NCBI GenBank assembly: GCA_018701105.1 | Contig: JABIWD010000062.1 | Coordinates: 1 to 63,265, forward strand | Length of the DNA: 63,265 bases | Direction of reading: 5' to 3' | DNA from: Candidatus Uhrbacteria bacterium | GTDB taxonomy: Bacteria; Patescibacteriota; Patescibacteriia; UBA9934; UBA11717 | Shown here: positions 1 to 63,265 of the stretch, one piece after another | Layout of the letters: each line of letters opens with the position of its first letter | How positions within the stretch are numbered: position 1 is the first letter of the stretch | Notes under the pieces: model-generated | The model's input: only the letters and a program-made list of their open reading frames with translations | Told to the model about the DNA's origin: nothing | The model's database searches: none | Position numbers and translations under genes: made by a program

Positions 1-267
1 GAACTTCTCGTCCGAGAGTCCGTGACGCACCATGAAACCGCACCCCTCCTTCGGATCGCCCCACTGCTCATCGTCGGGCCCATCTTCGGGCGCGTCGCTG
101 GGCAGATCGTCGAACCGCTCGTCGAGTTCGTCGTCGAGCTCACCGAGGAGCTCGTCCGACATCTCGGGGCTCTGGGCGATGCTCCGAAGCGGAGTCTCTG
201 AGTTGCAACCCAGGCTGAAGATGAACAGGAGAACGGAAACAATCCGCGAAATAACGATAGGCTTCAT
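1..267 (-). CDS. putative secreted lipoprotein, C-terminus beyond window edge
   Basis: Reverse-strand ATG at 267 gives MKPIVISRIVSVLLFIFSLGCNSETP..., a signal peptide plus SLGC lipobox, followed by a D/E-rich linker. The frame stays open to nt 1 and G/C-ending codons dominate. The + ORF 32..403 is its low-complexity antisense shadow. Confidence 0.55.
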   Translation of the reverse strand, partial: MKPIVISRIVSVLLFIFSLGCNSETPLRSIAQSPEMSDELLGELDDELDERFDDLPSDAPEDGPDDEQWGDPKEGCGFMVRHGLSDEKF

Positions 268-505
268 ACCCACTCCAGTACTCGACTGCCTACATGGCAA
301 TCGGTCATTTTTGACTCGTCAATATAGCACAAAAATGCTCCCTTGTCAAGATAGTAATGTGCAAATCCTACTGAGATTAGCCAAAATTTACAACCGCTCA
401 TAGTCACACTACAACTCTGTCATTGTTCACAATCCACTACCATATGAACACCCTGGGCAAGGCTGTTTTATTAATAAAGCTACCTAGACAACTTGCTATT
501 CAGCA

Positions 506-2622
<2,117 letters not shown>

Positions 2623-2630
2623 AAAAATGC

Positions 2631-2656
2631 CCCTCCGCAGCCCGCGGAGGGTTTTC
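2631..2656. terminator. intrinsic terminator between convergent gyrB and 2671..3360
   Basis: CCCTCCGC (2631-2638) pairs with GCGGAGGG (2644-2651), followed by TTTTCGTTT. An A-run lies on the other side. Confidence 0.7.
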
Positions 2657-2670
2657 GTTTGTTCGGCGCG

Positions 2671-3360
2671 CTAGAGCGTGCCGATTGCTTCCAGGAAGCC
2701 GGGGCCAAACGCGTGGCCGTCGCTCGCCCAAACAGTCAACTCGTCACCCTCCCACCGGACGTGATACACGCCAGAGTCACCTTCGAGCTGGTAATCCATG
2801 CCTCGCAGATTGGCCGGCAAGGCAATCGCTGGCGATCGGAACGGGGTCACTTCCATACGACTGACCCTCATGCGCTTGCCTTCAAGCAGCAATTCGATCT
2901 CCCGAACGTTGTCCGTCTGGTGGTCGATGTTCTCGACCATGTCCGCACTCTCAGCTCCCAAGTACTGCCTGCACATACGATCAACCGGTACTTGCAAAGC
3001 GCTCATGCGCACACCCGCGATCTTGTCGTGACCAGAGAGGATCTTCAACAAGAATGCGATGCCGCTGCTGCCGGACCACTTGCCATCCCCACCCGCAGGT
3101 CCGCCTGTCATCAGCGGCTTGATCCTCAAGCGGCCCTGAAACCACGCGACTGTGTAGCAAGTTCCGTAGAACTTGAACATCACGTAGTCAGGAGTAACGA
3201 CGAAGTTGAACGACGCGCCGAAGTACACCTTTGCCGCCTCGATCCTTGCGGTCAGCCCGGTGATGTCGCCTCTTCCGCGATGCACCTGAAGCAGCTCCAG
3301 GATCGGGGGACTCTCCGCGACTTCTTCTTCCTCTTCGACAACCAGATCGGCTTGCGCCAT
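2671..3360 (-). CDS. hypothetical protein (GC-rich orphan)
   Basis: I chose ATG at 3360 (M44 of the track ORF), preceded by GGAGAG. The protein MAQADLVVEEEEEVAESPP... has balanced composition. The same-boundary + ORF 2659..3378 starts at a TTG inside the gyrB terminator tail and is R/H-rich, so it is a shadow. Confidence 0.55.
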   Translation of the reverse strand: MAQADLVVEEEEEVAESPPILELLQVHRGRGDITGLTARIEAAKVYFGASFNFVVTPDYVMFKFYGTCYTVAWFQGRLRIKPLMTGGPAGGDGKWSGSSGIAFLLKILSGHDKIAGVRMSALQVPVDRMCRQYLGAESADMVENIDHQTDNVREIELLLEGKRMRVSRMEVTPFRSPAIALPANLRGMDYQLEGDSGVYHVRWEGDELTVWASDGHAFGPGFLEAIGTL

Positions 3361-3470
3361 GGTCTCTCCAAAGTCTGAAATGTGTATGAGTTGCCACCAC
3401 GGCAAATCGATGTGAGGATAGCGGATCGGAGCGGAAAAGTCAATCATAACGAACAATCCACAACTTTTGT

Positions 3471-3501
3471 AAAAAAATAGCGCCCCCAAGATGGGGGTCG
3501 C
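3471..3501 (-). terminator. intrinsic terminator after 3504..4016
   Basis: GC-rich hairpin at 3480-3501 (GCGCCCCC...GGGGGTCGC) followed on the minus strand by a T7 run (plus-strand A-run 3471-3477). It starts 2 nt after the stop codon. Confidence 0.5.
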
Positions 3502-3503
3502 GT

Positions 3504-4016
3504 CTAGATGTCGGCGAGGTACCGGAACAACTCGGCGCTGATCGGTCCTCCGGGGTCGCTGAGATTCATGATGAGCAGGTTCTCGTTTCGATCGAGCGAG
3601 TACCGCACACCATCAATGCGAATGATCTGGGGACCGTTCGGCCGCTCCACCAGAACGTCTGGCGCATCTTCCGGCGCTTCCACACCGTAGATCATGATCT
3701 GCATCAAGAGCCGAAGATTCCTGTTGGACTCATCGCCGACCGGCTCGATCAACAGGCCGAGACCGATATTTCGCAGATGCCACTGGTAAACCTTCTGCAC
3801 AATCGTCAGCTTTGCACCGAACCTTGGCGGCCCAGCGTGATCATCTCCCGTAATCAACTCGGGCTTCCTAGCCAAGAACCCAAACGGCAGCTCCGACTCC
3901 GGATCTTCGTTCAAGGCAATGATCGCAGCACCAACTTCCTGCCGAACACCTTCGAGATCTGTAGCAGTGCCACCTGTCACCGTACGCCTGAGCGCATTCA
4001 CGATTCGCGATTCCAT
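3504..4016 (-). CDS. hypothetical protein (GC-rich orphan)
   Basis: I chose ATG at 4016 (M21 of the track ORF) with AAGGAG about 10 nt upstream. No recognisable family. Confidence 0.55.
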   Translation of the reverse strand: MESRIVNALRRTVTGGTATDLEGVRQEVGAAIIALNEDPESELPFGFLARKPELITGDDHAGPPRFGAKLTIVQKVYQWHLRNIGLGLLIEPVGDESNRNLRLLMQIMIYGVEAPEDAPDVLVERPNGPQIIRIDGVRYSLDRNENLLIMNLSDPGGPISAELFRYLADI

Positions 4017-4144
4017 CACGTGCGTTCTCCTTTTCATTGAACGCGACGAGAGTAACATAATCACGCTCATTGTCAACCATTTTAACTAAAATTGGCCGTA
4101 TTTTACCACTATTCCGAGAGCTTGACCTGATCCACCCCAAACAT

Positions 4145-4173
4145 TTGACATTTTCCCCTATTTATCCTAGTAT
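4145..4173 (+). promoter_or_regulatory. candidate promoter of secE-nusG
   Basis: TTGACA (4145-4150), 17 nt spacer, TAGTAT (4168-4173). Confidence 0.5.
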
Positions 4174-4224
4174 ATGCGCGAAAGCTCCCCATCCACGGCG
4201 GGGTTTTTAGATACAAAGAAAACT

Positions 4225-4416
4225 ATGGCAAACATCTTAAAAACGACCGCGGCGTATATCCGTGGATCAATCGAGGAGTCACGAAAAATCACCTGGCCAA
4301 CGCGCAAGGAGACTTTCCGTTATTCCGCACTCGTGATCATTATCACGATCCTTACAGCCGGCTTCTTCGGAGGCATGGACTACATTTTCGCGACGCTGCT
4401 TAAGCTCGTCGTCTAG
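4225..4416 (+). CDS. secE: preprotein translocase subunit SecE
   Basis: A 63 aa single-TM protein (KITWPTRKET..., C-terminal TM) directly upstream of nusG, which is the canonical context. Start taken at ATG 4225 rather than the track start 4174. Confidence 0.8.
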   Translation: MANILKTTAAYIRGSIEESRKITWPTRKETFRYSALVIIITILTAGFFGGMDYIFATLLKLVV

Positions 4417-4450
4417 CTAATTCTCATCGTTCTTTTCTAAACACCATTGT

Positions 4451-4999
4451 ATGGCAAAACAAACCGCCAACCTTGGACGTCGATGGTACGCTATTCACAC
4501 ATACTCCGGTTACGAGGAGAATGTGAAGAATAACCTTTTAACGCGTACAGATTCGATGGACATGGAGGAATTAATCTTCAACATCATTATTCCAAAGGAG
4601 AAGAAGATTAAGATTAGAAACGGAAAGCGCAAAGTCGTGGAAGAAAAGATCTACCCCGGCTACGTAATTATCGAAATGATAGTGAACGACGAGTCTTGGT
4701 ACGTTGTGCGTAACACACCAAACGTGACAGGATTCATTGGAACAGGAACAACCCCTTCCCCTCTTTCCGAAGAGGAGGTTGCAGCGTTGCAAAAACGCAT
4801 GGGAGTTCATGAGCCAGAGTTTACAATCGATGTCTCAGTGAATGACGCTGTGAAGATCATCGATGGTCCGTTTAAAAACTTTGAAGGAAAGGTCAGCGAG
4901 ATTGACGAAGCACGAGGTAAAGTTAAAGTGCTCGTTAACATGTTCGGCCGTGAGACTCCAGTGGAGCTCGACTTCCTTCAGGTAACACCAGCAGAATAA
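4451..4999 (+). CDS. nusG: transcription termination/antitermination factor NusG
   Basis: WYAIHTYSGYEENVK NGN motif, C-terminal KOW (VKIIDGPFKNFEGKV). Sits in secE-nusG-rplK-rplA synteny. Confidence 0.95.
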   Translation: MAKQTANLGRRWYAIHTYSGYEENVKNNLLTRTDSMDMEELIFNIIIPKEKKIKIRNGKRKVVEEKIYPGYVIIEMIVNDESWYVVRNTPNVTGFIGTGTTPSPLSEEEVAALQKRMGVHEPEFTIDVSVNDAVKIIDGPFKNFEGKVSEIDEARGKVKVLVNMFGRETPVELDFLQVTPAE

Positions 5000-5056
5000 A
5001 GTAATTAATCCAGTCGAAGTTGCCGCATCGCGGAATCTTCTATAAAGAAAAGACTT

Positions 5057-5488
5057 ATGGCAGAAAAGAAATTACTCACACAGATCAAGCTTCAGATTCC
5101 TGCAGGACAGGCAAACCCAGCTCCACCAGTTGGACCTGCGCTTGGACAGCACGGACTTAACATCCAAGACTTCTGTTTGCAGTTTAACAACGCATCAGCA
5201 GACCGCCGTGGAGACATTGTTCCAGTTGTGATCAATGTTTACGAAGATCGATCATTCGACTTCGTGATGAAGACACCACCTACGTCTTCCCTAATCAAGA
5301 AGGTATTGAACCTAAAGAAGGCTTCAAGCAACCCTCTCTTGAACAAGGTCGGTAAACTTACACGCGCTCAACTAGAAGAGATCGCGAACAAGAAAATGCC
5401 AGACCTTAACACCAATGACCTAGAGGCAGCTGTAAAGATTGTTGCGGGTACAGCGCGTCAGATGGGAATTGAGTCAGAACTCTCATAA
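5057..5488 (+). CDS. rplK: 50S ribosomal protein L11
   Basis: [24 protein letters not shown] hallmark sequence. 143 aa. Confidence 0.97.
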
Positions 5489-5556
5489 GAACACACACCT
5501 ATAATAATTCGTGGGAGTGCGGCATGATCGTACGTTTGAACCACTAACATATACAT

Positions 5557-6258
5557 ATGGCCAAGGCAGTTATAAAGAAAGGCGGAAAACGAATGAAGGA
5601 GCAGAACGCAAAGCTGGATGCTGGTCGCGTGTACACACAAGAGGAAGTTGTAGCGCTCGCACTTGATACATCAGCTGTGAAGTTTGATGCTTCTGTGGAG
5701 GTTCACTTCCGACTAGGGATCGACCCTAAAAAGGGAGATCAGCAGATTCGCGGAACAGTTACCCTTCCCCACGGTTCAGGAAAGACAAAGCGAGTTATTG
5801 CTTTCGTTGATGAGGGAAAGGAACAGGAAGCAAAGGATGCTGGAGCAGATATCGTTGGAGACGTGCAGATGATCGCCGAGATCGCACAGAAGAAGAACAT
5901 CGACTTTGACGTTGCTGTTTCAACTCCAACAATGATGCCAAAGCTTGGAAAGATCGCTCAGATCTTGGGGCCAAAGGGGCTAATGCCAAACCCAAAGACA
6001 GATACAGTTGGGAAAGATATTGCCGAGATGATTAACGAGCAGAAAGGTGGAAAGATCGCCTTCAAGAACGACGCCACTTCAAACGTGCATGTCGCAATCG
6101 GAAAAGTTAGCTTTGGAGCCGACAAGATCACAGAGCACCTTACTATCATAGTCGACGCTATCAAGAGAGCGAAGCCTGCGACTGCTAAGGGGATCTACGT
6201 AAAGTCAGCAACAATTACAACATCAATGGGACCTGGAATACGGTTCTCAGTAGAGTAA
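5557..6258 (+). CDS. rplA: 50S ribosomal protein L1
   Basis: 233 aa. FDASVEVHFRLGIDPKKGDQQIRGTVTLPHG is typical of L1. Confidence 0.97.
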   Translation: MAKAVIKKGGKRMKEQNAKLDAGRVYTQEEVVALALDTSAVKFDASVEVHFRLGIDPKKGDQQIRGTVTLPHGSGKTKRVIAFVDEGKEQEAKDAGADIVGDVQMIAEIAQKKNIDFDVAVSTPTMMPKLGKIAQILGPKGLMPNPKTDTVGKDIAEMINEQKGGKIAFKNDATSNVHVAIGKVSFGADKITEHLTIIVDAIKRAKPATAKGIYVKSATITTSMGPGIRFSVE

Positions 6259-6272
6259 GTTATCGAGTAAAC

Positions 6273-6361
6273 GTCATCCTGAGGAGGAACGACGTGAGGA
6301 TCTCATACTTCTAGAGAGTACCGCAGAACAATGAGATTCCTACGTTGCCACTCAGAATGAC
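6273..6361. repeat. MITE/REP-like inverted-repeat element, copy 1
   Basis: Arm GTCATCCTGAGGAGGAACGACGTGAGGATCTCAT (6273-6306), 24 nt spacer, arm ATGAGATTCCTACGTTGCCACTCAGAATGAC (6331-6361). The whole unit recurs in reverse orientation at 44120..44209 and, expanded, at 33566..33716. Confidence 0.8.
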
Positions 6362-6389
6362 GTCTACCTGAATTGTCCATTTGAAATTA

Positions 6390-6424
6390 ACACCCCCGGG
6401 TCTGTTGACCCTGGGGTGTTTTTG
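6390..6424 (+). terminator. intrinsic terminator after rplA and the repeat
   Basis: ACACCCC-C-GGG / CCC-T-GGGGTGT hairpin followed by TTTTTG. Confidence 0.7.
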
Positions 6425-6481
6425 ATTCCATCGATTGACACTCCCCTTAAGTTGGGCTAATGTCGAATCCTAGGAGGTAGC

Positions 6482-7201
6482 GTGAATACAGCACCAGAAC
6501 GATGGTTCCTGGTTGCTGATGGCACCGGGGCACCTATTAGTAGACTTGTTTGTAAGAGGATGGACCCAAGCTCGCTCCCGCGGGTTGGAGTGGTCCTGAA
6601 TCCGCTACAATCAGATGTAGGGGTTTGTGCGGGACTGATTAGCAAGGAAGCGTCGAGACTACTCGGAGCTATTGCCATGGAGTCAGAGGCCCTAGGCCTC
6701 AAGAGGCAGATGGCACGATACGGCAGCATGATGGTCATGGTCGCAATGGAGGGAGACACATTCCAGCAGAACGTCTTGAGTGCACGCAGTTGTACCGCGT
6801 TCCTCCCGAAGACAGATTCGGGGCTGATCTGGCTAATCACGTCGTCGAGCCTGTTCAGGAATCTGCCAGAGGAGACGACACGAGTCGCTCCCTTCGAGCG
6901 CGATGAGCTGCTGCACCACCAGATCCAGCTGTCGGCGCCAAAGCCAGAGGACCTGATCTCCATCGCATCTCCGAGCGGAATCGGATACACGATGCTTCGT
7001 AGACGCGAAGACGTTGAGTACATCGCAGCCGTCATGGGACCCATCGTGTCGGAACTGCTGACTGGATTCCACTTCTTGTCTATGGAGGCTGGCCAGCCCG
7101 TACCGACATTCGAGGCTCTGAAGTCCTTGCTGGAGGAGGTCTTCTTGCTCGGACGCAAATGGGCAATGCATGGCATAGTGGAACCAAGGATCAACAGATG
7201 A
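6482..7201 (+). CDS. hypothetical protein (GC-enriched orphan)
   Basis: GTG start with AGGAGG 6 nt upstream. TTGACA-N17-TAATGT lies upstream (about 6434-6462) and a + oriented terminator lies downstream. The competing minus ORF 6457..7314 is Ser/Arg-rich and runs through the dcd promoter. Confidence 0.6.
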   Translation: MNTAPERWFLVADGTGAPISRLVCKRMDPSSLPRVGVVLNPLQSDVGVCAGLISKEASRLLGAIAMESEALGLKRQMARYGSMMVMVAMEGDTFQQNVLSARSCTAFLPKTDSGLIWLITSSSLFRNLPEETTRVAPFERDELLHHQIQLSAPKPEDLISIASPSGIGYTMLRRREDVEYIAAVMGPIVSELLTGFHFLSMEAGQPVPTFEALKSLLEEVFLLGRKWAMHGIVEPRINR

Positions 7202-7225
7202 CCACACCCAACAACGCAACAAAAT

Positions 7226-7250
7226 CGCCCCTTCTCGGGGCGTGCTTTTT
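7226..7250 (+). terminator. intrinsic terminator after 6482..7201
   Basis: CGCCCC (7226-7231) pairs with GGGGCG (7237-7242), then TGCTTTTTT. Confidence 0.65.
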
Positions 7251-7254
7251 TATA

Positions 7255-7263
7255 TGGTAAAAT
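7255..7263 (+). promoter_or_regulatory. extended -10 element upstream of dcd
   Basis: TGGTAAAAT, 22 nt upstream of the dcd ATG. Confidence 0.4.
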
Positions 7264-7285
7264 GCTTTCATACTGTGGATAACTT

Positions 7286-7936
7286 ATGGCAATACTGACA
7301 CGAAACGACATCAAAAAAGAGATCTCGGAGGGAAGATTAGCCTTCTCTCCCCCACTGGATCAATTCCAAATGCAGCCCCACGCAATAGACCTGCGACTTG
7401 GGACAAAGTTTATGATTCCAAAGTCTTGGGAGATAACAGAAAAAGGTCGGGCCGCTATCAAGGTCGCGATCGATGCTGAAAGCTCAGATAGCGAATATAA
7501 CCAGATCGACCTTAAGCCAGGTCAATACTTTGAGATACTGCCAGACGAGTTCGTGATCGCTACGAGTCTAGAGAACATCACGCTCAAATCACCAAACCTC
7601 ATGGCGATCCTGTTCCCAAGAACAAGTACGAATCGCCGAGGACTGAACCTGTCGCTATCGGGAATCATCGACACTGGATACGAAGGAACGCTGATCTTCC
7701 CCATAAAGAACGAAACCAACCAGGTAATCCGCATCTACCCCGGTGAAAGAATCTGCCAGATCATCCTGCAAGAACTCTCTGGAGATCTTACGCCGGAAGA
7801 AGCGAACTTGCATGGAGCGCAGGAGGCAAAGTATACGGAAGGATCGAGCGGATCGTACAAGCTCGACAAACAAGAAGAACGCGACGCCATAATCGCCGGA
7901 AACCTAGATTCACTCAAACAAAGCCACCACATATGA
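7286..7936 (+). CDS. dcd: dCTP deaminase (dUTPase superfamily)
   Basis: N-terminus MAILTRNDIKKEI..G.L...P and the GIIDTGYEGTL motif are typical of Dcd. Heads the dTMP operon. Confidence 0.85.
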   Translation: MAILTRNDIKKEISEGRLAFSPPLDQFQMQPHAIDLRLGTKFMIPKSWEITEKGRAAIKVAIDAESSDSEYNQIDLKPGQYFEILPDEFVIATSLENITLKSPNLMAILFPRTSTNRRGLNLSLSGIIDTGYEGTLIFPIKNETNQVIRIYPGERICQIILQELSGDLTPEEANLHGAQEAKYTEGSSGSYKLDKQEERDAIIAGNLDSLKQSHHI

Positions 7937-8415
7937 ATCGACCAGACTGGGACACATACTTCATGAACATCGCGAAGGTCGTAGCAACTCGTGGAACATG
8001 TGATCGCGCGCACGTGGGTGCCGTAATCGTAAAAGACAATCGCATCATCACAACCGGCTACAACGGATCGCCCCCTGGTATGGAGCATTGCAGCGACATC
8101 GGGCACCAGATGGAAGATGGACATTGCATAAGAACACTGCACGGTGAAGAGAATGCAATCTTGCAAGCGGCGATCATCGGCGGGTCGAGCGCAAAAGGGG
8201 CAACTCTCTACACAACTCACAGCACTTGCTACCAATGTCTCAAAAAAGCGATCAGTGTCGGCGTGACCCGTATCGTTGCCGGAATGCTTTACCGAGATCC
8301 AACAGTTGGTGAGATCTGCAAGAAAGTCGGCATCGAACTCGTACTTCACGGAGCGCCAGCCGATCAACTCCTAGAGAACATGTCGGTCGTGCAGCCTAAC
8401 GAAGTCACGTCGTAG
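7933..8415 (+). CDS. dCMP deaminase (ComEB/cytidylate deaminase family)
   Basis: Zinc motifs H(G)EENAI and TCYQC. WDTYFMNIAKVVATRGTCDRAHVGAVIV. ATGA overlap with the dcd stop. Confidence 0.85.
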   Translation: MNRPDWDTYFMNIAKVVATRGTCDRAHVGAVIVKDNRIITTGYNGSPPGMEHCSDIGHQMEDGHCIRTLHGEENAILQAAIIGGSSAKGATLYTTHSTCYQCLKKAISVGVTRIVAGMLYRDPTVGEICKKVGIELVLHGAPADQLLENMSVVQPNEVTS

Positions 8416-8422
8416 AAAAAAG

Positions 8423-8468
8423 AACTTCCATAAATTGAAATTTGCCCAATTGCCCAGTTGAAATTGCC
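8423..8468. repeat. GGCAAATTTCAATTT-family intergenic repeat, copy A
   Basis: AACTTCCATAAATTGAAATTTGCCCAATTGCCCAGTTGAAATTGCC. Its reverse complement is about 90% identical to 45747..45791 and contains 30531..30564. Confidence 0.75.
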
Positions 8469-8487
8469 AGACATGGCCTAGAATCAT

Positions 8488-9306
8488 ATGAAACAATACC
8501 TTGAGCTTCTTCAAAACATCCTTGAGAACGGCGAGGAGAAAGGCGACCGCACAGGTACCGGTACGATCTCGATATTTGGAACACAGACAAAATACGATCT
8601 TCGCGACGGATTCCCGCTCGTAACCACAAAGAAAGTAAAGTTCGAGGCTATCGTGCGCGAGCTACTGTGGTTCATCCATGGCTGCACAAACATCAACGAC
8701 CAAGACCTCACAGACCACACGCCAATCTGGAACGCGTGGGCCGACGACGACGGTGAGCTTGGTCCTATTTATGGTTACCAGTGGCGAAACTGGGAGAGGT
8801 TCACTTGGAACGAGGAGACCAAGGGCTACGACAAAAGCCACGTCGATCAGTTGATGAACGTGATTGATACTTTGAAAACTAATCCGGAGTCACGTCGCAT
8901 CATCATTAGCGCATGGAACGTTGCGGATGTACCACGAATGAATCTGCCGCCATGTCACGCGTTCATGCAGTTCTATGTTGTAAACGGCCGACTCGACTGC
9001 CAGCTCTACCAACGGTCAGCTGACACAGCGCTTGGGGTTCCCTACAACATCGCGAGCTACGCCACGCTGATGCATATCATTGCAATGGAGTGCGATCTCG
9101 TACCCGGGATCTTCACACATACACTCGGTGACGCTCACATCTACTCAAACCACATCGAAGGTATCAACAAGCAGCTCGCGCGTACTCCACACAAGCTGCC
9201 AGAGCTCAAGATCGTCAAAAAACCAATACTCGACCTTACAATCGACGACTTCATGCTAGAAAACTACACACACGACAAATACATTAAATTCAAAGTTGCA
9301 GTCTAA
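8488..9306 (+). CDS. thyA: thymidylate synthase (ThyA, canonical)
   Basis: [13 protein letters not shown]...[12 protein letters not shown]...[20 protein letters not shown]...GDAHIYSNH. Confidence 0.97.
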
Positions 9307-9827
9307 TGGACAAAAATCTCTACATCATTGCAGCCGTCGATAACAACAATGGCATCGGCAAGGACGGAAAACTTCCGTGGCATTTCAAAACAGAGATGGC
9401 TCACTTTAAAAGTGTGACGACTAAGACAGAGGATCCAAACAAAAAGAACATGGTGATCATGGGTCGGACTACCTGGGAGTCGATCCCAGAGTCTTTCCGA
9501 CCATTACCGGAACGAGTAAACGTCGTGCTCACGAGACGAGCTGAATACGAGGCTGAAGGAGCGTTAGTGGCGAACTCGTTCGAGCAAGCTCTCGAGCTCG
9601 CAGATGACAACGTAGAGAATATATTCGCAATCGGTGGAATGGACATCTACTCAGAAGCCATGGAACGCAAAGACCTTTCCGGTATCTACCTCACTCGTAT
9701 CGACAATGTTTATGATGTGGATACGTACTTCCCTGGCATACCGGGAGATTTTTCAGACATGACGCCTCTGGGTGCCGATGAGGAGGACGGGGTGGATATG
9801 CTGTATATGTTGCTCAAACGAGCATAA
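9306..9827 (+). CDS. folA: dihydrofolate reductase
   Basis: IAAVDNNNGIGKDGKLPW, MGRTTWESIP and GG..IY motifs. Its start overlaps the thyA stop. Confidence 0.9.
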   Translation: MDKNLYIIAAVDNNNGIGKDGKLPWHFKTEMAHFKSVTTKTEDPNKKNMVIMGRTTWESIPESFRPLPERVNVVLTRRAEYEAEGALVANSFEQALELADDNVENIFAIGGMDIYSEAMERKDLSGIYLTRIDNVYDVDTYFPGIPGDFSDMTPLGADEEDGVDMLYMLLKRA

Positions 9828-9864
9828 GCTGTCCACAAGCTCAAAACGAATCTAACTGCTATAA

Positions 9865-10608
9865 TTGGTGCAGAACATGGATACTTCCATAACAACTGGA
9901 GCCTTTTTCGTTATCGATGGAACCGACGGAGCAGGTAAAGCAACACAGACGAGAAAGCTCGTCGAGCGTTTTGTTTCCGAGGGGCGTGCTGTGGAGACCA
10001 TCTCATTTCCCCAGTACGGCGCAAAGAGCGCAGGAATGGTTGAGGAATATCTTGGTGGAAAGTATGGAGAGAACGCGAAAGACGTGAATGCAAAAGCTGC
10101 GAGTATCTTTTACGCGGTGGACCGCTTCGATGCATCGTTCAAAATCAAGCAATGGGTAGCCGAAGGCAAGATCGTGATCTCTGACCGCTTCGTAGGATCG
10201 AACATGGGTCATCAAGGAGGCAAGATCACCGACCAAGACGAACGTAGCGCGTACCTTGCATGGAACGACGACATGGAGCACAACATTCTACGAATCCCTC
10301 GACCAACGCTAAATGTGATCCTGAGTGTGCCAGTAGAAGTCGCAATGAAGCTTGCAAAGCAAGGTGAAAAGGAAAAAACGAAGGTGAAGGGTGACATTCA
10401 CGAGAAAGATCCAGATCATCTACAAGCGTCGATTGAAACCTTCAAAGAGGTTGCCACGAACTTCCCTGGATATCACCTCATAGATTGTTCGCAAGAAGGT
10501 GGACTCAGAACCATAGAAGATATACACGAAGAAATTTGGCGCGCCGTGCAATTGCATGTACCAACGCCTCTGATACTGAATAACAAACATCAACAAGCCA
10601 CCGTATGA
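9865..10608 (+). CDS. tmk: thymidylate kinase
   Basis: P-loop FFVIDGTDGAGKATQ, DRF(V)GSN motif. Last gene of the dTMP operon. The start could instead be ATG 9877. Confidence 0.9.
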   Translation: MVQNMDTSITTGAFFVIDGTDGAGKATQTRKLVERFVSEGRAVETISFPQYGAKSAGMVEEYLGGKYGENAKDVNAKAASIFYAVDRFDASFKIKQWVAEGKIVISDRFVGSNMGHQGGKITDQDERSAYLAWNDDMEHNILRIPRPTLNVILSVPVEVAMKLAKQGEKEKTKVKGDIHEKDPDHLQASIETFKEVATNFPGYHLIDCSQEGGLRTIEDIHEEIWRAVQLHVPTPLILNNKHQQATV

Positions 10609-11459
10609 AAAAACTTCTAGGAATCGGCGCGCTGATAGACCAGTCATGGGATCAGTACAGGAAGCACTTCCCTATGCTGATAAAGATCAGTGCATGGGCC
10701 CTTGTGGTTACAGCGGTGAACGTTATCGCGATCAGCATGTATCCGATAAATGCATCGGAACTAACGCGCAGTTTGAATGGCTGGGAGATCACAGGATTAC
10801 TACTGTTCGTTCTCAATAACACCATCCTTGCGATCGTTGTTGGCGTATGGATCGTGAATGCGTTGATTACCGCGATACACAACTTCGACCACGGCAAGAA
10901 GATCAAGATGGTGCAGATACACAAAGTTGGTTGGAAGCTGTTCTGGCCACAGGTACTCGTCAGGATATACCTTGCCCTCGTATTCGGACTCACGTTCGCA
11001 ATACCAATGTTCGCGTTCTGGCTTGTAACAAACATTGCATCAACATTCCTACCGTCTGGAATATTGTTCTTGCTACTGTTCGCAGCACTGATCCTGTTCC
11101 TAGCTCCGCTTGCAGTACTCGTATACCTCGCATTTGCTGTCTTTGCACTTGTAGTGTCGGGACACCAAGGAACAAAAGCCCTTAAAGAAAGCATCAGACT
11201 CGTAAAAGGACGCTTCTGGCCCGTGGTTATGCGCCTGTTCATTCCAAAGCTACTTTACTTTGGTATATTCTTCCTAGCGCAGGTATTGCTAGTCATGATT
11301 CTAGAGGTCGCAGTCTTCGGGCTCCTCGGAGGTGCAGACGAGCTACTGGTTCAGCGAGTTAACTGGCTCATTCTTCCAACAAGTTACACAGTACTATTTA
11401 TATTCATAAATCCACTTCTCTTGATCACGGATCACAAGATCTATAGAGACCTAATATAA
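10605..11459 (+). CDS. polytopic membrane protein, hypothetical
   Basis: 284 aa with at least 6 hydrophobic helices. The N-terminal W..Y(R/T) motif is shared with the next ORF, so they look like tandem paralogues. Confidence 0.7.
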   Translation: MKKLLGIGALIDQSWDQYRKHFPMLIKISAWALVVTAVNVIAISMYPINASELTRSLNGWEITGLLLFVLNNTILAIVVGVWIVNALITAIHNFDHGKKIKMVQIHKVGWKLFWPQVLVRIYLALVFGLTFAIPMFAFWLVTNIASTFLPSGILFLLLFAALILFLAPLAVLVYLAFAVFALVVSGHQGTKALKESIRLVKGRFWPVVMRLFIPKLLYFGIFFLAQVLLVMILEVAVFGLLGGADELLVQRVNWLILPTSYTVLFIFINPLLLITDHKIYRDLI

Positions 11460-11463
11460 AAAT

Positions 11464-12183
11464 ATGGCAGAAGCAAAAACAGCAAAAAGCCTCCCGTCGT
11501 TTAGCGAGGTCCTCTCAACAACTTGGAACGGGTACACACAGAACCAGGCAATAATCTGGAAGATCGTTGCGCCTTACGTCGGACTATCCGCGCTGCAGGG
11601 ACTATTGATCGCTCTATACCCTTCACCACTGATCGGTAGCATCATAGGCATCGCGATCATGGTCGTAGCAATCTGGCTCTCCATTGTGCTCACACGCCTC
11701 ATGCACCAGATCACAATGAAGGGCAAAGTTGATGCAGAAAAGGCGCAGGCTAATATTGGAGAAGTACTTTGGCCATATATTGCAGTAAGCATCATCGTTG
11801 GAATCATCGTGATGCTTGGACTTGTAGCGTTCATCATACCTGGAATCATACTTGCACTCATGTACTTTGGTGCAACGTATTCAACGATTATCGATAAAAA
11901 GGGAGTGAGCGAAGCAATGCAGTTCAGTATCAAGATTACCAAGGGACGAAAGTGGGAATTATTCTCGTTACTGTTCATCCTCATGGTTGTAGTCGGATTG
12001 ATCTATCTCATAACGCTTGGAGTGGTTGGATTCGTGCTCGGCATGATAGGAGGTCTTGCAAGTGCCGAATGGGGCGCTGGTCTTGCCATAGTGGGTCAGA
12101 GTGTTTTGGACGGAATCCTTATCCCTGTTTCAAATGGAATTGGTGTGATGATCTTCGGACATTTGAAAAAACTAGCAAAATAA
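11464..12183 (+). CDS. polytopic membrane protein, hypothetical (paralogue of previous)
   Basis: 239 aa, multi-TM, same architecture as 10605..11459. Confidence 0.7.
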   Translation: MAEAKTAKSLPSFSEVLSTTWNGYTQNQAIIWKIVAPYVGLSALQGLLIALYPSPLIGSIIGIAIMVVAIWLSIVLTRLMHQITMKGKVDAEKAQANIGEVLWPYIAVSIIVGIIVMLGLVAFIIPGIILALMYFGATYSTIIDKKGVSEAMQFSIKITKGRKWELFSLLFILMVVVGLIYLITLGVVGFVLGMIGGLASAEWGAGLAIVGQSVLDGILIPVSNGIGVMIFGHLKKLAK

Positions 12184-12193
12184 TAACTACAAA

Positions 12194-12212
12194 GGGGCTT
12201 CGGCTCCTTTTT
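12194..12212 (+). terminator. intrinsic terminator
   Basis: GGGGC-UUCG-GCUCC tetraloop hairpin (12194-12207) followed by TTTTT. Confidence 0.6.
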
Positions 12213-12279
12213 AGTTTGCCGCCATGCACACAGCTGCAATAATCCACATCGCACTCTTTCCATGTTATACTTGGACATT

Positions 12280-13809
12280 ATGGAATATAAACACCTAGAA
12301 ACAGTTATAGGACTGGAAATCCATGTCCAACTGAAGACAAAAACCAAGCTATTTTCCTCTGTAAGCAACCACGCCGACGGAGCTGGAGCGAATACTTTAA
12401 TTTCTGCAATCGACGTCGGTCACCCTGGAACGCTGCCATCTTTGAATGCGCAGGCGCTACATTTTGCTGTACGGATCGGTTTGGCGCTGAACTGTAAGAT
12501 AAACTCGCCCACCTATTTCGATCGAAAGCACTACATCTACCCTGACCTTCCAAAGGGTTACCAGATTTCACAGTTCGATGTTCCGGTCGCTGAAGAAGGT
12601 TATCTATCGTTCGACGTACCCGATGGAAAGCGTGATGTCGCCAAGATACACATTGAGCGAGCTCACCTTGAGGAAGACGCAGCTAAGAACGTGCATCGTG
12701 ACGGAAAAACACTCGTTGACTTCAACCGCGCAGGAACACCGCTGGTCGAGATTGTGACCAAGCCTGATTTCCGCACGCCGCAAGAAGCAAAACTGTTCTT
12801 GTACGAGCTCCGCCGTATCATGAGATACATCGGGGTGTCTGACGCCGATATGGAAAAGGGTCATATGCGATGTGACGCAAACATCTCATTGAGGCCTGTA
12901 GATGAGGATGGAGTACCAACTGCACAACTTTTCTATCCAAAGACCGAGGTAAAGAACATGAACTCGTTCCGCTCTGTTGAACGTGCTTTGATATACGAGA
13001 TAAGTCGACAGCGTGATCTTTGGGAGACGAACTCGCCACCATCTGTAACAACTACTCGTGGCTGGAACGAAGATAAGCAGAAAACCGAAATGCAACGAAC
13101 CAAAGAGGAGGCTGCTGACTATCGCTTTATGCGTGAGCCAGACATCCCGCCAACGAGTCTTGAAGAGATCGTTGAGCTTGAGAAGAACCTTTTGCCTGAA
13201 TTGCCAGTTGCTCGACGTACTCGATTTGTTGACCAACTTGGATTTAAACGAGACGACACGCTCGTTCTCACAGACGATCCCGTTCTTGCAGATTTTGCAG
13301 AGGCAACGCTGAGTGAGTTGTACGCGTGGGTCTCTTCCCTTCCCGACGAAGGAACCGCTGAGGAAACTCGCACAAACAAAAAAGACGAGCTTGTACGGCT
13401 CGCGTCTTCTTGGATTGTGAACCGGCTCCTTGGAATCATGAGCTCGATGTCTATCGATATACGCACGATTCACATCACGCCGGAAAATATGGCCGAGTTC
13501 TTAACACTGGTTTACCAAAACAAGCTCAACAACAAAACGGGCTCAACTGTGCTCGAGAAAATGCTCGAAGACGGAAACTCACCCGCTCAAATCATGCATG
13601 ATCTGGGAATGAACCCAATTGATGATGCCGGGCAACTTGAGATGATCATTAACGATGTCTTAATGAAGTTCCCAGAGCAAGTCGAGGAATACAAGTCAGG
13701 AAAGGTGACTCTGCTTGGATTCTTTGTCGGAATGGTACAAAAACAAACCCAGGGCAACGCTGACCCTAGGCAAACAAAGGAACTACTTGAGAAACTTCTC
13801 GGCGAGTAG
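12280..13809 (+). CDS. gatB: Asp/Glu-tRNA(Asn/Gln) amidotransferase subunit B
   Basis: ETVIGLEIHVQL, DFNRAGTPLVEIV and MRCDANISL motifs, C-terminal GatB/YqeY domain. Start taken at M7 of the track ORF (12262). Confidence 0.95.
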   Translation: MEYKHLETVIGLEIHVQLKTKTKLFSSVSNHADGAGANTLISAIDVGHPGTLPSLNAQALHFAVRIGLALNCKINSPTYFDRKHYIYPDLPKGYQISQFDVPVAEEGYLSFDVPDGKRDVAKIHIERAHLEEDAAKNVHRDGKTLVDFNRAGTPLVEIVTKPDFRTPQEAKLFLYELRRIMRYIGVSDADMEKGHMRCDANISLRPVDEDGVPTAQLFYPKTEVKNMNSFRSVERALIYEISRQRDLWETNSPPSVTTTRGWNEDKQKTEMQRTKEEAADYRFMREPDIPPTSLEEIVELEKNLLPELPVARRTRFVDQLGFKRDDTLVLTDDPVLADFAEATLSELYAWVSSLPDEGTAEETRTNKKDELVRLASSWIVNRLLGIMSSMSIDIRTIHITPENMAEFLTLVYQNKLNNKTGSTVLEKMLEDGNSPAQIMHDLGMNPIDDAGQLEMIINDVLMKFPEQVEEYKSGKVTLLGFFVGMVQKQTQGNADPRQTKELLEKLLGE

Positions 13810-14709
13810 AAGCCCTTCGTCCCCCTCCCTCACCCACTTAATTGTTGCATCCCTTCGAAACCACGACAGCTGTCGCTTTGCGAGCCGTCGTGTGTTTTGT
13901 TGCAAGCGCTTAAGCAACTCCTCCTTGTTATATTCACCCTGCAAATAATCCACCACTTCTCTATACCCAATCCCGGACATAGCACTTCTTGTAACATTGG
14001 CACCTTCCTCGAGCAGGTTGTACACCTCATCGATCAATCCATCATAAACTAAATTCCGTGCACGATAATCAATGCGCATATACAAAGATTCTCGTGGGTG
14101 GTCGATAGCTAACTGTAGTGCCTGGTACTTGGGTTCATTCTTCAGCTGCATCTCGGAGAAAGGCTTCCTCGTAACCATACAAACCTCAATAGCACGAATC
14201 AACCTCCGCTTATTGTTATTGTCGATCGATGCCGCCCCAACAGGGTCGCAAGACTCGTATGTCTTGATCAGGTCCTCGATAGATTTCTTTTTGAGGCGAT
14301 TACGAATCTCCTCGTTAGGCGCTACGTTCGGAAACCCCAAGTTCTCCACAATCGACTGGATATACAAACCAGTACCCCCAACTAGAATCGGAAGTTTACC
14401 TCGACTTAAGATATCGTCTATCGCAACGAACGCCTTTTTTTGAAATTCGGCCGCGGTGAACTCCTCGTTGGGACCAAGTAAGTCAACCAGATGCTCACGA
14501 ATACCATCAACAATATAATGAGACTCATCGCCAACCTGCTCCCAGTCACCTTCATCCTTTGCACTACCGATGTCCAGTCCCTTGTATATCTGCCTAGAAT
14601 CTGCCACTACAATTTCTCCATTGTATTTTTGAGCTATGCTCAGAGCCAACCCACTCTTTCCTGATGCGGTAGGCCCAACAACGGCAACGATTTTTGGTTT
14701 ATCATTCAT
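13783..14709 (-). CDS. miaA: tRNA dimethylallyltransferase
   Basis: VGPTASGKS P-loop, VGGTGLY motif. 308 aa. Confidence 0.95.
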   Translation of the reverse strand: MNDKPKIVAVVGPTASGKSGLALSIAQKYNGEIVVADSRQIYKGLDIGSAKDEGDWEQVGDESHYIVDGIREHLVDLLGPNEEFTAAEFQKKAFVAIDDILSRGKLPILVGGTGLYIQSIVENLGFPNVAPNEEIRNRLKKKSIEDLIKTYESCDPVGAASIDNNNKRRLIRAIEVCMVTRKPFSEMQLKNEPKYQALQLAIDHPRESLYMRIDYRARNLVYDGLIDEVYNLLEEGANVTRSAMSGIGYREVVDYLQGEYNKEELLKRLQQNTRRLAKRQLSWFRRDATIKWVREGDEGLLLAEKFLK

Positions 14710-14723
14710 GGCTACATTATAAC

Positions 14724-14754
14724 AAAAAAATTCGGCCCCCGTGATCGAGGGACG
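14724..14754 (-). terminator. candidate intrinsic terminator after 14764..15333
   Basis: On the minus strand, hairpin CGTCCCTC/GGGGGCCG (one mismatch) followed by AATTTTTTT. A TATAAT for miaA follows immediately. Confidence 0.45.
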
Positions 14755-14763
14755 AAACGTCGT

Positions 14764-15333
14764 CTATCCAGTGCCTTCTTGGCCCGTTGGACCATGCTCG
14801 TCTTCCGCTGCCCATCGCAGCAGTGTCGCCAAGATCAGGCCGTCCGCAACTCGCAGCACCATGTCGCGTTCTTCGCGGCTGATGTTGTAAGTCGGAGGCA
14901 TCGTGCTCTTGGCACTGAGCCTGAGGGCGAACATCTCTTCACGAGATCGATTGACACTGGCCACAAACGCACTAGCGACATGCAGACCCTTGTCCCCCTG
15001 CAGATGCAAGAAGGTGGTCAAGGTGAGACCTGCCATCCGACTTTCATCCACGGTCAAGTCCTTGACCTTACGCAGATTCATGAACTGTCGGCGGGAAGCC
15101 ATGGCCTCGACCATCCGATTTACGAAGTTCACCGTAGCTCGCTGCTGCGCGCGTGAGAGACCCATGAAGGCAGCTTGCTGTTCCTCCGATGCGCCGTACC
15201 CGTCCAGGATCTCCTTGAGGAGGCACTGTCGTCGCGCTCCCTCGCCCGTCATGGGCGAGCTTGACCCGTCATCAGAACTGGAACCAGCTCGATAACGGCA
15301 TCGATTCAAAAAGTCAACTTCGATTACCATCAT
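14764..15333 (-). CDS. hypothetical protein (GC-enriched orphan)
   Basis: 189 aa. AAGGA about 8 nt upstream of the ATG, TTGACA-N17-TAAGTT further upstream, and its own terminator. No family recognised. Confidence 0.55.
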   Translation of the reverse strand: MMVIEVDFLNRCRYRAGSSSDDGSSSPMTGEGARRQCLLKEILDGYGASEEQQAAFMGLSRAQQRATVNFVNRMVEAMASRRQFMNLRKVKDLTVDESRMAGLTLTTFLHLQGDKGLHVASAFVASVNRSREEMFALRLSAKSTMPPTYNISREERDMVLRVADGLILATLLRWAAEDEHGPTGQEGTG

Positions 15334-15481
15334 TTCTACCGTCCTTTCCGAGAGAACCGTCTCCTTTATGGAGATTTCAACTTAACAGAATTATACACAA
15401 TTGTCAAGACTTCCCTAGCCTCTCTGAAAATGCTAGAATTCGAGTATCATTTAGGGAGAATTCCCAATACTTTTAGCTAAT

Positions 15482-17854
15482 ATGAGCGCAGAAAATGCCA
15501 ACGCCCAGAGGCACGAAGCACCAGGACAAGGTGCAGAGCCTCAAGAAGCCCGCGAGGCTGCTTCGGAGCAACATAGAGAAGAAGCCGCCATGGAGCCTAC
15601 CTGGCAAGTCGGTCAGGAGGTTTCTACGTTCCACGAGTACGGAAAAGACGAGAAACATACAGCCGGAAAGGTTGAGTCTATTGAGGACGGTATTTACACA
15701 ATCGACGTAGGCGGAGAAAAGGTTGCTAGGACAGAAGAGGGTCTACGACAAGATGAGTTGAAGAACTCGCTGCACGATTACGCCCTTATAGCTGCAAATG
15801 AGGTTGAGGGTGTATCCCAAGAAAAAATTGCAATGATTCAAGATGGTCTCACTCTTTTGGTCGATGAGCTTGTTCTTGGTGGTGAGTCTGAGAGCGTAGT
15901 ACAGGGTGAAGTAACCGCTGTAATGCGCGAGATGCTCTCTCGCCCAGAAGGTGAAGAGAATGCGCCAGCATGGATGAAGATTAAAGAACATTTCAGCGCA
16001 CGTGAAGCTGCTATTGAAGAGGACTTGAAGGGACTCGATTACGAGGATGAGGATGTATCAGACTTCTTGTTGCAGATGAGTGAAGGTGCGGACATGTTGG
16101 CTGATGCTCAGATCGCAGGAGACGACGCAGCCGCCGCAGAGCATGGAGCAGAGTTGTTTGAAACTGTGAGCGAAGTAGCTCAGCAGCTACACGAAGAACT
16201 TGGTGATGCACCCGGCCCTGCAAAGATGGGGCTCTCAAACGCTCTTGGAAGATTCATTTCCCCTCTTTCACTTGGTGCTCGGGGAGTTAAGAAGACAGAT
16301 GCCGATCTTTCCATGAGCATGAGCGACATCGCTCTTTCGTTCGCATCAAGGATGGCGGGAAGAATCAACATTGATAAAGTAAAAGCAGAAGTAATTTCTG
16401 TATCGAATAGAATCAGAAACGAATTGAACGCACAAATCGCAGATATAAGGGAAAGAGTGCGTGACGTTCAAAGACCAGACGAGTTCGCTGGTGAATTTGC
16501 TGCCGGTGACGATGAGGGTGAGGGTGATGTGTCGCTAGACGCTCGAGCTCGTCCAGTAGAAGACGCCGGTGTAATAATGCCGAACGCTGACGGTGAGGCG
16601 GTGCCTGACATGTCAACAACAGAGCAACCTAGAACTGCAAGAGGTCTTAGGGCTCGTGATGCACGAGAATACAGCCGACCTGGAGAGGTTACGATTAGCA
16701 GTGCTCATGGTCCGGCTCGCAACATGGAACGATCACGACCTGAAGCCGCAACGTTCTCACCCGACCAAAAGGCTGAAGCTAAACAGTTCGCTTTGTCAGA
16801 AAAAGGAATCGACGCGAGCATGAGCACAGTCTCGGATTTCCTGAACTCAGAATCCGGACGTCTAGCAATCTTGGGAGACCCGTCACTGGAAGGACTACGG
16901 GACTTCACTGCCAATGATTACAAAGCGCAGCAAGACCTAGCCGTTGCAGGTGGATTCTGGGCACGACGAAAGGCTCGAAAGGCCGTGAAGAATATGGACT
17001 CCCTAATCGCAAAGGCAGGACTCGTGATGGCAGATGCTGTTGGTAAAGCTCCGATCGGTGGATATGAGGCAGCGGGGCCAGTTGGAGCCGGATATAGTGC
17101 TAACATGGGCGGAATGCCAGCAGGTGGTGGACGAGAACCTGGATATCGAAATAGAGATAGAGCAAAATATGACAAAACTGACCTGCCTACTGGCGATCTT
17201 CTAGACGCAGATCAGACTTTTGCAGACGACCCAACCGGAGAACTCCTACCAGCTGATCCAAACGCTGGGCGCAGCAAACCACAGCGAGTCCGATCTGGAG
17301 TAGGACGCAGAGCTGGTGTATCAACTCCGTCAGCAGGATACGGAGTGAACATGGGCGGAATGCCAGCAGGTGGTGGACGAGAACCGTCATACCGAGATAG
17401 AGTACGTCCACAAGGAAAGGAAATTAATGGTGGAAAGCTATTTGACGCAGATCAAGAGTTCGCGGATGGTGAACAAGAAGAAGACGAGTCAACCGGAGAA
17501 CTTCTAGAAGCGACGGACAAGCCAGCGCCAACTCACCGAGCAAGACCAGGAAAGGGTCGACGTGAAAGTATTAAGAATGTAGGTGCAGGATACGGAGTGG
17601 ACGTCGGAGGAGTTCAGAACCCATCTGGTCTACCAAGTAGGTCACTTGGAGATGTATCACGACCAAAGAAAGGTGCACCTAAGCGAAGGAATGCTAGGCC
17701 AGCAGCAGCTAAGCCAGCAGCTGCGCCAAGACGAGCACCTATAAGCGGACCAGTTGGTTCGTCATCGAGACCTGGAGAGGGTCTAAAACCTCGACGACGA
17801 ACACGACGTAGACCACCCGCATCACCGGGCGGACAACCAAGAGCTGGAGTCTAA
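15482..17854 (+). CDS. large acidic/low-complexity protein with 82-aa internal repeats and a basic C-terminal tail
   Basis: 790 aa. A 38-nt identical DNA core occurs at 17102-17139 and 17348-17385 (NMGGMPAGGGREP). The C-terminus is Arg/Pro/Lys-rich. Confidence 0.7.
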   Translation: MSAENANAQRHEAPGQGAEPQEAREAASEQHREEAAMEPTWQVGQEVSTFHEYGKDEKHTAGKVESIEDGIYTIDVGGEKVARTEEGLRQDELKNSLHDYALIAANEVEGVSQEKIAMIQDGLTLLVDELVLGGESESVVQGEVTAVMREMLSRPEGEENAPAWMKIKEHFSAREAAIEEDLKGLDYEDEDVSDFLLQMSEGADMLADAQIAGDDAAAAEHGAELFETVSEVAQQLHEELGDAPGPAKMGLSNALGRFISPLSLGARGVKKTDADLSMSMSDIALSFASRMAGRINIDKVKAEVISVSNRIRNELNAQIADIRERVRDVQRPDEFAGEFAAGDDEGEGDVSLDARARPVEDAGVIMPNADGEAVPDMSTTEQPRTARGLRARDAREYSRPGEVTISSAHGPARNMERSRPEAATFSPDQKAEAKQFALSEKGIDASMSTVSDFLNSESGRLAILGDPSLEGLRDFTANDYKAQQDLAVAGGFWARRKARKAVKNMDSLIAKAGLVMADAVGKAPIGGYEAAGPVGAGYSANMGGMPAGGGREPGYRNRDRAKYDKTDLPTGDLLDADQTFADDPTGELLPADPNAGRSKPQRVRSGVGRRAGVSTPSAGYGVNMGGMPAGGGREPSYRDRVRPQGKEINGGKLFDADQEFADGEQEEDESTGELLEATDKPAPTHRARPGKGRRESIKNVGAGYGVDVGGVQNPSGLPSRSLGDVSRPKKGAPKRRNARPAAAKPAAAPRRAPISGPVGSSSRPGEGLKPRRRTRRRPPASPGGQPRAGV

Positions 17855-17875
17855 ACACTAGAAACCGTATCGCGT

Positions 17876-18139
17876 ATGTCTACACACGATAGAATTGAAA
17901 AGGAGGAGGCTATTCAGGAGGCAGCAGTACAAGAGGCCTTAGAAGAAATCTCTCGCGTAGAACATCAATCTACCGTGCAAAAGCAAGCGTATAATGAGCT
18001 TGAAGAGTTCATCCAGTTAATGGACAACAAAAGCATACTGTCTCGCCTACCGTTAACAAAGGACGGACGCGAGTATAGGAAAGCTAAGCAAACACTCGAG
18101 GCCCTGGACTTTGAAAACAGGAACGAGGAACTTGTTTAA
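17876..18139 (+). CDS. small hypothetical protein (predicted helical)
   Basis: 87 aa, starts 22 nt after the previous gene and is followed by a strong terminator. Confidence 0.5.
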   Translation: MSTHDRIEKEEAIQEAAVQEALEEISRVEHQSTVQKQAYNELEEFIQLMDNKSILSRLPLTKDGREYRKAKQTLEALDFENRNEELV

Positions 18140-18146
18140 AACAAAA

Positions 18147-18171
18147 CACCGAGCTCACGCTCGGTGTTTTT
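18147..18171. terminator. bidirectional intrinsic terminator
   Basis: CACCGAGC (18147-18154) pairs with GCTCGGTG (18159-18166), then TTTTT. An A-rich run precedes it, which would serve the convergent thrS. Confidence 0.75.
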
Positions 18172-18173
18172 GA

Positions 18174-19922
18174 TTACCCTTGTTGTTCCAGCACCTTCTC
18201 CTGAATGTGCTTCACGAGGTCACCTTGAGCGACCACGACCCCCTCTTCACTTCCAAATACTCGTATCTGAAAGTCCTCACCTTCTTTCTCCTTATCTCCA
18301 AAGATGATCGTATATGGAGTCTTGCTCTTCGCGGCATTCCGTATCTTTGCACCAACAGTAGCATCTGATACGTCGGCCTCAGCTCGTATACCCTGCATAC
18401 TCAGCTCGTTCACGAGCTTTAGAGTTGCGTCCGTGTGCGACTCTCCTACGCTCGCTATACGGACCTGCACTGGCGACATCCACAATGGAAACGCCCCAGC
18501 GTGGTGCTCAATGATAATCGACAGGAATCGCTCAATCGACCCCATGATCGCAGCATGGATCATTACGACACGCTCTTTCTCCCCATTCTCATCTATACAG
18601 TTCAAGTCGAACCGCTCGGGCATGTTCATATCCATCTGGATAGTAGCAACTTGCCAGGTTCGCCCAATAGCATCCTTAGCGATGAAGTCGATCTTGGGCC
18701 CATAGAATGCCGCCTCTCCTGGTTTTTCCTCTGCCTCAACGCCCTTACTCTTAACGATCTCGCGTAAAGCGTTCTCCGCCGTCTCCCAAACCTCCGGACC
18801 ACCAAGATACTTCTCAGACTCATTCGGATCATGGAAAGAAAGCTCGACTTTCAAATCCTCGAACCCAACCGCCTTATAAAAGATCTCTATAATCTCCCAG
18901 ATCTTGAGCATCTCCTCGCTCACCTGACTGTGCCGAACGAATGCATGTGCATCGTCCTGGGTTATACAGCGCACGCGTGATAAACCATGCAGCTCACCTG
19001 TCTGCTCGTCGCGATACACCATTGTCGAGTTGGCGTATCGTTGGGGCATGTCCCGGTAACTGTGTGGATGTCGATCGAAGATCTGCGTGTGGTGAGGGCA
19101 GTTCATTGGCTTCATCGCAAACTCGTGCCCTTCTCGCGTCTTGAATCGGAACAGGTCATCCTTAAACTTCTCCCAATGTCCGCTCGTCTCGTACAGATCC
19201 TTCTTTGTTACGTGAGGAATCTCAACCTTCTCATACCCACGTTGCTTTCTCAGCTTCCAAACAAAGTCATCGAGCACATTACGCAATGCAGTCCCCTTTG
19301 GAGTCCACAGCGGTAGGCCTGGACCAACCTTTTCTGAAAATAGGAACAGGTCGAGGTCTTTGCCGAGCTTACGATGGTCTCGTCTCTTAGCCTCTTCAAG
19401 CATCTTCAAGTGTGCCTTGAGGTCTTCCTTGTTAGCAAATGCTACCCCGTAAATTCGAGTCAACATCTTGTTCTTCTCGTCACCTCTCCAATACGCACCC
19501 GCGATCTTCGTGAGCTTGAAGGATACAACGTCGATCTCCTTTGTAGTGTCGACGTGAGGGCCCTTACACAAGTTCTCGAACCAGTCAGACTTGTAAAAGC
19601 TCAGACTCGCCTCACCCGCCGCCTTAAGGTCGGTAATAAGCTCCGTCTTGTACGGATCGTCCTTGTACTGATCCAGAGCCTTGTCAAAGTCCATCTCATA
19701 CTTCTTAAACTCTATCCCCTGCTTAATGATCTCGCGCATTCGCTTCTGGATCTTAGGCAGAAGCTCGTCAGAGATTGATTCTGGAAGATCATAATCCTGA
19801 TAAAACCCATTGTCGATCACTGGACCAACTCCGAGACCCGCATCTGGATACAGCTCAAGCACAGCCATCGTCATGATATGCGATAGCGAATGTCGGTTTT
19901 TAAATAGTTGTTCTTCGGTCAT
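18174..19922 (-). CDS. thrS: threonine--tRNA ligase
   Basis: 582 aa. Class II motifs (FRDEQTGELHGLSRVR, GAFYGPKID) and an anticodon-binding C-terminal domain. It lacks the long N-terminal TGS/editing extension. Confidence 0.96.
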   Translation of the reverse strand: MTEEQLFKNRHSLSHIMTMAVLELYPDAGLGVGPVIDNGFYQDYDLPESISDELLPKIQKRMREIIKQGIEFKKYEMDFDKALDQYKDDPYKTELITDLKAAGEASLSFYKSDWFENLCKGPHVDTTKEIDVVSFKLTKIAGAYWRGDEKNKMLTRIYGVAFANKEDLKAHLKMLEEAKRRDHRKLGKDLDLFLFSEKVGPGLPLWTPKGTALRNVLDDFVWKLRKQRGYEKVEIPHVTKKDLYETSGHWEKFKDDLFRFKTREGHEFAMKPMNCPHHTQIFDRHPHSYRDMPQRYANSTMVYRDEQTGELHGLSRVRCITQDDAHAFVRHSQVSEEMLKIWEIIEIFYKAVGFEDLKVELSFHDPNESEKYLGGPEVWETAENALREIVKSKGVEAEEKPGEAAFYGPKIDFIAKDAIGRTWQVATIQMDMNMPERFDLNCIDENGEKERVVMIHAAIMGSIERFLSIIIEHHAGAFPLWMSPVQVRIASVGESHTDATLKLVNELSMQGIRAEADVSDATVGAKIRNAAKSKTPYTIIFGDKEKEGEDFQIRVFGSEEGVVVAQGDLVKHIQEKVLEQQG

Positions 19923-20200
19923 AGTCGCGCCTTAATAACAAAAAACTACACATAAAGTGTAGTTTCGGGACCAACAAGTACGTCGGCGGTTCCACCCGAA
20001 TTGCCACAGTCGCTCACGAGCGACGTGGCATGCCAGGTCGCTCGTGAGAGACTTGGCGTGCCACGGAGCTGTGAGGTATGGGCCTCTTTCTTTTTGTTGA
20101 CTCAAACGGTAGTACTAATTCGTCGTGCGTTTGAAAGCTTTCAATCAGAGTAAACTCTGGCTTTCATTCCCTAAAACGCCGTCTCAAAAAAGTGTGTCCG
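19923..20200 (-). promoter_or_regulatory. T-box-like leader of thrS (5' boundary uncertain)
   Basis: The minus strand reads AATTCGGGTGGAACCGCCGACG (plus-strand 19985-20002 is the core). It folds as GGG-[UGGAACC bulge]-GCCGAC-GUACUU-GUUGGU-CCC, a canonical antiterminator. A 12-bp stem (20013-20024 / 20038-20049) precedes it. A terminator hairpin AAACUACAC-UUUAU-GUGUAGUUU plus U-run (19937-19965) follows, about 15 nt before the ATG. Confidence 0.55.
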
Positions 20201-20234
20201 TTCTCAATCGTCGTAATATGAGAGTAACACAGGG

Positions 20235-21404
20235 TTACTGAGTCTGCAAGATGTTTATCGTTATATGATCCAATAGCTTTGGAACGCGCTTGACCCAGAA
20301 GGGCTTCAACCAGATGTCTACATTCTTGATAGTGTCATTCGCCTCAAGAAACTCTTCCGCTTCCGGAGCTGTAAGTCCCACTAAGTTCGCCTTATCCAGA
20401 ATCTCGGACGTTGTCTTCAACATCGCGATACCACCTACGGTTACATCAAAATGAGCTACAGCATTCTCAATATCATGCCTGTTATACGTTACGATCATTT
20501 CATCGAATGACACCGAGTTTAAGACTTGTCCGCTTGGTACGTGTTCGCGCAACTTAAGCTCCGCGATCTGCCTCATCCGTGCATCGTCGTAGTATATACC
20601 TGTAATGCGAGCTATCGTGGTGATCTCGAATGTCCCGGTCTCAGTACCAGGCTCAGTATCTGAGCGCTTCTCTACAGTCTCCTTGAGTATCGTCGCACCA
20701 GCCAGTTGCCCTGAAATTTCAGAACGCCATAGCTCATCCATCTCAGCCTCGATCTCAATGAGGAGTTCGTCTTGAGCTACATCCAAGTCCTCTACTGTGA
20801 GAGACTTCTTCGTGATAGACCCTCCAACCATAACCTCGGTCGATGTTCCATAGATTACCTTCTGCTTTGTTTCATTCAATCCAGGGATCGTAAAAGTGGT
20901 TGGCTCAATCTCCCCTTGCTCACCCTCCTCATCAGCTGCGACCACGACCTGAATATCACCATTCGCAGGTACCGTCACTCCATCCACGAGCCTGAACAGT
21001 ACGCCCGACTCACTCAGGAAACGAGTAGTTGCTATCAATGGCTGCGACACATTGGACTCATTGGTAACAGTAACCGTTCCCCTTGCCTTCGCAGGTATCT
21101 TTTCTCCGTCTCCGTTTACTTCGAATGTCTTTGAACGCTCAACAAGCTCCGAGAAGATGCGAGCTGGAATATCCTCGCTCCCTTGTGGTTCCTCCATCAC
21201 GCGCGCGATAAACTCACGCTCAACTCCCTCTTCCTGTGTCTCAACAGAAATAACCGCCTGCACCGTTGCAAGGTAAAGAACAACCGCCAACATGACCATC
21301 GTCAACGTCAAAAATGCCGCCGCTATCCTTCTGTATAGTCGAACGGAAGGAAGTATTGGTACTTTCTTCTTTTTCTTTGCTGGTTTTCGCTTTTTTACTG
21401 CCAT
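20235..21404 (-). CDS. membrane-anchored hypothetical protein
   Basis: 389 aa. Lys-rich N-terminus (MAVKKRKPAKKKKKV), one TM helix, then an extracytoplasmic domain. Lies 11 nt downstream of dnaE. Confidence 0.7.
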   Translation of the reverse strand: MAVKKRKPAKKKKKVPILPSVRLYRRIAAAFLTLTMVMLAVVLYLATVQAVISVETQEEGVEREFIARVMEEPQGSEDIPARIFSELVERSKTFEVNGDGEKIPAKARGTVTVTNESNVSQPLIATTRFLSESGVLFRLVDGVTVPANGDIQVVVAADEEGEQGEIEPTTFTIPGLNETKQKVIYGTSTEVMVGGSITKKSLTVEDLDVAQDELLIEIEAEMDELWRSEISGQLAGATILKETVEKRSDTEPGTETGTFEITTIARITGIYYDDARMRQIAELKLREHVPSGQVLNSVSFDEMIVTYNRHDIENAVAHFDVTVGGIAMLKTTSEILDKANLVGLTAPEAEEFLEANDTIKNVDIWLKPFWVKRVPKLLDHITINILQTQ

Positions 21405-21415
21405 ATTTCCTTATT

Positions 21416-24400
21416 CTACACAATCTCCGTATTTTCCACCACTTGCACGTGCGGACCCCCGATAATGTCCCGAATGGAGTCTACTACCGCATTTGTAGGT
21501 GAAATCGAAAACTGCGTCTTAATATATTTCTTTCTTCCCCCCGAATCCACTACAAACTGTACCAAATGATCACCAGGCTTAGTTCTGAAGATGTCTCGTA
21601 GACCAGAAATCTGCTCCTGAGACGGCGCGCCACGAAGATCGATCACGATCCGCTTTCCAGGAACCGCGTTATCACCCTTCGCTTTCATCGCATCTTTGTG
21701 AACCTCCTCCGCAACCCACATACCATCTTTCAGCATCGTCGCTATCTGTTCCACTGAGTCCTCGTCAAAGCATGCGATGCTATCAACCAAGATTGACTTT
21801 GGCTGCCCTTCTCTTACGGACACCTTACCAGTCAAACACATCAAACGTCCATCAACGAGCTCAGCCTTGTACTGCGCGTAAGTTCTTGGAAAGAAAACGA
21901 GCTCAACACTGGTATCGGCATCTTCAATGCGTACGAATGCCATTGGATCCCCTTTCTTTGTTACGATAGCGCGGATAGATGTGATAACGCCCGCAACACG
22001 AGCTGGAGTTTTATCTTCCTTGGTCTGCACATCTTTCAATGCCATCACGTGATCCTTGAGTACGTCGATAAACACAGTGTACGGATGTTCACTCACGTAG
22101 ATACCAAGCAACTCACGCTCCCAGGACAATCTATCGGATCGCTTTGACTCTGGTGCAGCCACAATCTTCAAATCATTCACGCCCATAGTTGGCGCCAATG
22201 CGAAGAGACTTCCCTGGTTACTCAGCGCATCTGATGTAATCTGCTTATTGAACCGCAGTATCTGGTCTACATTAGCCATCATCGTTCCGCGCTCTTCCAT
22301 GGAATCAAAAGTACCTGCCATCACCATGGACTCAAGAGATTTACGGTTGAAGTGCTTCGTGTTGATGCGCTTCACAAAGTCGCTCACATCCGCAAAAGGA
22401 CCACCTTCTTTACGCTCACGCACGATCTCGAGAGCAATCTCTGTTCCAACATTCTTAATAGCGACAAGCCCCCAACGAATCTGCTTCTTCCCAGGCACAA
22501 CACCGAATCCTTTGAACGACTCATTGATATCAGGTGGCAGAACCTCAATCCCCATCCGCGTACATTCCTGCACCTCAATCGTCATACGGTCGATATTCCC
22601 GGCGTCAGAGTTCATCACGGCAGCCATGTACTCTGGAGGGTAATGCGACTTTAAGTACGCTGTCCTATACGCAATCATTCCATAACACGCCGAATGCGAC
22701 TTGTTAAAGGCATAGTCAGCGAACCCTTCCCAGTCCACCCAGATTTTCTTTGCAACCTTCTCCGAGATTCCGTTCCCTTTGCAACCAGAAATAAACTGGC
22801 TTTTCATTTTAGCCAAAACATCACGCTTCTTTTTTCCCATCGCTTTTCTCAACGTGTCCGCCTCACCACCAGTAAACCCAGCAAGCTCACGGGAAATTCT
22901 CATGATCTGCTCCTGATAGATCGTTACTCCGTATGTATCTTTCAAAATCTCCTCCATTTTCGGATCGTCATACTTAACCTTCTCCCGACCATTCTTTCGA
23001 TTGATGTACTGAGGCACCATTCCAGCGGACAACGGTCCTGGTCGATACAGCGCACACATTGCAACGATATCGTTAAACTCAGTCGGCTTAAGGTCGACGA
23101 GGTAACGCTGCATTCCCTCCGACTCCAGCTGGAACACTCCAACCGTCTCTCCGCGTCCGAGGAGCTCGAATGTAAGCTTGTCGTCGAGTTCGAGCGAGTC
23201 AACGTCGATCTTGTCCCCGTGCACCGCGTCGATAATCTCGAGAGCTGATTCAATTATTGCAAGGTTAGACAGTCCCAAGAAGTCCATCTTCACAAGTCCC
23301 GCAGCTTCCACTGGTCCCAGCGAATACTGGCTCACATAATCCAAGTCATCATGCTGCGACTCTTGGATCGGCACATAGTGAGTCAAAGGTTTGTCAGAGA
23401 TCACGATTCCACAAGCGTGCTGTGACGTATGCCGTGGCGTTCCCTCGAGCTTCGACGCCAGATCGACGACACGCTTTGTCATCTGATTCGATTGGTAGTC
23501 ATTACGCAATTCAACGTGCTCAACCTTTGCAATCTCAAGCGGAGTGTGGCGGCCCTGAACTGGAAGTGGCACGAGCTTGGAGATGCGATCGGATTCTGTA
23601 AAATCTAAACCAAGGACCCGAGCTGCATCTCGCACAGCAGCACGAGGCATCATGGTTCCGAAGGTGATAATTCCCGCTACATGGTCCGCTCCATACTTGT
23701 TGCGAACGTAGTCGAGTACCTCTGCACGTCGAGAGTCGGCAAAGTCCATGTCGATATCAGGCATCGAGATACGATCTGGGTTCAAGAATCGCTCAAAGAG
23801 AAGATCGTACTCCAACGGATCAATATCTGTAATCTGCAATGCATAAGACAAGATTGATCCCGCAGCTGATCCACGTCCGGGACCAACCAAAATCTTCTTC
23901 TCTCTCGCAAAGTTCAAAAAGTCCTGAACGATCAAAAAGTAAGAGGCGAACCCCATCTTGGAAATCGTCTCAAATTCAAACTCAAATCGATCTCGTATCT
24001 CCTTCGTCTCAACAGGATATCGTTTCTTGAGTCCGATCTCACACAGCTCACGCAAATAGTCAGCATCCTTTTTCTCTGGAGGCATCTCGAACACTGGCAA
24101 GTAGTTATTGCCAAGATCAATCTCCACATTACACATATCGGCGATCTTTCGCGTATTTTCCAACGCCTCGCCCACAGCCTCAAACTCCTTTGCAATAACA
24201 TCGGGGTGCGACATTGAAAGATCAATGTCGATTCCTGACATGCGTCGATAATCCTCAAGAGTCTTTCCTCCTTGGATACAACGGAGCGATTCCCACGCTT
24301 CATGATCGTCGGGATCTAGATAGACAGAGTTCGAAGTGGCGACGAGCGGGATTCCAGTTTCTTTAGACAATGCAATCAACTCAGTATTCACCTGAACCTG

Positions 24401-24952
24401 CTCTGCAGAGTCCGGACGGCAAACGATCTCCAGGTAAAAGTTCCCTGGTCCGAATAGTTTCTGATACATCTCAGCGAGCGCCTGCGCCTTCTTCCTGTCT
24501 CCCAACAGTAGAAGTCCCGGAATCTCCCCTCCAATACCCCCAGACATACCAATCAGCCCCTCGCTCAACTCTCCCAAGATCTCGTTGTCGATCCTGGCTG
24601 TATAGTAAAAACCTTCCAGATAACCTGTGCTCGAGAGTTTTAGAAGATTCTTGTAACCAGCGTTGTTCTTCGCGAGAACAACCAACCTCCAAGACTTCTT
24701 GTCCACCATTCCACGCTTCAAACTCCTGTGCTCAGGGGCGATATGGAAATCCACTCCGATGATAGGCTTTATGTCATTTTTTCGGCATTCTTCATAAAAA
24801 GGCACGATGCCATACATTGCATCGTTATCCGTTATCGCCATAGCAGTTGATCCATACTCCTTAGCCCTAGCAACAAGTGCTTTTGGGCTAGGAAGAGCAT
24901 TCAGGAGGCTGTAATGCGAGTGAACGTGTAGTTGAACGAAATCCTTGCTCAT
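21416..24952 (-). CDS. dnaE: DNA polymerase III alpha subunit
   Basis: 1178 aa. PHP domain (FVQLHVHSHYSLL), PDIDMDF, GLVKMDFLGL and FNKSHSACY motifs. No intein-like insertion noticed. Confidence 0.97.
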   Translation of the reverse strand: MSKDFVQLHVHSHYSLLNALPSPKALVARAKEYGSTAMAITDNDAMYGIVPFYEECRKNDIKPIIGVDFHIAPEHRSLKRGMVDKKSWRLVVLAKNNAGYKNLLKLSSTGYLEGFYYTARIDNEILGELSEGLIGMSGGIGGEIPGLLLLGDRKKAQALAEMYQKLFGPGNFYLEIVCRPDSAEQVQVNTELIALSKETGIPLVATSNSVYLDPDDHEAWESLRCIQGGKTLEDYRRMSGIDIDLSMSHPDVIAKEFEAVGEALENTRKIADMCNVEIDLGNNYLPVFEMPPEKKDADYLRELCEIGLKKRYPVETKEIRDRFEFEFETISKMGFASYFLIVQDFLNFAREKKILVGPGRGSAAGSILSYALQITDIDPLEYDLLFERFLNPDRISMPDIDMDFADSRRAEVLDYVRNKYGADHVAGIITFGTMMPRAAVRDAARVLGLDFTESDRISKLVPLPVQGRHTPLEIAKVEHVELRNDYQSNQMTKRVVDLASKLEGTPRHTSQHACGIVISDKPLTHYVPIQESQHDDLDYVSQYSLGPVEAAGLVKMDFLGLSNLAIIESALEIIDAVHGDKIDVDSLELDDKLTFELLGRGETVGVFQLESEGMQRYLVDLKPTEFNDIVAMCALYRPGPLSAGMVPQYINRKNGREKVKYDDPKMEEILKDTYGVTIYQEQIMRISRELAGFTGGEADTLRKAMGKKKRDVLAKMKSQFISGCKGNGISEKVAKKIWVDWEGFADYAFNKSHSACYGMIAYRTAYLKSHYPPEYMAAVMNSDAGNIDRMTIEVQECTRMGIEVLPPDINESFKGFGVVPGKKQIRWGLVAIKNVGTEIALEIVRERKEGGPFADVSDFVKRINTKHFNRKSLESMVMAGTFDSMEERGTMMANVDQILRFNKQITSDALSNQGSLFALAPTMGVNDLKIVAAPESKRSDRLSWERELLGIYVSEHPYTVFIDVLKDHVMALKDVQTKEDKTPARVAGVITSIRAIVTKKGDPMAFVRIEDADTSVELVFFPRTYAQYKAELVDGRLMCLTGKVSVREGQPKSILVDSIACFDEDSVEQIATMLKDGMWVAEEVHKDAMKAKGDNAVPGKRIVIDLRGAPSQEQISGLRDIFRTKPGDHLVQFVVDSGGRKKYIKTQFSISPTNAVVDSIRDIIGGPHVQVVENTEIV

Positions 24953-25055
24953 GGCAAGATTTTACCAGAGATTCCAAGTATAAGAAATATTGACGGCTCA
25001 AACCTTTTGTGGGACAAATAAAGGGCTGAAACTAAAAAGTAAGCAGAGGGACAGT

Positions 25056-25583
25056 ATGAGAACTCAACAAAAGCTGATCGTGATATCAGGAGCCCCGGCA
25101 ACAGGCAAGACAACTCTGTCCGCAGAACTGTCTGCACTATTGAACATTGCCTGTCTGAATAAGGACGCAATAAAAGAGCGTCTTTACGAGCTCATGGAGC
25201 TCTCTACGCTCGAAGACAGTAGGCGCGTTGGTCTTATGGCATTCAAGCTCTTCCTGCACCTGATCGAGATCCAGCTGCAGCGCGGCGTAGACCTGATCAT
25301 CGAGTCGCCCTTCGCGGTTCCCGGTGACAACGAGATGCTGGCTGCATGGCAGGAGCAGTACGGACTGAGACTGATCTGCATCGAGTGCACTGTGGATCCG
25401 AAAATCCGCGCTACGCGCTTTGAAACAAGACCGCGCCATGCAAGTCACCACGATACGGATCGTATGCTCGTAGACCAGCCTATGGATACAAGCACGCTTC
25501 TGTCACTTCCCGGCGAGGTCATCCGGGTCGACACGAATCGTCCAAATAACGAGGTTGTAAGCGAAGTACTCGCCGCAATCTAA
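25056..25583 (+). CDS. P-loop kinase-like protein (AAA_33-type)
   Basis: Walker A ISGAPATGKTT. Start taken at ATG 25056 (AGAGGGA upstream) rather than 24990. Moderately GC-rich. Confidence 0.7.
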   Translation: MRTQQKLIVISGAPATGKTTLSAELSALLNIACLNKDAIKERLYELMELSTLEDSRRVGLMAFKLFLHLIEIQLQRGVDLIIESPFAVPGDNEMLAAWQEQYGLRLICIECTVDPKIRATRFETRPRHASHHDTDRMLVDQPMDTSTLLSLPGEVIRVDTNRPNNEVVSEVLAAI

Positions 25584-25584
25584 A

Positions 25585-25613
25585 ACTCGAGCCTGAGCTC
25601 GAGTCTTTTTTTT
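25585..25613. terminator. bidirectional intrinsic terminator
   Basis: ACTCGAGC pairs with GCTCGAGT, followed by CTTTTTTTT. Confidence 0.7.
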
Positions 25614-25614
25614 A

Positions 25615-25920
25615 CTATTCTTTTTCTTCCCTATCTTCTTTGTCGTCCCACTTCTTCTTCACCGACCGGAACGCGGTACCTGCAGCGGCTCCTGCCATGT
25701 TTGCAATCGTGTTCACCATCTTGCCGTGATGGTCTATCTTATCTTTCACGCCGTTGATTGCAGACTCGATCTTTACAAGAACATGCCGCGCTTCGTCGAG
25801 CGCAAGGTGCACTCTGCGCATCACCATTGCAACATGGTAAATCGCCCAACATAGAAACGCTGTAAACCACAACGCGCAAAATGCAAGCACGATCCAAAGT
25901 ATGTCTAGTGAGTTGATCAT
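25615..25920 (-). CDS. small membrane protein, hypothetical
   Basis: 101 aa with an N-terminal TM (ILWIVLAFCALWFTAFLCWAIY). Lies downstream of pheT. Confidence 0.55.
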   Translation of the reverse strand: MINSLDILWIVLAFCALWFTAFLCWAIYHVAMVMRRVHLALDEARHVLVKIESAINGVKDKIDHHGKMVNTIANMAGAAAGTAFRSVKKKWDDKEDREEKE

Positions 25921-25943
25921 AGTTCCTCCATTATATCAGAAAA

Positions 25944-28349
25944 CTAGTCTCTGATGACAACGCCATGTGTTGATATCAATTCGTCGGTAATCTTTTTTAT
26001 ATCTACGTCCACTTCCTCTGACGTCAACGTGTGGTCATCGGCAAGTGTGAGATGAACTGCGAGCGACTTCTTTCCTTTCTCAATCTGCGATCCTCTGTAA
26101 AGATCAAACAGTTCAATGCTCTTCAACAGCTTTGAGCTATCCATCATCGTTTCGGTGAGCTCTCTGTACGCAACTTTCTCGTCTACGAGCAAAGCGAGGT
26201 CTCGAAGCGCCGCTGGGAACTCTGTTGGCTCGTCGTAACTTGGGTCGAGCTTCATGTGCTTTTGCAGCATCGGAAGGTCAATTTCCATCATTGCAACTTT
26301 GTACTCAACTCCGAACGCTTGAACAACTATTGGGTGCACTTCTCCGAGCGTTCCAACAGCCTCCCCGTCCACCAACACACGTGCTGATCGACCCGGATGC
26401 CACTGACTACTCAAGCCTTCACGCGACAACTCAAACTCGGCGTGATACTTGCTCATGATGATCTCGAGCGACCCCTTCATGTGACGGAACAAATCCTCGC
26501 CACCAACCTCGTCCACGATCGCAACCAACAACATCGAGCGCTCCTCAGGCAAGTCTCCTTCCCGTTTCAAGTACACGCGTTGCAACTCGAAGAGCCTTTC
26601 AACACCTTCGCGCTGCTCGTTCTCTGCGATGGTACGCATCATGTTAGGAATCAACGAGGGTCGCATCAAAGCCTGGTCTTGCGCGAGCGGATTCATGACA
26701 ATGAGGCCCAGCGCAGGATCAATCCCAGCTCGAACGGCATCCTCTGGATCTATAAACGAGTTCGCATACACCTCGGTCCATCCAGATCCTGCAAGTAAGT
26801 CTTTGATCTCATTTTCACGATCCAACAATGTGTCGCGTTCTCTTCTAGGAATAACTCCAGAAGGAATCGTACTTGGAAGATTCTCGTAGCCGTAAAGACG
26901 AGCGATCTCTTCCGTAAGATCAACGTCGGACTCAATGTCCATATCACGCCAAAACGGTACCTTCACCTCATATACTCCATCTTGATCTGTGTCAGAAACC
27001 TCGAACCCTAGCCTAGAAAGCATTCCGATCTGAGTATTTGTATCAATTTCTATTCCAATCAATTTATTCACCTTTTTAGGATCTAGTGAGAACGCGCGAT
27101 GAACATAATCGCCCTTTCTATCATCCTGAACCTTACCTACAACCTGACCGTGCGCAAGCACTCTCAAAAGCTCAATGGCCCGCGCCATTCCGTGTGGTGC
27201 TAACTCCGTAGACAAGCCTTTCTCGTACAGCGCCTGTGAGTCCGACTGCAAGTTAAGTGCACGCCAAGTCTCGCGGATCGAAAGAGGGTCGAAAGTCGCC
27301 GATTCCAAGATGATCGTCTTTGTTAATCCAGACACTCCTGAATCGAGCCCTCCCATGACACCACCAACCGCAACTGGCTTTGACTCGTCCGCGATAACAA
27401 GCATGCCCTCTGAGAGCTCGTATTCTTCTTCGTTGAGCGCAAGAAACTTCTCACCCTGCTTTGCAGAACGCACCACGATCTTTCCGCCATCAATTTTGTT
27501 GTAATCAAACGCGTGCATTGGTTGACCAAGCTCAAGACGTACGTAGTTCGTAATATCAACCACGTTGTTGATCGGTTTTGCACCCGCCAATATCAACCTC
27601 TTTTGTAGCCACCATGGCGATGGACCAACCTTCACATCCATCACAACCCCCATGTATCTTGGACACAAATCGTGTTCATCTACCTGAAGGTTGAATACAT
27701 ATTTATCGTCACCTTCATGCACGGGAATCTTTGGCACTTTCTTGAGCGGATCATCCATGTCTCCCAAAGCCGCCGCACACGCCTCTCGTGCCTGACCAAC
27801 AACCGCCATTCCATCTGGTCGGTTTGTAGTCATTTCAATATCAAAAACTGTATCATCAAGATCCAGAACTTCGGCCAGGTCTCGCCCAACATCCGAGTCT
27901 TTTGCTACTCCACTCAGATCCCAAATGTTTGTGCCACCTCCCAATCCAGGAAATCCTAGCTCTTCCGCCGCGCAAATCATACCAAAGCTCTCTTGCCCAC
28001 GAATCTTGGTTTCCTCCAAAGTAAGCTCGTTGTCCCCATGCCACGAGACGAGGGCTCCAGGCAATGCAACTGCAACCAACTGCCCACCTTCAAGATTAGT
28101 ACCTCCACACACGATCTGCACTGTCTTTCCGCCGTTTATCTCAGTCGTAACAAGTTGTAGCTTGTCAGCATCCGGATGCGGGTTGATCTCTTTCACGCGT
28201 CCAACAAGAACTCTTGCAAGGTACTTGTCTGGTCGAATCGTTCGTTCGATCTCATTACCAACCAAAGATAAACGCTTTATAAACGTCTTCAAATCCACGT
28301 CGGTCTTACAATATTCTTTTAACCAGTTGAATGGGATCAATGTATTCAT
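25944..28349 (-). CDS. pheT: phenylalanine--tRNA ligase beta subunit
   Basis: 801 aa. N-terminal tRNA-binding domain, B3/4, B5 and a C-terminal FDX-ACB-like domain. Immediately follows pheS. Confidence 0.96.
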   Translation of the reverse strand: MNTLIPFNWLKEYCKTDVDLKTFIKRLSLVGNEIERTIRPDKYLARVLVGRVKEINPHPDADKLQLVTTEINGGKTVQIVCGGTNLEGGQLVAVALPGALVSWHGDNELTLEETKIRGQESFGMICAAEELGFPGLGGGTNIWDLSGVAKDSDVGRDLAEVLDLDDTVFDIEMTTNRPDGMAVVGQAREACAAALGDMDDPLKKVPKIPVHEGDDKYVFNLQVDEHDLCPRYMGVVMDVKVGPSPWWLQKRLILAGAKPINNVVDITNYVRLELGQPMHAFDYNKIDGGKIVVRSAKQGEKFLALNEEEYELSEGMLVIADESKPVAVGGVMGGLDSGVSGLTKTIILESATFDPLSIRETWRALNLQSDSQALYEKGLSTELAPHGMARAIELLRVLAHGQVVGKVQDDRKGDYVHRAFSLDPKKVNKLIGIEIDTNTQIGMLSRLGFEVSDTDQDGVYEVKVPFWRDMDIESDVDLTEEIARLYGYENLPSTIPSGVIPRRERDTLLDRENEIKDLLAGSGWTEVYANSFIDPEDAVRAGIDPALGLIVMNPLAQDQALMRPSLIPNMMRTIAENEQREGVERLFELQRVYLKREGDLPEERSMLLVAIVDEVGGEDLFRHMKGSLEIIMSKYHAEFELSREGLSSQWHPGRSARVLVDGEAVGTLGEVHPIVVQAFGVEYKVAMMEIDLPMLQKHMKLDPSYDEPTEFPAALRDLALLVDEKVAYRELTETMMDSSKLLKSIELFDLYRGSQIEKGKKSLAVHLTLADDHTLTSEEVDVDIKKITDELISTHGVVIRD

Positions 28350-28350
28350 A

Positions 28351-29397
28351 TTAGAATTGCTGCAAGAATCGAACGTCGTTGCTGTACATAGTACGCAAAT
28401 CGGAGATATTTAGGCCCGCTCGCATAGAAACCGTGCGCTCTAGACCCCAACCAAAGGCAAGTCCACCGTACTTCTCAGGATCAACTCCGCCAGCCTTCAG
28501 CACGTCTGGGTGTAGCATTCCTGCTCCTCCAAGCTCTACCCATCCATCCTTACACATCCTGCAACCCTTTCCATGACAAAGCCCGCAGGAAATATCGACC
28601 TCAAATGAAGGTTCCGTGAATCTAAAGTGGTGAGGACGAAGTCGGATCTCACGATCTGCTCCAAAATATTCTTTTGCAAAGTGTTCAAATAAACCTTTCA
28701 AGTCTGTAATCGTAACACCTTCGTCAATCAGCAAACCTTCGAACTGATGAAACATCGGAACGTGACTAACATCGGACTGTCGTCGGTATGTCTTGTTGAT
28801 GTTCATCATTCGTATTGGAAGATCTCCGCGCTCCATCTCACGCACATCTCCATTGGTCGTGTGCGGTGTCAAAACCATCTTCCCCTTCTTGTCGTCCGCC
28901 GGTGCGTCTATAAAGAAAGTTTCCCAGTTGTCTCGGGCTGGATGATCCGGCCCAACACGCAACGTCTCAAAGGCGTACCACTCCCACTCAACCTCTGGAT
29001 GGCGAACGCGCGTAAATCCAAGACGAGCAAAAATACCCTCGATCTCTCGGATCGCGGTAGTCGTCATATGTAAATGTCCAACAGGTGGCGCAATGCCTGG
29101 AAGCGAAATATCGATAGCTTCCTCGGTCGCCAAATTCTCTAAGCGAGCCCTCTCAAGCTCGGTCGTCGTCAGATCAAAAGCCGACTCAATAGCCTTCTTT
29201 ACCTCGTTCGCGGCCTGACCAGCGTCCTTTCGCTCGTCGTTTGTCATGTCCTTGAGCAACCGCATTAAGTCCTGAAGACCACTTTTACGCCCTAAATACT
29301 TAACCCGAAGCACCTCGAGCTCATCATCGCCCGACACGGTAGCAAGGTCAGTATCAAACGATGCCCTTAATTTTTGTAATTCATCCTTGAAGCTCAT
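28351..29397 (-). CDS. pheS: phenylalanine--tRNA ligase alpha subunit
   Basis: 348 aa. HP.R...D.F, FRFTEPS and GAGM.HP..L motifs. Confidence 0.97.
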   Translation of the reverse strand: MSFKDELQKLRASFDTDLATVSGDDELEVLRVKYLGRKSGLQDLMRLLKDMTNDERKDAGQAANEVKKAIESAFDLTTTELERARLENLATEEAIDISLPGIAPPVGHLHMTTTAIREIEGIFARLGFTRVRHPEVEWEWYAFETLRVGPDHPARDNWETFFIDAPADDKKGKMVLTPHTTNGDVREMERGDLPIRMMNINKTYRRQSDVSHVPMFHQFEGLLIDEGVTITDLKGLFEHFAKEYFGADREIRLRPHHFRFTEPSFEVDISCGLCHGKGCRMCKDGWVELGGAGMLHPDVLKAGGVDPEKYGGLAFGWGLERTVSMRAGLNISDLRTMYSNDVRFLQQF

Positions 29398-29404
29398 ATC
29401 TACC

Positions 29405-30484
29405 TTAACCTGCTATTAAGTTCATTATGTCCTTATACGTTATCAAAACTACGAGAATCATCAATAGCGCGAACCCTAGCGCATGCGTCATACCCTCAAG
29501 CTTTGGAGTAACCGGCTTTCGTCGAATAGTCTCTAATGCAAGGAAGAATATGCGTCCTCCATCGAGCGCTGGGAAAGGAATCACGTTCAGTATAGCAAGG
29601 TTTATGCTCAATAACGCTGCAAAGTGGATCAAATACACGAATCCAAGGTCTGCGATCTCTCCAGTCAACACAGCGATTCCAACAGGACCCGCCACAGCCT
29701 CGCCGGCTCCTTTACCTGTAAAGATCCCCTTAATCAGGTCTCCAAACCCCACAACCGTTGCAGAAGTTAGAGCCACGGTAGCCTCAGCCCCCTTCCAAAC
29801 GGATACAAACGGATTATATTGAACCGTTCCAACTGTCGCCAACTGGGTTCCGATTGCAATAAGGTCGTTGTCTATCTTCTCTGGAGACACATGAATCTCG
29901 ACCGACTCTCCCTGACGATCCACCATCAACGTAGCTTCCGTACCTTCTGGGATCAACCCGATCTGTTCACGAGCCTGCTCGGCATCGATCACCGAAACGC
30001 CATCGATTATGGAAAGGTGATCACCTAGCTCAACACCTGCTCTGTCGGCCGATGAATCCGGCAACACGTAAAGCACCTCCACATGAGCGCCCTCAACATT
30101 CGCACTCGACACATCGGCACCATCCAAGATCGCAGGCATTCCCGCCATGAATCCTGCAGACAAGAGCACCCAGGCAAGAACGATGTTCATTGCAACGCCG
30201 GCTATCAGCACAAGAAAACGTTTCCACTTCGGCTTACTGGCAAAACTCCCTGGATCATCCGCCTCCTCCCCGCTCTCTCCGTGAATCTTCACAAAGCCGC
30301 CGAGCGGAATAAGATTGATCGTATACTCAGTACCTCCCTTTTTATATGCAAACAGTCGTGGAGGAAAGCCGAATCCAAACTCGTCTACCCTCATTCCGGA
30401 CCACTTAGCAACGGCAAAGTGCCCAAGCTCGTGAACAAAAACAAGAACAGATAAAACAATTAGAAAAATCAATATAGTTGTCAT
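29405..30484 (-). CDS. rseP: RIP metalloprotease RseP (M50 site-2 protease)
   Basis: HELGHF zinc motif in TM1, an internal PDZ-like segment, and C-terminal NL.PFPALDGG. Confidence 0.9.
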   Translation of the reverse strand: MTTILIFLIVLSVLVFVHELGHFAVAKWSGMRVDEFGFGFPPRLFAYKKGGTEYTINLIPLGGFVKIHGESGEEADDPGSFASKPKWKRFLVLIAGVAMNIVLAWVLLSAGFMAGMPAILDGADVSSANVEGAHVEVLYVLPDSSADRAGVELGDHLSIIDGVSVIDAEQAREQIGLIPEGTEATLMVDRQGESVEIHVSPEKIDNDLIAIGTQLATVGTVQYNPFVSVWKGAEATVALTSATVVGFGDLIKGIFTGKGAGEAVAGPVGIAVLTGEIADLGFVYLIHFAALLSINLAILNVIPFPALDGGRIFFLALETIRRKPVTPKLEGMTHALGFALLMILVVLITYKDIMNLIAG

Positions 30485-30530
30485 AAGTAAGAAGAGTATA
30501 TCAGAAAGAGAGCAAGAACCACATACTGTA

Positions 30531-30564
30531 ATTTCAATTGGGCAAATTTCAATTTATGGAAGTT
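30531..30564. repeat. GGCAAATTTCAATTT-family intergenic repeat, copy B
   Basis: ATTTCAATTGGGCAAATTTCAATTTATGGAAGTT. Its last 30 nt are the exact reverse complement of 8423-8452. Confidence 0.75.
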
Positions 30565-30581
30565 TGTTCATTTCAACAAAT

Positions 30582-30617
30582 AAACAAACCGCCCCCGACA
30601 CCAGGTGGTGCGGGGGC
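30582..30617 (-). terminator. intrinsic terminator after 30638..31036
   Basis: GCCCCCG (30591-30597) pairs with CGGGGGC (30611-30617). On the minus strand it is followed by GGTTTGTTTATTTG. Confidence 0.55.
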
Positions 30618-30637
30618 TTGAGGTTTTGCTCTGTGTG

Positions 30638-31036
30638 CTAGCACGGAGCGAGGTAGATGCGGAACTCGAACGGTTCGGACGTGTCGAACTCGCCGTGCGG
30701 GTCCAGGAAGTCTTCTATTCCCACGGAACATCCTTCGATGCTGTGGTGGAAGAAGACGTCGGACCCTCTGCTCGAGGTGTCGCTCGGCCGGATCGGGTTG
30801 GTGTCGACCGTGATCCGCTCAACGGTAGAGCATGGGACCACCTCGACGCTCGGACCGATGCCATAGGTAATCGTCACAATGCGCAAACTTGGCACATGTA
30901 CGTTTCGGAAATCGAGCCTCCCGAGCTCCGCTCCCTCCACGATGTCCTCTTCGCGAACAAGGCACCAGCGACTTCCGCCCAGAACCAGCTCACGCGAATC
31001 CAACCACAGCAAACGCCTGTCGAATTTCTTGAGCAT
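30638..31036 (-). CDS. hypothetical protein (GC-rich orphan)
   Basis: 132 aa. TTGACA-N17-TAAGTT upstream and a terminator downstream in the minus orientation. The + ORF 30605..31105 starts inside the terminator hairpin. The strand call is not certain. Confidence 0.45.
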   Translation of the reverse strand: MLKKFDRRLLWLDSRELVLGGSRWCLVREEDIVEGAELGRLDFRNVHVPSLRIVTITYGIGPSVEVVPCSTVERITVDTNPIRPSDTSSRGSDVFFHHSIEGCSVGIEDFLDPHGEFDTSEPFEFRIYLAPC

Positions 31037-31188
31037 ATCTCCCTCTCATCTCAGCCATCCACTTTGGACGACCGGCCTATGAAGACCCTGGAACTTAGCT
31101 CATAGAGAAGGCTCTGTCAAGGTTAAGTCGATTCAATCGCAATACAAAACACGCATTTTCTTATATAATGCGTGCATAAACTTCAAAT

Positions 31189-31440
31189 ATGTCTGATATA
31201 GAAAAAAGACTCAAAGCAATAGAGAAACGGAACACAAGTGTAGAGCTCGACAAAGCGTGGGAAACGAGCCTTGCTCGCAAACTGTTGATCGCCCTACTTA
31301 CTTACATTATCATCGTACTCTTCTTCAAAGCAGCTGATCTACCAAAGCCCTACGTAAACTCAATAGTTCCGACTACAGGGTTTGTACTATCGACGCTGAC
31401 GCTTAACTTATTTAAGAAAATTTGGACGAAAAGAAAATGA
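31189..31440 (+). CDS. small membrane protein, hypothetical
   Basis: 83 aa with two hydrophobic helices. Confidence 0.5.
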   Translation: MSDIEKRLKAIEKRNTSVELDKAWETSLARKLLIALLTYIIIVLFFKAADLPKPYVNSIVPTTGFVLSTLTLNLFKKIWTKRK

Positions 31441-31442
31441 GG

Positions 31443-31478
31443 ATAACCAAAAACGGACAATTGTCCGTTTTTGGTTAT
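31443..31478. terminator. perfect 36-nt palindrome, bidirectional terminator
   Basis: ATAACCAAAAACGGACAA|TTGTCCGTTTTTGGTTAT. Lies between two convergent genes and provides U-runs in both orientations. Confidence 0.75.
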
Positions 31479-31497
31479 GTGCAATAAATTACAATAG

Positions 31498-32865
31498 TTA
31501 CTCCAACTCCCCTCCGTCACTCTCGATCATCGCAATGATCTCGTCACGCTTTATCTCCATCTCCTCAGCTGTCTCAGATTCCACATTGAGCCTGAGCACC
31601 GGATCGTTTGCAGACGGACGTATGTTAAACCACCATGTATCAAACGAAACGGTATAACCATCAAGGTCGCTAACTTTCCCCCCTTTCTCTGCGTGATAAT
31701 CCCTCAGCGACTTCATCGTCGCATCTTTATCGCGCACCACATAGTTAATCTCCCCTGACTGTTCATGTGTCCTGATCTCGGAAACAAGTTCAGAAAGTTT
31801 CTTGCCCGTCTCATTCATCAACTTAACAATCAACATCGTGGACAACAACGTTGATTCCACCATAAACATCTCCGCGTAATAAAAGTGGCCTGACAACTCA
31901 CCTGCAAACAATGCACCTTCTTTGCGCATCTGTTGCTTAATGTAAGCGTGCCCCACAGGTGACATCGCGTACTCCCCGCCATTCTTCTCAACAACTCGCT
32001 TCACATCACGAGTACACCTGACATCACACAAGATCTTTGCACCCGGGTTCTTTTTCAACATCTCTAGCGCAATCATCGTCGCTACGATATCACTGGGGAC
32101 ATACTTAGCATTTTCATCAACGAACCCAACTCGGTCACCATCCGCATCGTATGCAACACCAAACGCTGCACCATTCTCCAGAACCGACTTCTGCATATCT
32201 ACCAATGTATCGAGCTTGAGAGGGTTTGCTTCGTGATTTGGAAATGAACCATCTGGTTTCCAGTACATGTCTACCGTGTTCGATCCCAGTCGTTCGAAAA
32301 ACTTTGGCAAGATAACCGGAGTCACTCCGTTGCCAGCGTCAGCGACAATCGTCATCTTCGATGCATCAATCTCACCAGTGTACGCAAAAAGCTTATCTAG
32401 AAAATCTTTCTTAATATCGCGCTCAGAGACTGAGCCTGGAGTGTCCGATAAATTAAACTCCCCAGCCTGCGCCAACTCTTTCAACTCCTCCATCCCAGAA
32501 CCTTTTCCGATAGGACTCAAATCCCCTCGTGTCATCTTAATTCCGTTCCACTCTGCAGTTGAATGAGACGCGGTAACCATTACCCCACCATCAATGTCGT
32601 CATACATTCCTACGGAGTAGTAAATCATTGGGGTTGTACACATTCCAATCTTTATAACTTCAGCCCCCATAGAAGTCACTCCCTTAATAAATCCCTCAAC
32701 TAATCCTGGAGATGTCTCGCGCATATCCCAACCAAGTGAAATGCGTTTAGCGCCCGTTAGAGCAATGTATGCGCGCCCTAGCACCTCTGCGACCTCCGGA
32801 ACTAAGTTAGTCGCGTGGTAGCCTCGAATGTCGTAGGCACGGAAGATAAAGTCATCAATTTTCAT
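31498..32865 (-). CDS. phosphoglucomutase/phosphomannomutase family protein
   Basis: 455 aa. FRAYDIRG, active-site loop TASHS..EWNGIK, DADGDR metal loop, GE.SGH. Confidence 0.9.
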   Translation of the reverse strand: MKIDDFIFRAYDIRGYHATNLVPEVAEVLGRAYIALTGAKRISLGWDMRETSPGLVEGFIKGVTSMGAEVIKIGMCTTPMIYYSVGMYDDIDGGVMVTASHSTAEWNGIKMTRGDLSPIGKGSGMEELKELAQAGEFNLSDTPGSVSERDIKKDFLDKLFAYTGEIDASKMTIVADAGNGVTPVILPKFFERLGSNTVDMYWKPDGSFPNHEANPLKLDTLVDMQKSVLENGAAFGVAYDADGDRVGFVDENAKYVPSDIVATMIALEMLKKNPGAKILCDVRCTRDVKRVVEKNGGEYAMSPVGHAYIKQQMRKEGALFAGELSGHFYYAEMFMVESTLLSTMLIVKLMNETGKKLSELVSEIRTHEQSGEINYVVRDKDATMKSLRDYHAEKGGKVSDLDGYTVSFDTWWFNIRPSANDPVLRLNVESETAEEMEIKRDEIIAMIESDGGELE

Positions 32866-32957
32866 ATCTAGTTGAATTCATAGCCTTATTGAGGTAAAAA
32901 GTATACAATTAATCCACAAGCGGCACAAAAAACCGCAGAATTCATTGAATTTCTATT

Positions 32958-33521
32958 ATGCCAATACTTATCGGATTTCTCGGCCTACTGATAGTAGTCG
33001 CCGTATTCATTCTCTTCCTATATAACTCACTCGTTGCAAAGCGCACGCACGTTAATGAAGGTTGGTCCGACATCGACGTTCAGCTAAAGCGACGATACGA
33101 TTTGATTCCAAACTTGATCGAGACAGTCAAAGGAGCCGCTTCACATGAGCGCGAGACGCTTGAGAGTGTTACCAATGCTCGAGCCAATGCAATGAACGCA
33201 GAGAAGACTGGTGACCCTAAGAAGATGGCCGCCGCAGAGAACATGTTGAGTGGAACATTGAAGACTTTGTTTGCCGTGTCAGAGAACTACCCCGCCCTTC
33301 GCGCAAACGAAAACTTTTTGAACCTACAAAATACACTTACAGATACTGAGAACAAGATTCAGGCAGCACGCCGATTCTACAACTCACTTGTACGCGACCT
33401 GAATATCGCAGTACAGAAGTTCCCAGCAGTGTTGATCGCCAACATGCTTGGATTTAAGAAGCGCGACTTCTTTGAGATCGAAAACACCGTGGAGCGAGAA
33501 AACGTAGAGGTAAAGTTCTAG
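32958..33521 (+). CDS. lemA: LemA family protein
   Basis: N-terminal TM, W..IDVQLKRR.DLIPNL, ENYP.L.A...F..LQ..L...EN.I..AR..YN. Confidence 0.92.
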   Translation: MPILIGFLGLLIVVAVFILFLYNSLVAKRTHVNEGWSDIDVQLKRRYDLIPNLIETVKGAASHERETLESVTNARANAMNAEKTGDPKKMAAAENMLSGTLKTLFAVSENYPALRANENFLNLQNTLTDTENKIQAARRFYNSLVRDLNIAVQKFPAVLIANMLGFKKRDFFEIENTVERENVEVKF

Positions 33522-33565
33522 TATAGTGTCGTACCTACGTCGGTATTAATGAATCCCAAGCCAGT

Positions 33566-33716
33566 GTCATCCTGAGCGGCAGCGTAGGGATCTCATTGTG
33601 CTAGACTTTCCAGAACCATGAGATCCTCACGTCGTACCTCCTCAGGATGACGACGGAGCCATGAGATCCTCACGTCGTACCTCCTCAGGATGACGACGGA
33701 ACCATGATATCCTCAC
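33566..33716. repeat. MITE/REP-like element, copy 2, with tandemly duplicated right arm
   Basis: Left arm 33566-33596. The right arm ATGAGATCCTCACGTCGTACCTCCTCAGGATGAC plus 9 nt forms a 43-nt unit at 33618-33660 and 33661-33703. A partial third unit lies at 33704-33716. Confidence 0.8.
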
Positions 33717-33781
33717 TTTATTATCCATCCAGGGGCATCGCTCGCGAGCGACATACTGACTGACAAAATAAACTTCAAAAA

Positions 33782-34648
33782 ATGTACAACGAAATAGCTT
33801 CCAACAAACGAAAGACCGTTGGGCTGATGATCATCTTTGTGTTGGTCGTCCTGGCTTTCGGTTTTGGTTTCGGTGCGTATTACGGTGACTACTACGCCGG
33901 ATTGGCGATAGCATCGATCGTGTCAATTGGAATGACGAGCATCAGCTTTTTCAAAAGCGACAAGATCGCGCTCGCTGCATCCGGCGCGAAGGTGATCAAG
34001 AAGAGCGATAATCCGATGCTGTGGAACACCGTCGAGAACCTGGCAATCACAGCCGGACTCCCAATGCCACGAGTCGCCATCATGAACGATCCTGCTCTAA
34101 ACGCATTTGCAACTGGACGTAACTACGATCATGCGGTCGTCGCGGTGACAACAGGATTGCTCGATAAACTGACACAAGTCGAGCTCGAAGGTGTGATCGC
34201 GCACGAGATGTCACACGTGAAAAACTACGACATCTTGCTGATGACAGTTGTAGTCGTACTCGTTGGAACCATCGCCCTACTCGCAGACATGATGCGCTTT
34301 GGATTCTACGGTGGCCGAGGTAGCAAGAAAGGTGGAAATGCTATCGCCATCATCGCTCTCGTACTCGTGATCCTCTCGCCTATCATTGGGCAGTTGATCA
34401 AACTCGCAGTGTCTAGACAACGAGAATATCTTGCCGATGCATCGGGAGCGCTACTTACACGATATCCAGAAGGACTCGCATCTGCGCTCGAGAAAATCTC
34501 GCAGGACTCGCATCAGTTCCGAAAAGCGAACCACGCGACCGCACACATGTTTATCAGCAACCCATTCAAGGGTAAGGGGATCAAGAACGCATTCTCCACT
34601 CACCCACCGGCTGAAAAACGTATCGAAAGACTAAGAAACATGATGTAA
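33782..34648 (+). CDS. htpX: zinc metalloprotease HtpX (M48)
   Basis: HEMSHV zinc motif, four TM segments, REYLADA. Forms the classic lemA-htpX pair. Confidence 0.92.
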   Translation: MYNEIASNKRKTVGLMIIFVLVVLAFGFGFGAYYGDYYAGLAIASIVSIGMTSISFFKSDKIALAASGAKVIKKSDNPMLWNTVENLAITAGLPMPRVAIMNDPALNAFATGRNYDHAVVAVTTGLLDKLTQVELEGVIAHEMSHVKNYDILLMTVVVVLVGTIALLADMMRFGFYGGRGSKKGGNAIAIIALVLVILSPIIGQLIKLAVSRQREYLADASGALLTRYPEGLASALEKISQDSHQFRKANHATAHMFISNPFKGKGIKNAFSTHPPAEKRIERLRNMM

Positions 34649-34649
34649 T

Positions 34650-37145
34650 GTGAACATGCCAGGAGATATAGTCGAAAAGTTTTCAACACACTTGAAAAAC
34701 GTGCTAACAAGCGCGTTGTGTTCTGTTGTTGAAACCGGAACGGACCAGATCACACCCGAGCATCTACTGCTGGGCATCGCCACGGAAAAAGGCTCGGTCG
34801 GCGCAGAAATCTTGCGTAAAGCCGGCTTGAAGTCTGATGTGCTCAAAGAACACATCGGAATCTCTTCGCTGACCTCAGACATCACGCTCCCCAAAGCTGA
34901 TGCGCTACCTCAACTTTCGGAACATGCAAAGCGCGTAATCGAGAAAGCCGTTCTCACTGCGACCGTCTACGAGCATCGCCACATTGGAACGGAACACCTC
35001 ATTGCAGGAATACTTCAGGTTAGCAGCAAAGAGTTGAGCGCATTTTTGAAAACATCAGACGTGAACATCGACATAATCAGAAAGCAGTTGTCGATAATCA
35101 TGAAGAGCACGCAGCAATTTCCAAACATACAAATTCATACAGTCGACAAGTCCGCCGCGCCACAGAAGCCTGAGATCGAACCGATGTCAGATATAGAGGT
35201 CGCTGATGTCGAACCTACGAGCGATCTGCAGACTCTCGAGTTCTTTGCGACCGAACTCACCTCTTCAGAGTCGTTGAAGTCTCTCGATCCGGTGATTGGC
35301 CGCGACAAAGAGATCGTACGCATGATGGAGATACTCTCGCGAAGAACAAAGAACAATCCAATACTCGTCGGTGAGCCTGGAGTAGGTAAAACCGCTATCG
35401 TAGAAGGGCTCGCGCGCAACATCATCGAAGGAAACGTGCCTGGCGCGCTTTTGAACAAAAGAATATTCTCGCTCGACCTAGGAAGCCTCATTGCAGGTAC
35501 GGTTTATCGTGGAGAGTTTGGGGGGAGGCTCAAACAAATTATCGACGAGGTAAAAGACAACAACCAGATCATCCTATTCATCGACGAGGTGCACATGATC
35601 ATAGGCGCCGGCTCAGCATCTGGTTCACTCGACGCAGCCAACATGTTGAAGCCCGCACTCGCGCGTGGTTGGATTCGGTGTATTGGCGCGACTACTCCTA
35701 GTGAGTTCAAGAAACATATCGAACCCGACGGCGCGTTAGAGAGACGCTTCCAGATGGTGGACATTGTGGAGCCTTCCGTTGCTGACACTGTCGAGATTTT
35801 GCACGGGCTCGCACCGATCTATGAGAAGTATCACTGTATTACGATCGACAAAGACGCGCTCGACTACGCAGCAGAAGCGGCTGATCGTTATATTCAGAGC
35901 GCATTCCTACCAGACAAAGCGATCGACCTCATTGACGAGGCCGCCGCTGCGATTCGTGTAAAGCACTCATCACCGGAAGATCTTGCAGCAAAGCACCTTA
36001 CGCGTGATTTGCGAGAAACACGTGCGCAGAAACGAGCGGCTATCGTAGAGGAACGGTTCATGGACGCGAGTTTGCACAAGAGCAAGGAAGCCGAGATCGA
36101 AGACGAGCTGATTACAACTGAAAACAAACAGAAAGAAACCATCATTGGAAACATCGGCATTAACGATATCGCGCGCGTGATTGAACGCAGAACCGGAATC
36201 CGTGTCGTCGATATGATGGATAATGAGCGCAAGCATCTTGCTAGGATCGAGAAAGGCCTTGGCGAGCATATCTTTGGTCAGAAGAAAGTTATCAAACAAG
36301 TCGCAACTCACGTTAAGCGAGCTAAGGTTGGAATCAACCGCCAAGCGCGCCCACTAGCGAGCTTCCTGTTTGTTGGACCAAGTGGAACCGGAAAGAGTGA
36401 GCTCGCAAAACAGCTCGCAAAGTATGTTTTCCACGACAAGAAAGCTTTAATCCGACTCGACATGAGTGAGTTCGTTGAAAGTTTCTCTATCTCGAAACTC
36501 GTTGGCTCCCCCGCTGGATACGTTGGGTATCGAGATACGGCACTACTAACCGACCAAGTAAAGCAAAAGCCACATAGCGTGGTGCTCTTTGACGAGATCG
36601 AGAAAGCACATCCAGATGTACACAACTTGCTACTCCAGATTTTAGAACATGGTGAGCTTAAGGATGCTACTGGACGCACAATATCGTTCAAGAACACTAT
36701 TGTTATCCTAACGTCTAACATTGGAGCAGAGAAATTCCTGAACGGCTCCATCGGATTCACGCAAGACGGCGAGATTAGCCAGTCCGATGTCGAGAAAACT
36801 TTGCGAGATCAGATGCGACCGGAGCTCATAAACCGCATTGATCAGATCTGCGCCTTCAAACCGCTCGTAGCCAAAGACCTCGTGTCAGTTGCAAAACGCG
36901 AGCTCGCGATCCTGAAAAATAGCATGGAGGTCGACAACAAAGAGCTGGACTGGGCACCTGAAGTGCACGATCACATTGTAGCCTTCAGCCAATCGGACAT
37001 CGCAGGAGCCAGAAACATACGGCAAAAGGTTAACGAGTTGATTGCAAGTTTGATTGCAGACCAGCTTCTCAAACAACCAAAGCACGATTCCTTCTACATT
37101 TCTATCAACAAGGACAAGATCGACCTTGAAGCGAAAACACGGTAA
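34650..37145 (+). CDS. clpC: Clp/Hsp100 ATPase, ClpC-like
   Basis: 831 aa. Two Clp_N repeats ([10 protein letters not shown] / [10 protein letters not shown]), two AAA+ modules ([16 protein letters not shown]), no long ClpB-type middle domain. Confidence 0.85.
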
Positions 37146-37172
37146 AATACACATGATTTACCGTGTTTTTTT
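37135..37172 (+). terminator. hairpin plus U-run spanning the clpC stop codon
   Basis: AAACACGGTAAA (37135-37146) pairs with TTTACCGTGTTT (57-68 of the 371xx block), then TTTT. The next ATG (37173) follows directly. Confidence 0.5.
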
Positions 37173-38132
37173 ATGGCGGAACCAGATAAAAAGTTTGATC
37201 CCCAAGCCAAAGCCGGTCAGTTCAACACCAATAGAATCGCAGATGCGGTTCGTAAACGAGCGGGACGAGCGATCGAGTCCAAGATACAGACAGGGAGAGA
37301 AAAAGTTCAAGGACTTGGACAGCAGGCAGAGTCTCGTCTACGGGAGTTCGCGGGTGGCGGAGATCAAGAAGAATCAGAAGATGGTGAATCACCTTCAGAA
37401 CGAGGTGATTATTCTGCTAGGCTAAAGAGTCTGCGCCAAGGAAATTATCGTGATGCTAGTCCTGAATACGCAAAACTAAGGGGTGGCTTAGACACTTTCG
37501 AAAGAGAGAATCCAGAGTTTTCAAAATACGCCCGCAAGAAAATTCTACAGGCTCAAGAAGACGGTGATCTAAGAAAGACCGCCGAAGGCATAGGAGAAGA
37601 TGCTGAAGCTCTGAAAGCTGTAATTGAAGGTAAGTCCTTACTTGGAAAAACTAAGCTTTACTTAAAAGCCTTCGAGTACGGCTGGAAAGTTGCTGCGAAG
37701 CTAGACAAAAATATAAAAAAAGGAGGTCAAGCGTGGTGGATACTAGTGGTTGTAGTAGCGGTATTCAAGGACGTGTTCGACATGTTGATAACGTTTTTAA
37801 GCATACCGCCGCTACCAACTGCCCTGTTTGGTCCAACGACGGATACCGTGATCTCGATACTGTTCTTCGCATTCTTTTTAAGATTCCTCTGGGGAAAAGG
37901 CACCTTTATTTTCAGAATGATCCTGAAACGAATTGGACCGTCTTTCTTGATCGAAGCAATACCGGGAATGGCTTTTATTCCATTCTTCACCATCACTATC
38001 ATATATGCTTGGTGGAAAACCAATAAAATCCAAAAACAGTTACGCTCGGCTCGTGCCAAGCTTGGAAAGGAACTGAATGAGCTTGAAGAAAACAAACCAA
38101 AGATGATAGGCAAGAAAATGTCTAGATACTAG
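37173..38132 (+). CDS. hypothetical membrane protein
   Basis: 319 aa. The N-terminal half is charged and soluble. The C-terminal half has 3-4 TM helices. Confidence 0.6.
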   Translation: MAEPDKKFDPQAKAGQFNTNRIADAVRKRAGRAIESKIQTGREKVQGLGQQAESRLREFAGGGDQEESEDGESPSERGDYSARLKSLRQGNYRDASPEYAKLRGGLDTFERENPEFSKYARKKILQAQEDGDLRKTAEGIGEDAEALKAVIEGKSLLGKTKLYLKAFEYGWKVAAKLDKNIKKGGQAWWILVVVVAVFKDVFDMLITFLSIPPLPTALFGPTTDTVISILFFAFFLRFLWGKGTFIFRMILKRIGPSFLIEAIPGMAFIPFFTITIIYAWWKTNKIQKQLRSARAKLGKELNELEENKPKMIGKKMSRY

Positions 38133-38246
38133 CGTTGCGTGAATAGCGTCTCGATAGCGCCGTAAACTGTGATATTATTGATGTAATAAACAGAACATGA
38201 GCATATAAGCTGCTCGTATATTTGATAGTCGCAAAAACAAACACAT

Positions 38247-39476
38247 ATGACATTCCGAATGCAGAAAATATTGGTCGTGACAGGATTTATTCTTGTCGTC
38301 GTAGCGTTCGCACTCGGGCTATACTTTGTGTTCTTTAAGGCTCCAACTGGACCTGAAGAAGTGTCACCAACGATCACGGAAGAAGGAACGGAACCTGGCG
38401 CGCTTCCTGGAACAACGGAAGCAGGCGACAGAACTCTGATAACTCCAGGAGAAGGCGAGCTTCCAACTCCAGAGCCCTCCCCTGTCGCAATAGGAGGACC
38501 TACAGAAGTTGGAGCACTTACCCTAACCGGTGTCACCAATCCATCTCTCGGAGCCGATGGCCGGTCACTCAACTTTTATGACCCAGCGGATGGAAAGTTT
38601 TACGCGGTGGACAAAGATGGTAACCGATTCGCATTGCTCCCAACAGAATATCCTGATGTAGACAACGTGGTTTGGAGCCCAGATGGCAGGAATGCTGTCG
38701 TGGAGTTTCCTGATGGCGCCAACATCGTGGTCGATTTTGCAACCGGCGACACTCACACGCTTCCACAACATTGGGAGGACTTTGATTTTTCACCAACCGG
38801 AGAGCAATTGATATCAAAGAGTATCGGAGTCGACCCTGGAAACCGCTGGCTCGTGATCTCGAATCCTGATGGATCGGGTGCAGATACGATCGCAGCACTT
38901 GGACGTAACGCGGACAAGGTACAAGTAAGTTGGTCACCAAACGACCAAGTTGTCGCCTTTTCAGACACCGGTGCGCTTACAAGTGGCTTTGGGCGCAAGC
39001 AGATGCTGGCGATCGGAAAGAACCAAGAAAACTTCCCAGGTATTGTAGTCGAAGGGTTTTCTTTTGAACCAAAGTGGAGCGAAGATGGATCACGCCTCCT
39101 ATACAGCACCCACGGACCCTCAAGCAACTACCAACCACAACTATGGCTTGTAGATGCACAGTCCGACACTCTTGGAGAAAATCGTCGTAGCGTAGCACTG
39201 AACACCTGGGCAGATAAATGCACATACTCAAACGCGACGATAGTATATTGCGCAGTTCCCCAGAGTCTTCCAGAAGGGTCAGGACTGCAAAGAGCGCTTG
39301 CGTTTGGAAAGCCCGACACGATCTACCGGGTCGATACCGATACAGGTATGACCGTGGTCGTCGGAACGCCAGAAAACCCAACGAGCATGTCCAACCTCAA
39401 CGTGAGTGATGACGGACGTACATTGTTCTATCAAAACGTATTGACCGGCACCCTACAACAAATTCAGGTGAAATAG
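38247..39476 (+). CDS. membrane-anchored TolB-like beta-propeller (PD40 repeats)
   Basis: N-terminal TM, Pro/Glu/Thr linker, then repeated WSPDG/FSPTG/WSPND/WSEDG motifs typical of PD40/TolB blades. Confidence 0.75.
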   Translation: MTFRMQKILVVTGFILVVVAFALGLYFVFFKAPTGPEEVSPTITEEGTEPGALPGTTEAGDRTLITPGEGELPTPEPSPVAIGGPTEVGALTLTGVTNPSLGADGRSLNFYDPADGKFYAVDKDGNRFALLPTEYPDVDNVVWSPDGRNAVVEFPDGANIVVDFATGDTHTLPQHWEDFDFSPTGEQLISKSIGVDPGNRWLVISNPDGSGADTIAALGRNADKVQVSWSPNDQVVAFSDTGALTSGFGRKQMLAIGKNQENFPGIVVEGFSFEPKWSEDGSRLLYSTHGPSSNYQPQLWLVDAQSDTLGENRRSVALNTWADKCTYSNATIVYCAVPQSLPEGSGLQRALAFGKPDTIYRVDTDTGMTVVVGTPENPTSMSNLNVSDDGRTLFYQNVLTGTLQQIQVK

Positions 39477-39479
39477 GAT

Positions 39480-40118
39480 ATGCATAATAAATTGCTATTA
39501 CTGATACTCGGAGCGCTCGCAGGAACAATCTTGTTGGTGTTCATTATCGTTGTCATCCCTGAAAAGTCACTGCAAACGCAAGAAATAGAGAGTGTCCCTG
39601 AAAAGCTCACGGAACCTCCGATTAGTTTTATAGACCCAATGCGAGGCAACCCTAAGGCAAACGTCACTATCATCGAATATGGGGACTTTGATTGCCCACT
39701 TTGTAAAACTGTTGAACCAGAACTCGTAGCCCTAATTGCCGAAGAGCCCAATAAGCGACGACTGGTTTGGAAAGATGCACCAAACGAAACAGCTCACCCC
39801 AACTCGTTTGTAGCCGCCATGGCAGCACGCTGTGCACAAAATCAAGGCCTTTTCTGGGATATGCACGACAAGATGATGCAGCAAGGCGTCGGGCTTGGTG
39901 CAGAGAACATAAAGAATATGGCAACCGAAGTTGGTTTGAATATTTCTGCTTTCGACAACTGTATGTCTTCGGAAATCACCCGGCCAGTCGTAGAGCACAC
40001 GCTGGACGAAGCAGTTGCTCTAGACCTAACAGGGACACCGACGATCTTCATCAACGGAGTTGAATATACAGGACCACTGACAAAGGATGGACTAACACTT
40101 GCGATTGAGGCTCTATGA
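39480..40118 (+). CDS. DsbA-family thiol:disulfide oxidoreductase
   Basis: N-terminal TM anchor, CPLC active site in IIEYGDFDCPLCK, C-terminal GTPT(I)FING cis-Pro loop. Confidence 0.85.
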   Translation: MHNKLLLLILGALAGTILLVFIIVVIPEKSLQTQEIESVPEKLTEPPISFIDPMRGNPKANVTIIEYGDFDCPLCKTVEPELVALIAEEPNKRRLVWKDAPNETAHPNSFVAAMAARCAQNQGLFWDMHDKMMQQGVGLGAENIKNMATEVGLNISAFDNCMSSEITRPVVEHTLDEAVALDLTGTPTIFINGVEYTGPLTKDGLTLAIEAL

Positions 40119-41467
40119 TGAGACGAGCGTTGATAATATCTTCCCTGCTAATCTTTTGTACCCTTTTAGCGGCCCCAGTTGCCATGGCGCAGGAAGAGAG
40201 CAAGAAGAAGAAAGTGGACGCGATTCCAATAGAGTATCAAGTTAATATTCCAGGGCTTGGTGACGAGGCGCAAATCGTATATGGTCCAACAGGTGGCTGC
40301 CCAGTTGACCATGTTTGCGTACGCACCATATCCTCCTACATAAACGCGTTTTATAAGTGGAGTGCGTCTGCTGCGATTATAATGGCCATCATTATAATAA
40401 TGATCGGTGGTATCGAATATATGATCGGATCGGCAGTTGGTACTATAGAAAAAGCAAAGGACCATATAAAAAATGGAGTGATTGGTCTTCTATTGGTCTT
40501 TTCAACGTCCGCAGTCCTGTCATTCGTGAACCCAAATATCACTCAAATAAGCGCAATGGAGCTACCCGCTATTGAAACGGTGTTCGTTACATCAGAGAAT
40601 ACAGATCAAGATAACGCCGATCCCGATCCTGGTAACCCTGGGCAAGTTGGCCTTCCACCGGTCACGACATCAAGTAACCCTCAAAAATTAGCCCTTCAGC
40701 CTTCAGGGTCTAATGTAACAGTGCCGAGCGCTCGACCGGCAAAGCAAGTTCCCGTGAATGAAGTGGTTACAGCGCCCACGGTCCCCTATTACAACCAAAG
40801 AAGCTACAGCGATGTTTACGGCGGGTGCGGCACTATCAAATCTTCTGGGTGTGGCCCAACATCCGCAGCAATGGTGCTCAGCTATCTGGAAGTCAATGCA
40901 GATCCACCAAAGGTTGCAAGCGCCTTCGCTGCTGACGGATTTAGAGCATGCCCCAAAGACGATGAGGGGAAGCCAATCTGTGACAAATGCAACGGTACAA
41001 ACTGGGGAGCGTTCACCTCCTCAAGTATTGTCACAGACAACAATCTAGTTGGCAGACAAATACAGGCAATCAACAGAAAAGAGATTCTATCACTCCTCTC
41101 AGCAGGAAAACCGCTTATTGCGTCAATGGGTTGTAGTCGTTTTACTAGGTATGGTCACTTCGTAGTGCTTACCGGAATGAATGCTGATGGTACAATTGCC
41201 GTGAACGACCCTAATAGCACATCACGGAATCAAACCACGGCAAGTGAATTATGGGAGGAAGTGTACGTGACCGCAGATGGAAAGCGTGACTGTACCCAGA
41301 GGGGTAACAGAGCAGCCCTTAAATCGGTCTGGCTAATTGAGTCAAAAGACGCAACGTCTAGAAATACGGAACTCGACGAAGAAGACATCTGGCCGAACGA
41401 CCACCTTCAACTAGCAAGTTCCTTCTTACTCGACTCGGTGAAGAACTTTGTACCTAAACCGCTATGA
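40115..41467 (+). CDS. T4SS-pilin-like (VirB2/TrbC-type) N-terminal module fused to a C39-like cysteine peptidase domain
   Basis: Signal peptide, then the pilin-like two-helix segment AAIIMAIIIIMIGGIEYMIGSAVGTIEKAKDHIKNGVIGLLLVFS. The C-terminal domain has YYNQ...SGCGPTSAAMVLSYL and GHFVVLTGMNADGTIAVNDPN, a papain-like Cys/His pair. ATGA overlap with dsbA. Confidence 0.7.
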   Translation: MMRRALIISSLLIFCTLLAAPVAMAQEESKKKKVDAIPIEYQVNIPGLGDEAQIVYGPTGGCPVDHVCVRTISSYINAFYKWSASAAIIMAIIIIMIGGIEYMIGSAVGTIEKAKDHIKNGVIGLLLVFSTSAVLSFVNPNITQISAMELPAIETVFVTSENTDQDNADPDPGNPGQVGLPPVTTSSNPQKLALQPSGSNVTVPSARPAKQVPVNEVVTAPTVPYYNQRSYSDVYGGCGTIKSSGCGPTSAAMVLSYLEVNADPPKVASAFAADGFRACPKDDEGKPICDKCNGTNWGAFTSSSIVTDNNLVGRQIQAINRKEILSLLSAGKPLIASMGCSRFTRYGHFVVLTGMNADGTIAVNDPNSTSRNQTTASELWEEVYVTADGKRDCTQRGNRAALKSVWLIESKDATSRNTELDEEDIWPNDHLQLASSFLLDSVKNFVPKPL

Positions 41468-42813
41468 GAATACGAAGCATAATCCTAGCGCTACTGATCG
41501 CCCTCCCCCTAATCACACCAGGGGCAGTCTTTGCTGCTGCATCCACTCAACCAGAAGTAATCGCACCACAACTCCAAGTTAACATCCCAGGATTAGGAGA
41601 GGATGATTTTAAAGGTAGCGTGATTGTTGGAACAAACCAAACACGCGAGCAGTGTACTCCTGGAAAAGTTTGCGTTGGTACAATATCAGTTTATCTGAAT
41701 GCGGTTTTCAAGTTCATGGTTACTGCGGGAATAATCTTCAGTATCGTGATCATAATGATCGGCGGAATTGAGTACATGGTGGGGTCGGCCTCTGGCTCTA
41801 TCGAAAAAGCAAAAAAGCACATAACCGGTGCGGTAACTGGACTCGCGCTACTTCTTGCCGCGACTTCGATAGTGACATTTATTAATCCAGATATATCCGG
41901 ACTTCGGTCACTAGAACTTACTATACTAAAAAATGTCCCGTACGCTCCAAAAACCGACGTGAAAGAGACCGCGTTTGGTACAGCTGTAAAAACCGACTTA
42001 CTTGGAGCTGACGGAGAAATGTTTAAAGGCGGGCTGCCAGTCAAAGACGCTGAAGGTAACATCGTAGATGACATCATGCTAGGAAATGGGTCAGATAACA
42101 TTTGGATGCACGAAAAAGCAATCATCCGTTTACAGGCGGCAGCTGGCCAGCTGAACTCCCAGAATACTGGCGATGTGAAGCCACATAAACTGGAATTACT
42201 TCAGACATATATATCGCCTCAAAAGGCAGCGATCAAATTTATTGAAAAATGTGTATACGACAACTGTTCACAAGACCCTTACTGCAACCCATTCCCTGAT
42301 GGTCAGGTAGTCGAAGGAAGTTACACTGATGGATTCACGCTCACATCTGCTATCAAGGAGGAGAGCAAGGACATGAAGAACGAGGAGTTCTATGCCCTAG
42401 TTGGCCAACAAGCACTCTTAAACGACACTCCCAGGTGCCCTTTCCAAACCGGATTCGCCGTCGCCGCAGTTTGCTATGGTGACTCTGTCAACAAAGCAGA
42501 CGCTGAATGCCAGAAAAAGCTTGAGAAGGTCATGAAAACTAACAACTTTTGCAGATCTGTAATGCATCCGTGGCTTTACGAATTCGAAGGCAAGCAAGTA
42601 CTTGATTCTACAAAGGGCTGTGAGGCTCCACCTGGAATCATGCTTATGCCAGAAGCAAACGAGACCTTCTGGAATAAATGCAACTCTTCACATACTTTTT
42701 CCTATACAGGCGACGGTACAGTGCTCTGTGCTAGAGAGTATGGTGATGCTTGTTCTGACGCAGGAGTGCGAACAAAGGATAATGTTGACTTAACTACAGG
42801 AAGATGCGACTAG
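41464..42813 (+). CDS. T4SS-pilin-like N-terminal module fused to a Cys-rich extracellular domain (possible degenerate M15/VanY-like fold)
   Basis: The N-terminal about 130 aa are clearly paralogous to 40115..41467 (IIMIGGIEYMVGSASGSIEKAKKHI). The C-terminal about 260 aa contain about 14 Cys. ATGA overlap with the previous gene. Confidence 0.65.
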   Translation: MRIRSIILALLIALPLITPGAVFAAASTQPEVIAPQLQVNIPGLGEDDFKGSVIVGTNQTREQCTPGKVCVGTISVYLNAVFKFMVTAGIIFSIVIIMIGGIEYMVGSASGSIEKAKKHITGAVTGLALLLAATSIVTFINPDISGLRSLELTILKNVPYAPKTDVKETAFGTAVKTDLLGADGEMFKGGLPVKDAEGNIVDDIMLGNGSDNIWMHEKAIIRLQAAAGQLNSQNTGDVKPHKLELLQTYISPQKAAIKFIEKCVYDNCSQDPYCNPFPDGQVVEGSYTDGFTLTSAIKEESKDMKNEEFYALVGQQALLNDTPRCPFQTGFAVAAVCYGDSVNKADAECQKKLEKVMKTNNFCRSVMHPWLYEFEGKQVLDSTKGCEAPPGIMLMPEANETFWNKCNSSHTFSYTGDGTVLCAREYGDACSDAGVRTKDNVDLTTGRCD

Positions 42814-42830
42814 TGTGCTAAAATAACCCC

Positions 42831-44108
42831 ATGTTCAGCTGTAGCTATTGTGATACGCAGCACCTAAAGTGGTCTGGGCGATGTACCGAATGCGGTAAAT
42901 GGGGGACGCTGGGCGAGGGTGAAAGCGTGAAATCCAAAAAAGCAACAACAGCTGCCAAACCGGCAGCTGTTTTGACGTTCAAAGATATTAAGACATCGGA
43001 GGTCAATAAACGGGTAACTGGGATATCCGAGCTCGATAGAGTGCTCGGAGGCGGACTCGTTCCCGGACAAGTGATCTTGCTTTCTGGTGAGCCAGGCGTT
43101 GGAAAGTCTACCCTACTCGCAAACCTTGCAGGAACGATGGACGGCACCATCATGTACGTCGCGGGTGAAGAGTCCCCCGCTCAACTTAAGATGCGGTTCG
43201 ACAGACTTGGATCTGAAACAAAGAACGTTAAGATCATCACAAAAACGCAGGTCGAGCCTGTCATATCTGCCGTGTCCAAAGAAAAGCCGCATCTCGTGAT
43301 CGTAGACTCAATACAGACAATGACCACGAGCGAGCACGAAGGTTCCGCTGGAGCGCCGACGCATTTGCGAGCCTCCACAGCGCAACTCGTAGCCTTGGCC
43401 AAGACGAGCAACATCCCAGTAATACTCGTCGGCCAGATCACCAAGGACGGCAACGTCGCGGGGCCTAAGATGCTCGAGCACATGGTAGACACTGTTCTAC
43501 ACTTCGGAGGTGACCCAAGACACGCATATCGCCTGCTACGCGCGTCCAAGCACCGTTTCGGAGGGATTGATGAGGTTGGGGTGTTCGAGATGACGGAGAA
43601 AGGCCTGCTCGGTGTAGAATCGCCCTCTTCCCTGTTCATAAACGACGGACCAGCCGCGCCAGGAACTGCAATGGTGTGTACAATAGAAGGGTCACGAGCT
43701 TTCCTCGTGGAGATTCAAGCGCTCGTGAACACGTCGAGCTACGGAACACCTGTTAGACGAGGCTCCGGCTTCAACTCGAACAGAATGCAGATGTTGCTCG
43801 CTATCATCGAGAAACATGGCAAAGTCTCGTTTTCCGGAGAAGACGTTTATGTAAACGTGGTTGGAGGCATGAATGTGAAGGAGCCAGCGGTCGATCTTGC
43901 GGTATGTGCCGCGCTCATAAGCTCGAAACTCGACAAAGCAATACCAAAGGATACAGTTATATTTGGAGAAGTCGGACTCGGAGGTGAAGTGAGATCGGTG
44001 CCTATGCACGATAGACGCGGCAAAGAGTCCAAGAGACTCGGTATGACCAAGACGATGTCGGCGGAGGATATTAAAACGATACGAGATCTAGTAGCTCGAA
44101 TTAAGTAA
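42831..44108 (+). CDS. radA: DNA repair protein RadA
   Basis: N-terminal C4 zinc finger (CSYCDTQHLKWSGRCTECGKW), Walker A GEPGVGKST, KNRFG-type motif (KHRFGG), Lon-like C-terminal domain. Confidence 0.95.
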   Translation: MFSCSYCDTQHLKWSGRCTECGKWGTLGEGESVKSKKATTAAKPAAVLTFKDIKTSEVNKRVTGISELDRVLGGGLVPGQVILLSGEPGVGKSTLLANLAGTMDGTIMYVAGEESPAQLKMRFDRLGSETKNVKIITKTQVEPVISAVSKEKPHLVIVDSIQTMTTSEHEGSAGAPTHLRASTAQLVALAKTSNIPVILVGQITKDGNVAGPKMLEHMVDTVLHFGGDPRHAYRLLRASKHRFGGIDEVGVFEMTEKGLLGVESPSSLFINDGPAAPGTAMVCTIEGSRAFLVEIQALVNTSSYGTPVRRGSGFNSNRMQMLLAIIEKHGKVSFSGEDVYVNVVGGMNVKEPAVDLAVCAALISSKLDKAIPKDTVIFGEVGLGGEVRSVPMHDRRGKESKRLGMTKTMSAEDIKTIRDLVARIK

Positions 44109-44119
44109 CTCGCGCAATT

Positions 44120-44209
44120 GTCATTCTGAGTGGCAACGTAAGAATCTCATCGTTCTAGAGCGCGCTCCTGGCATTATGAGATCCTCACGTCGTTCCTCCT
44201 CAGGATGAC
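44120..44209. repeat. MITE/REP-like element, copy 3 (reverse orientation of copy 1)
   Basis: GTCATTCTGAGTGGCAACGTAAGAATCTCAT (44120-44150), 25-nt spacer, ATGAGATCCTCACGTCGTTCCTCCTCAGGATGAC (44176-44209). The right arm is the exact reverse complement of 6273-6306. Confidence 0.85.
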
Positions 44210-45746
44210 AAAGAACACTGAAACTAATCTTACTATGAATATCTTTCAAGAAAACAAATATCCAGTGATACAAGGAAACGAGAAGGCTTCGACCGGTTTT
44301 TGTACCGTTTGGAATCAGGCCGATGTTGCCATAAAAGCGTCGCCAGAGCTTCTTGAGAAGGCTGCCATTGTAGGAACTCTGTATTCGCGTCAGGGAGTGA
44401 ACGTGGTTTTACGGAACCTCGCACTCAATCCGCATATACGGACCCTCGCACTCTGGGGGCACGGTCCTCTTTCAAATACTCCTTTTGGCACGAGTGGGAC
44501 CGATATCTTGAAAGCTCTCTGGAAAGACGGGGTGAACGACGACTCGACCGTGATCGGAACCTCGTTCCAATTGGAACAAGAGATCGATATTGAGGTCGTT
44601 CGGAAGATGATCACGAAAGTTGAACTTTTCGATCTGTCTGAACACGATTTGTGTACAGCCGTTTCAAAGATCGAGGCGACATCGTCTATGCCATACATGG
44701 ATTCAGTAGACTTCCCTCCTCCTGTCCCGCAAGAAATCTCTACGCTGCCATCAGAGAAGATCGGCTTCACAGTTCACGGCAACACCGTACTCGAAGCTTG
44801 GCGCAAACTCGTTTTTCACATTATGCGATACGGAACTGTTAAAGGTTCGCAGTACGGAATGGAACAAAAGGAATTATTGTCGGCACAATGGGTGATTCAC
44901 AATGAGCCATGCTTGTTCCCGCAAGACATACCCGAGGACTGGCCAGATCAACTCAAGGAAACTATCGGCGCTACGAGTGCAGCTATCGAGCAGTATCACG
45001 ATGTGTTCCTGAGTGCGAAAACAAAGGAGGGCGTGGCGTACACTTACGGCTCACGACTTCGCGACTGGAAGCTCGGCGATCATGTGGTCGACCAGGTCAA
45101 AGATGGACTCATCGCAAACCTAACATCGAGCCCAGACTCACGTCGTGCAATTGCAACTACACTGATCCCAGCGCAAGATGCATCTTCCAAGTCTCCTCCT
45201 TGCCTGATATCTGTACAGTGCATACAGAGCGAAGGTAAGCTAAATATGATAGCTTCTTTCCGTAGTCACGACATTTTCAAGGCAGCGATCCCGAATGCGT
45301 TCGGATTAATCGCCATGCACCAGGAGGTCTCGGACGCCACAGGATTCGAGCGCGGCTCACTCTGCATTCAGTCACATAGCGCGCACGTGTACGAAGGTGA
45401 CTTTGAACATGCAGAGAAGTTGATCAACTGCTCATACCTTGAACGTGATCCTGCGAAGGTATTTGATGCAATGTTCAGTGACAAGCGCGGAAGTATCGTC
45501 ATCCGAGTTGAGGATCGCGAGATCGTAGCCGAGCATCACACCGGTGACGGCGCGTTGATTGCAGAATACCGAGGAAGCTCGGCGCGTGATCTGACGTTAA
45601 AGCTCGGACATCTCAATATAATCTCACAAGTTTCCCATGCTCTCGACATTGGTATGGAGTTACAAAAAGCCGAGCATGCGATGAAGCTCGGACTTACATA
45701 CAATCAAGATAGACCGCTGCAGATTCAAATAAAAGAGGTGGTGTAG
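44205..45746 (+). CDS. thymidylate-synthase-fold protein (archaeal-type ThyA-like core) with extra N- and C-terminal domains
   Basis: The core SRRAIATTLIP...SPPCLISVQC...FRSHDIFKAAIPNAFGL...SHSAHVYE aligns by eye to ThyA motifs RR.I / PPC / (Y)QRS.D / P.N / H.Y. ATG 44205 lies inside the repeat arm, so ATG 44235 is an alternative start. Confidence 0.7.
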   Translation: MTKNTETNLTMNIFQENKYPVIQGNEKASTGFCTVWNQADVAIKASPELLEKAAIVGTLYSRQGVNVVLRNLALNPHIRTLALWGHGPLSNTPFGTSGTDILKALWKDGVNDDSTVIGTSFQLEQEIDIEVVRKMITKVELFDLSEHDLCTAVSKIEATSSMPYMDSVDFPPPVPQEISTLPSEKIGFTVHGNTVLEAWRKLVFHIMRYGTVKGSQYGMEQKELLSAQWVIHNEPCLFPQDIPEDWPDQLKETIGATSAAIEQYHDVFLSAKTKEGVAYTYGSRLRDWKLGDHVVDQVKDGLIANLTSSPDSRRAIATTLIPAQDASSKSPPCLISVQCIQSEGKLNMIASFRSHDIFKAAIPNAFGLIAMHQEVSDATGFERGSLCIQSHSAHVYEGDFEHAEKLINCSYLERDPAKVFDAMFSDKRGSIVIRVEDREIVAEHHTGDGALIAEYRGSSARDLTLKLGHLNIISQVSHALDIGMELQKAEHAMKLGLTYNQDRPLQIQIKEVV

Positions 45747-45791
45747 GGCAATTCAAATGGGCAATTGGGCAAATTTCAATTTATTGAAGTT
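45747..45791. repeat. GGCAAATTTCAATTT-family intergenic repeat, copy C
   Basis: GGCAATTCAAATGGGCAATTGGGCAAATTTCAATTTATTGAAGTT fills almost the entire gap between the convergent 44205..45746 and recG. Confidence 0.75.
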
Positions 45792-45798
45792 TGTCTTT

Positions 45799-47853
45799 TT
45801 ACTCTGGTGAGTTGCGACTGAGGAACCGTTCGAGTTCGTCTGCTAGTTTTTTATTGTGTTCAAGCTCTGGATCGGTGTCTAGAATCTGTTCGGCTACGTC
45901 GCGTGCTTGTGATATCAGGGTGTGATCAGATAAGCTCGCGAACTGGAATTCAGGCAATCCTGACTGTCGGGTTCCAAAGCGATCTCCTGAACCTCTGAGC
46001 TTGAGGTCGATCTCGGCTAACATGAACCCACTATCGTGTTTAACCATGGCTTCGAGCCTCTCTTTTGTTGACCCGCTCATACTCGTTGGATGCAAGAAAC
46101 ACGTTGCCCTGTCTGACGATCTGCGCACTCGACCCCTCAATTGGTGCAATTGAGCGAGTCCAAACCTCTCTGCCCCCTCAATAAAGATAGTAGTAGCATT
46201 TGGAACGTTCACTCCGACCTCGATAACGGTCGTGGAGACCAATACGTCAATCTCTCCATTGCGGAATTTTGTCATTATCTCGTCCTTCTCCTTTGCCTTC
46301 ATCTTGCCATGAAGCTCCTGAATACTAAATGATCTCAGGTGATTTTTACTCAGTTTCATCTTCAGCTCTTTCACAGAGTCTGCCTCAGATCCTTCACTGA
46401 CATCAATAAACGGACAAACTACATACGCCTGAAATCCCTGTTTAAGTTTCTCGCCGATGATCCCGTAAGCTTCTTTGTCCTGAGACGGTCGCAAAAGAAC
46501 TGTCTCGATCTCGCCACGCCCCGGTGGCAGCTCGTCCAGTATCGAAATGTTCATGTCACCATACAACGCCATAGCAAGTGTGCGCGGAATCGGAGTAGCT
46601 GTCATCGACAAGAAATGTGGCACGATATCGCCGCGCCCTGCTACGAGCTTCTTACGCTGTTCAACACCAAAGCGATGTTGCTCGTCTACGATAACAAGAG
46701 CAAGTTTAGGGATCGCAAGCTCGTCTGATAGCAACGCATGAGTGCCAACCACGATTGCGATCCTGCCATCTACGAGTGCTTCGAGTATTAGCTTCCTCGT
46801 TGACGACTCACCATTAATCTCCTGATATGAGCTCGTCAAAAGCGCAATCTGAACCTCGGGTCCGAGCGTTTCCTGAAGTCCGGATGCTTGTTGCACCGCA
46901 AGTATCTCTGTTGGGGCTAGGTATGCGCTCTGAAAGCCCTGGAACGCCGTATTTCCGGCCGCTAACGCTGCAACAACCGTTTTTCCCGACCCCACGTCAC
47001 CTTCGAGCAAACGATGCATAGGAGTAGCATTTTCCATGTCCTGCATAATCGCAAAAGTAGCCTTCCTTTGCGCATCTGTCAGTGCAAATGGCAACTTCGA
47101 TATCGTCTCTTTTACAAACGGTAAATCCATCTCAATCGCATGCGCCTTGGACAGCTCAATATGCTGTCGGGCTCGGACGTGCGCGATCTGGTGAATCAAC
47201 AACTCGGCGAACTTCATCCTACGCATCGCCTTCTCCCAAGACTCCTGCTCCTCCGGAAAATGTAAAGCCGCAATCGAACTCGCAATCGAAGCAAGATCAT
47301 AATCCGCCACAACATTCTCCGGTATCCACTCCTCCATCTCATCAACCGCCTTCATCGCATTCTTAACAGCATTACGCCTCCCCTTCTGCGCCATCTTTCC
47401 TGACACCGAATAGATCGGCACGAGTCTTCCTGTGTGCTGTGTTGGCCCACTGTCCTTAATTGTCTCGAACTGCGGGTTCACGATGCTCAGACCAAACTTG
47501 TCATCGATCTTTCCTGACAGCGAAACTTTGTCCCCCACCTTCAACGTCTTTGCAATATACGGCTGATGAAACCAAACAGCAGTAATCGTCCCCGTAGCAT
47601 CTTCGATAGTGGCCTCGGTCAGAGTCATTTTCTTCCTAGGACTCCGCCGTGATCGGATACTCGTAATCGATCCTTGGACGGTCGTGGTCTCACCTGGCGA
47701 CAAATCGGCGATCCCTCGAATTGTCCGGTAATCCTCGTATCGAAATGGAAATGCCAAAAGAAGGTCGCGAACAGTATCTATTCCCAACTTTCGATAATTG
47801 ACAGACAGCTTGGGTCCAATCCCGGGCAATGCAGTTATCGGATGATTGATCAT
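45799..47853 (-). CDS. recG: ATP-dependent DNA helicase RecG
   Basis: 684 aa. Wedge/OB N-terminus, GDVGSGKT, DEQHRFG, TATPIPRT, QLRGRVGR-type motif (QLRGRVRR). Confidence 0.95.
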   Translation of the reverse strand: MINHPITALPGIGPKLSVNYRKLGIDTVRDLLLAFPFRYEDYRTIRGIADLSPGETTTVQGSITSIRSRRSPRKKMTLTEATIEDATGTITAVWFHQPYIAKTLKVGDKVSLSGKIDDKFGLSIVNPQFETIKDSGPTQHTGRLVPIYSVSGKMAQKGRRNAVKNAMKAVDEMEEWIPENVVADYDLASIASSIAALHFPEEQESWEKAMRRMKFAELLIHQIAHVRARQHIELSKAHAIEMDLPFVKETISKLPFALTDAQRKATFAIMQDMENATPMHRLLEGDVGSGKTVVAALAAGNTAFQGFQSAYLAPTEILAVQQASGLQETLGPEVQIALLTSSYQEINGESSTRKLILEALVDGRIAIVVGTHALLSDELAIPKLALVIVDEQHRFGVEQRKKLVAGRGDIVPHFLSMTATPIPRTLAMALYGDMNISILDELPPGRGEIETVLLRPSQDKEAYGIIGEKLKQGFQAYVVCPFIDVSEGSEADSVKELKMKLSKNHLRSFSIQELHGKMKAKEKDEIMTKFRNGEIDVLVSTTVIEVGVNVPNATTIFIEGAERFGLAQLHQLRGRVRRSSDRATCFLHPTSMSGSTKERLEAMVKHDSGFMLAEIDLKLRGSGDRFGTRQSGLPEFQFASLSDHTLISQARDVAEQILDTDPELEHNKKLADELERFLSRNSPE

Positions 47854-47873
47854 GGATATATCTTACTAAACTA

Positions 47874-47902
47874 TTGACAAAAGCGATAATTTAGTGTACG
47901 TT
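47874..47902 (+). promoter_or_regulatory. candidate promoter of 47949..48563
   Basis: TTGACA (47874-47879), 17 nt spacer, TACGTT (47897-47902). The 22-nt CTATTGACAAAAGCGATAATTT is repeated at 48650 with 21/22 identity. Confidence 0.45.
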
Positions 47903-47948
47903 CCGGTCAGAAAACACGGCTCACAAACAAAGCCGTGGGAGGAGACAA

Positions 47949-48563
47949 ATGAAAAACCCCATGATCCCGATGCTCGCTGCCCTGCAGCTGGTGCTCGTCG
48001 CCACGGCGGTCACTTATTGCATCCCGGCTACGAGTTCCGATGACGAGGCGACGGAAGATGAGCAGGCCACCGTGACCCTGCAGATCGGCTACCGCACCGA
48101 CGTCGGCGTGGTGATCGACAAGCACGGAACGGTGTGGGACGGCCACATCGAGGTCACTCACTCGCACGACCCGAGCGTGACGCCAGTGGTGACGATCCGC
48201 ACTCCCAGCCTCGGTGGCGATCCCAAAGGGCTCTGCGAGCTCGAGATCGAGAGCACGGACGACAGCGTCGGCCCCACGGACCTCGTGCACACCACGAAGT
48301 ACGTGCCGTTCGGCGTCTGCGGAACCGACCTCTGGATGGCCCACTTCATCATCAGCGGCCGCGGTGATTGGCTCAAGATGCACCTTCACGTCGAAGGAGA
48401 AGAGGACTTCGTGAGCCAGGCCTACCTGGTCCCGGAGACTTCGTTCGCCGTCGGCGCGAACACGGCGACGATCTACAAGGCGTCCACCGGGCTCAACTCG
48501 GAAGCTGACGGCACCTTCGCGTTCCCCGCGTGCGAGCGCCTCATGGACGCAAACGATCTCTGA
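47949..48563 (+). CDS. secreted hypothetical protein (strongly GC3-rich orphan)
   Basis: GGAGGAG SD, signal peptide MKNPMIPMLAALQLVLVATAV, acidic linker SSDDEATEDEQ. Almost exclusively G/C-ending codons. The minus ORF 47907..48611 is its shadow. Confidence 0.65.
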   Translation: MKNPMIPMLAALQLVLVATAVTYCIPATSSDDEATEDEQATVTLQIGYRTDVGVVIDKHGTVWDGHIEVTHSHDPSVTPVVTIRTPSLGGDPKGLCELEIESTDDSVGPTDLVHTTKYVPFGVCGTDLWMAHFIISGRGDWLKMHLHVEGEEDFVSQAYLVPETSFAVGANTATIYKASTGLNSEADGTFAFPACERLMDANDL

Positions 48564-48574
48564 TCGTCTACCAA

Positions 48575-48632
48575 GAACCACCCCCACCAATACCGGTGCG
48601 GATACGGTCACTTGGTGGGCGGTTCTTTTTTT
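48575..48632 (+). terminator. intrinsic terminator
   Basis: Long imperfect hairpin (GAACC...CCCACCAA / TTGGTGGG...GGTTC) followed by TTTTTTT. Confidence 0.65.
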
Positions 48633-48652
48633 CGATTATCTACCTATCGCTA

Positions 48653-48681
48653 TTGACAAAAGCAATAATTTCTACTATAAA
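48653..48681 (+). promoter_or_regulatory. candidate promoter of 48707..48904
   Basis: TTGACA (48653-48658), 17 nt spacer, TATAAA (48676-48681). Confidence 0.5.
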
Positions 48682-48706
48682 GAAACTAAACCCAGGAGAC
48701 AGAAAG

Positions 48707-48904
48707 ATGACTGAACCCGATACCAAGGGTCAAGAAACAGATCGAGATCAACCGGATAACAAGGCGGAGACCGGTTTCATCCGGACCTTCCCCAAGTGCC
48801 CGTTCTGCGGCAATGATTCCCAAGTTGGCGAGAACGAGACGACGTTCGTCTTCCTGTTCATGAACAGGTACCACTGCCACGCATGCGACAGACGTTTTGC
48901 GTAG
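48707..48904 (+). CDS. small zinc-ribbon protein, hypothetical
   Basis: 65 aa from ATG 48707, with AGGAG 8 nt upstream. Has CPFC...(24 aa)...CHAC. The track ORF 48530 start runs through the upstream terminator. Confidence 0.5.
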   Translation: MTEPDTKGQETDRDQPDNKAETGFIRTFPKCPFCGNDSQVGENETTFVFLFMNRYHCHACDRRFA

Positions 48905-48914
48905 AGCGCTACTG

Positions 48915-48947
48915 CACCCCCGGCCTAGCCGGGGGTGTCGCTTTTTT
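48915..48947 (+). terminator. intrinsic terminator
   Basis: CACCCCCGG (48915-48923) pairs with CCGGGGGTG (48929-48937), then TCGCTTTTTT. Confidence 0.75.
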
Positions 48948-48983
48948 ATAAAAGAAAAACACCCACGAACGTGAGTGATTTTC

Positions 48984-49060
48984 TGGTGTACCCGGCACGA
49001 TTCGAACGTGCGGCCTTTGGCTCCGCAAGCCAACGCTCTATCCAACTGAGCTACGGGTAC
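48984..49060 (-). tRNA. tRNA-Arg (anticodon GCG)
   Basis: Hand-folded cloverleaf: GTACCCG/CGGGTAC acceptor, GCTC/GAGC D stem, TTGGC/GCCAA anticodon stem, loop TTGCGGA, GCACG/CGTGC T stem with TTCGAAT. Encoded CCA end. Confidence 0.9.
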
Positions 49061-49156
49061 ATATTGAGTCCTGCGAAGTTGGCCTCTAGCCAACTGCCGT
49101 GCCCCTCGTAGCTGGTAAGCGAAGTGGGGAGCTACGAGTACGTGTAGCCTAGGAAC

Positions 49157-49678
49157 TTAGAGTTTATACAACCTTTTTATGTAGTCTGTCAAGCTCTCTT
49201 CCTTACGGTCGTCGTTCTCATAAACGAAATCTAACATCGTCTCTCGAAGCTCGATTGGGTCCAAATTTTCAGGTAGGTCTATACTTACGTACGGGTGAAT
49301 GTTTCTCGCAAAGTCTATGTACAACTTCTGCACATCTGGCGGTTCATATGCAATCCAAAAGTTCTTTATCTCATCCCATGGGTGATAATGGTTTCCAATC
49401 ACAAGCCCAGTCGTCAGAATAACTACAGGAACATCCTCGGGATCATGAAAGTGCTGCATGATCATAAATGTGCCAAACAAGATCAGCAACACCGCGAAAA
49501 TGTAGTTACTCGTCAAGATCGCGTAGAGTATCAATGCAATCCCAAAGACCAAGAAGGTTACATACCAAGCTGTACCCCTCTCATGTTGGTGAAATTCCTT
49601 CATTGTCCAGTACAACAAAAGGTCACCGTACTTTGGGTCGATCTGCTCCTCGATTGATTGTTCTTGTTTCTCATCCAT
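49157..49678 (-). CDS. hypothetical membrane protein
   Basis: Start taken at MDEKQEQ (M28 of the track ORF). Two central TM helices then a soluble C-terminal domain. Confidence 0.6.
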   Translation of the reverse strand: MDEKQEQSIEEQIDPKYGDLLLYWTMKEFHQHERGTAWYVTFLVFGIALILYAILTSNYIFAVLLILFGTFMIMQHFHDPEDVPVVILTTGLVIGNHYHPWDEIKNFWIAYEPPDVQKLYIDFARNIHPYVSIDLPENLDPIELRETMLDFVYENDDRKEESLTDYIKRLYKL

Positions 49679-49759
49679 CTGCCAACAGTATACCAAACTG
49701 CGGCAATAGAAAGAACACTTGATTTTCTGGCCGTAATATAGTACTGTTGCCCTGCTCAT

Positions 49760-49852
49760 GGAGAGGTACCCAAGAGGCTTAAGGGGACGGATTGCTAATC
49801 CGTTAGGTCGGGTTTACCCGGTGCGAGGGTTCGAATCCCTCTCTCTCCGCCA
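49760..49852 (+). tRNA. tRNA-Ser (anticodon GCU)
   Basis: Type II tRNA with a long variable arm. Anticodon stem ACGGA/TCCGT, loop TTGCTAA, T loop TTCGAAT, encoded CCA. Confidence 0.92.
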
Positions 49853-49902
49853 GGGAGTGTTGATCATCAGTGGTCAATAGCCTCTGGCCGAGAATTTTAT
49901 AC

Positions 49903-49993
49903 GGAGAGATGGCTGAGCGGTTGAAGGCACTGGTCTTGAAAACCAGCAAGGGTTTATAGCCCTTCAAGGGTTCGAATCCCTTTCTCTCCGCCA
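49903..49993 (+). tRNA. tRNA-Ser (anticodon UGA)
   Basis: Type II tRNA. Anticodon stem CTGGT/ACCAG, loop CTTGAAA, long variable arm, encoded CCA. Confidence 0.92.
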
Positions 49994-50109
49994 CGTAAAA
50001 ACAGCAGCTAGTCTGGTGTTTTTTCGTATCCGTACGACTATCCAACGGTTTCAGAGTTGATTTCATACGGCACTTCGAGTGAACGCTACTGTTCACGTGG
50101 CACGCCAAA

Positions 50110-51129
50110 CTATCTCGCGGACTCAATCAACTTGCCTACGAGCTCCTCATATGACACGCCGCTCACCTCCCATAGCTTGGGGTACATGCTTGATTTTGTG
50201 AAACCGGGGATTGTGTTGATTTCGTTTACCATGATGTCACCGTTCGCTTTCAAGAAGACGTCTACTCGCCCCATGCCCCTGCACTCCAGGGTCTTGAATG
50301 TCCTGAGTGCGATTTCTTTAATCTGCTTAGTTGCCTCGTCCGAGATCTCTGCGGGGATCACTAGGTTCGCTTCACTGACGTCTGAGTACTTCTCGTCGTA
50401 TGTATAAAACCCGTCGTCCATGATTACCTCTCCCGCTACGGATGCGACCGGATTCTCGTTGCCTAACACCGCGCACTCCAACTCACGCCCTTCGATCATT
50501 TCTTCAATCAGAACCTTGTCATCAAACCTGAAGGCTTCTTTTACCGCAGCCTCGTACTCCTGAGCATCACGAGCCTTACTTACACCAACTGACGACCCCA
50601 TGTTCGCCGGCTTTATGAATACTGGTGATCCTAGCTGCGACTCGATCTCCTGAAAACTCGGAATCTTGTCCCCGGATCGAACCGCGACAAACTTCCCTAT
50701 CGGAATATCCGCATCACGCAATAGACGCTTCATGACATCCTTATCAAGACCCACTGCCGATCCCAAAACTCCCGCACCAACAAAAGGCACGCCAGTAAGC
50801 TTAAGTAGCCCTTGGATCGTCCCGTCTTCTCCGAAAGGACCGTGTAGAACTGGGAATACGACATCGATCACGAGATCGACATCAGGATTTGTCATGTTGT
50901 AAATCTTCCCTCCGCCACCAGGAACCAAAACAACCTCGTCCCCTTTCGGGTCGACTTTCACGATCTCAGCATCCGATCCTAGTAACCAACGTCCGCTTTT
51001 ATCGATCCCGATCAGTACCGGATTATATTTTTCTTTATCCAACGCATCATAAACACTCTGCGCGGACATCAAAGAAACATCATGCTCAGCAGACTGCCCT
51101 CCAAATAAGATTGCAACATTTTTTTTCAC
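50110..51129 (-). CDS. ddl: D-alanine--D-alanine ligase
   Basis: 339 aa. FGGQSAEHDVS, HGPFGEDGTIQGLL, ATP-grasp motifs, EINTIPG. Confidence 0.95.
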   Translation of the reverse strand: MKKNVAILFGGQSAEHDVSLMSAQSVYDALDKEKYNPVLIGIDKSGRWLLGSDAEIVKVDPKGDEVVLVPGGGGKIYNMTNPDVDLVIDVVFPVLHGPFGEDGTIQGLLKLTGVPFVGAGVLGSAVGLDKDVMKRLLRDADIPIGKFVAVRSGDKIPSFQEIESQLGSPVFIKPANMGSSVGVSKARDAQEYEAAVKEAFRFDDKVLIEEMIEGRELECAVLGNENPVASVAGEVIMDDGFYTYDEKYSDVSEANLVIPAEISDEATKQIKEIALRTFKTLECRGMGRVDVFLKANGDIMVNEINTIPGFTKSSMYPKLWEVSGVSYEELVGKLIESAR

Positions 51130-51135
51130 AAATCC

Positions 51136-51420
51136 TTACCTCAGAGTAAAAAACGTAAGCCCCAAAACCAGAAGCACTGCCAATACGACGATTCCAACAA
51201 TCTTTGTTCTCCTGCGCTCTGGACTCAGCTCGCACCACGCCTTGCGACCGTTCAGATTCGCGGCACCCAGTACAAACAGATATATACCTAACCCACGAAT
51301 AATATCGTGAATGATTGGTCTCTCAGAATCAGACATCAACCAAATAAATAAACCTGCAGCAAACATCGATACTGCCAAGACTTTAGTCTGACTATTTGAA
51401 TCGCACTTTTTCATGTTCAT
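51136..51420 (-). CDS. small membrane protein, hypothetical
   Basis: 94 aa with three hydrophobic helices. Lies 6 nt upstream of ddl. Confidence 0.5.
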   Translation of the reverse strand: MNMKKCDSNSQTKVLAVSMFAAGLFIWLMSDSERPIIHDIIRGLGIYLFVLGAANLNGRKAWCELSPERRRTKIVGIVVLAVLLVLGLTFFTLR

Positions 51421-51441
51421 ATTTCGCGTTAACGATAATGA

Positions 51442-51750
51442 TTATTTTGTTTCATCCAATACAATTCTCTCACTAAACCCTCCTCGTTTCTCTTTCTTTT
51501 CCAACCGAATCTTCTCTACCTCTTCAAACGATATCTCTCTGTATTCCAACATCGAGTGAATAACCTCCAAAAGATCTGCAAGCTCTTCTTTGACGTTCGT
51601 ATCTTCCAAAACCTCATTCGTCTCTTCCAACAACTTCGCCTTCAAACGCTCCCAATGTTCCTAACCATCCGCAATGTGAGTGATAGCAGTGTCGCCATTA
51701 TCTGTAATGATCTGCGGGATCTTGTCTCGCACTAGTTTGTTGTGTTTCAT
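51442..51750 (-). pseudogene. MazG/PRA-PH-like nucleoside triphosphate pyrophosphohydrolase interrupted by one in-frame TAG
   Basis: Reverse strand from ATG 51750: MKHNKLVRDKIPQIITDNGDTAITHIADG-TAG(51661-51663)-EHWERLKAKLLEETNEVLED...KRGGFSERIVLDE. Both halves are in the same frame and together match the about 100-aa family layout (KLVRDKIP...E..ADL.EV...KR GGF). Confidence 0.7.
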
Positions 51751-51821
51751 AGGAGAGATTGCAAAGAATTCACCTCATGTTTCAACCTCATCCTAGCACT
51801 CCGGGGCCCTATTTTCAAGGG

Positions 51822-51850
51822 TTGACAAAGCGGCTATTTCGCGATACGTT
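51822..51850 (+). promoter_or_regulatory. candidate promoter of 51949..52395
   Basis: TTGACA (51822-51827), 17 nt spacer, TACGTT (51845-51850). This is the same -35/-10 pair as at 47874. Confidence 0.4.
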
Positions 51851-51948
51851 TACCACCGACCACAGGATAATCGCCATGTTTGCGCGTGCTATGACGGCGC
51901 GTGTGTCCTGGCAAATACCGGCCGTCACGTGACGGCGGAGACTCAGTT

Positions 51949-52395
51949 ATGGGTGCAAAGCCCGCTACACCGCGACAGACCTTCGAGAAAGACACGTTGG
52001 CACTCAAGGAAGACGGAACGGTGCGCTTTTTTGGCGCAACGGGACGTGACCTGGGTATCGCCTGGGACGTATTCCCTGTTTCAGGTAAGGCATTCGAGTG
52101 CGCCAAGACTCAGGTCGGCCTGGAAATCCAGAGTGCCCTCGAGAAGGAGTTCAAAGATGACGAAGACGACAGGGTCAGTCACATACTGGTCCATCCCGAG
52201 ACTGCTGTCCTACTCTTCCTGGAGGGATACATCTCTACAGATCACATGCTCAGGAGCGAGCAAGAGACCGGTCAGACCTTGCTCGGAATGGTCCCGTTCA
52301 ACGTCAACGGCGAGGTAGAGCATATCTATGTCGCCGTCCACCCCTACAGCAGCCAGCCCTACGCCATCATCGGGTACGACGGCATGAAGCTCTGA
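51949..52395 (+). CDS. hypothetical protein (GC-enriched orphan)
   Basis: 148 aa from ATG 51949, with GGAG 8 nt upstream. No family recognised. Confidence 0.55.
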   Translation: MGAKPATPRQTFEKDTLALKEDGTVRFFGATGRDLGIAWDVFPVSGKAFECAKTQVGLEIQSALEKEFKDDEDDRVSHILVHPETAVLLFLEGYISTDHMLRSEQETGQTLLGMVPFNVNGEVEHIYVAVHPYSSQPYAIIGYDGMKL

Positions 52396-52416
52396 GCGGC
52401 AACAACTTCGACGCGA

Positions 52417-52452
52417 GGCGCGGCCCCCTGGGACCGCGCCCTCTTTTTTTTT
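52417..52452 (+). terminator. intrinsic terminator
   Basis: GGCGCGG (52417-52423) pairs with CCGCGCC (52434-52440), then CTCTTTTTTTTT. Confidence 0.7.
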
Positions 52453-52467
52453 AAAAAAAATCGAGCC

Positions 52468-53037
52468 CTAGGAGGGCCCATTGTTGAAGTTCTCTTCGAA
52501 TCTGCTCAGTACGACGTCTGCGGGCAGGTTCCCGTCTAGCACAACGTCGCTGAATCCCAGAAGGTCTGGAATCTCTCTCTCGGTCTCCAGATTGTTCTGG
52601 GCATCGAACGCCTCGCGCGAGAAGTCTGGACCGTCTTCCGGCCGTCCTCTTTCAACCCAGCGATCAAAGCGGAGATCGCTTTGCGCACGAAGGAACACGA
52701 CCTTGAGGTCAATATCCGAATGTGCGCTCATGCGTTCCGCCTGAGCAATACGCCGCCAGCCGTCCAGCACGTACACCTCTGCTGGGTTTGCACGCATGTG
52801 CTCCAGCATCAGGTCGACAAGGAACGTCTCTCCGTGCTCTGCAGCCATGTGCCCATAGAACGCAGACATGTGCTTACGTTCCGTGGACAGACCCAAGTCC
52901 TCCATCCTCTCTCGTAGCAGGTCAGAAATGAGCAATGTACGCGCGCCAGAGTGACGCGCGCAATACGCTTCTGCCAATGTTGACTTGCCAGCACAGATGT
53001 AGCCAGCAAGTGCGATCACTCGTTGTTCTTTACACAC
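52468..53037 (-). CDS. P-loop NTPase/kinase-like protein (GC-enriched)
   Basis: GTG start with GGAGG upstream. Walker A AGYICAGKST. Size and layout of small nucleotide/nucleoside kinases. Confidence 0.65.
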   Translation of the reverse strand: MCKEQRVIALAGYICAGKSTLAEAYCARHSGARTLLISDLLRERMEDLGLSTERKHMSAFYGHMAAEHGETFLVDLMLEHMRANPAEVYVLDGWRRIAQAERMSAHSDIDLKVVFLRAQSDLRFDRWVERGRPEDGPDFSREAFDAQNNLETEREIPDLLGFSDVVLDGNLPADVVLSRFEENFNNGPS

Positions 53038-53094
53038 GACAAGCCCCTCCTCTAGCGCTACCTTCTCACGCTATGATTTCAAGGTCAAGCGCAC

Positions 53095-53796
53095 TCAATT
53101 CCCTCTGGCAAAAGTAACGCCCCAAACAACCTCAACACCGGACCTCTTAAGCTCGCGTGCCACCGCCGACATGGTCTTCCCTGTCGTATAGACGTCATCG
53201 ACGAGAATGACGTTCGGCGGAACGATAATATTTGTGTTCACCTCAAACACCCCATCAAAAGATCGCTCAGCTCTTTTTTTATCACTCAAGCTAGCCTGAG
53301 GCTTCTGAAAATGCCGAGCCCGCTTTACAAGATTCAGTTCAAGATCGATCCCAAGCTCCATCGCTATTATACGAGCTAGCACAATGCTCTGGTCAAACCC
53401 ACGCGCTCGAGCTCGCATCGGATGTAGCGGCACGGGCACGATCACCCAGTTCTTACTCGGAACTTGCTGCGTCGCATTGAGCCACTGAGACAAGATCGAG
53501 CTTATGTGGGGCTCGGCCTCGCGTACAAAGCGATACTTCCATAGTCTGACTAGTTTTTTTGAAAGAATATTCGCATACCACGTCGCACTAACAACGCCAT
53601 CGAGCGAATGGTCGTAATGCTCCGAACATCGCGCGCCATAAGTCGTGATCGCGTCGCACCCGGGACAGTGCTGAGGATACCTGCAAACAAAAACAGCGCG
53701 ACATTCTACACACAAGAGGAATCCGTCGCGCTGGCATTTTATGCACTGCTGGGGGAAAATTGCATTGCGTAGTCTATGTATCCACTTTAATTCCAT
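53095..53796 (-). CDS. comF: ComF family protein (phosphoribosyltransferase-type)
   Basis: N-terminal Cys clusters (C.KC...C.EC, CPGC), C-terminal PRT motif VILVDDVYTTGKT. Overlaps the upstream gene by 10 nt. Confidence 0.85.
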   Translation of the reverse strand: MELKWIHRLRNAIFPQQCIKCQRDGFLLCVECRAVFVCRYPQHCPGCDAITTYGARCSEHYDHSLDGVVSATWYANILSKKLVRLWKYRFVREAEPHISSILSQWLNATQQVPSKNWVIVPVPLHPMRARARGFDQSIVLARIIAMELGIDLELNLVKRARHFQKPQASLSDKKRAERSFDGVFEVNTNIIVPPNVILVDDVYTTGKTMSAVARELKRSGVEVVWGVTFARGN

Positions 53797-54350
53797 TGAA
53801 AATTAGCTACTAACCACAATTCTCCACGCTTTTCCAGAGAAATCGTTGCTGTTTTGTACTCTATAGTAGTATTGGTTCGCGTACCCAGCTCAATCTCGTT
53901 CTGCACGGCTACTGCGTATACAACGCTTCCAGACTCCTCGCTCCCTGAGCTCAATGCAGCCGACAAAGCTCTTGTGCTCACACCGCGAAACGACTCTGCA
54001 TCAACATCTGTAACGCCACTTTGAAGAGTCGCGTGATACTCAGGCGTACTCAATTCCTTTACCTCGTTCACGTTCTCAAAAGGAACATCTGTCGAATATG
54101 TTCCAAATCTCTCAGCAAAGTTCATGGCTACAACTCGAGCCGATGCCGCGTCTGCGGTAACCGGAATAACTTCTGAAGCCGACGGTGTGGTATCTCGAAT
54201 CACAGCCTCTGGAGCCACGGGCTCTGGCACGGGCTCTGGGACTACTTCGCCTCCTCTAAACAAGAAGAACCATAGCAAGAATAACATCACCAATATCAAC
54301 ACTATAAGTGCCGCTACTATTGACCGCCTTTGTCCTGGGGTAATTTGCAT
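53787..54350 (-). CDS. bitopic membrane protein (VirB8-like role is only a guess)
   Basis: 187 aa. N-terminal TM, Pro/Glu linker, about 120-aa extracytoplasmic domain ending ...RGELWLVANFQWN (looks NTF2-like). Starts 1 nt after the VirB4 gene. Confidence 0.6.
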   Translation of the reverse strand: MQITPGQRRSIVAALIVLILVMLFLLWFFLFRGGEVVPEPVPEPVAPEAVIRDTTPSASEVIPVTADAASARVVAMNFAERFGTYSTDVPFENVNEVKELSTPEYHATLQSGVTDVDAESFRGVSTRALSAALSSGSEESGSVVYAVAVQNEIELGTRTNTTIEYKTATISLEKRGELWLVANFQWN

Positions 54351-54351
54351 A

Positions 54352-56418
54352 TTAATTGTCTAGTGATTGTTCTAATGCTGCCCCCTCTTCTGCTATTCCT
54401 GACTCGATTTTAGACTTCTCTGCATCCTTATCAACTACTCCCGCCTCCGTAGCCTCTTTATCTTCTAATTCTCCCTCGAACTCACGCCGCTCACCCTCCA
54501 TCTCAAGCAACTGCTCTGGGTTCGTGGTCACAATCTTGTCTTCCAAATAACTCGCCACCACCTGAATAGCGGCGTGCTTGTTTCCTGCAAAGAAGATTCC
54601 CTGTCCAATACCCGCCTCAAGCAAGAGATATTTCTCTGCATCTGTGAGGTTAAACGTCTTCTGAACCAAGTCAACAGCAGCAGGCGACTGCTTCATGAGC
54701 AACTGCATGCTCGAGTTCGTCACGATCGCCTGTCCATACTGGTTCCTAAGGAAGTCATTCACATCCTGTGTAATCGTCTGAACTCCCAAGAAGTACTTAC
54801 GTCCACGCTTCACAATCGCAAAGATAAATCGCGCCGAATCCTCGTGTTGCATCAACCACCACGCCTCGTCGACTACTAGCAGCCGCTTCTTTCGAGTTGA
54901 TCGAACAACGTTCCAAATGTAGGTAATAATGTTATAAATTGCCATCGGTCGCAGCTCATCCTCCAAATCTCGCACAGAGAAGATCACCAACTGGTTGCTG
55001 GTCTCCACCGTCGTAGGCGAGCTAAAGAGCCCTGCGAATGTTCCTTCCGTGTATTTCTTGATACGCGCAACTAGACTGTCTGCACCGGTCATTCCCTCTA
55101 GAACCTCCTGCAAGTCTTGCATCGTAGGTGGCTCAACCTTAGCGAGGTCACTTTGCGGTGTAATGTCCTTTTTTGCATATGACTCCAAAATCGCACGATC
55201 CAGCACAGCGTCGTCTTCAGGCGAGAATCCAAGAGCCCCCGTTGAACCCTGCGGAGTTCCCATCATGATTCGCATCAAACCTTTGATTGTGATAACAGCA
55301 GATCGGATTATATCCTCAACGCTCGCGTCCGATGTAGTGGCACGCGGAAGATCGAATGGGTTGATCTTACTATCAGACGCCAGTGAGACGTTCACGTATG
55401 TTCCACCAACAGCATCTGAAAGCGCCTTGTACTCCATTTCTGGGTCGATAACGATGACGTCAACGCCAAGCATCATCGATCGGATGATCTCAAGCTTCAC
55501 AGCGTAACTTTTTCCAGCTCCAGATGTAGCAAACACAACTCCGTTCGCGTTTTGCAAACTGAACCTATCAAACAATATCAAACTGTTGTTGTGTCGATTT
55601 ATTCCGTACAAGATTCCGTTATCACTCGTGAGCTCTGACGAGATGAATGGGAAACTCGACGCAATCGGACTTGTACTCATGTTGAATGTGATCTGCAACT
55701 CGTCGTTTCCAAGTGGTAACGTTGAGTTGAATCCCTGCTCGGACTGATACAGTCCACGCTTTGTCATGATCAACTTCGCTCCAAACGAAGAATCAATATC
55801 ATCACAAACACGATCAAGCTCTTCCTTATCCTTTGCGTACACCGTTACATAGAAAGCAAACTGGAAGAAATGCTCAATACCTTGCGTGAGCTGGTCTCGC
55901 AGCCCCTCAATGTCTCGCAACGCAGTCTCGCGTAGTGGGTCTCGTGGTTTTCCTTTCTGACGATCCAGTGAAAGCTGAGCTTCCACCTCTCCAGCCTTTT
56001 TCTTGAGTTGCTTCAAAATGATAGCAGCCTCAATTGGATAGAAGTACATTGAAATATCTATCGTCCAGTTGAAGTTGATGATACCTGCGGCCCAACCGAC
56101 TCCAACATAACGAGGGTATCCAACAATGAACAACGTGCGCGCATATTGATCTCCGAGCTTAAGAAAACTCGATGTAACTTCAAAAGACGCCGGAGCAATC
56201 AGGTCGCGAATTGAAACAATTCCACGCTGATAAATCCGCTCTTCTTCAAGAAGGGAGCGAACACTCTCCTGCTCTTTCTTGTCAGCAATCTGCTCCTTCT
56301 GCTTCGCTGAGAGCTTCTTAGGAGCCTGCGGCTTTCCAGGTGTAGCAGGCTTTTTGCTCTTGCCCTTCTTTCCTTTGCCGTCTTGTTCGTATTGCTCAAT
56401 TTGTTTCTCAAAAGCCAT
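54352..56418 (-). CDS. VirB4/TrbE-type type IV secretion ATPase
   Basis: 688 aa. Walker A FATSGAGKSY, Walker B RLLVVDEAWWLM, ITQD motif. Lys-rich N-terminal tail. Confidence 0.9.
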   Translation of the reverse strand: MAFEKQIEQYEQDGKGKKGKSKKPATPGKPQAPKKLSAKQKEQIADKKEQESVRSLLEEERIYQRGIVSIRDLIAPASFEVTSSFLKLGDQYARTLFIVGYPRYVGVGWAAGIINFNWTIDISMYFYPIEAAIILKQLKKKAGEVEAQLSLDRQKGKPRDPLRETALRDIEGLRDQLTQGIEHFFQFAFYVTVYAKDKEELDRVCDDIDSSFGAKLIMTKRGLYQSEQGFNSTLPLGNDELQITFNMSTSPIASSFPFISSELTSDNGILYGINRHNNSLILFDRFSLQNANGVVFATSGAGKSYAVKLEIIRSMMLGVDVIVIDPEMEYKALSDAVGGTYVNVSLASDSKINPFDLPRATTSDASVEDIIRSAVITIKGLMRIMMGTPQGSTGALGFSPEDDAVLDRAILESYAKKDITPQSDLAKVEPPTMQDLQEVLEGMTGADSLVARIKKYTEGTFAGLFSSPTTVETSNQLVIFSVRDLEDELRPMAIYNIITYIWNVVRSTRKKRLLVVDEAWWLMQHEDSARFIFAIVKRGRKYFLGVQTITQDVNDFLRNQYGQAIVTNSSMQLLMKQSPAAVDLVQKTFNLTDAEKYLLLEAGIGQGIFFAGNKHAAIQVVASYLEDKIVTTNPEQLLEMEGERREFEGELEDKEATEAGVVDKDAEKSKIESGIAEEGAALEQSLDN

Positions 56419-57103
56419 ATGATGTATCCAAATCTAACTCTCCCGCATTTTTTAAAGGCTGTGCCTCGGAAACTATCGGGTTGTAAGCGTTGTAATAAAG
56501 CTCAATCAAGCCCTGAGTGTCCAAGCGAGCTCCAGAGAGGCCCATGCTATTCAAGCTACCAAGAGCCTGCGCCATGCGCTGTTCTAGTTCCTGCTGCCGT
56601 ATCTTGAACTGTTTTTCCGAAAGTTTAATACGCGAGCCGGGAGTCAGTACTGCGCCAAGTCGTGTAAAGAAACCTTTCTTGTCGCTCGCCAAGGGATCGA
56701 AAGGCACCACGATGAAGAAGCGCTTACTCATAATCTCACTGTCAGACACAAGGTCTTTTATGAAATCGATGTAATCCGTCATCTGATTCCGCAGCAACTC
56801 GTTCTCCAATTCCGAGCTTGCCTGCCTCATCCTTCCAATGTAATCCTCGATTCGCATTCTTCGTGAATGAATCACAACCTGCAACGGGTAATCGAGACCA
56901 TTCAAAAACTGCATGTACGCCTGAATCACCGCCTGCTGCTCGTCGTTAGACTTCAGTGCAAAGTTGATACTCGAAACAATCGCGACTCCACGTACTGATC
57001 CATCTTTCAGAATCACCATGTCGTCACGAATTTCTGAGATATCCAAATACTTCTGCGTCGCAGGTCGTTTGGCTTGAACTAGTTTTTGTTTTTTCTTTGC
57101 CAT
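56408..57103 (-). CDS. VirB4 N-terminal-domain-like protein (separate ORF)
   Basis: 231 aa from ATG 57103. YLDISEIRDDMVILKDGSVRGVAIVSSINFALKSNDEQQAVI resembles the extreme N-terminal region of Gram-positive-type VirB4 ATPases. 11-nt ATGGCTTTTGA overlap with the ATPase gene. Confidence 0.6.
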   Translation of the reverse strand: MAKKKQKLVQAKRPATQKYLDISEIRDDMVILKDGSVRGVAIVSSINFALKSNDEQQAVIQAYMQFLNGLDYPLQVVIHSRRMRIEDYIGRMRQASSELENELLRNQMTDYIDFIKDLVSDSEIMSKRFFIVVPFDPLASDKKGFFTRLGAVLTPGSRIKLSEKQFKIRQQELEQRMAQALGSLNSMGLSGARLDTQGLIELYYNAYNPIVSEAQPLKNAGELDLDTSYGF

Positions 57104-57104
57104 A

Positions 57105-57545
57105 TTATTTTTCCGCCTCATCGGGCATATACACTCCACCGGTGTTCACGACTAGAGATAGGTCTCTTAAGTGCGAACCGCTCAGTGGTGGCTTTCTATA
57201 CGGAGGAGGTGGAGGAGGTGGTTCTTTTCTGTTCATCATTGCTTTGATCTCTGCATCTGATCGATTCTTACTCCAAACCCTGATAGAAGGGCGGCGTAAT
57301 GTCTGCAGATAGTTCAACATTATGTAGTGAAATGGCTGTCCATGAATTCTTACAAAAGCAATCACTAAGGAAATTGCAGCGGTTGGGATAGCGAAGACCA
57401 GGAACAGAGAAAAATCGAAAAGTCGATTCTGAATAACGATTATTAGCCCCGCAACCATGATAGTCACAAACTGTCGCACCGTGATTGGTCCGATAATCTT
57501 ACTCTCCACGTCTAGAAATTGTGGGATAACAAATTGATCTGCCAT
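57105..57545 (-). CDS. PrgI-family (VirB3-like) membrane protein
   Basis: IPQFLDVESKIIGPITVRQF followed by two TM helices. Poly-Pro in the C-terminal tail. Confidence 0.7.
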   Translation of the reverse strand: MADQFVIPQFLDVESKIIGPITVRQFVTIMVAGLIIVIQNRLFDFSLFLVFAIPTAAISLVIAFVRIHGQPFHYIMLNYLQTLRRPSIRVWSKNRSDAEIKAMMNRKEPPPPPPPYRKPPLSGSHLRDLSLVVNTGGVYMPDEAEK

Positions 57546-57562
57546 AAACCTATTTTATCACA

Positions 57563-59476
57563 CTAGTAGCGCAGGGTACTGTTAATTCTACGCACAACGT
57601 CAATCTCCTCTTTAGTCATTCCCTTAGGATTTCTCTTTGCATCCTTAAGCACCGATTCTATTGCGATACCTTCTTGCAAAGCCATCCCCATGAGCTTCTG
57701 GTACATCATGACCAATGGGCTCTCTCTCCACGCCTCAATAGCGCGGATCCGCAATCCAGGATCCCCTTCTCCTAACATGTTAATGTCCTCCATCAAGTTC
57801 TCTTGAACAACGCTAATGTCTCCCGGCAATCGTCGGAAGTCGTCGATGTTCATTCTTCGAAACTCTTCAATCGGTCCAACAAGTCTCTTCTTGTACCTAA
57901 CATCTGTAACTGGCTTTTTTCCTGATGGAGTAACTCGTGGCGCCATCGATGGAGTGGACAATACAGTTTTCGCCGTAGACTTCTTTTGTGAGACAGACTT
58001 TGATGCACTGGCACCTAACGCCGGACTCGAGCTCGACTTTGGATCTTTCGATGAAGGTGCACCGTACTTCTCCTGTTTCTTCTTAACCATCTCCTCCTTG
58101 CCCGCCTTGTGTTTTGCAACGGCATCACCATGCTCTCCCGATATTGATGTCTCAACCTCTTCAACAACACGATTCACCGCATGCTCAGACAGAGCAAGTC
58201 CACCTTTCTCAATAGGTTGTTCGAGAGCCTTCTTGAAATCCGCAGCCGACCTTACACCGGAATATCGCGCGCCCAAAACCACTCGAAACCTCTTATTGAG
58301 CTCGGACGATGGAAACGATAGTGATAGCTTTCGCTGCACCTCGTCAATTTTCTTATTCTCTAAACTCTCAGGAGCCTTTTGCCCTGTTTTCTTAAGATCC
58401 TGCATTGTAGACGCAGCGGCAGCCTCATTGGCGACATTCGGGAACAGCTCTTTCTTCACTGCAACGGGCGCCCTTTTCTTTGGCTTCACAACGACCTCGC
58501 TCTTTCGTCTCAATGATTTCTTTGCCTTAGGCTGAGCTGGCGTAGGCTTAACATCAGTTTCCACCTCAACGTGACTTGTTACCATTGGACCAACGTCCTT
58601 CTTTGTTGCTGGAGGTTCCGCATCGACGATCATCGGTGGTGGCGGAGCGAGCTCACGCTTTTCACCTTTTGACGCCGGGTGCATTTTGTCCAACTTATCA
58701 TCGTACCGCCTAACAACCTTCACAACCTTCGGCTCTTGTCTTTTTGGCAAAGACGGCGGCACTAGCGGCTTCTTTGCCGGTACCGGCTTTACGGCAGGCT
58801 TCACCGGCGGTGTCTTTTGTACAGGCACCGATGGCGGCGCAACTGCAGCCTTTGGCTTCACAGGAGCTTCAACAACTCGAGCTACTGGAGCTGGAGGTGC
58901 TACTTTAGGCTCTGGCGTTGGAGCGGGTGGTGGTTTGGGTGCAGGCTCAGCTTTCACCGGCGCCTCAACCTCAATCTCCTCGTCAATCTTTTCCACGACC
59001 TCGGGCTCGTTAACCTTTTCCCTCTCCCGAGACGCCGCCTGCGCTCTCTTAACCTTAACCTCGGCAACAGCAATATCGTTCGCCTTTCTAATATCCTTCA
59101 CAGTTCCACCCGTTGCATCGATTCTCTTTACAGTCGAAACAGATACGTCTCCACCTAAATTCGCATATGTACGGAAAGCCGATGACATCATGTACGAGTC
59201 GATTGGCAGGAACCTCGTACGCAAAAGATCCAGTGACACTTTGCGTGCCAACGGAGCTTCTAGGCCAAGTTTAACTCGAATCAAATTCTCGACTGAATCT
59301 AACGCAGCGTAACCAAACAATAATTCTTGTTGAATGTCATCGAGTCCGTCCACCACTGTAGTGGAAAGACCGTACGCCTCACCAATCTGATCCAGATCTT
59401 TAAGCCCGGAGTCCAAGAAGAACTCACGAATCTCATCGGGCAATATACTGTAAATATATATATTTTCCTCCGCCAT
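57563..59476 (-). CDS. hypothetical protein with long Pro/Lys/Val-rich central region
   Basis: 637 aa, no TM noticed. Sits between the polytopic membrane gene and the prgI-like gene. Confidence 0.7.
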   Translation of the reverse strand: MAEENIYIYSILPDEIREFFLDSGLKDLDQIGEAYGLSTTVVDGLDDIQQELLFGYAALDSVENLIRVKLGLEAPLARKVSLDLLRTRFLPIDSYMMSSAFRTYANLGGDVSVSTVKRIDATGGTVKDIRKANDIAVAEVKVKRAQAASREREKVNEPEVVEKIDEEIEVEAPVKAEPAPKPPPAPTPEPKVAPPAPVARVVEAPVKPKAAVAPPSVPVQKTPPVKPAVKPVPAKKPLVPPSLPKRQEPKVVKVVRRYDDKLDKMHPASKGEKRELAPPPPMIVDAEPPATKKDVGPMVTSHVEVETDVKPTPAQPKAKKSLRRKSEVVVKPKKRAPVAVKKELFPNVANEAAAASTMQDLKKTGQKAPESLENKKIDEVQRKLSLSFPSSELNKRFRVVLGARYSGVRSAADFKKALEQPIEKGGLALSEHAVNRVVEEVETSISGEHGDAVAKHKAGKEEMVKKKQEKYGAPSSKDPKSSSSPALGASASKSVSQKKSTAKTVLSTPSMAPRVTPSGKKPVTDVRYKKRLVGPIEEFRRMNIDDFRRLPGDISVVQENLMEDINMLGEGDPGLRIRAIEAWRESPLVMMYQKLMGMALQEGIAIESVLKDAKRNPKGMTKEEIDVVRRINSTLRY

Positions 59477-59505
59477 ATCAACAATACAATCCGGAATTAA
59501 ATTTT

Positions 59506-62256
59506 TTAGACTTCAGCCTGAGCTACGACTCGTCGCTTCATGTGACGGATAGATCCATCAAGCTGCTTGATCATAGCCTTTGATCCTCCTGAACGCTTCA
59601 ACTCTGCCCTGTAGTTCTTAAGAAGCTTCTCCGATGCCTTGATAGTAGATTTCCATGTCTCCTCATTTGGAGATCCCTTCGCCTGGTTCATGGATGCAAG
59701 CATCGCATCAAGAGACTTAGGTGTAAGACTTTCCGCGGCAACAGCCGCCATGTCTCCGCTCATATTCTCCATCTCAGCACTAAGATTAACAATCATGGTT
59801 GGGTTCTTAGCAAAATCTCCTGCGAAAACTCGTGCATCCTTTGGCGATGCAAACTCGTTACGCATAGCCGTCCCAGAACTGTCGTAGTTGTATGAGGAGT
59901 CTGGATTTCTTGTCATCACCGTTCTAGCAGCCTTATTGATACTCGTATCAGTTCCTCCGGCCGCTGCATCTGCACTATGAATAGCACTCTCCACTTCTCT
60001 CAGCATCTGGTTTGCTCTTGCCTTCTCTTCCTTATTACCGGAAGTAGCCGTCTGCTCCAACGCCTGTATCATCTGAGCGCTACCCTTCTCTTTCAATGCC
60101 GAAACGATAGCCCGCCGTACCTCGTTAACGGTGTCACCAGCAGCACCAGCACCGGCGCCACCAGACATGCTCTTACGAATAAGCTCCGGCATGTCAATAT
60201 CTCCCATGGGCATTCCTCCTCCAATAATGGAGCCCATAGTTCCGGAAATATTGGCGTTAACTAGACCGTGAATAGCAGCATCACTATTCGCACCATCTTT
60301 ATTCGCTGCCAGATTCATGTCCAGCCCACGTTGACCGTCCACCGCATCCTGATAACGATCCTGTTCTTGCTTGTCTCGCCGCTTCACATCCGGTGTAGCA
60401 TTGATATGCTTTTGAGCCGCATCAATAAAGTCTTTCTTAGCTCCCTTACGCGCAGAATTCCTGGTTTCCTTATCAGTATCAAACATCTCATCATACACCC
60501 CGGAGTCACGAGCAGCCTGCCTGAAGTGCGAGGAACCCCATGCGCGCTTATCAATGCCCGCTCGCTCTTGCTGCGTCATGCCTTCAAGAGCCTTTTGCAT
60601 ACTCGCCGCATCCGTATTCTCCCACTGAGGGTTACTTGCCAACATCTTCTTTATCTTATCCTGCCCCTTATCATCATCTGTATCCTTCTGATGTTTCTGA
60701 ACATCCGCAAGCATCTTCATGGCCCTAGCCTTAGTGCTTGGGTTTTCCATCATGCCAGCAAACGCGCCCTCATCTCCAACTGTTGCAGACTGAAGAGCCA
60801 TAGCTTGAGCACGCTGCTCTTCCGTTGCCTTTGGTCCTGAATATTTTTCTATAAAGTCTAACTTCTGCTGATCACCAAGCTTGCTACCAAACCCAGCATA
60901 TTTCTTCGCGAGATCGCCCTGGATTGAGTTCTCCTTGCGCTCTTCCTCAGCAACCTTAGCAAGCTGGCCACGTCCAAACATTCCGCGGACTCCGCCAGCT
61001 GCGATATTCTGTTCCGCTCTCTTTTTCTGCTTCTCTCGTGCAGCCAAACGCCTCTCCTGCGTTCTTCCACGGTAAAGGCTCGAAACTCCTCCGGCCACTG
61101 CAGCACCAGCTGCTCGCCCTTTCTGAACTCCCTTACGCCCAACTGCCATCGCTCCCGCTCCTGCCAACGCAATAGGTGCTCCTGCAATCTTCTTTCCAGC
61201 AGACAATCCAGCGCCAGCAATGCTCTGCGCCGCTCCACCCAAGCTTCCCGCAGTAGACACAGCCATCTCCAAACCAGCCAACAACAGTGCGATACCGATA
61301 ATGAATCCTGTGAAGTTGTCATTTGTGACAATAGAGTTGTTGATCACAGCTCCTGAAGGAGGTGGGTTTCTGTTTGTATCGAAACCTTGAGTCATTCCAC
61401 TCACGGACGCCAACGCCAACCAAAGGAAGAAAGTCAGAATAGGGCCAATCATGATAGCGGCGGTCAACTTCCCCCACCACTGACTATACATATCACCCGC
61501 TTTAGACAAAATCCCCTGCGCGGCTCCTGCCAAGAAAGCGGCAGGCGACAAGATGATAAGCACCCATAGAACAACGATTCTATATACGAGCACCCCGGCC
61601 AGTGTAGCTATCACAACCAAAACTATGGCCGACATTACCGCGGCCATCATCGCTGAACCCAAGTTGGACGCTCCATCAATCGTAAGACTTCCGTCCACTT
61701 GAGTCTGAAGATCGCTCAACTTAAGCAATTGCAAAAAATTTCCAACACCAACCTGCTGCAGAGCGTTCACGAAGCCAATCATTACCACCTGCCCGATATC
61801 AATGAGCAGTCCCGTAATAAGACGAGAAAAATTGATAGCAATAGCTGCAACAACTAGTCGTGGAATTTGCTGCGTCCAGTTGATTCTTTGAATGCCGAAC
61901 ATTGTCCCGAAAGCAATCACGAGCATCAATACAATGAACCCTGTGTTCACAAGGTCGCGGACAATTGACCATCCATTCAGCACAACCGGGTGGCCAATAA
62001 AGTCAGAGTACTGAACAATAGGAAGTAAGATCAGCTCAAGGAGAACCAGAATCATAGTCCCCAAGAAGTTCGCTACCACGAGTATAACTCTCGCGAGAAG
62101 ATTCAGGATAACGTTTCCAGAAGCCGCTAGTCCATCCGCCAAGCCTTCAGTCACAAAGTTCGCGCTAACAGGATCCGCAGCGAATACCAAAATGAGCACG
62201 GACAACCCTGCTATTGCAACTTTGAAGAAACGCTTGTAGTTTTGCCAAGCTTTCAT
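59506..62256 (-). CDS. large polytopic membrane protein (VirB6/TrbL-like candidate) with about 550-aa hydrophilic C-terminal region
   Basis: The N-terminal about 370 aa hold at least 8 hydrophobic helices. The rest is Ala/Gly/Lys/Asp/Met-rich. ATG 62256 is preferred over the track TTG at 62268. First gene of the operon. Confidence 0.75.
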   Translation of the reverse strand: MKAWQNYKRFFKVAIAGLSVLILVFAADPVSANFVTEGLADGLAASGNVILNLLARVILVVANFLGTMILVLLELILLPIVQYSDFIGHPVVLNGWSIVRDLVNTGFIVLMLVIAFGTMFGIQRINWTQQIPRLVVAAIAINFSRLITGLLIDIGQVVMIGFVNALQQVGVGNFLQLLKLSDLQTQVDGSLTIDGASNLGSAMMAAVMSAIVLVVIATLAGVLVYRIVVLWVLIILSPAAFLAGAAQGILSKAGDMYSQWWGKLTAAIMIGPILTFFLWLALASVSGMTQGFDTNRNPPPSGAVINNSIVTNDNFTGFIIGIALLLAGLEMAVSTAGSLGGAAQSIAGAGLSAGKKIAGAPIALAGAGAMAVGRKGVQKGRAAGAAVAGGVSSLYRGRTQERRLAAREKQKKRAEQNIAAGGVRGMFGRGQLAKVAEEERKENSIQGDLAKKYAGFGSKLGDQQKLDFIEKYSGPKATEEQRAQAMALQSATVGDEGAFAGMMENPSTKARAMKMLADVQKHQKDTDDDKGQDKIKKMLASNPQWENTDAASMQKALEGMTQQERAGIDKRAWGSSHFRQAARDSGVYDEMFDTDKETRNSARKGAKKDFIDAAQKHINATPDVKRRDKQEQDRYQDAVDGQRGLDMNLAANKDGANSDAAIHGLVNANISGTMGSIIGGGMPMGDIDMPELIRKSMSGGAGAGAAGDTVNEVRRAIVSALKEKGSAQMIQALEQTATSGNKEEKARANQMLREVESAIHSADAAAGGTDTSINKAARTVMTRNPDSSYNYDSSGTAMRNEFASPKDARVFAGDFAKNPTMIVNLSAEMENMSGDMAAVAAESLTPKSLDAMLASMNQAKGSPNEETWKSTIKASEKLLKNYRAELKRSGGSKAMIKQLDGSIRHMKRRVVAQAEV

Positions 62257-62272
62257 GAGATATTTCAAAGGT

Positions 62273-62281
62273 ATTATACCA
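62273..62281 (-). promoter_or_regulatory. extended -10 element for the T4SS-like operon
   Basis: The minus strand reads TGGTATAAT, ending 16 nt upstream of ATG 62256. Confidence 0.4.
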
Positions 62282-62326
62282 TGGTATAAAAGATGCGATA
62301 TTAGTAGATGTGGATTGAAATAGAAA

Positions 62327-62364
62327 CATTTTCAATTTTGCAATTCGGCAATTTTCAATTGATT
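62327..62364. repeat. left 38-bp inverted repeat flanking the four-helix-bundle gene
   Basis: CATTTTCAATTTTGCAATTCGGCAATTTTCAATTGATT. It is the perfect reverse complement of 62804-62841. Confidence 0.9.
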
Positions 62365-62379
62365 ATTCGATTGGTTAAT

Positions 62380-62769
62380 TCATCGATTATCAATTTGACG
62401 AGGCGCTCTGCGCTTGGCCTTTTTGTTCCTCATGGTTTGTATTACTTTGCCAAATATCCTGGATAACTCGAGCGCTTCCTGTATAAGCTCCACCTGAATC
62501 TGCGCATTATCAACCTCCGCCACAATACACTTCAACCAGTATCTAGACTCCTTCGCTTCCTTTCTGCATATATTTATTCTGTAAAGAAAATCCTTTCCGC
62601 TAAACGATTCATTGGCCTCAATATAGTTCGCGCCAACCGATCCCGACGATCTGACCAACTGCTTAATATCTTCTTGATAAATCGAATGTCTCGGAATCAA
62701 CTTAACAAACTCTCTCACCTTCCGACTAAATGCCAAAGCCCTCTCCTCAAGCCCCTCTTGTTTTGTCAT
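62380..62769 (-). CDS. four-helix-bundle protein (23S rRNA intervening-sequence protein family)
   Basis: SSGSVGANYIEA, KDFLYRINICRKEAKESRYWL hallmark motifs. Start taken at ATG 62769, because the track TTG start at 62805 lies inside the inverted repeat. Confidence 0.85.
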   Translation of the reverse strand: MTKQEGLEERALAFSRKVREFVKLIPRHSIYQEDIKQLVRSSGSVGANYIEANESFSGKDFLYRINICRKEAKESRYWLKCIVAEVDNAQIQVELIQEALELSRIFGKVIQTMRNKKAKRRAPRQIDNR

Positions 62770-62803
62770 AGTTCTCGTTAATTGATCAATTGGTAAATTT
62801 CCC

Positions 62804-62841
62804 AATCAATTGAAAATTGCCGAATTGCAAAATTGAAAATG
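62804..62841. repeat. right 38-bp inverted repeat flanking the four-helix-bundle gene
   Basis: AATCAATTGAAAATTGCCGAATTGCAAAATTGAAAATG. Perfect partner of 62327-62364. Confidence 0.9.
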
Positions 62842-62890
62842 TGAATAAAGCTATGCGACACCCTGGAGCTTCCAGGATGTCGCATATCGT

Positions 62891-63265
62891 CTAGGGTATC
62901 GTCAGCCTCACGTCACACCCGCCTCCCCAGTCCTGCACGGTTGGCGCTCTCTGGATTCCGTTGATCCAGAACGAGCCGTAGACGTGCGAGGTGTCCGAGC
63001 CTGTGTGGGCGCAGATCCACCAGGGCGAGCCGGGGGTGTTGTTGGCTTCGTATTCGCCGTTCACGATGATCGACGTTCCTGAGCCTCCGGCGATTGTTCC
63101 GCAGAGCTGCGTGAACGATCCGCTGGAAGACGCAACGGTTTCCCAGCTGCCCTCTTGCACCCAGAGCTCGCCGTTGCGAGTACCGTTCAGGCCCTGCGTC
63201 GTCCAGCAGAGCTCGGCGAGGCCGTTCCCCACCGGATCATCATCATCGTCGTCGTCATCATCACC
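62891..63265 (-). CDS. GC-rich hypothetical protein, N-terminus beyond window edge (probably secreted)
   Basis: The frame is open from the window edge: GDDDDDDDDDPVGNGLAELCWTT...CGT...WWICAH...GGGCDVRLTIP-stop. It has a poly-Asp linker followed by a small Cys-containing domain. Confidence 0.55.
   Translation of the reverse strand, partial: GDDDDDDDDDPVGNGLAELCWTTQGLNGTRNGELWVQEGSWETVASSSGSFTQLCGTIAGGSGTSIIVNGEYEANNTPGSPWWICAHTGSDTSHVYGSFWINGIQRAPTVQDWGGGCDVRLTIP

Follow-up and report, generated by a model that had tools for sequence, protein, structure and literature searches.

A question raised by this locus is what purpose is served by a chromosomal T4SS that carries no relaxase and whose gene cluster runs directly into comF. 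The organism, Candidatus Uhrbacteria, belongs to class ABY1 of the ultra-small Patescibacteria, and the DNA analysed is a stretch of 63,265 nucleotides, referred to below as the window. The cluster consists of seven open reading frames on the minus strand, separated by 29, 17, 1, -11, 1 and -10 nt, and the ORF list agrees with the first-pass annotation on both counts; the length of the first protein had to be corrected from 917 to 916 aa, counted from the ATG. In the order of transcription, the genes are:

59506..62256 (listed as an ORF at 59506-62256/62268), minus strand, VirB6/TrbL-like candidate, 916 aa from the ATG
57563..59476, minus strand, orphan protein, 637 aa
57105..57545, minus strand, PrgI/VirB3-like membrane protein, 146 aa
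56408..57103, minus strand, TrsD/TraC-like protein, 231 aa
54352..56418, minus strand, VirB4 ATPase, 688 aa
53787..54350, minus strand, PrgL/VirB8-like bitopic protein, 187 aa
53095..53796, minus strand, ComF/ComFC, 233 aa

The VirB4 ATPase matches NF045971 above the curated cutoff (E = 1.4e-102, 344.4 bits against 325), is of the MPF_FATA/CD1110 type, and has intact Walker A (GAGKS) and Walker B (DE) motifs, with G300-S304 and D517/E518 invariant among its homologues. The ORF that precedes it, found in 79 of 80 related loci, matches NCBIfam TrsD (E = 6.5e-6) and PF26593 (TraC-like), and aligns only to N-terminal positions of the VirB4 and TrsD models, so that the initial label of VirB4-N-domain-like ORF was well chosen; judged from its sequence, it is a detached, free-standing N-terminal domain of VirB4. 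The PrgI/VirB3-like protein, present in 74 of the 80 loci, was assigned to PF12666 PrgI with E = 4e-8 and 34.1 bits, above the cutoff of 27. As to the bitopic protein, it has a single N-terminal TM segment (residues 5-38) followed by an NTF2-like ectodomain, and the guess that it is VirB8-like was right. Its family profile aligns to PrgL of pCF10 with an hhalign probability of 92.3% (E = 5.4e-7), PrgL was the sole match of an hmmsearch over the pCF10 ORFs (E = 5e-9), and its AF2 model (pLDDT 63) gave structural matches to NTF2 folds only, PrgL (7aed) among them, while 4 of 58 homologues match Pfam VirB8. Both VirB4 and this protein match proteins of Candidatus Uhrbacteria at 91-100% identity. 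These family assignments support the description of the cluster as a minimal Gram-positive-type T4SS.

The two large proteins had been considered together as lying outside the known T4SS parts, a view that holds for the 637-aa protein but not for the first one. The latter has a signal-like N-terminus and, by its hydropathy profile, about 7-9 TM segments within the first ~345 aa, followed by a hydrophilic and variable C-terminal region of ~570 aa; conservation is confined to the N-terminal domain. This membrane layout agrees with a VirB6/TrbL candidate, whereas homology supports it weakly, as Pfam TrbL/VirB6 is matched by 5 of 54 homologues (best E = 1e-5) and similarity to PrgH and to Orf15 of Tn916 was not found, so that the protein may be said to fit, weakly, the known "extended VirB6" type. 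Among the proteins of the operon, only the 637-aa one is truly unexplained. It is soluble, with neither TM segment nor signal peptide, and consists of an N-terminal domain and a helical, conserved C-terminal one (residues ~531-637), joined by a variable linker rich in Pro and Lys; no match was found for it in Pfam and NCBIfam, and none in the PDB when the AF2 model of the C-terminal domain (pLDDT ~90) was searched with Foldseek. The family is nonetheless large, with 2,351 sequence clusters; of the 150 listed, those that are full-length carry the domain at their C-terminus, and the gene is found between the VirB6-like gene and PrgI in 72 of the 80 loci. The membrane translocon encoded here comprises an extended VirB6-like channel protein, a weak assignment, together with PrgI/VirB3, a split VirB4 (TrsD/TraC-like protein plus ATPase) and the PrgL/VirB8-like protein, accompanied by this conserved soluble one.

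Gene order is invariant, from the first gene to comF, across 80 related and independent species-level genomes, and the arrangement is therefore not due to chance. VirB4 identity of 66-98% over these genomes, a G+C content uniform with that of the flanks, and housekeeping genes as neighbours indicate vertical inheritance under strong constraint. The last gene encodes a zinc ribbon and a phosphoribosyltransferase domain (Pfam DZR_2 and Pribosyltran); it is identified as ComF, with the match to TIGR00201 (E = 1.7e-21, below the curated cutoff) followed by GntX (E = 1.6e-19), and the CxxC..CxxC and DDxxT motifs, the latter within the PRPP-binding DDxxTTG, are invariant in 50 homologues. The conservation of its linkage, a check suggested at the outset, was found in 75 of the 75 loci that were long enough, where comF adjoins the VirB8-like gene and usually overlaps it (median gap -10). 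Since the gene after comF is common to only 2 of the 80 loci, the conservation of the comF link goes well beyond that of ordinary synteny. In this genome, the two frames overlap by 10 nt and the scan for promoter-like or terminator-like sites between them found none, so that comF is operonic, as claimed. The link of comF to the T4SS is, however, restricted to class ABY1 (PMC12102498), and hence it could also be a lineage-specific regulatory convenience.

The limits of the transcription unit are marked by the following features:

62891..63265, minus strand, 3' end of a Peptidase_M23 gene, with the frame open to the window end
62852..62886, minus strand, terminator-like 16-bp hairpin 3' of the M23 gene (signal scan)
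62326..62842, minus strand, inserted cassette with a 23S_rRNA_IVP gene (PF05635, Pfam E = 6e-11) at 62380-62805
62273..62281, minus strand, extended -10 box TGGTATAAT (direct reading)
52468..53037, minus strand, AAA_18/AAA_33 kinase-like gene, 189 aa (Pfam)
52462..52480, minus strand, terminator-like hairpin followed by a T-run (signal scan)

The extended -10 box was confirmed at 62281-62273, which leaves 16 nt between it and the ATG (62256); the promoter scan returned no -35 match to accompany it. On the other side, the kinase-like gene starts 57 nt past comF, with GGAGG in the gap and no terminator found there by the scan; as the first strong terminator-like hairpin after comF occurs only at 52480-52462, the transcript probably contains eight genes, of which the kinase-like gene is probably the last. 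The notion of a seven-gene operon ending in comF is correct in that comF is the terminal conserved gene, the kinase-like gene being lineage-specific (2 of 80 loci), but the unit transcribed is probably longer. Upstream, at the M23 position, the identical 929-kb contig encodes a protein of 342 aa with PF01551. In 23 of 47 related loci, which form a Uhrbacteria-like subset, the VirB6-like gene is likewise directly preceded by a co-directional M23 gene. This peptidase is a candidate cell-wall hydrolase in the VirB1 role and could open the cell wall. The cassette is flanked by 64-nt inverted repeats that are 83% complementary, and its site in relatives is either empty (a 15-nt gap in locus L003) or occupied by a Y1 transposase.

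Other genes of DNA metabolism occur at some distance, and both radA and recG, reported as nearby, were identified by Pfam:

45799..47853, minus strand, recG (RecG_wedge, DEAD, Helicase_C), 5.2 kb downstream of comF
39480..44108, plus strand, second associated operon (Pfam), made up of the four genes below
39480-40118, plus strand, dsbA-like gene
40115-41467, plus strand, T4SS_pilin and C39 peptidase fusion
41464-42813, plus strand, T4SS_pilin protein
42831-44108, plus strand, radA

In 20 related loci, recG likewise has this orientation and lies no more than 10 kb away. The four genes of the second operon are separated by -4, -4 and 17 nt; the order pilin(s)-radA, convergent with recG, is conserved in at least 11 loci, and dsbA keeps its place before it in the five loci where the flank reaches that far. 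These VirB2-like pilins are encoded 10 kb from the T4SS operon, and the fusions (40115-42813), once placed upstream of it, are downstream in its direction of transcription. The pairing of pilin genes with radA is a second, independent and conserved coupling of the T4SS to a DNA-handling gene.

A relaxase/VirD4/oriT module next to the cluster had been named as a finding that would make it a conjugative element. Pfam searches of 37 ORFs of the window, most of the large ones included, found no T4CP or relaxase, in line with what had been noted, and phmmer with the T4CP and relaxase queries of pCF10 and Tn916 gave zero matches, while the VirB4 control matched 81 of 81. That the cluster is part or remnant of an ICE or plasmid, with relaxase, T4CP and oriT outside the window, is very improbable, even if its VirB4 is of the conjugative MPF_FATA lineage and tRNA genes, at which ICEs commonly integrate, are found at a distance of 3-4 kb. 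Within ±10 kb, neither this genome nor its relatives have an integrase, relaxase or T4CP, the 80 genomes agree in chromosomal context and gene order, and no shift in composition was observed. T4CP homologues are reported to lie far from virB4 in many Patescibacteria, but relaxases occur in just 103 of 3,035 genomes of this group (PMC12102498). A T4CP, comEC or dprA may be present elsewhere in the ~0.93-Mb genome.

The interpretation towards which the data incline, with some reserve, is that the locus is a vertically inherited chromosomal T4SS of ABY1 (Patescibacteria clade, monoderm, MPF_FATA-derived), non-conjugative, co-expressed with DNA-handling proteins and probably feeding them. The gene neighbourhood, which is the whole basis for a DNA-import machine, makes such a machine plausible; to our knowledge, none of the ABY1 organisms has been cultured. 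VirB4 would power the assembly of a channel or pilus at the site of contact with a host cell or DNA, membrane-associated ComFC would take over single-stranded DNA as it enters the cytoplasm, and RadA and RecG would prepare this DNA for recombination or nucleotide salvage. The zinc finger and PRT motifs, invariant here, correspond to the two features that ComFC needs for ssDNA transport and handling in H. pylori, a species that itself takes up DNA through a T4SS, ComB (PMC9005727, PMC12857230).

A less probable, though still appreciable, alternative is a host-interaction machine, as already proposed for Saccharibacteria, which would act in pilus attachment and/or effector export, with comF and radA co-located for co-regulation or by frozen synteny and ComF serving a separate competence pathway together with type IV pili and ComEC. 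Southlakia, the only member of the Patescibacteria in which this was tested, cannot do without its T4SS and VirB2-like pilins; ComEC, ComF and DprA are dispensable there, and ComEC is required for transformation (PMC10633639, PMC12857230), which argues against a simple equation of T4SS with competence. The C39 peptidase domain borne by the pilin genes also suggests a surface or effector function, and the C-terminal region of the VirB6-like protein and the linker of the 637-aa protein evolve fast, as expected of host-facing or substrate-recruiting parts. Against such a role, comF stays adjacent to the VirB8-like gene, usually in overlapping frames, while the flank synteny decays, and the last gene of both T4SS-related operons, which are separate, is one of transformation or recombination; moreover, effector candidates and a T4CP were not found nearby. 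It is unlikely that the ComF-like protein is mainly a salvage phosphoribosyltransferase for host bases or nucleotides obtained with the help of the T4SS, even though its PRPP-binding motif is invariant, adenine phosphoribosyltransferases are the closest solved sequences, its ComF score is under the family cutoff, and a kinase-like gene directly follows in this genome. ComF and GntX are still the best family matches, the kinase gene is in only 2 of 80 loci, and we know of no ComFC for which catalytic activity has been shown, which counts against salvage. The absence of de novo nucleotide synthesis in Patescibacteria (PMC10633639) speaks for salvage, but the CxxC..CxxC zinc ribbon, invariant at the N-terminus, is a hallmark of ComFC and not of salvage PRTases (PMC9005727).

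Among known systems, the order VirB6-like, VirB3-like, (TrsD), VirB4, VirB8-like is shared with pCF10 (PrgH-PrgI-PrgJ-PrgK-PrgL) and with pGO1/pIP501 (TrsC-TrsD-TrsE). The locus has in common with these systems the homology of PrgI and PrgL, a VirB4 N-domain split off as in TrsD, and a cluster that includes a cell-wall hydrolase. In contrast to them, it has no T4CP (PcfC), relaxase (PcfG) or adhesins; its VirB6-like protein, three times longer, has no sequence relationship with PrgH; its hydrolase is M23 instead of lysozyme/CHAP; and the 637-aa protein, comF and VirB2-like pilins are additions. The ComB system of H. pylori likewise combines a T4SS lacking T4CP and relaxase with ComFC, the uptake role being only inferred here, but it belongs to a diderm, has VirB7/9/10, carries dsDNA no further than across the outer membrane, and has comFC outside the comB operons, whereas the present organism is monoderm. 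Southlakia epibionticum (Saccharimonadia; Wang et al. 2023, PMC10633639) shares the Patescibacteria-clade T4SS, the pilins and a cluster without relaxase or recognisable T4CP; it differs in that comF linkage was not reported and a VirB8 structural homologue was not detected, while ABY1 has a clear PrgL-like gene.

The closest counterpart was described by Quiñonero-Coronel et al. 2025, who reported relaxase-less Patescibacteria T4SSs with TrsD, PrgI, VirB6 and VirB8 near virB4, found that in class ABY1 these loci also hold comF, recG and radA, and suggested DNA import from hosts (PMC12102498). Their ABY1 arrangement shows no essential difference from this one, with VirB4 nested in MPF_FATA, a chromosomal location, no relaxase, comF/recG/radA, and VirB2-like pilins nearby. 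The locus is thus real and not new, and the novelty implied by the first-pass annotation was not borne out. To that description, the present analysis adds the strict collinearity of seven genes, the adjacency of comF and the VirB8-like gene, the pilin-radA operon, the upstream M23 gene in a Uhrbacteria subset, and the large orphan family of the 637-aa protein as a fixed member of the locus.

Seven consecutive minus-strand genes, spaced by 29, 17, 1, -11, 1 and -10 nt in the ORF listing, occupy positions 53095-62268 and encode a monoderm-type type IV secretion system (T4SS) translocon made up of a VirB6-like protein (g1), VirB3 (g3), a split VirB4 (g4 and g5) and a VirB8-like protein (g6), with a 637-aa orphan (g2) in second place and comFC (g7) overlapped at the 3′ end. 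The identity of the locus as a monoderm T4SS of the Patescibacteria clade is close to certain. The start of g1 is most likely the ATG at 62256, giving a product of 916 aa, and an identical public contig carries the same call. The operon is bordered by the following features.

52480-52462: strong hairpin followed by a T-run, after the kinase-like ORF
52468-53037, minus: AAA_18/AAA_33 kinase-like ORF of 189 aa, 57 nt downstream of comF and preceded by GGAGG
62326-62842: cassette containing the 23S_rRNA_IVP gene
62380-62805: 23S_rRNA_IVP gene (PF05635, an Avd-like four-helix bundle), between the M23 gene and g1
62891-63265, minus: C-terminus of a Peptidase_M23 gene that runs past the end of the window

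An extended -10 box, TGGTATAAT, occupies 62281-62273 and precedes the g1 ATG by exactly 16 nt, as the first-pass annotation had stated, and a simple promoter scan returned no -35 partner for it. The scan also found no promoter-like site before comF, so that the gene's own promoter, which that annotation had considered, is not seen, and nothing terminator-like within the operon by which comF would be cut off. Because there is likewise no terminator between comF and the following kinase-like ORF, and the hairpin comes after the latter, the transcript in this genome probably comprises eight genes. A Shine-Dalgarno sequence is absent from the region upstream of g1 (62254-62281, minus strand); together with the position of the -10 box, this indicates that g1 would be translated from a 5′ end of about 9 nt or nearly leaderless. 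The G+C content over the operon (0.46-0.53) is like that of the rest of the window, whose housekeeping genes include ddl, tRNAs, recG, thyA-like, radA, clpB-like, pheST, dnaE, thrS, gatB and gyrB; the Rfam scan found three tRNAs only.

The conservation of the arrangement was followed in relatives. A degenerate-pattern scan, with one genome per species, gave 578 VirB4 relatives, the best 80 of which were analyzed; these 80 derive from Uhrbacteria (of GTDB class ABY1), Magasanikbacteria, Falkowbacteria or unclassified, often mislabelled Patescibacteria MAGs. Searches with the seven proteins of the window showed the complete one-strand order g1 to g7 in 50 loci; in nearly all the others, the only interruptions are the end of a contig or a g6 or g2 that has diverged. 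comF was detected in 75 of the 80 loci, and the five without it all end a few hundred bases past VirB4 or g6, so that the real figure is 75/75. The median spacing between g6 and comF is -10 nt, a value for which overlaps may be somewhat overestimated, as the longest possible ORF starts were used. The gene that follows comF in the window recurs there in only 2 of the 80 loci and ddl in only 1; thus, the link to comF is conserved much more stringently than the gene order around the operon. The arrangement also recurs on three additional contigs for which Pfam tables had been precomputed. The seven-gene operon proposed by the first-pass annotation is therefore real and strongly conserved, including its connection to comF, and the overlap of comFC with the T4SS core genes is apparently one of translational coupling.

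Some variation is seen among these loci. In the Magasanikbacteria-like ones (L021, L027, L030, L036, L054-L059 and L064-L066), 1-3.5 kb separates the VirB6-like gene from g2, compared with 29 nt in the window, which suggests an extra operon gene in that lineage; there, g2 is also shorter, at about 330-450 aa. Four loci (L007 and L009-L011) and many other Patescibacteria MAGs are titled "uncultured Gammaproteobacteria bacterium" and are evidently mislabelled, the closed 1.0-Mb chromosome OZ246408.1 among them.

The motor of the system is g5 (54352-56418), assigned from its sequence as a VirB4 ATPase of the monoderm CD1110/MPF_FATA type. It scores 344.4 bits (E = 1e-102) against the NF045971 model, whose curated cutoff is 325, its Walker A and B residues are intact and invariant, and it is matched at about 1e-40 by PrgJ, the VirB4 of the conjugative plasmid pCF10, in phmmer; proteins 98% and 91% identical occur in Candidatus Uhrbacteria/Patescibacteria MAGs. 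The preceding gene, g4 (56408-57103), matches only the first 170-230 or so positions of the NCBIfam VirB4 models, and a TrsD/TraD model (E = 1e-7 to 6e-6, under the curated cutoffs), the identical protein on a public contig carries a precomputed PF26593 (TraC-like) assignment, and a search of PDB sequences gave no match. These matches point to a free-standing VirB4 N-domain, the TrsD of pGO1-type systems. A frameshift artefact was ruled out, since g4 is an ORF apart from VirB4, at variable spacing, in 79 of the 80 loci. The small membrane protein g3 is classed as PrgI/VirB3-like on the basis of a PF12666 score of 34.1 bits (cutoff 27), its TM segments and its place near virB4.

The g6 protein (187 aa) is bitopic, with one N-terminal TM segment, and the window protein by itself has no family match; it is 100% identical to HOI83_04695, a "hypothetical protein" of Candidatus Uhrbacteria bacterium encoded in the same gene order on a contig of 929,237 bp. 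When 58 homologues were combined in a profile, hhalign aligned it to the region of the solved VirB8 domain of pCF10 PrgL (probability 92.3%, E = 5.4e-7), and of all the pCF10 ORFs, only PrgL was hit by the corresponding HMM (E = 5e-9). Furthermore, 4 of the 58 homologues match Pfam VirB8 and 3 match an NTF2 family. The word-indexed homologue searches behind the AF2 predictions yielded 5 proteins for g6 and 8 for g2, hence shallow alignments, and the g6 model consequently reached only medium quality (pLDDT 63); Foldseek returned NTF2-fold structures exclusively, PrgL (7aed) included, at weak E values of 0.009-0.03. Together, these matches identify g6 as VirB8-like, and the guess first made from its ectodomain was correct.

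The N-terminus of the polytopic g1 is signal-like, and its first 345 residues, to which conservation is confined, contain roughly 7-9 TM segments; a hypervariable hydrophilic tail of about 570 aa follows. Immediately beyond the last TM segment, the chain is rich in Lys and Arg, which by the positive-inside rule suggests that the tail is cytoplasmic. The window protein has no Pfam match, and no similarity emerged to PrgH or Tn916 Orf15 (hhalign) or in a profile search of PDB sequences; 5 of 54 homologues match PF04610 (TrbL/VirB6), with a best E of 1e-5. Thus, g1 is a weakly supported candidate for VirB6; a recognized class of VirB6 proteins, termed "extended VirB6", carries large hydrophilic domains (PMC12857230).

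The first-pass annotation had regarded both the 637-aa and the 917-aa proteins as unexplained by known T4SS parts. For the longer one, g1, this no longer stands, as it fits, weakly, the extended VirB6 type, and g2 is the sole operon part left unexplained. The latter has no TM segment and no signal peptide, and neither the window protein nor 64 relatives (54 homologues and 10 distant members) match Pfam or NCBIfam; its HMM likewise matches no ORF of pCF10 or Tn916. A PDB profile search gave a weak hit to the SRP54 M-domain (E = 0.07), judged to be chance. The last 107 or so residues are predicted by AF2 to form a seven-helix domain (pLDDT about 90), for which Foldseek found no match in the PDB (best E = 3.8). 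This domain defines a family of 2,351 clusters at 50% identity with E <= 1e-3, or 2,175 with E <= 1e-10; among the 150 matches listed, the full-length proteins (about 300-840 aa) carry it at their C-terminus, and the shorter entries look like fragments. Every source that names the family members calls them "hypothetical proteins". The Pro/Lys-rich middle region varies freely in length, composition and charge among homologues, which led to rejection of the idea that it serves as a conserved module for binding DNA or spanning the wall. As a fixed, unannotated operon member, the g2 family is the most useful lead for structural and interaction work.

The last gene, g7, encodes what its domains and motifs mark as a ComF/ComFC-type protein, with an N-terminal Cys4 zinc finger and a C-terminal phosphoribosyltransferase (PRT) domain carrying a PRPP motif. 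Pfam assigns DZR_2 and Pribosyltran, and the CxxC..CxxC and DDxxT(T)G motifs (C18/C21/C29/C32 and D200/D201/T204) are invariant over 50 homologues. It is a divergent family member, scoring 77.1 bits against TIGR00201 (E = 2e-21, cutoff 233.55) and 70.3 against GntX (E = 2e-19, cutoff 304), in both cases below the curated threshold; such divergence is usual for Patescibacteria proteins.

Upstream of g1, a wall hydrolase gene adjoins the translocon in the Uhrbacteria-like subset: in 23 of the 47 loci with enough sequence, g1 is immediately preceded by an M23 gene in the same orientation, and the M23 product could plausibly correspond to the VirB1/PrgK wall hydrolase. The M23 proteins (62891-63265, minus, in the window; L003:3160-4380 in a related locus) have an acidic, low-complexity poly-Asp linker and a conserved Cys-containing C-terminal domain, and vary from 342 to about 860 aa among relatives. 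The 23S_rRNA_IVP gene beside it is flanked by 64-nt inverted repeats (83% complementary); close relatives lack the gene at this spot, and another lineage has an IS200-type Y1 transposase there. The element resembles a cassette, small and mobile or IVS-like, that occupies an insertion hot spot. A diversity-generating retroelement (DGR) around the Avd-like gene was considered and rejected, as neither a template/variable-type repeat nor an RT could be seen.

A second operon carries the pilin genes.

39480-44108, plus: four-gene operon, with spacings of -4, -4 and 17 nt
39480, plus: dsbA-like gene
40115, plus: T4SS_pilin plus C39 peptidase gene
41464, plus: T4SS_pilin gene, product of about 450 aa
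42831, plus: radA

Both pilin domains are T4SS_pilin (PF18895). In at least 11 related loci, the block of pilin gene(s) and radA recurs in convergent orientation to recG, preceded, where the flank reaches that far, by dsbA and a PD40-repeat gene. The window therefore holds two separate T4SS-related operons, each ending in a gene of the transformation/recombination toolkit. The enzyme-like extensions of about 300 aa on these VirB2-like pilin domains are unusual. Between radA and recG, a 513-aa protein (44205-45746, plus) joins part of a thymidylate-synthase domain to a PterinBD-DUF4346 domain. Elsewhere in the window, no Pfam match was obtained for the ORFs at 15482-17854 (plus, 790 aa), 20235-21404 (minus, 389 aa), 37173-38132 (plus, 319 aa), 47907-48611 (minus, 234 aa) and 49157-49759 (minus, 200 aa); homologues of the last lie just upstream of recG in 24 related loci.

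Could the cluster be a conjugative element? Its translocon is of the type found in such elements. Pfam detected no type IV coupling protein (T4CP), relaxase or integrase in 37 window ORFs, including most of the large ones, nor in the ±10 kb around four loci that have Pfam tables, and phmmer searches with PcfC, PcfG, the Tn916 FtsK-like T4CP and MobT gave no match in the window or the 80 loci, the control PrgJ finding VirB4 in 81/81. The lack of VirD4 and relaxase in the window, noted at first reading, is thus supported. On composition, relatives and the ±10-kb scope, the cluster is relaxase-less, chromosomal and vertically inherited; an ICE or horizontally acquired island was rejected on composition, context and conservation, and a conjugative element is extremely improbable.

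The favoured reading is that the T4SS imports DNA, in which case VirB4 would energize assembly of the channel and possibly also of a VirB2-like pilus. Such a system would not be conjugative; in ABY1 it would be co-expressed with ComFC, and RadA and RecG would process the incoming DNA. RadA has a role in transformation, known from work on Streptococcus pneumoniae. A coupling of the T4SS to DNA import comes near to an even call, tilting slightly against. The main rival, a host-attachment or effector-export machine with which comF is merely co-regulated, is possible, if rather doubtful; the 75 informative loci that keep comF speak against it, and in its favour are the findings in Southlakia, in which the T4SS is essential, comEC, comF and dprA are not fitness genes and transformation requires comEC (Wang et al. 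2023, PMC10633639; restated in a 2025 review, PMC12857230). That the ComF-like PRTase is a nucleotide-salvage enzyme seems improbable: the zinc finger that the protein carries speaks against it. In its favour, searches of PDB sequences return APRT-type matches only and do not reach H. pylori ComFC. A bolder proposal, speculative and unlikely as it stands, is that T4SS, ComFC and RadA of ABY1 form one dedicated pathway importing DNA directly from the host cell ("reverse conjugation"), independent or upstream of ComEC, in which g2, with its new helical fold, and the cytoplasmic VirB6-like tail replace the coupling protein as a dock for ComFC and substrate.

Much of this setting has been described. 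In a survey of 3,035 Patescibacteria genomes, Quiñonero-Coronel et al. (2025, PMC12102498) reported that the VirB4 proteins form a monophyletic clade nested in MPF_FATA, that TrsD, PrgI/VirB3, VirB6 and VirB2-like pilins occur near virB4, that VirB8 homologues are almost exclusive to class ABY1, and that only 103 genomes have relaxases. As this survey describes the same arrangement, the observation and hypothesis of the first-pass annotation coincide with published work: the locus is an instance of a class-specific arrangement, and the functional idea was also already published. Since ABY1 is uncultured as well, the locus adds detail and not a new concept. The additions of value are the overlapping linkage to comF kept in 75/75 loci, an operon that joins pilin genes to radA, a firm assignment of g6 as PrgL/VirB8, an M23 gene upstream together with an insertion hot spot, and the delineation of g2 as a large orphan family and fixed operon member. 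The near-universal Patescibacteria T4SS is essential in the one species tested, and among genomic clues to a possible tie with DNA acquisition, the ABY1 arrangement, in which comFC overlaps the core genes and radA is coupled to the pilin genes, is the clearest; this bears on the feeding and gene exchange of ultra-small, nucleotide-auxotrophic epibionts.

Two known DNA-import systems offer a comparison. The archaeal Ced system is not matched, the CedB model scoring 46.9 bits, below its cutoff of 700, over the P-loop region only. The H. pylori ComB type comprises VirB2-4 and VirB6-10, including an outer-membrane core, whereas VirB7/9/10 were not detected here in the ORFs scanned and the organism is a monoderm by lineage. 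The likeness to ComB would hypothetically be one of function: H. pylori takes up DNA through a T4SS, and its ComFC, which is membrane-associated and binds ssDNA, links transport to recombination via its Zn-finger and PRT domain (PMC9005727).
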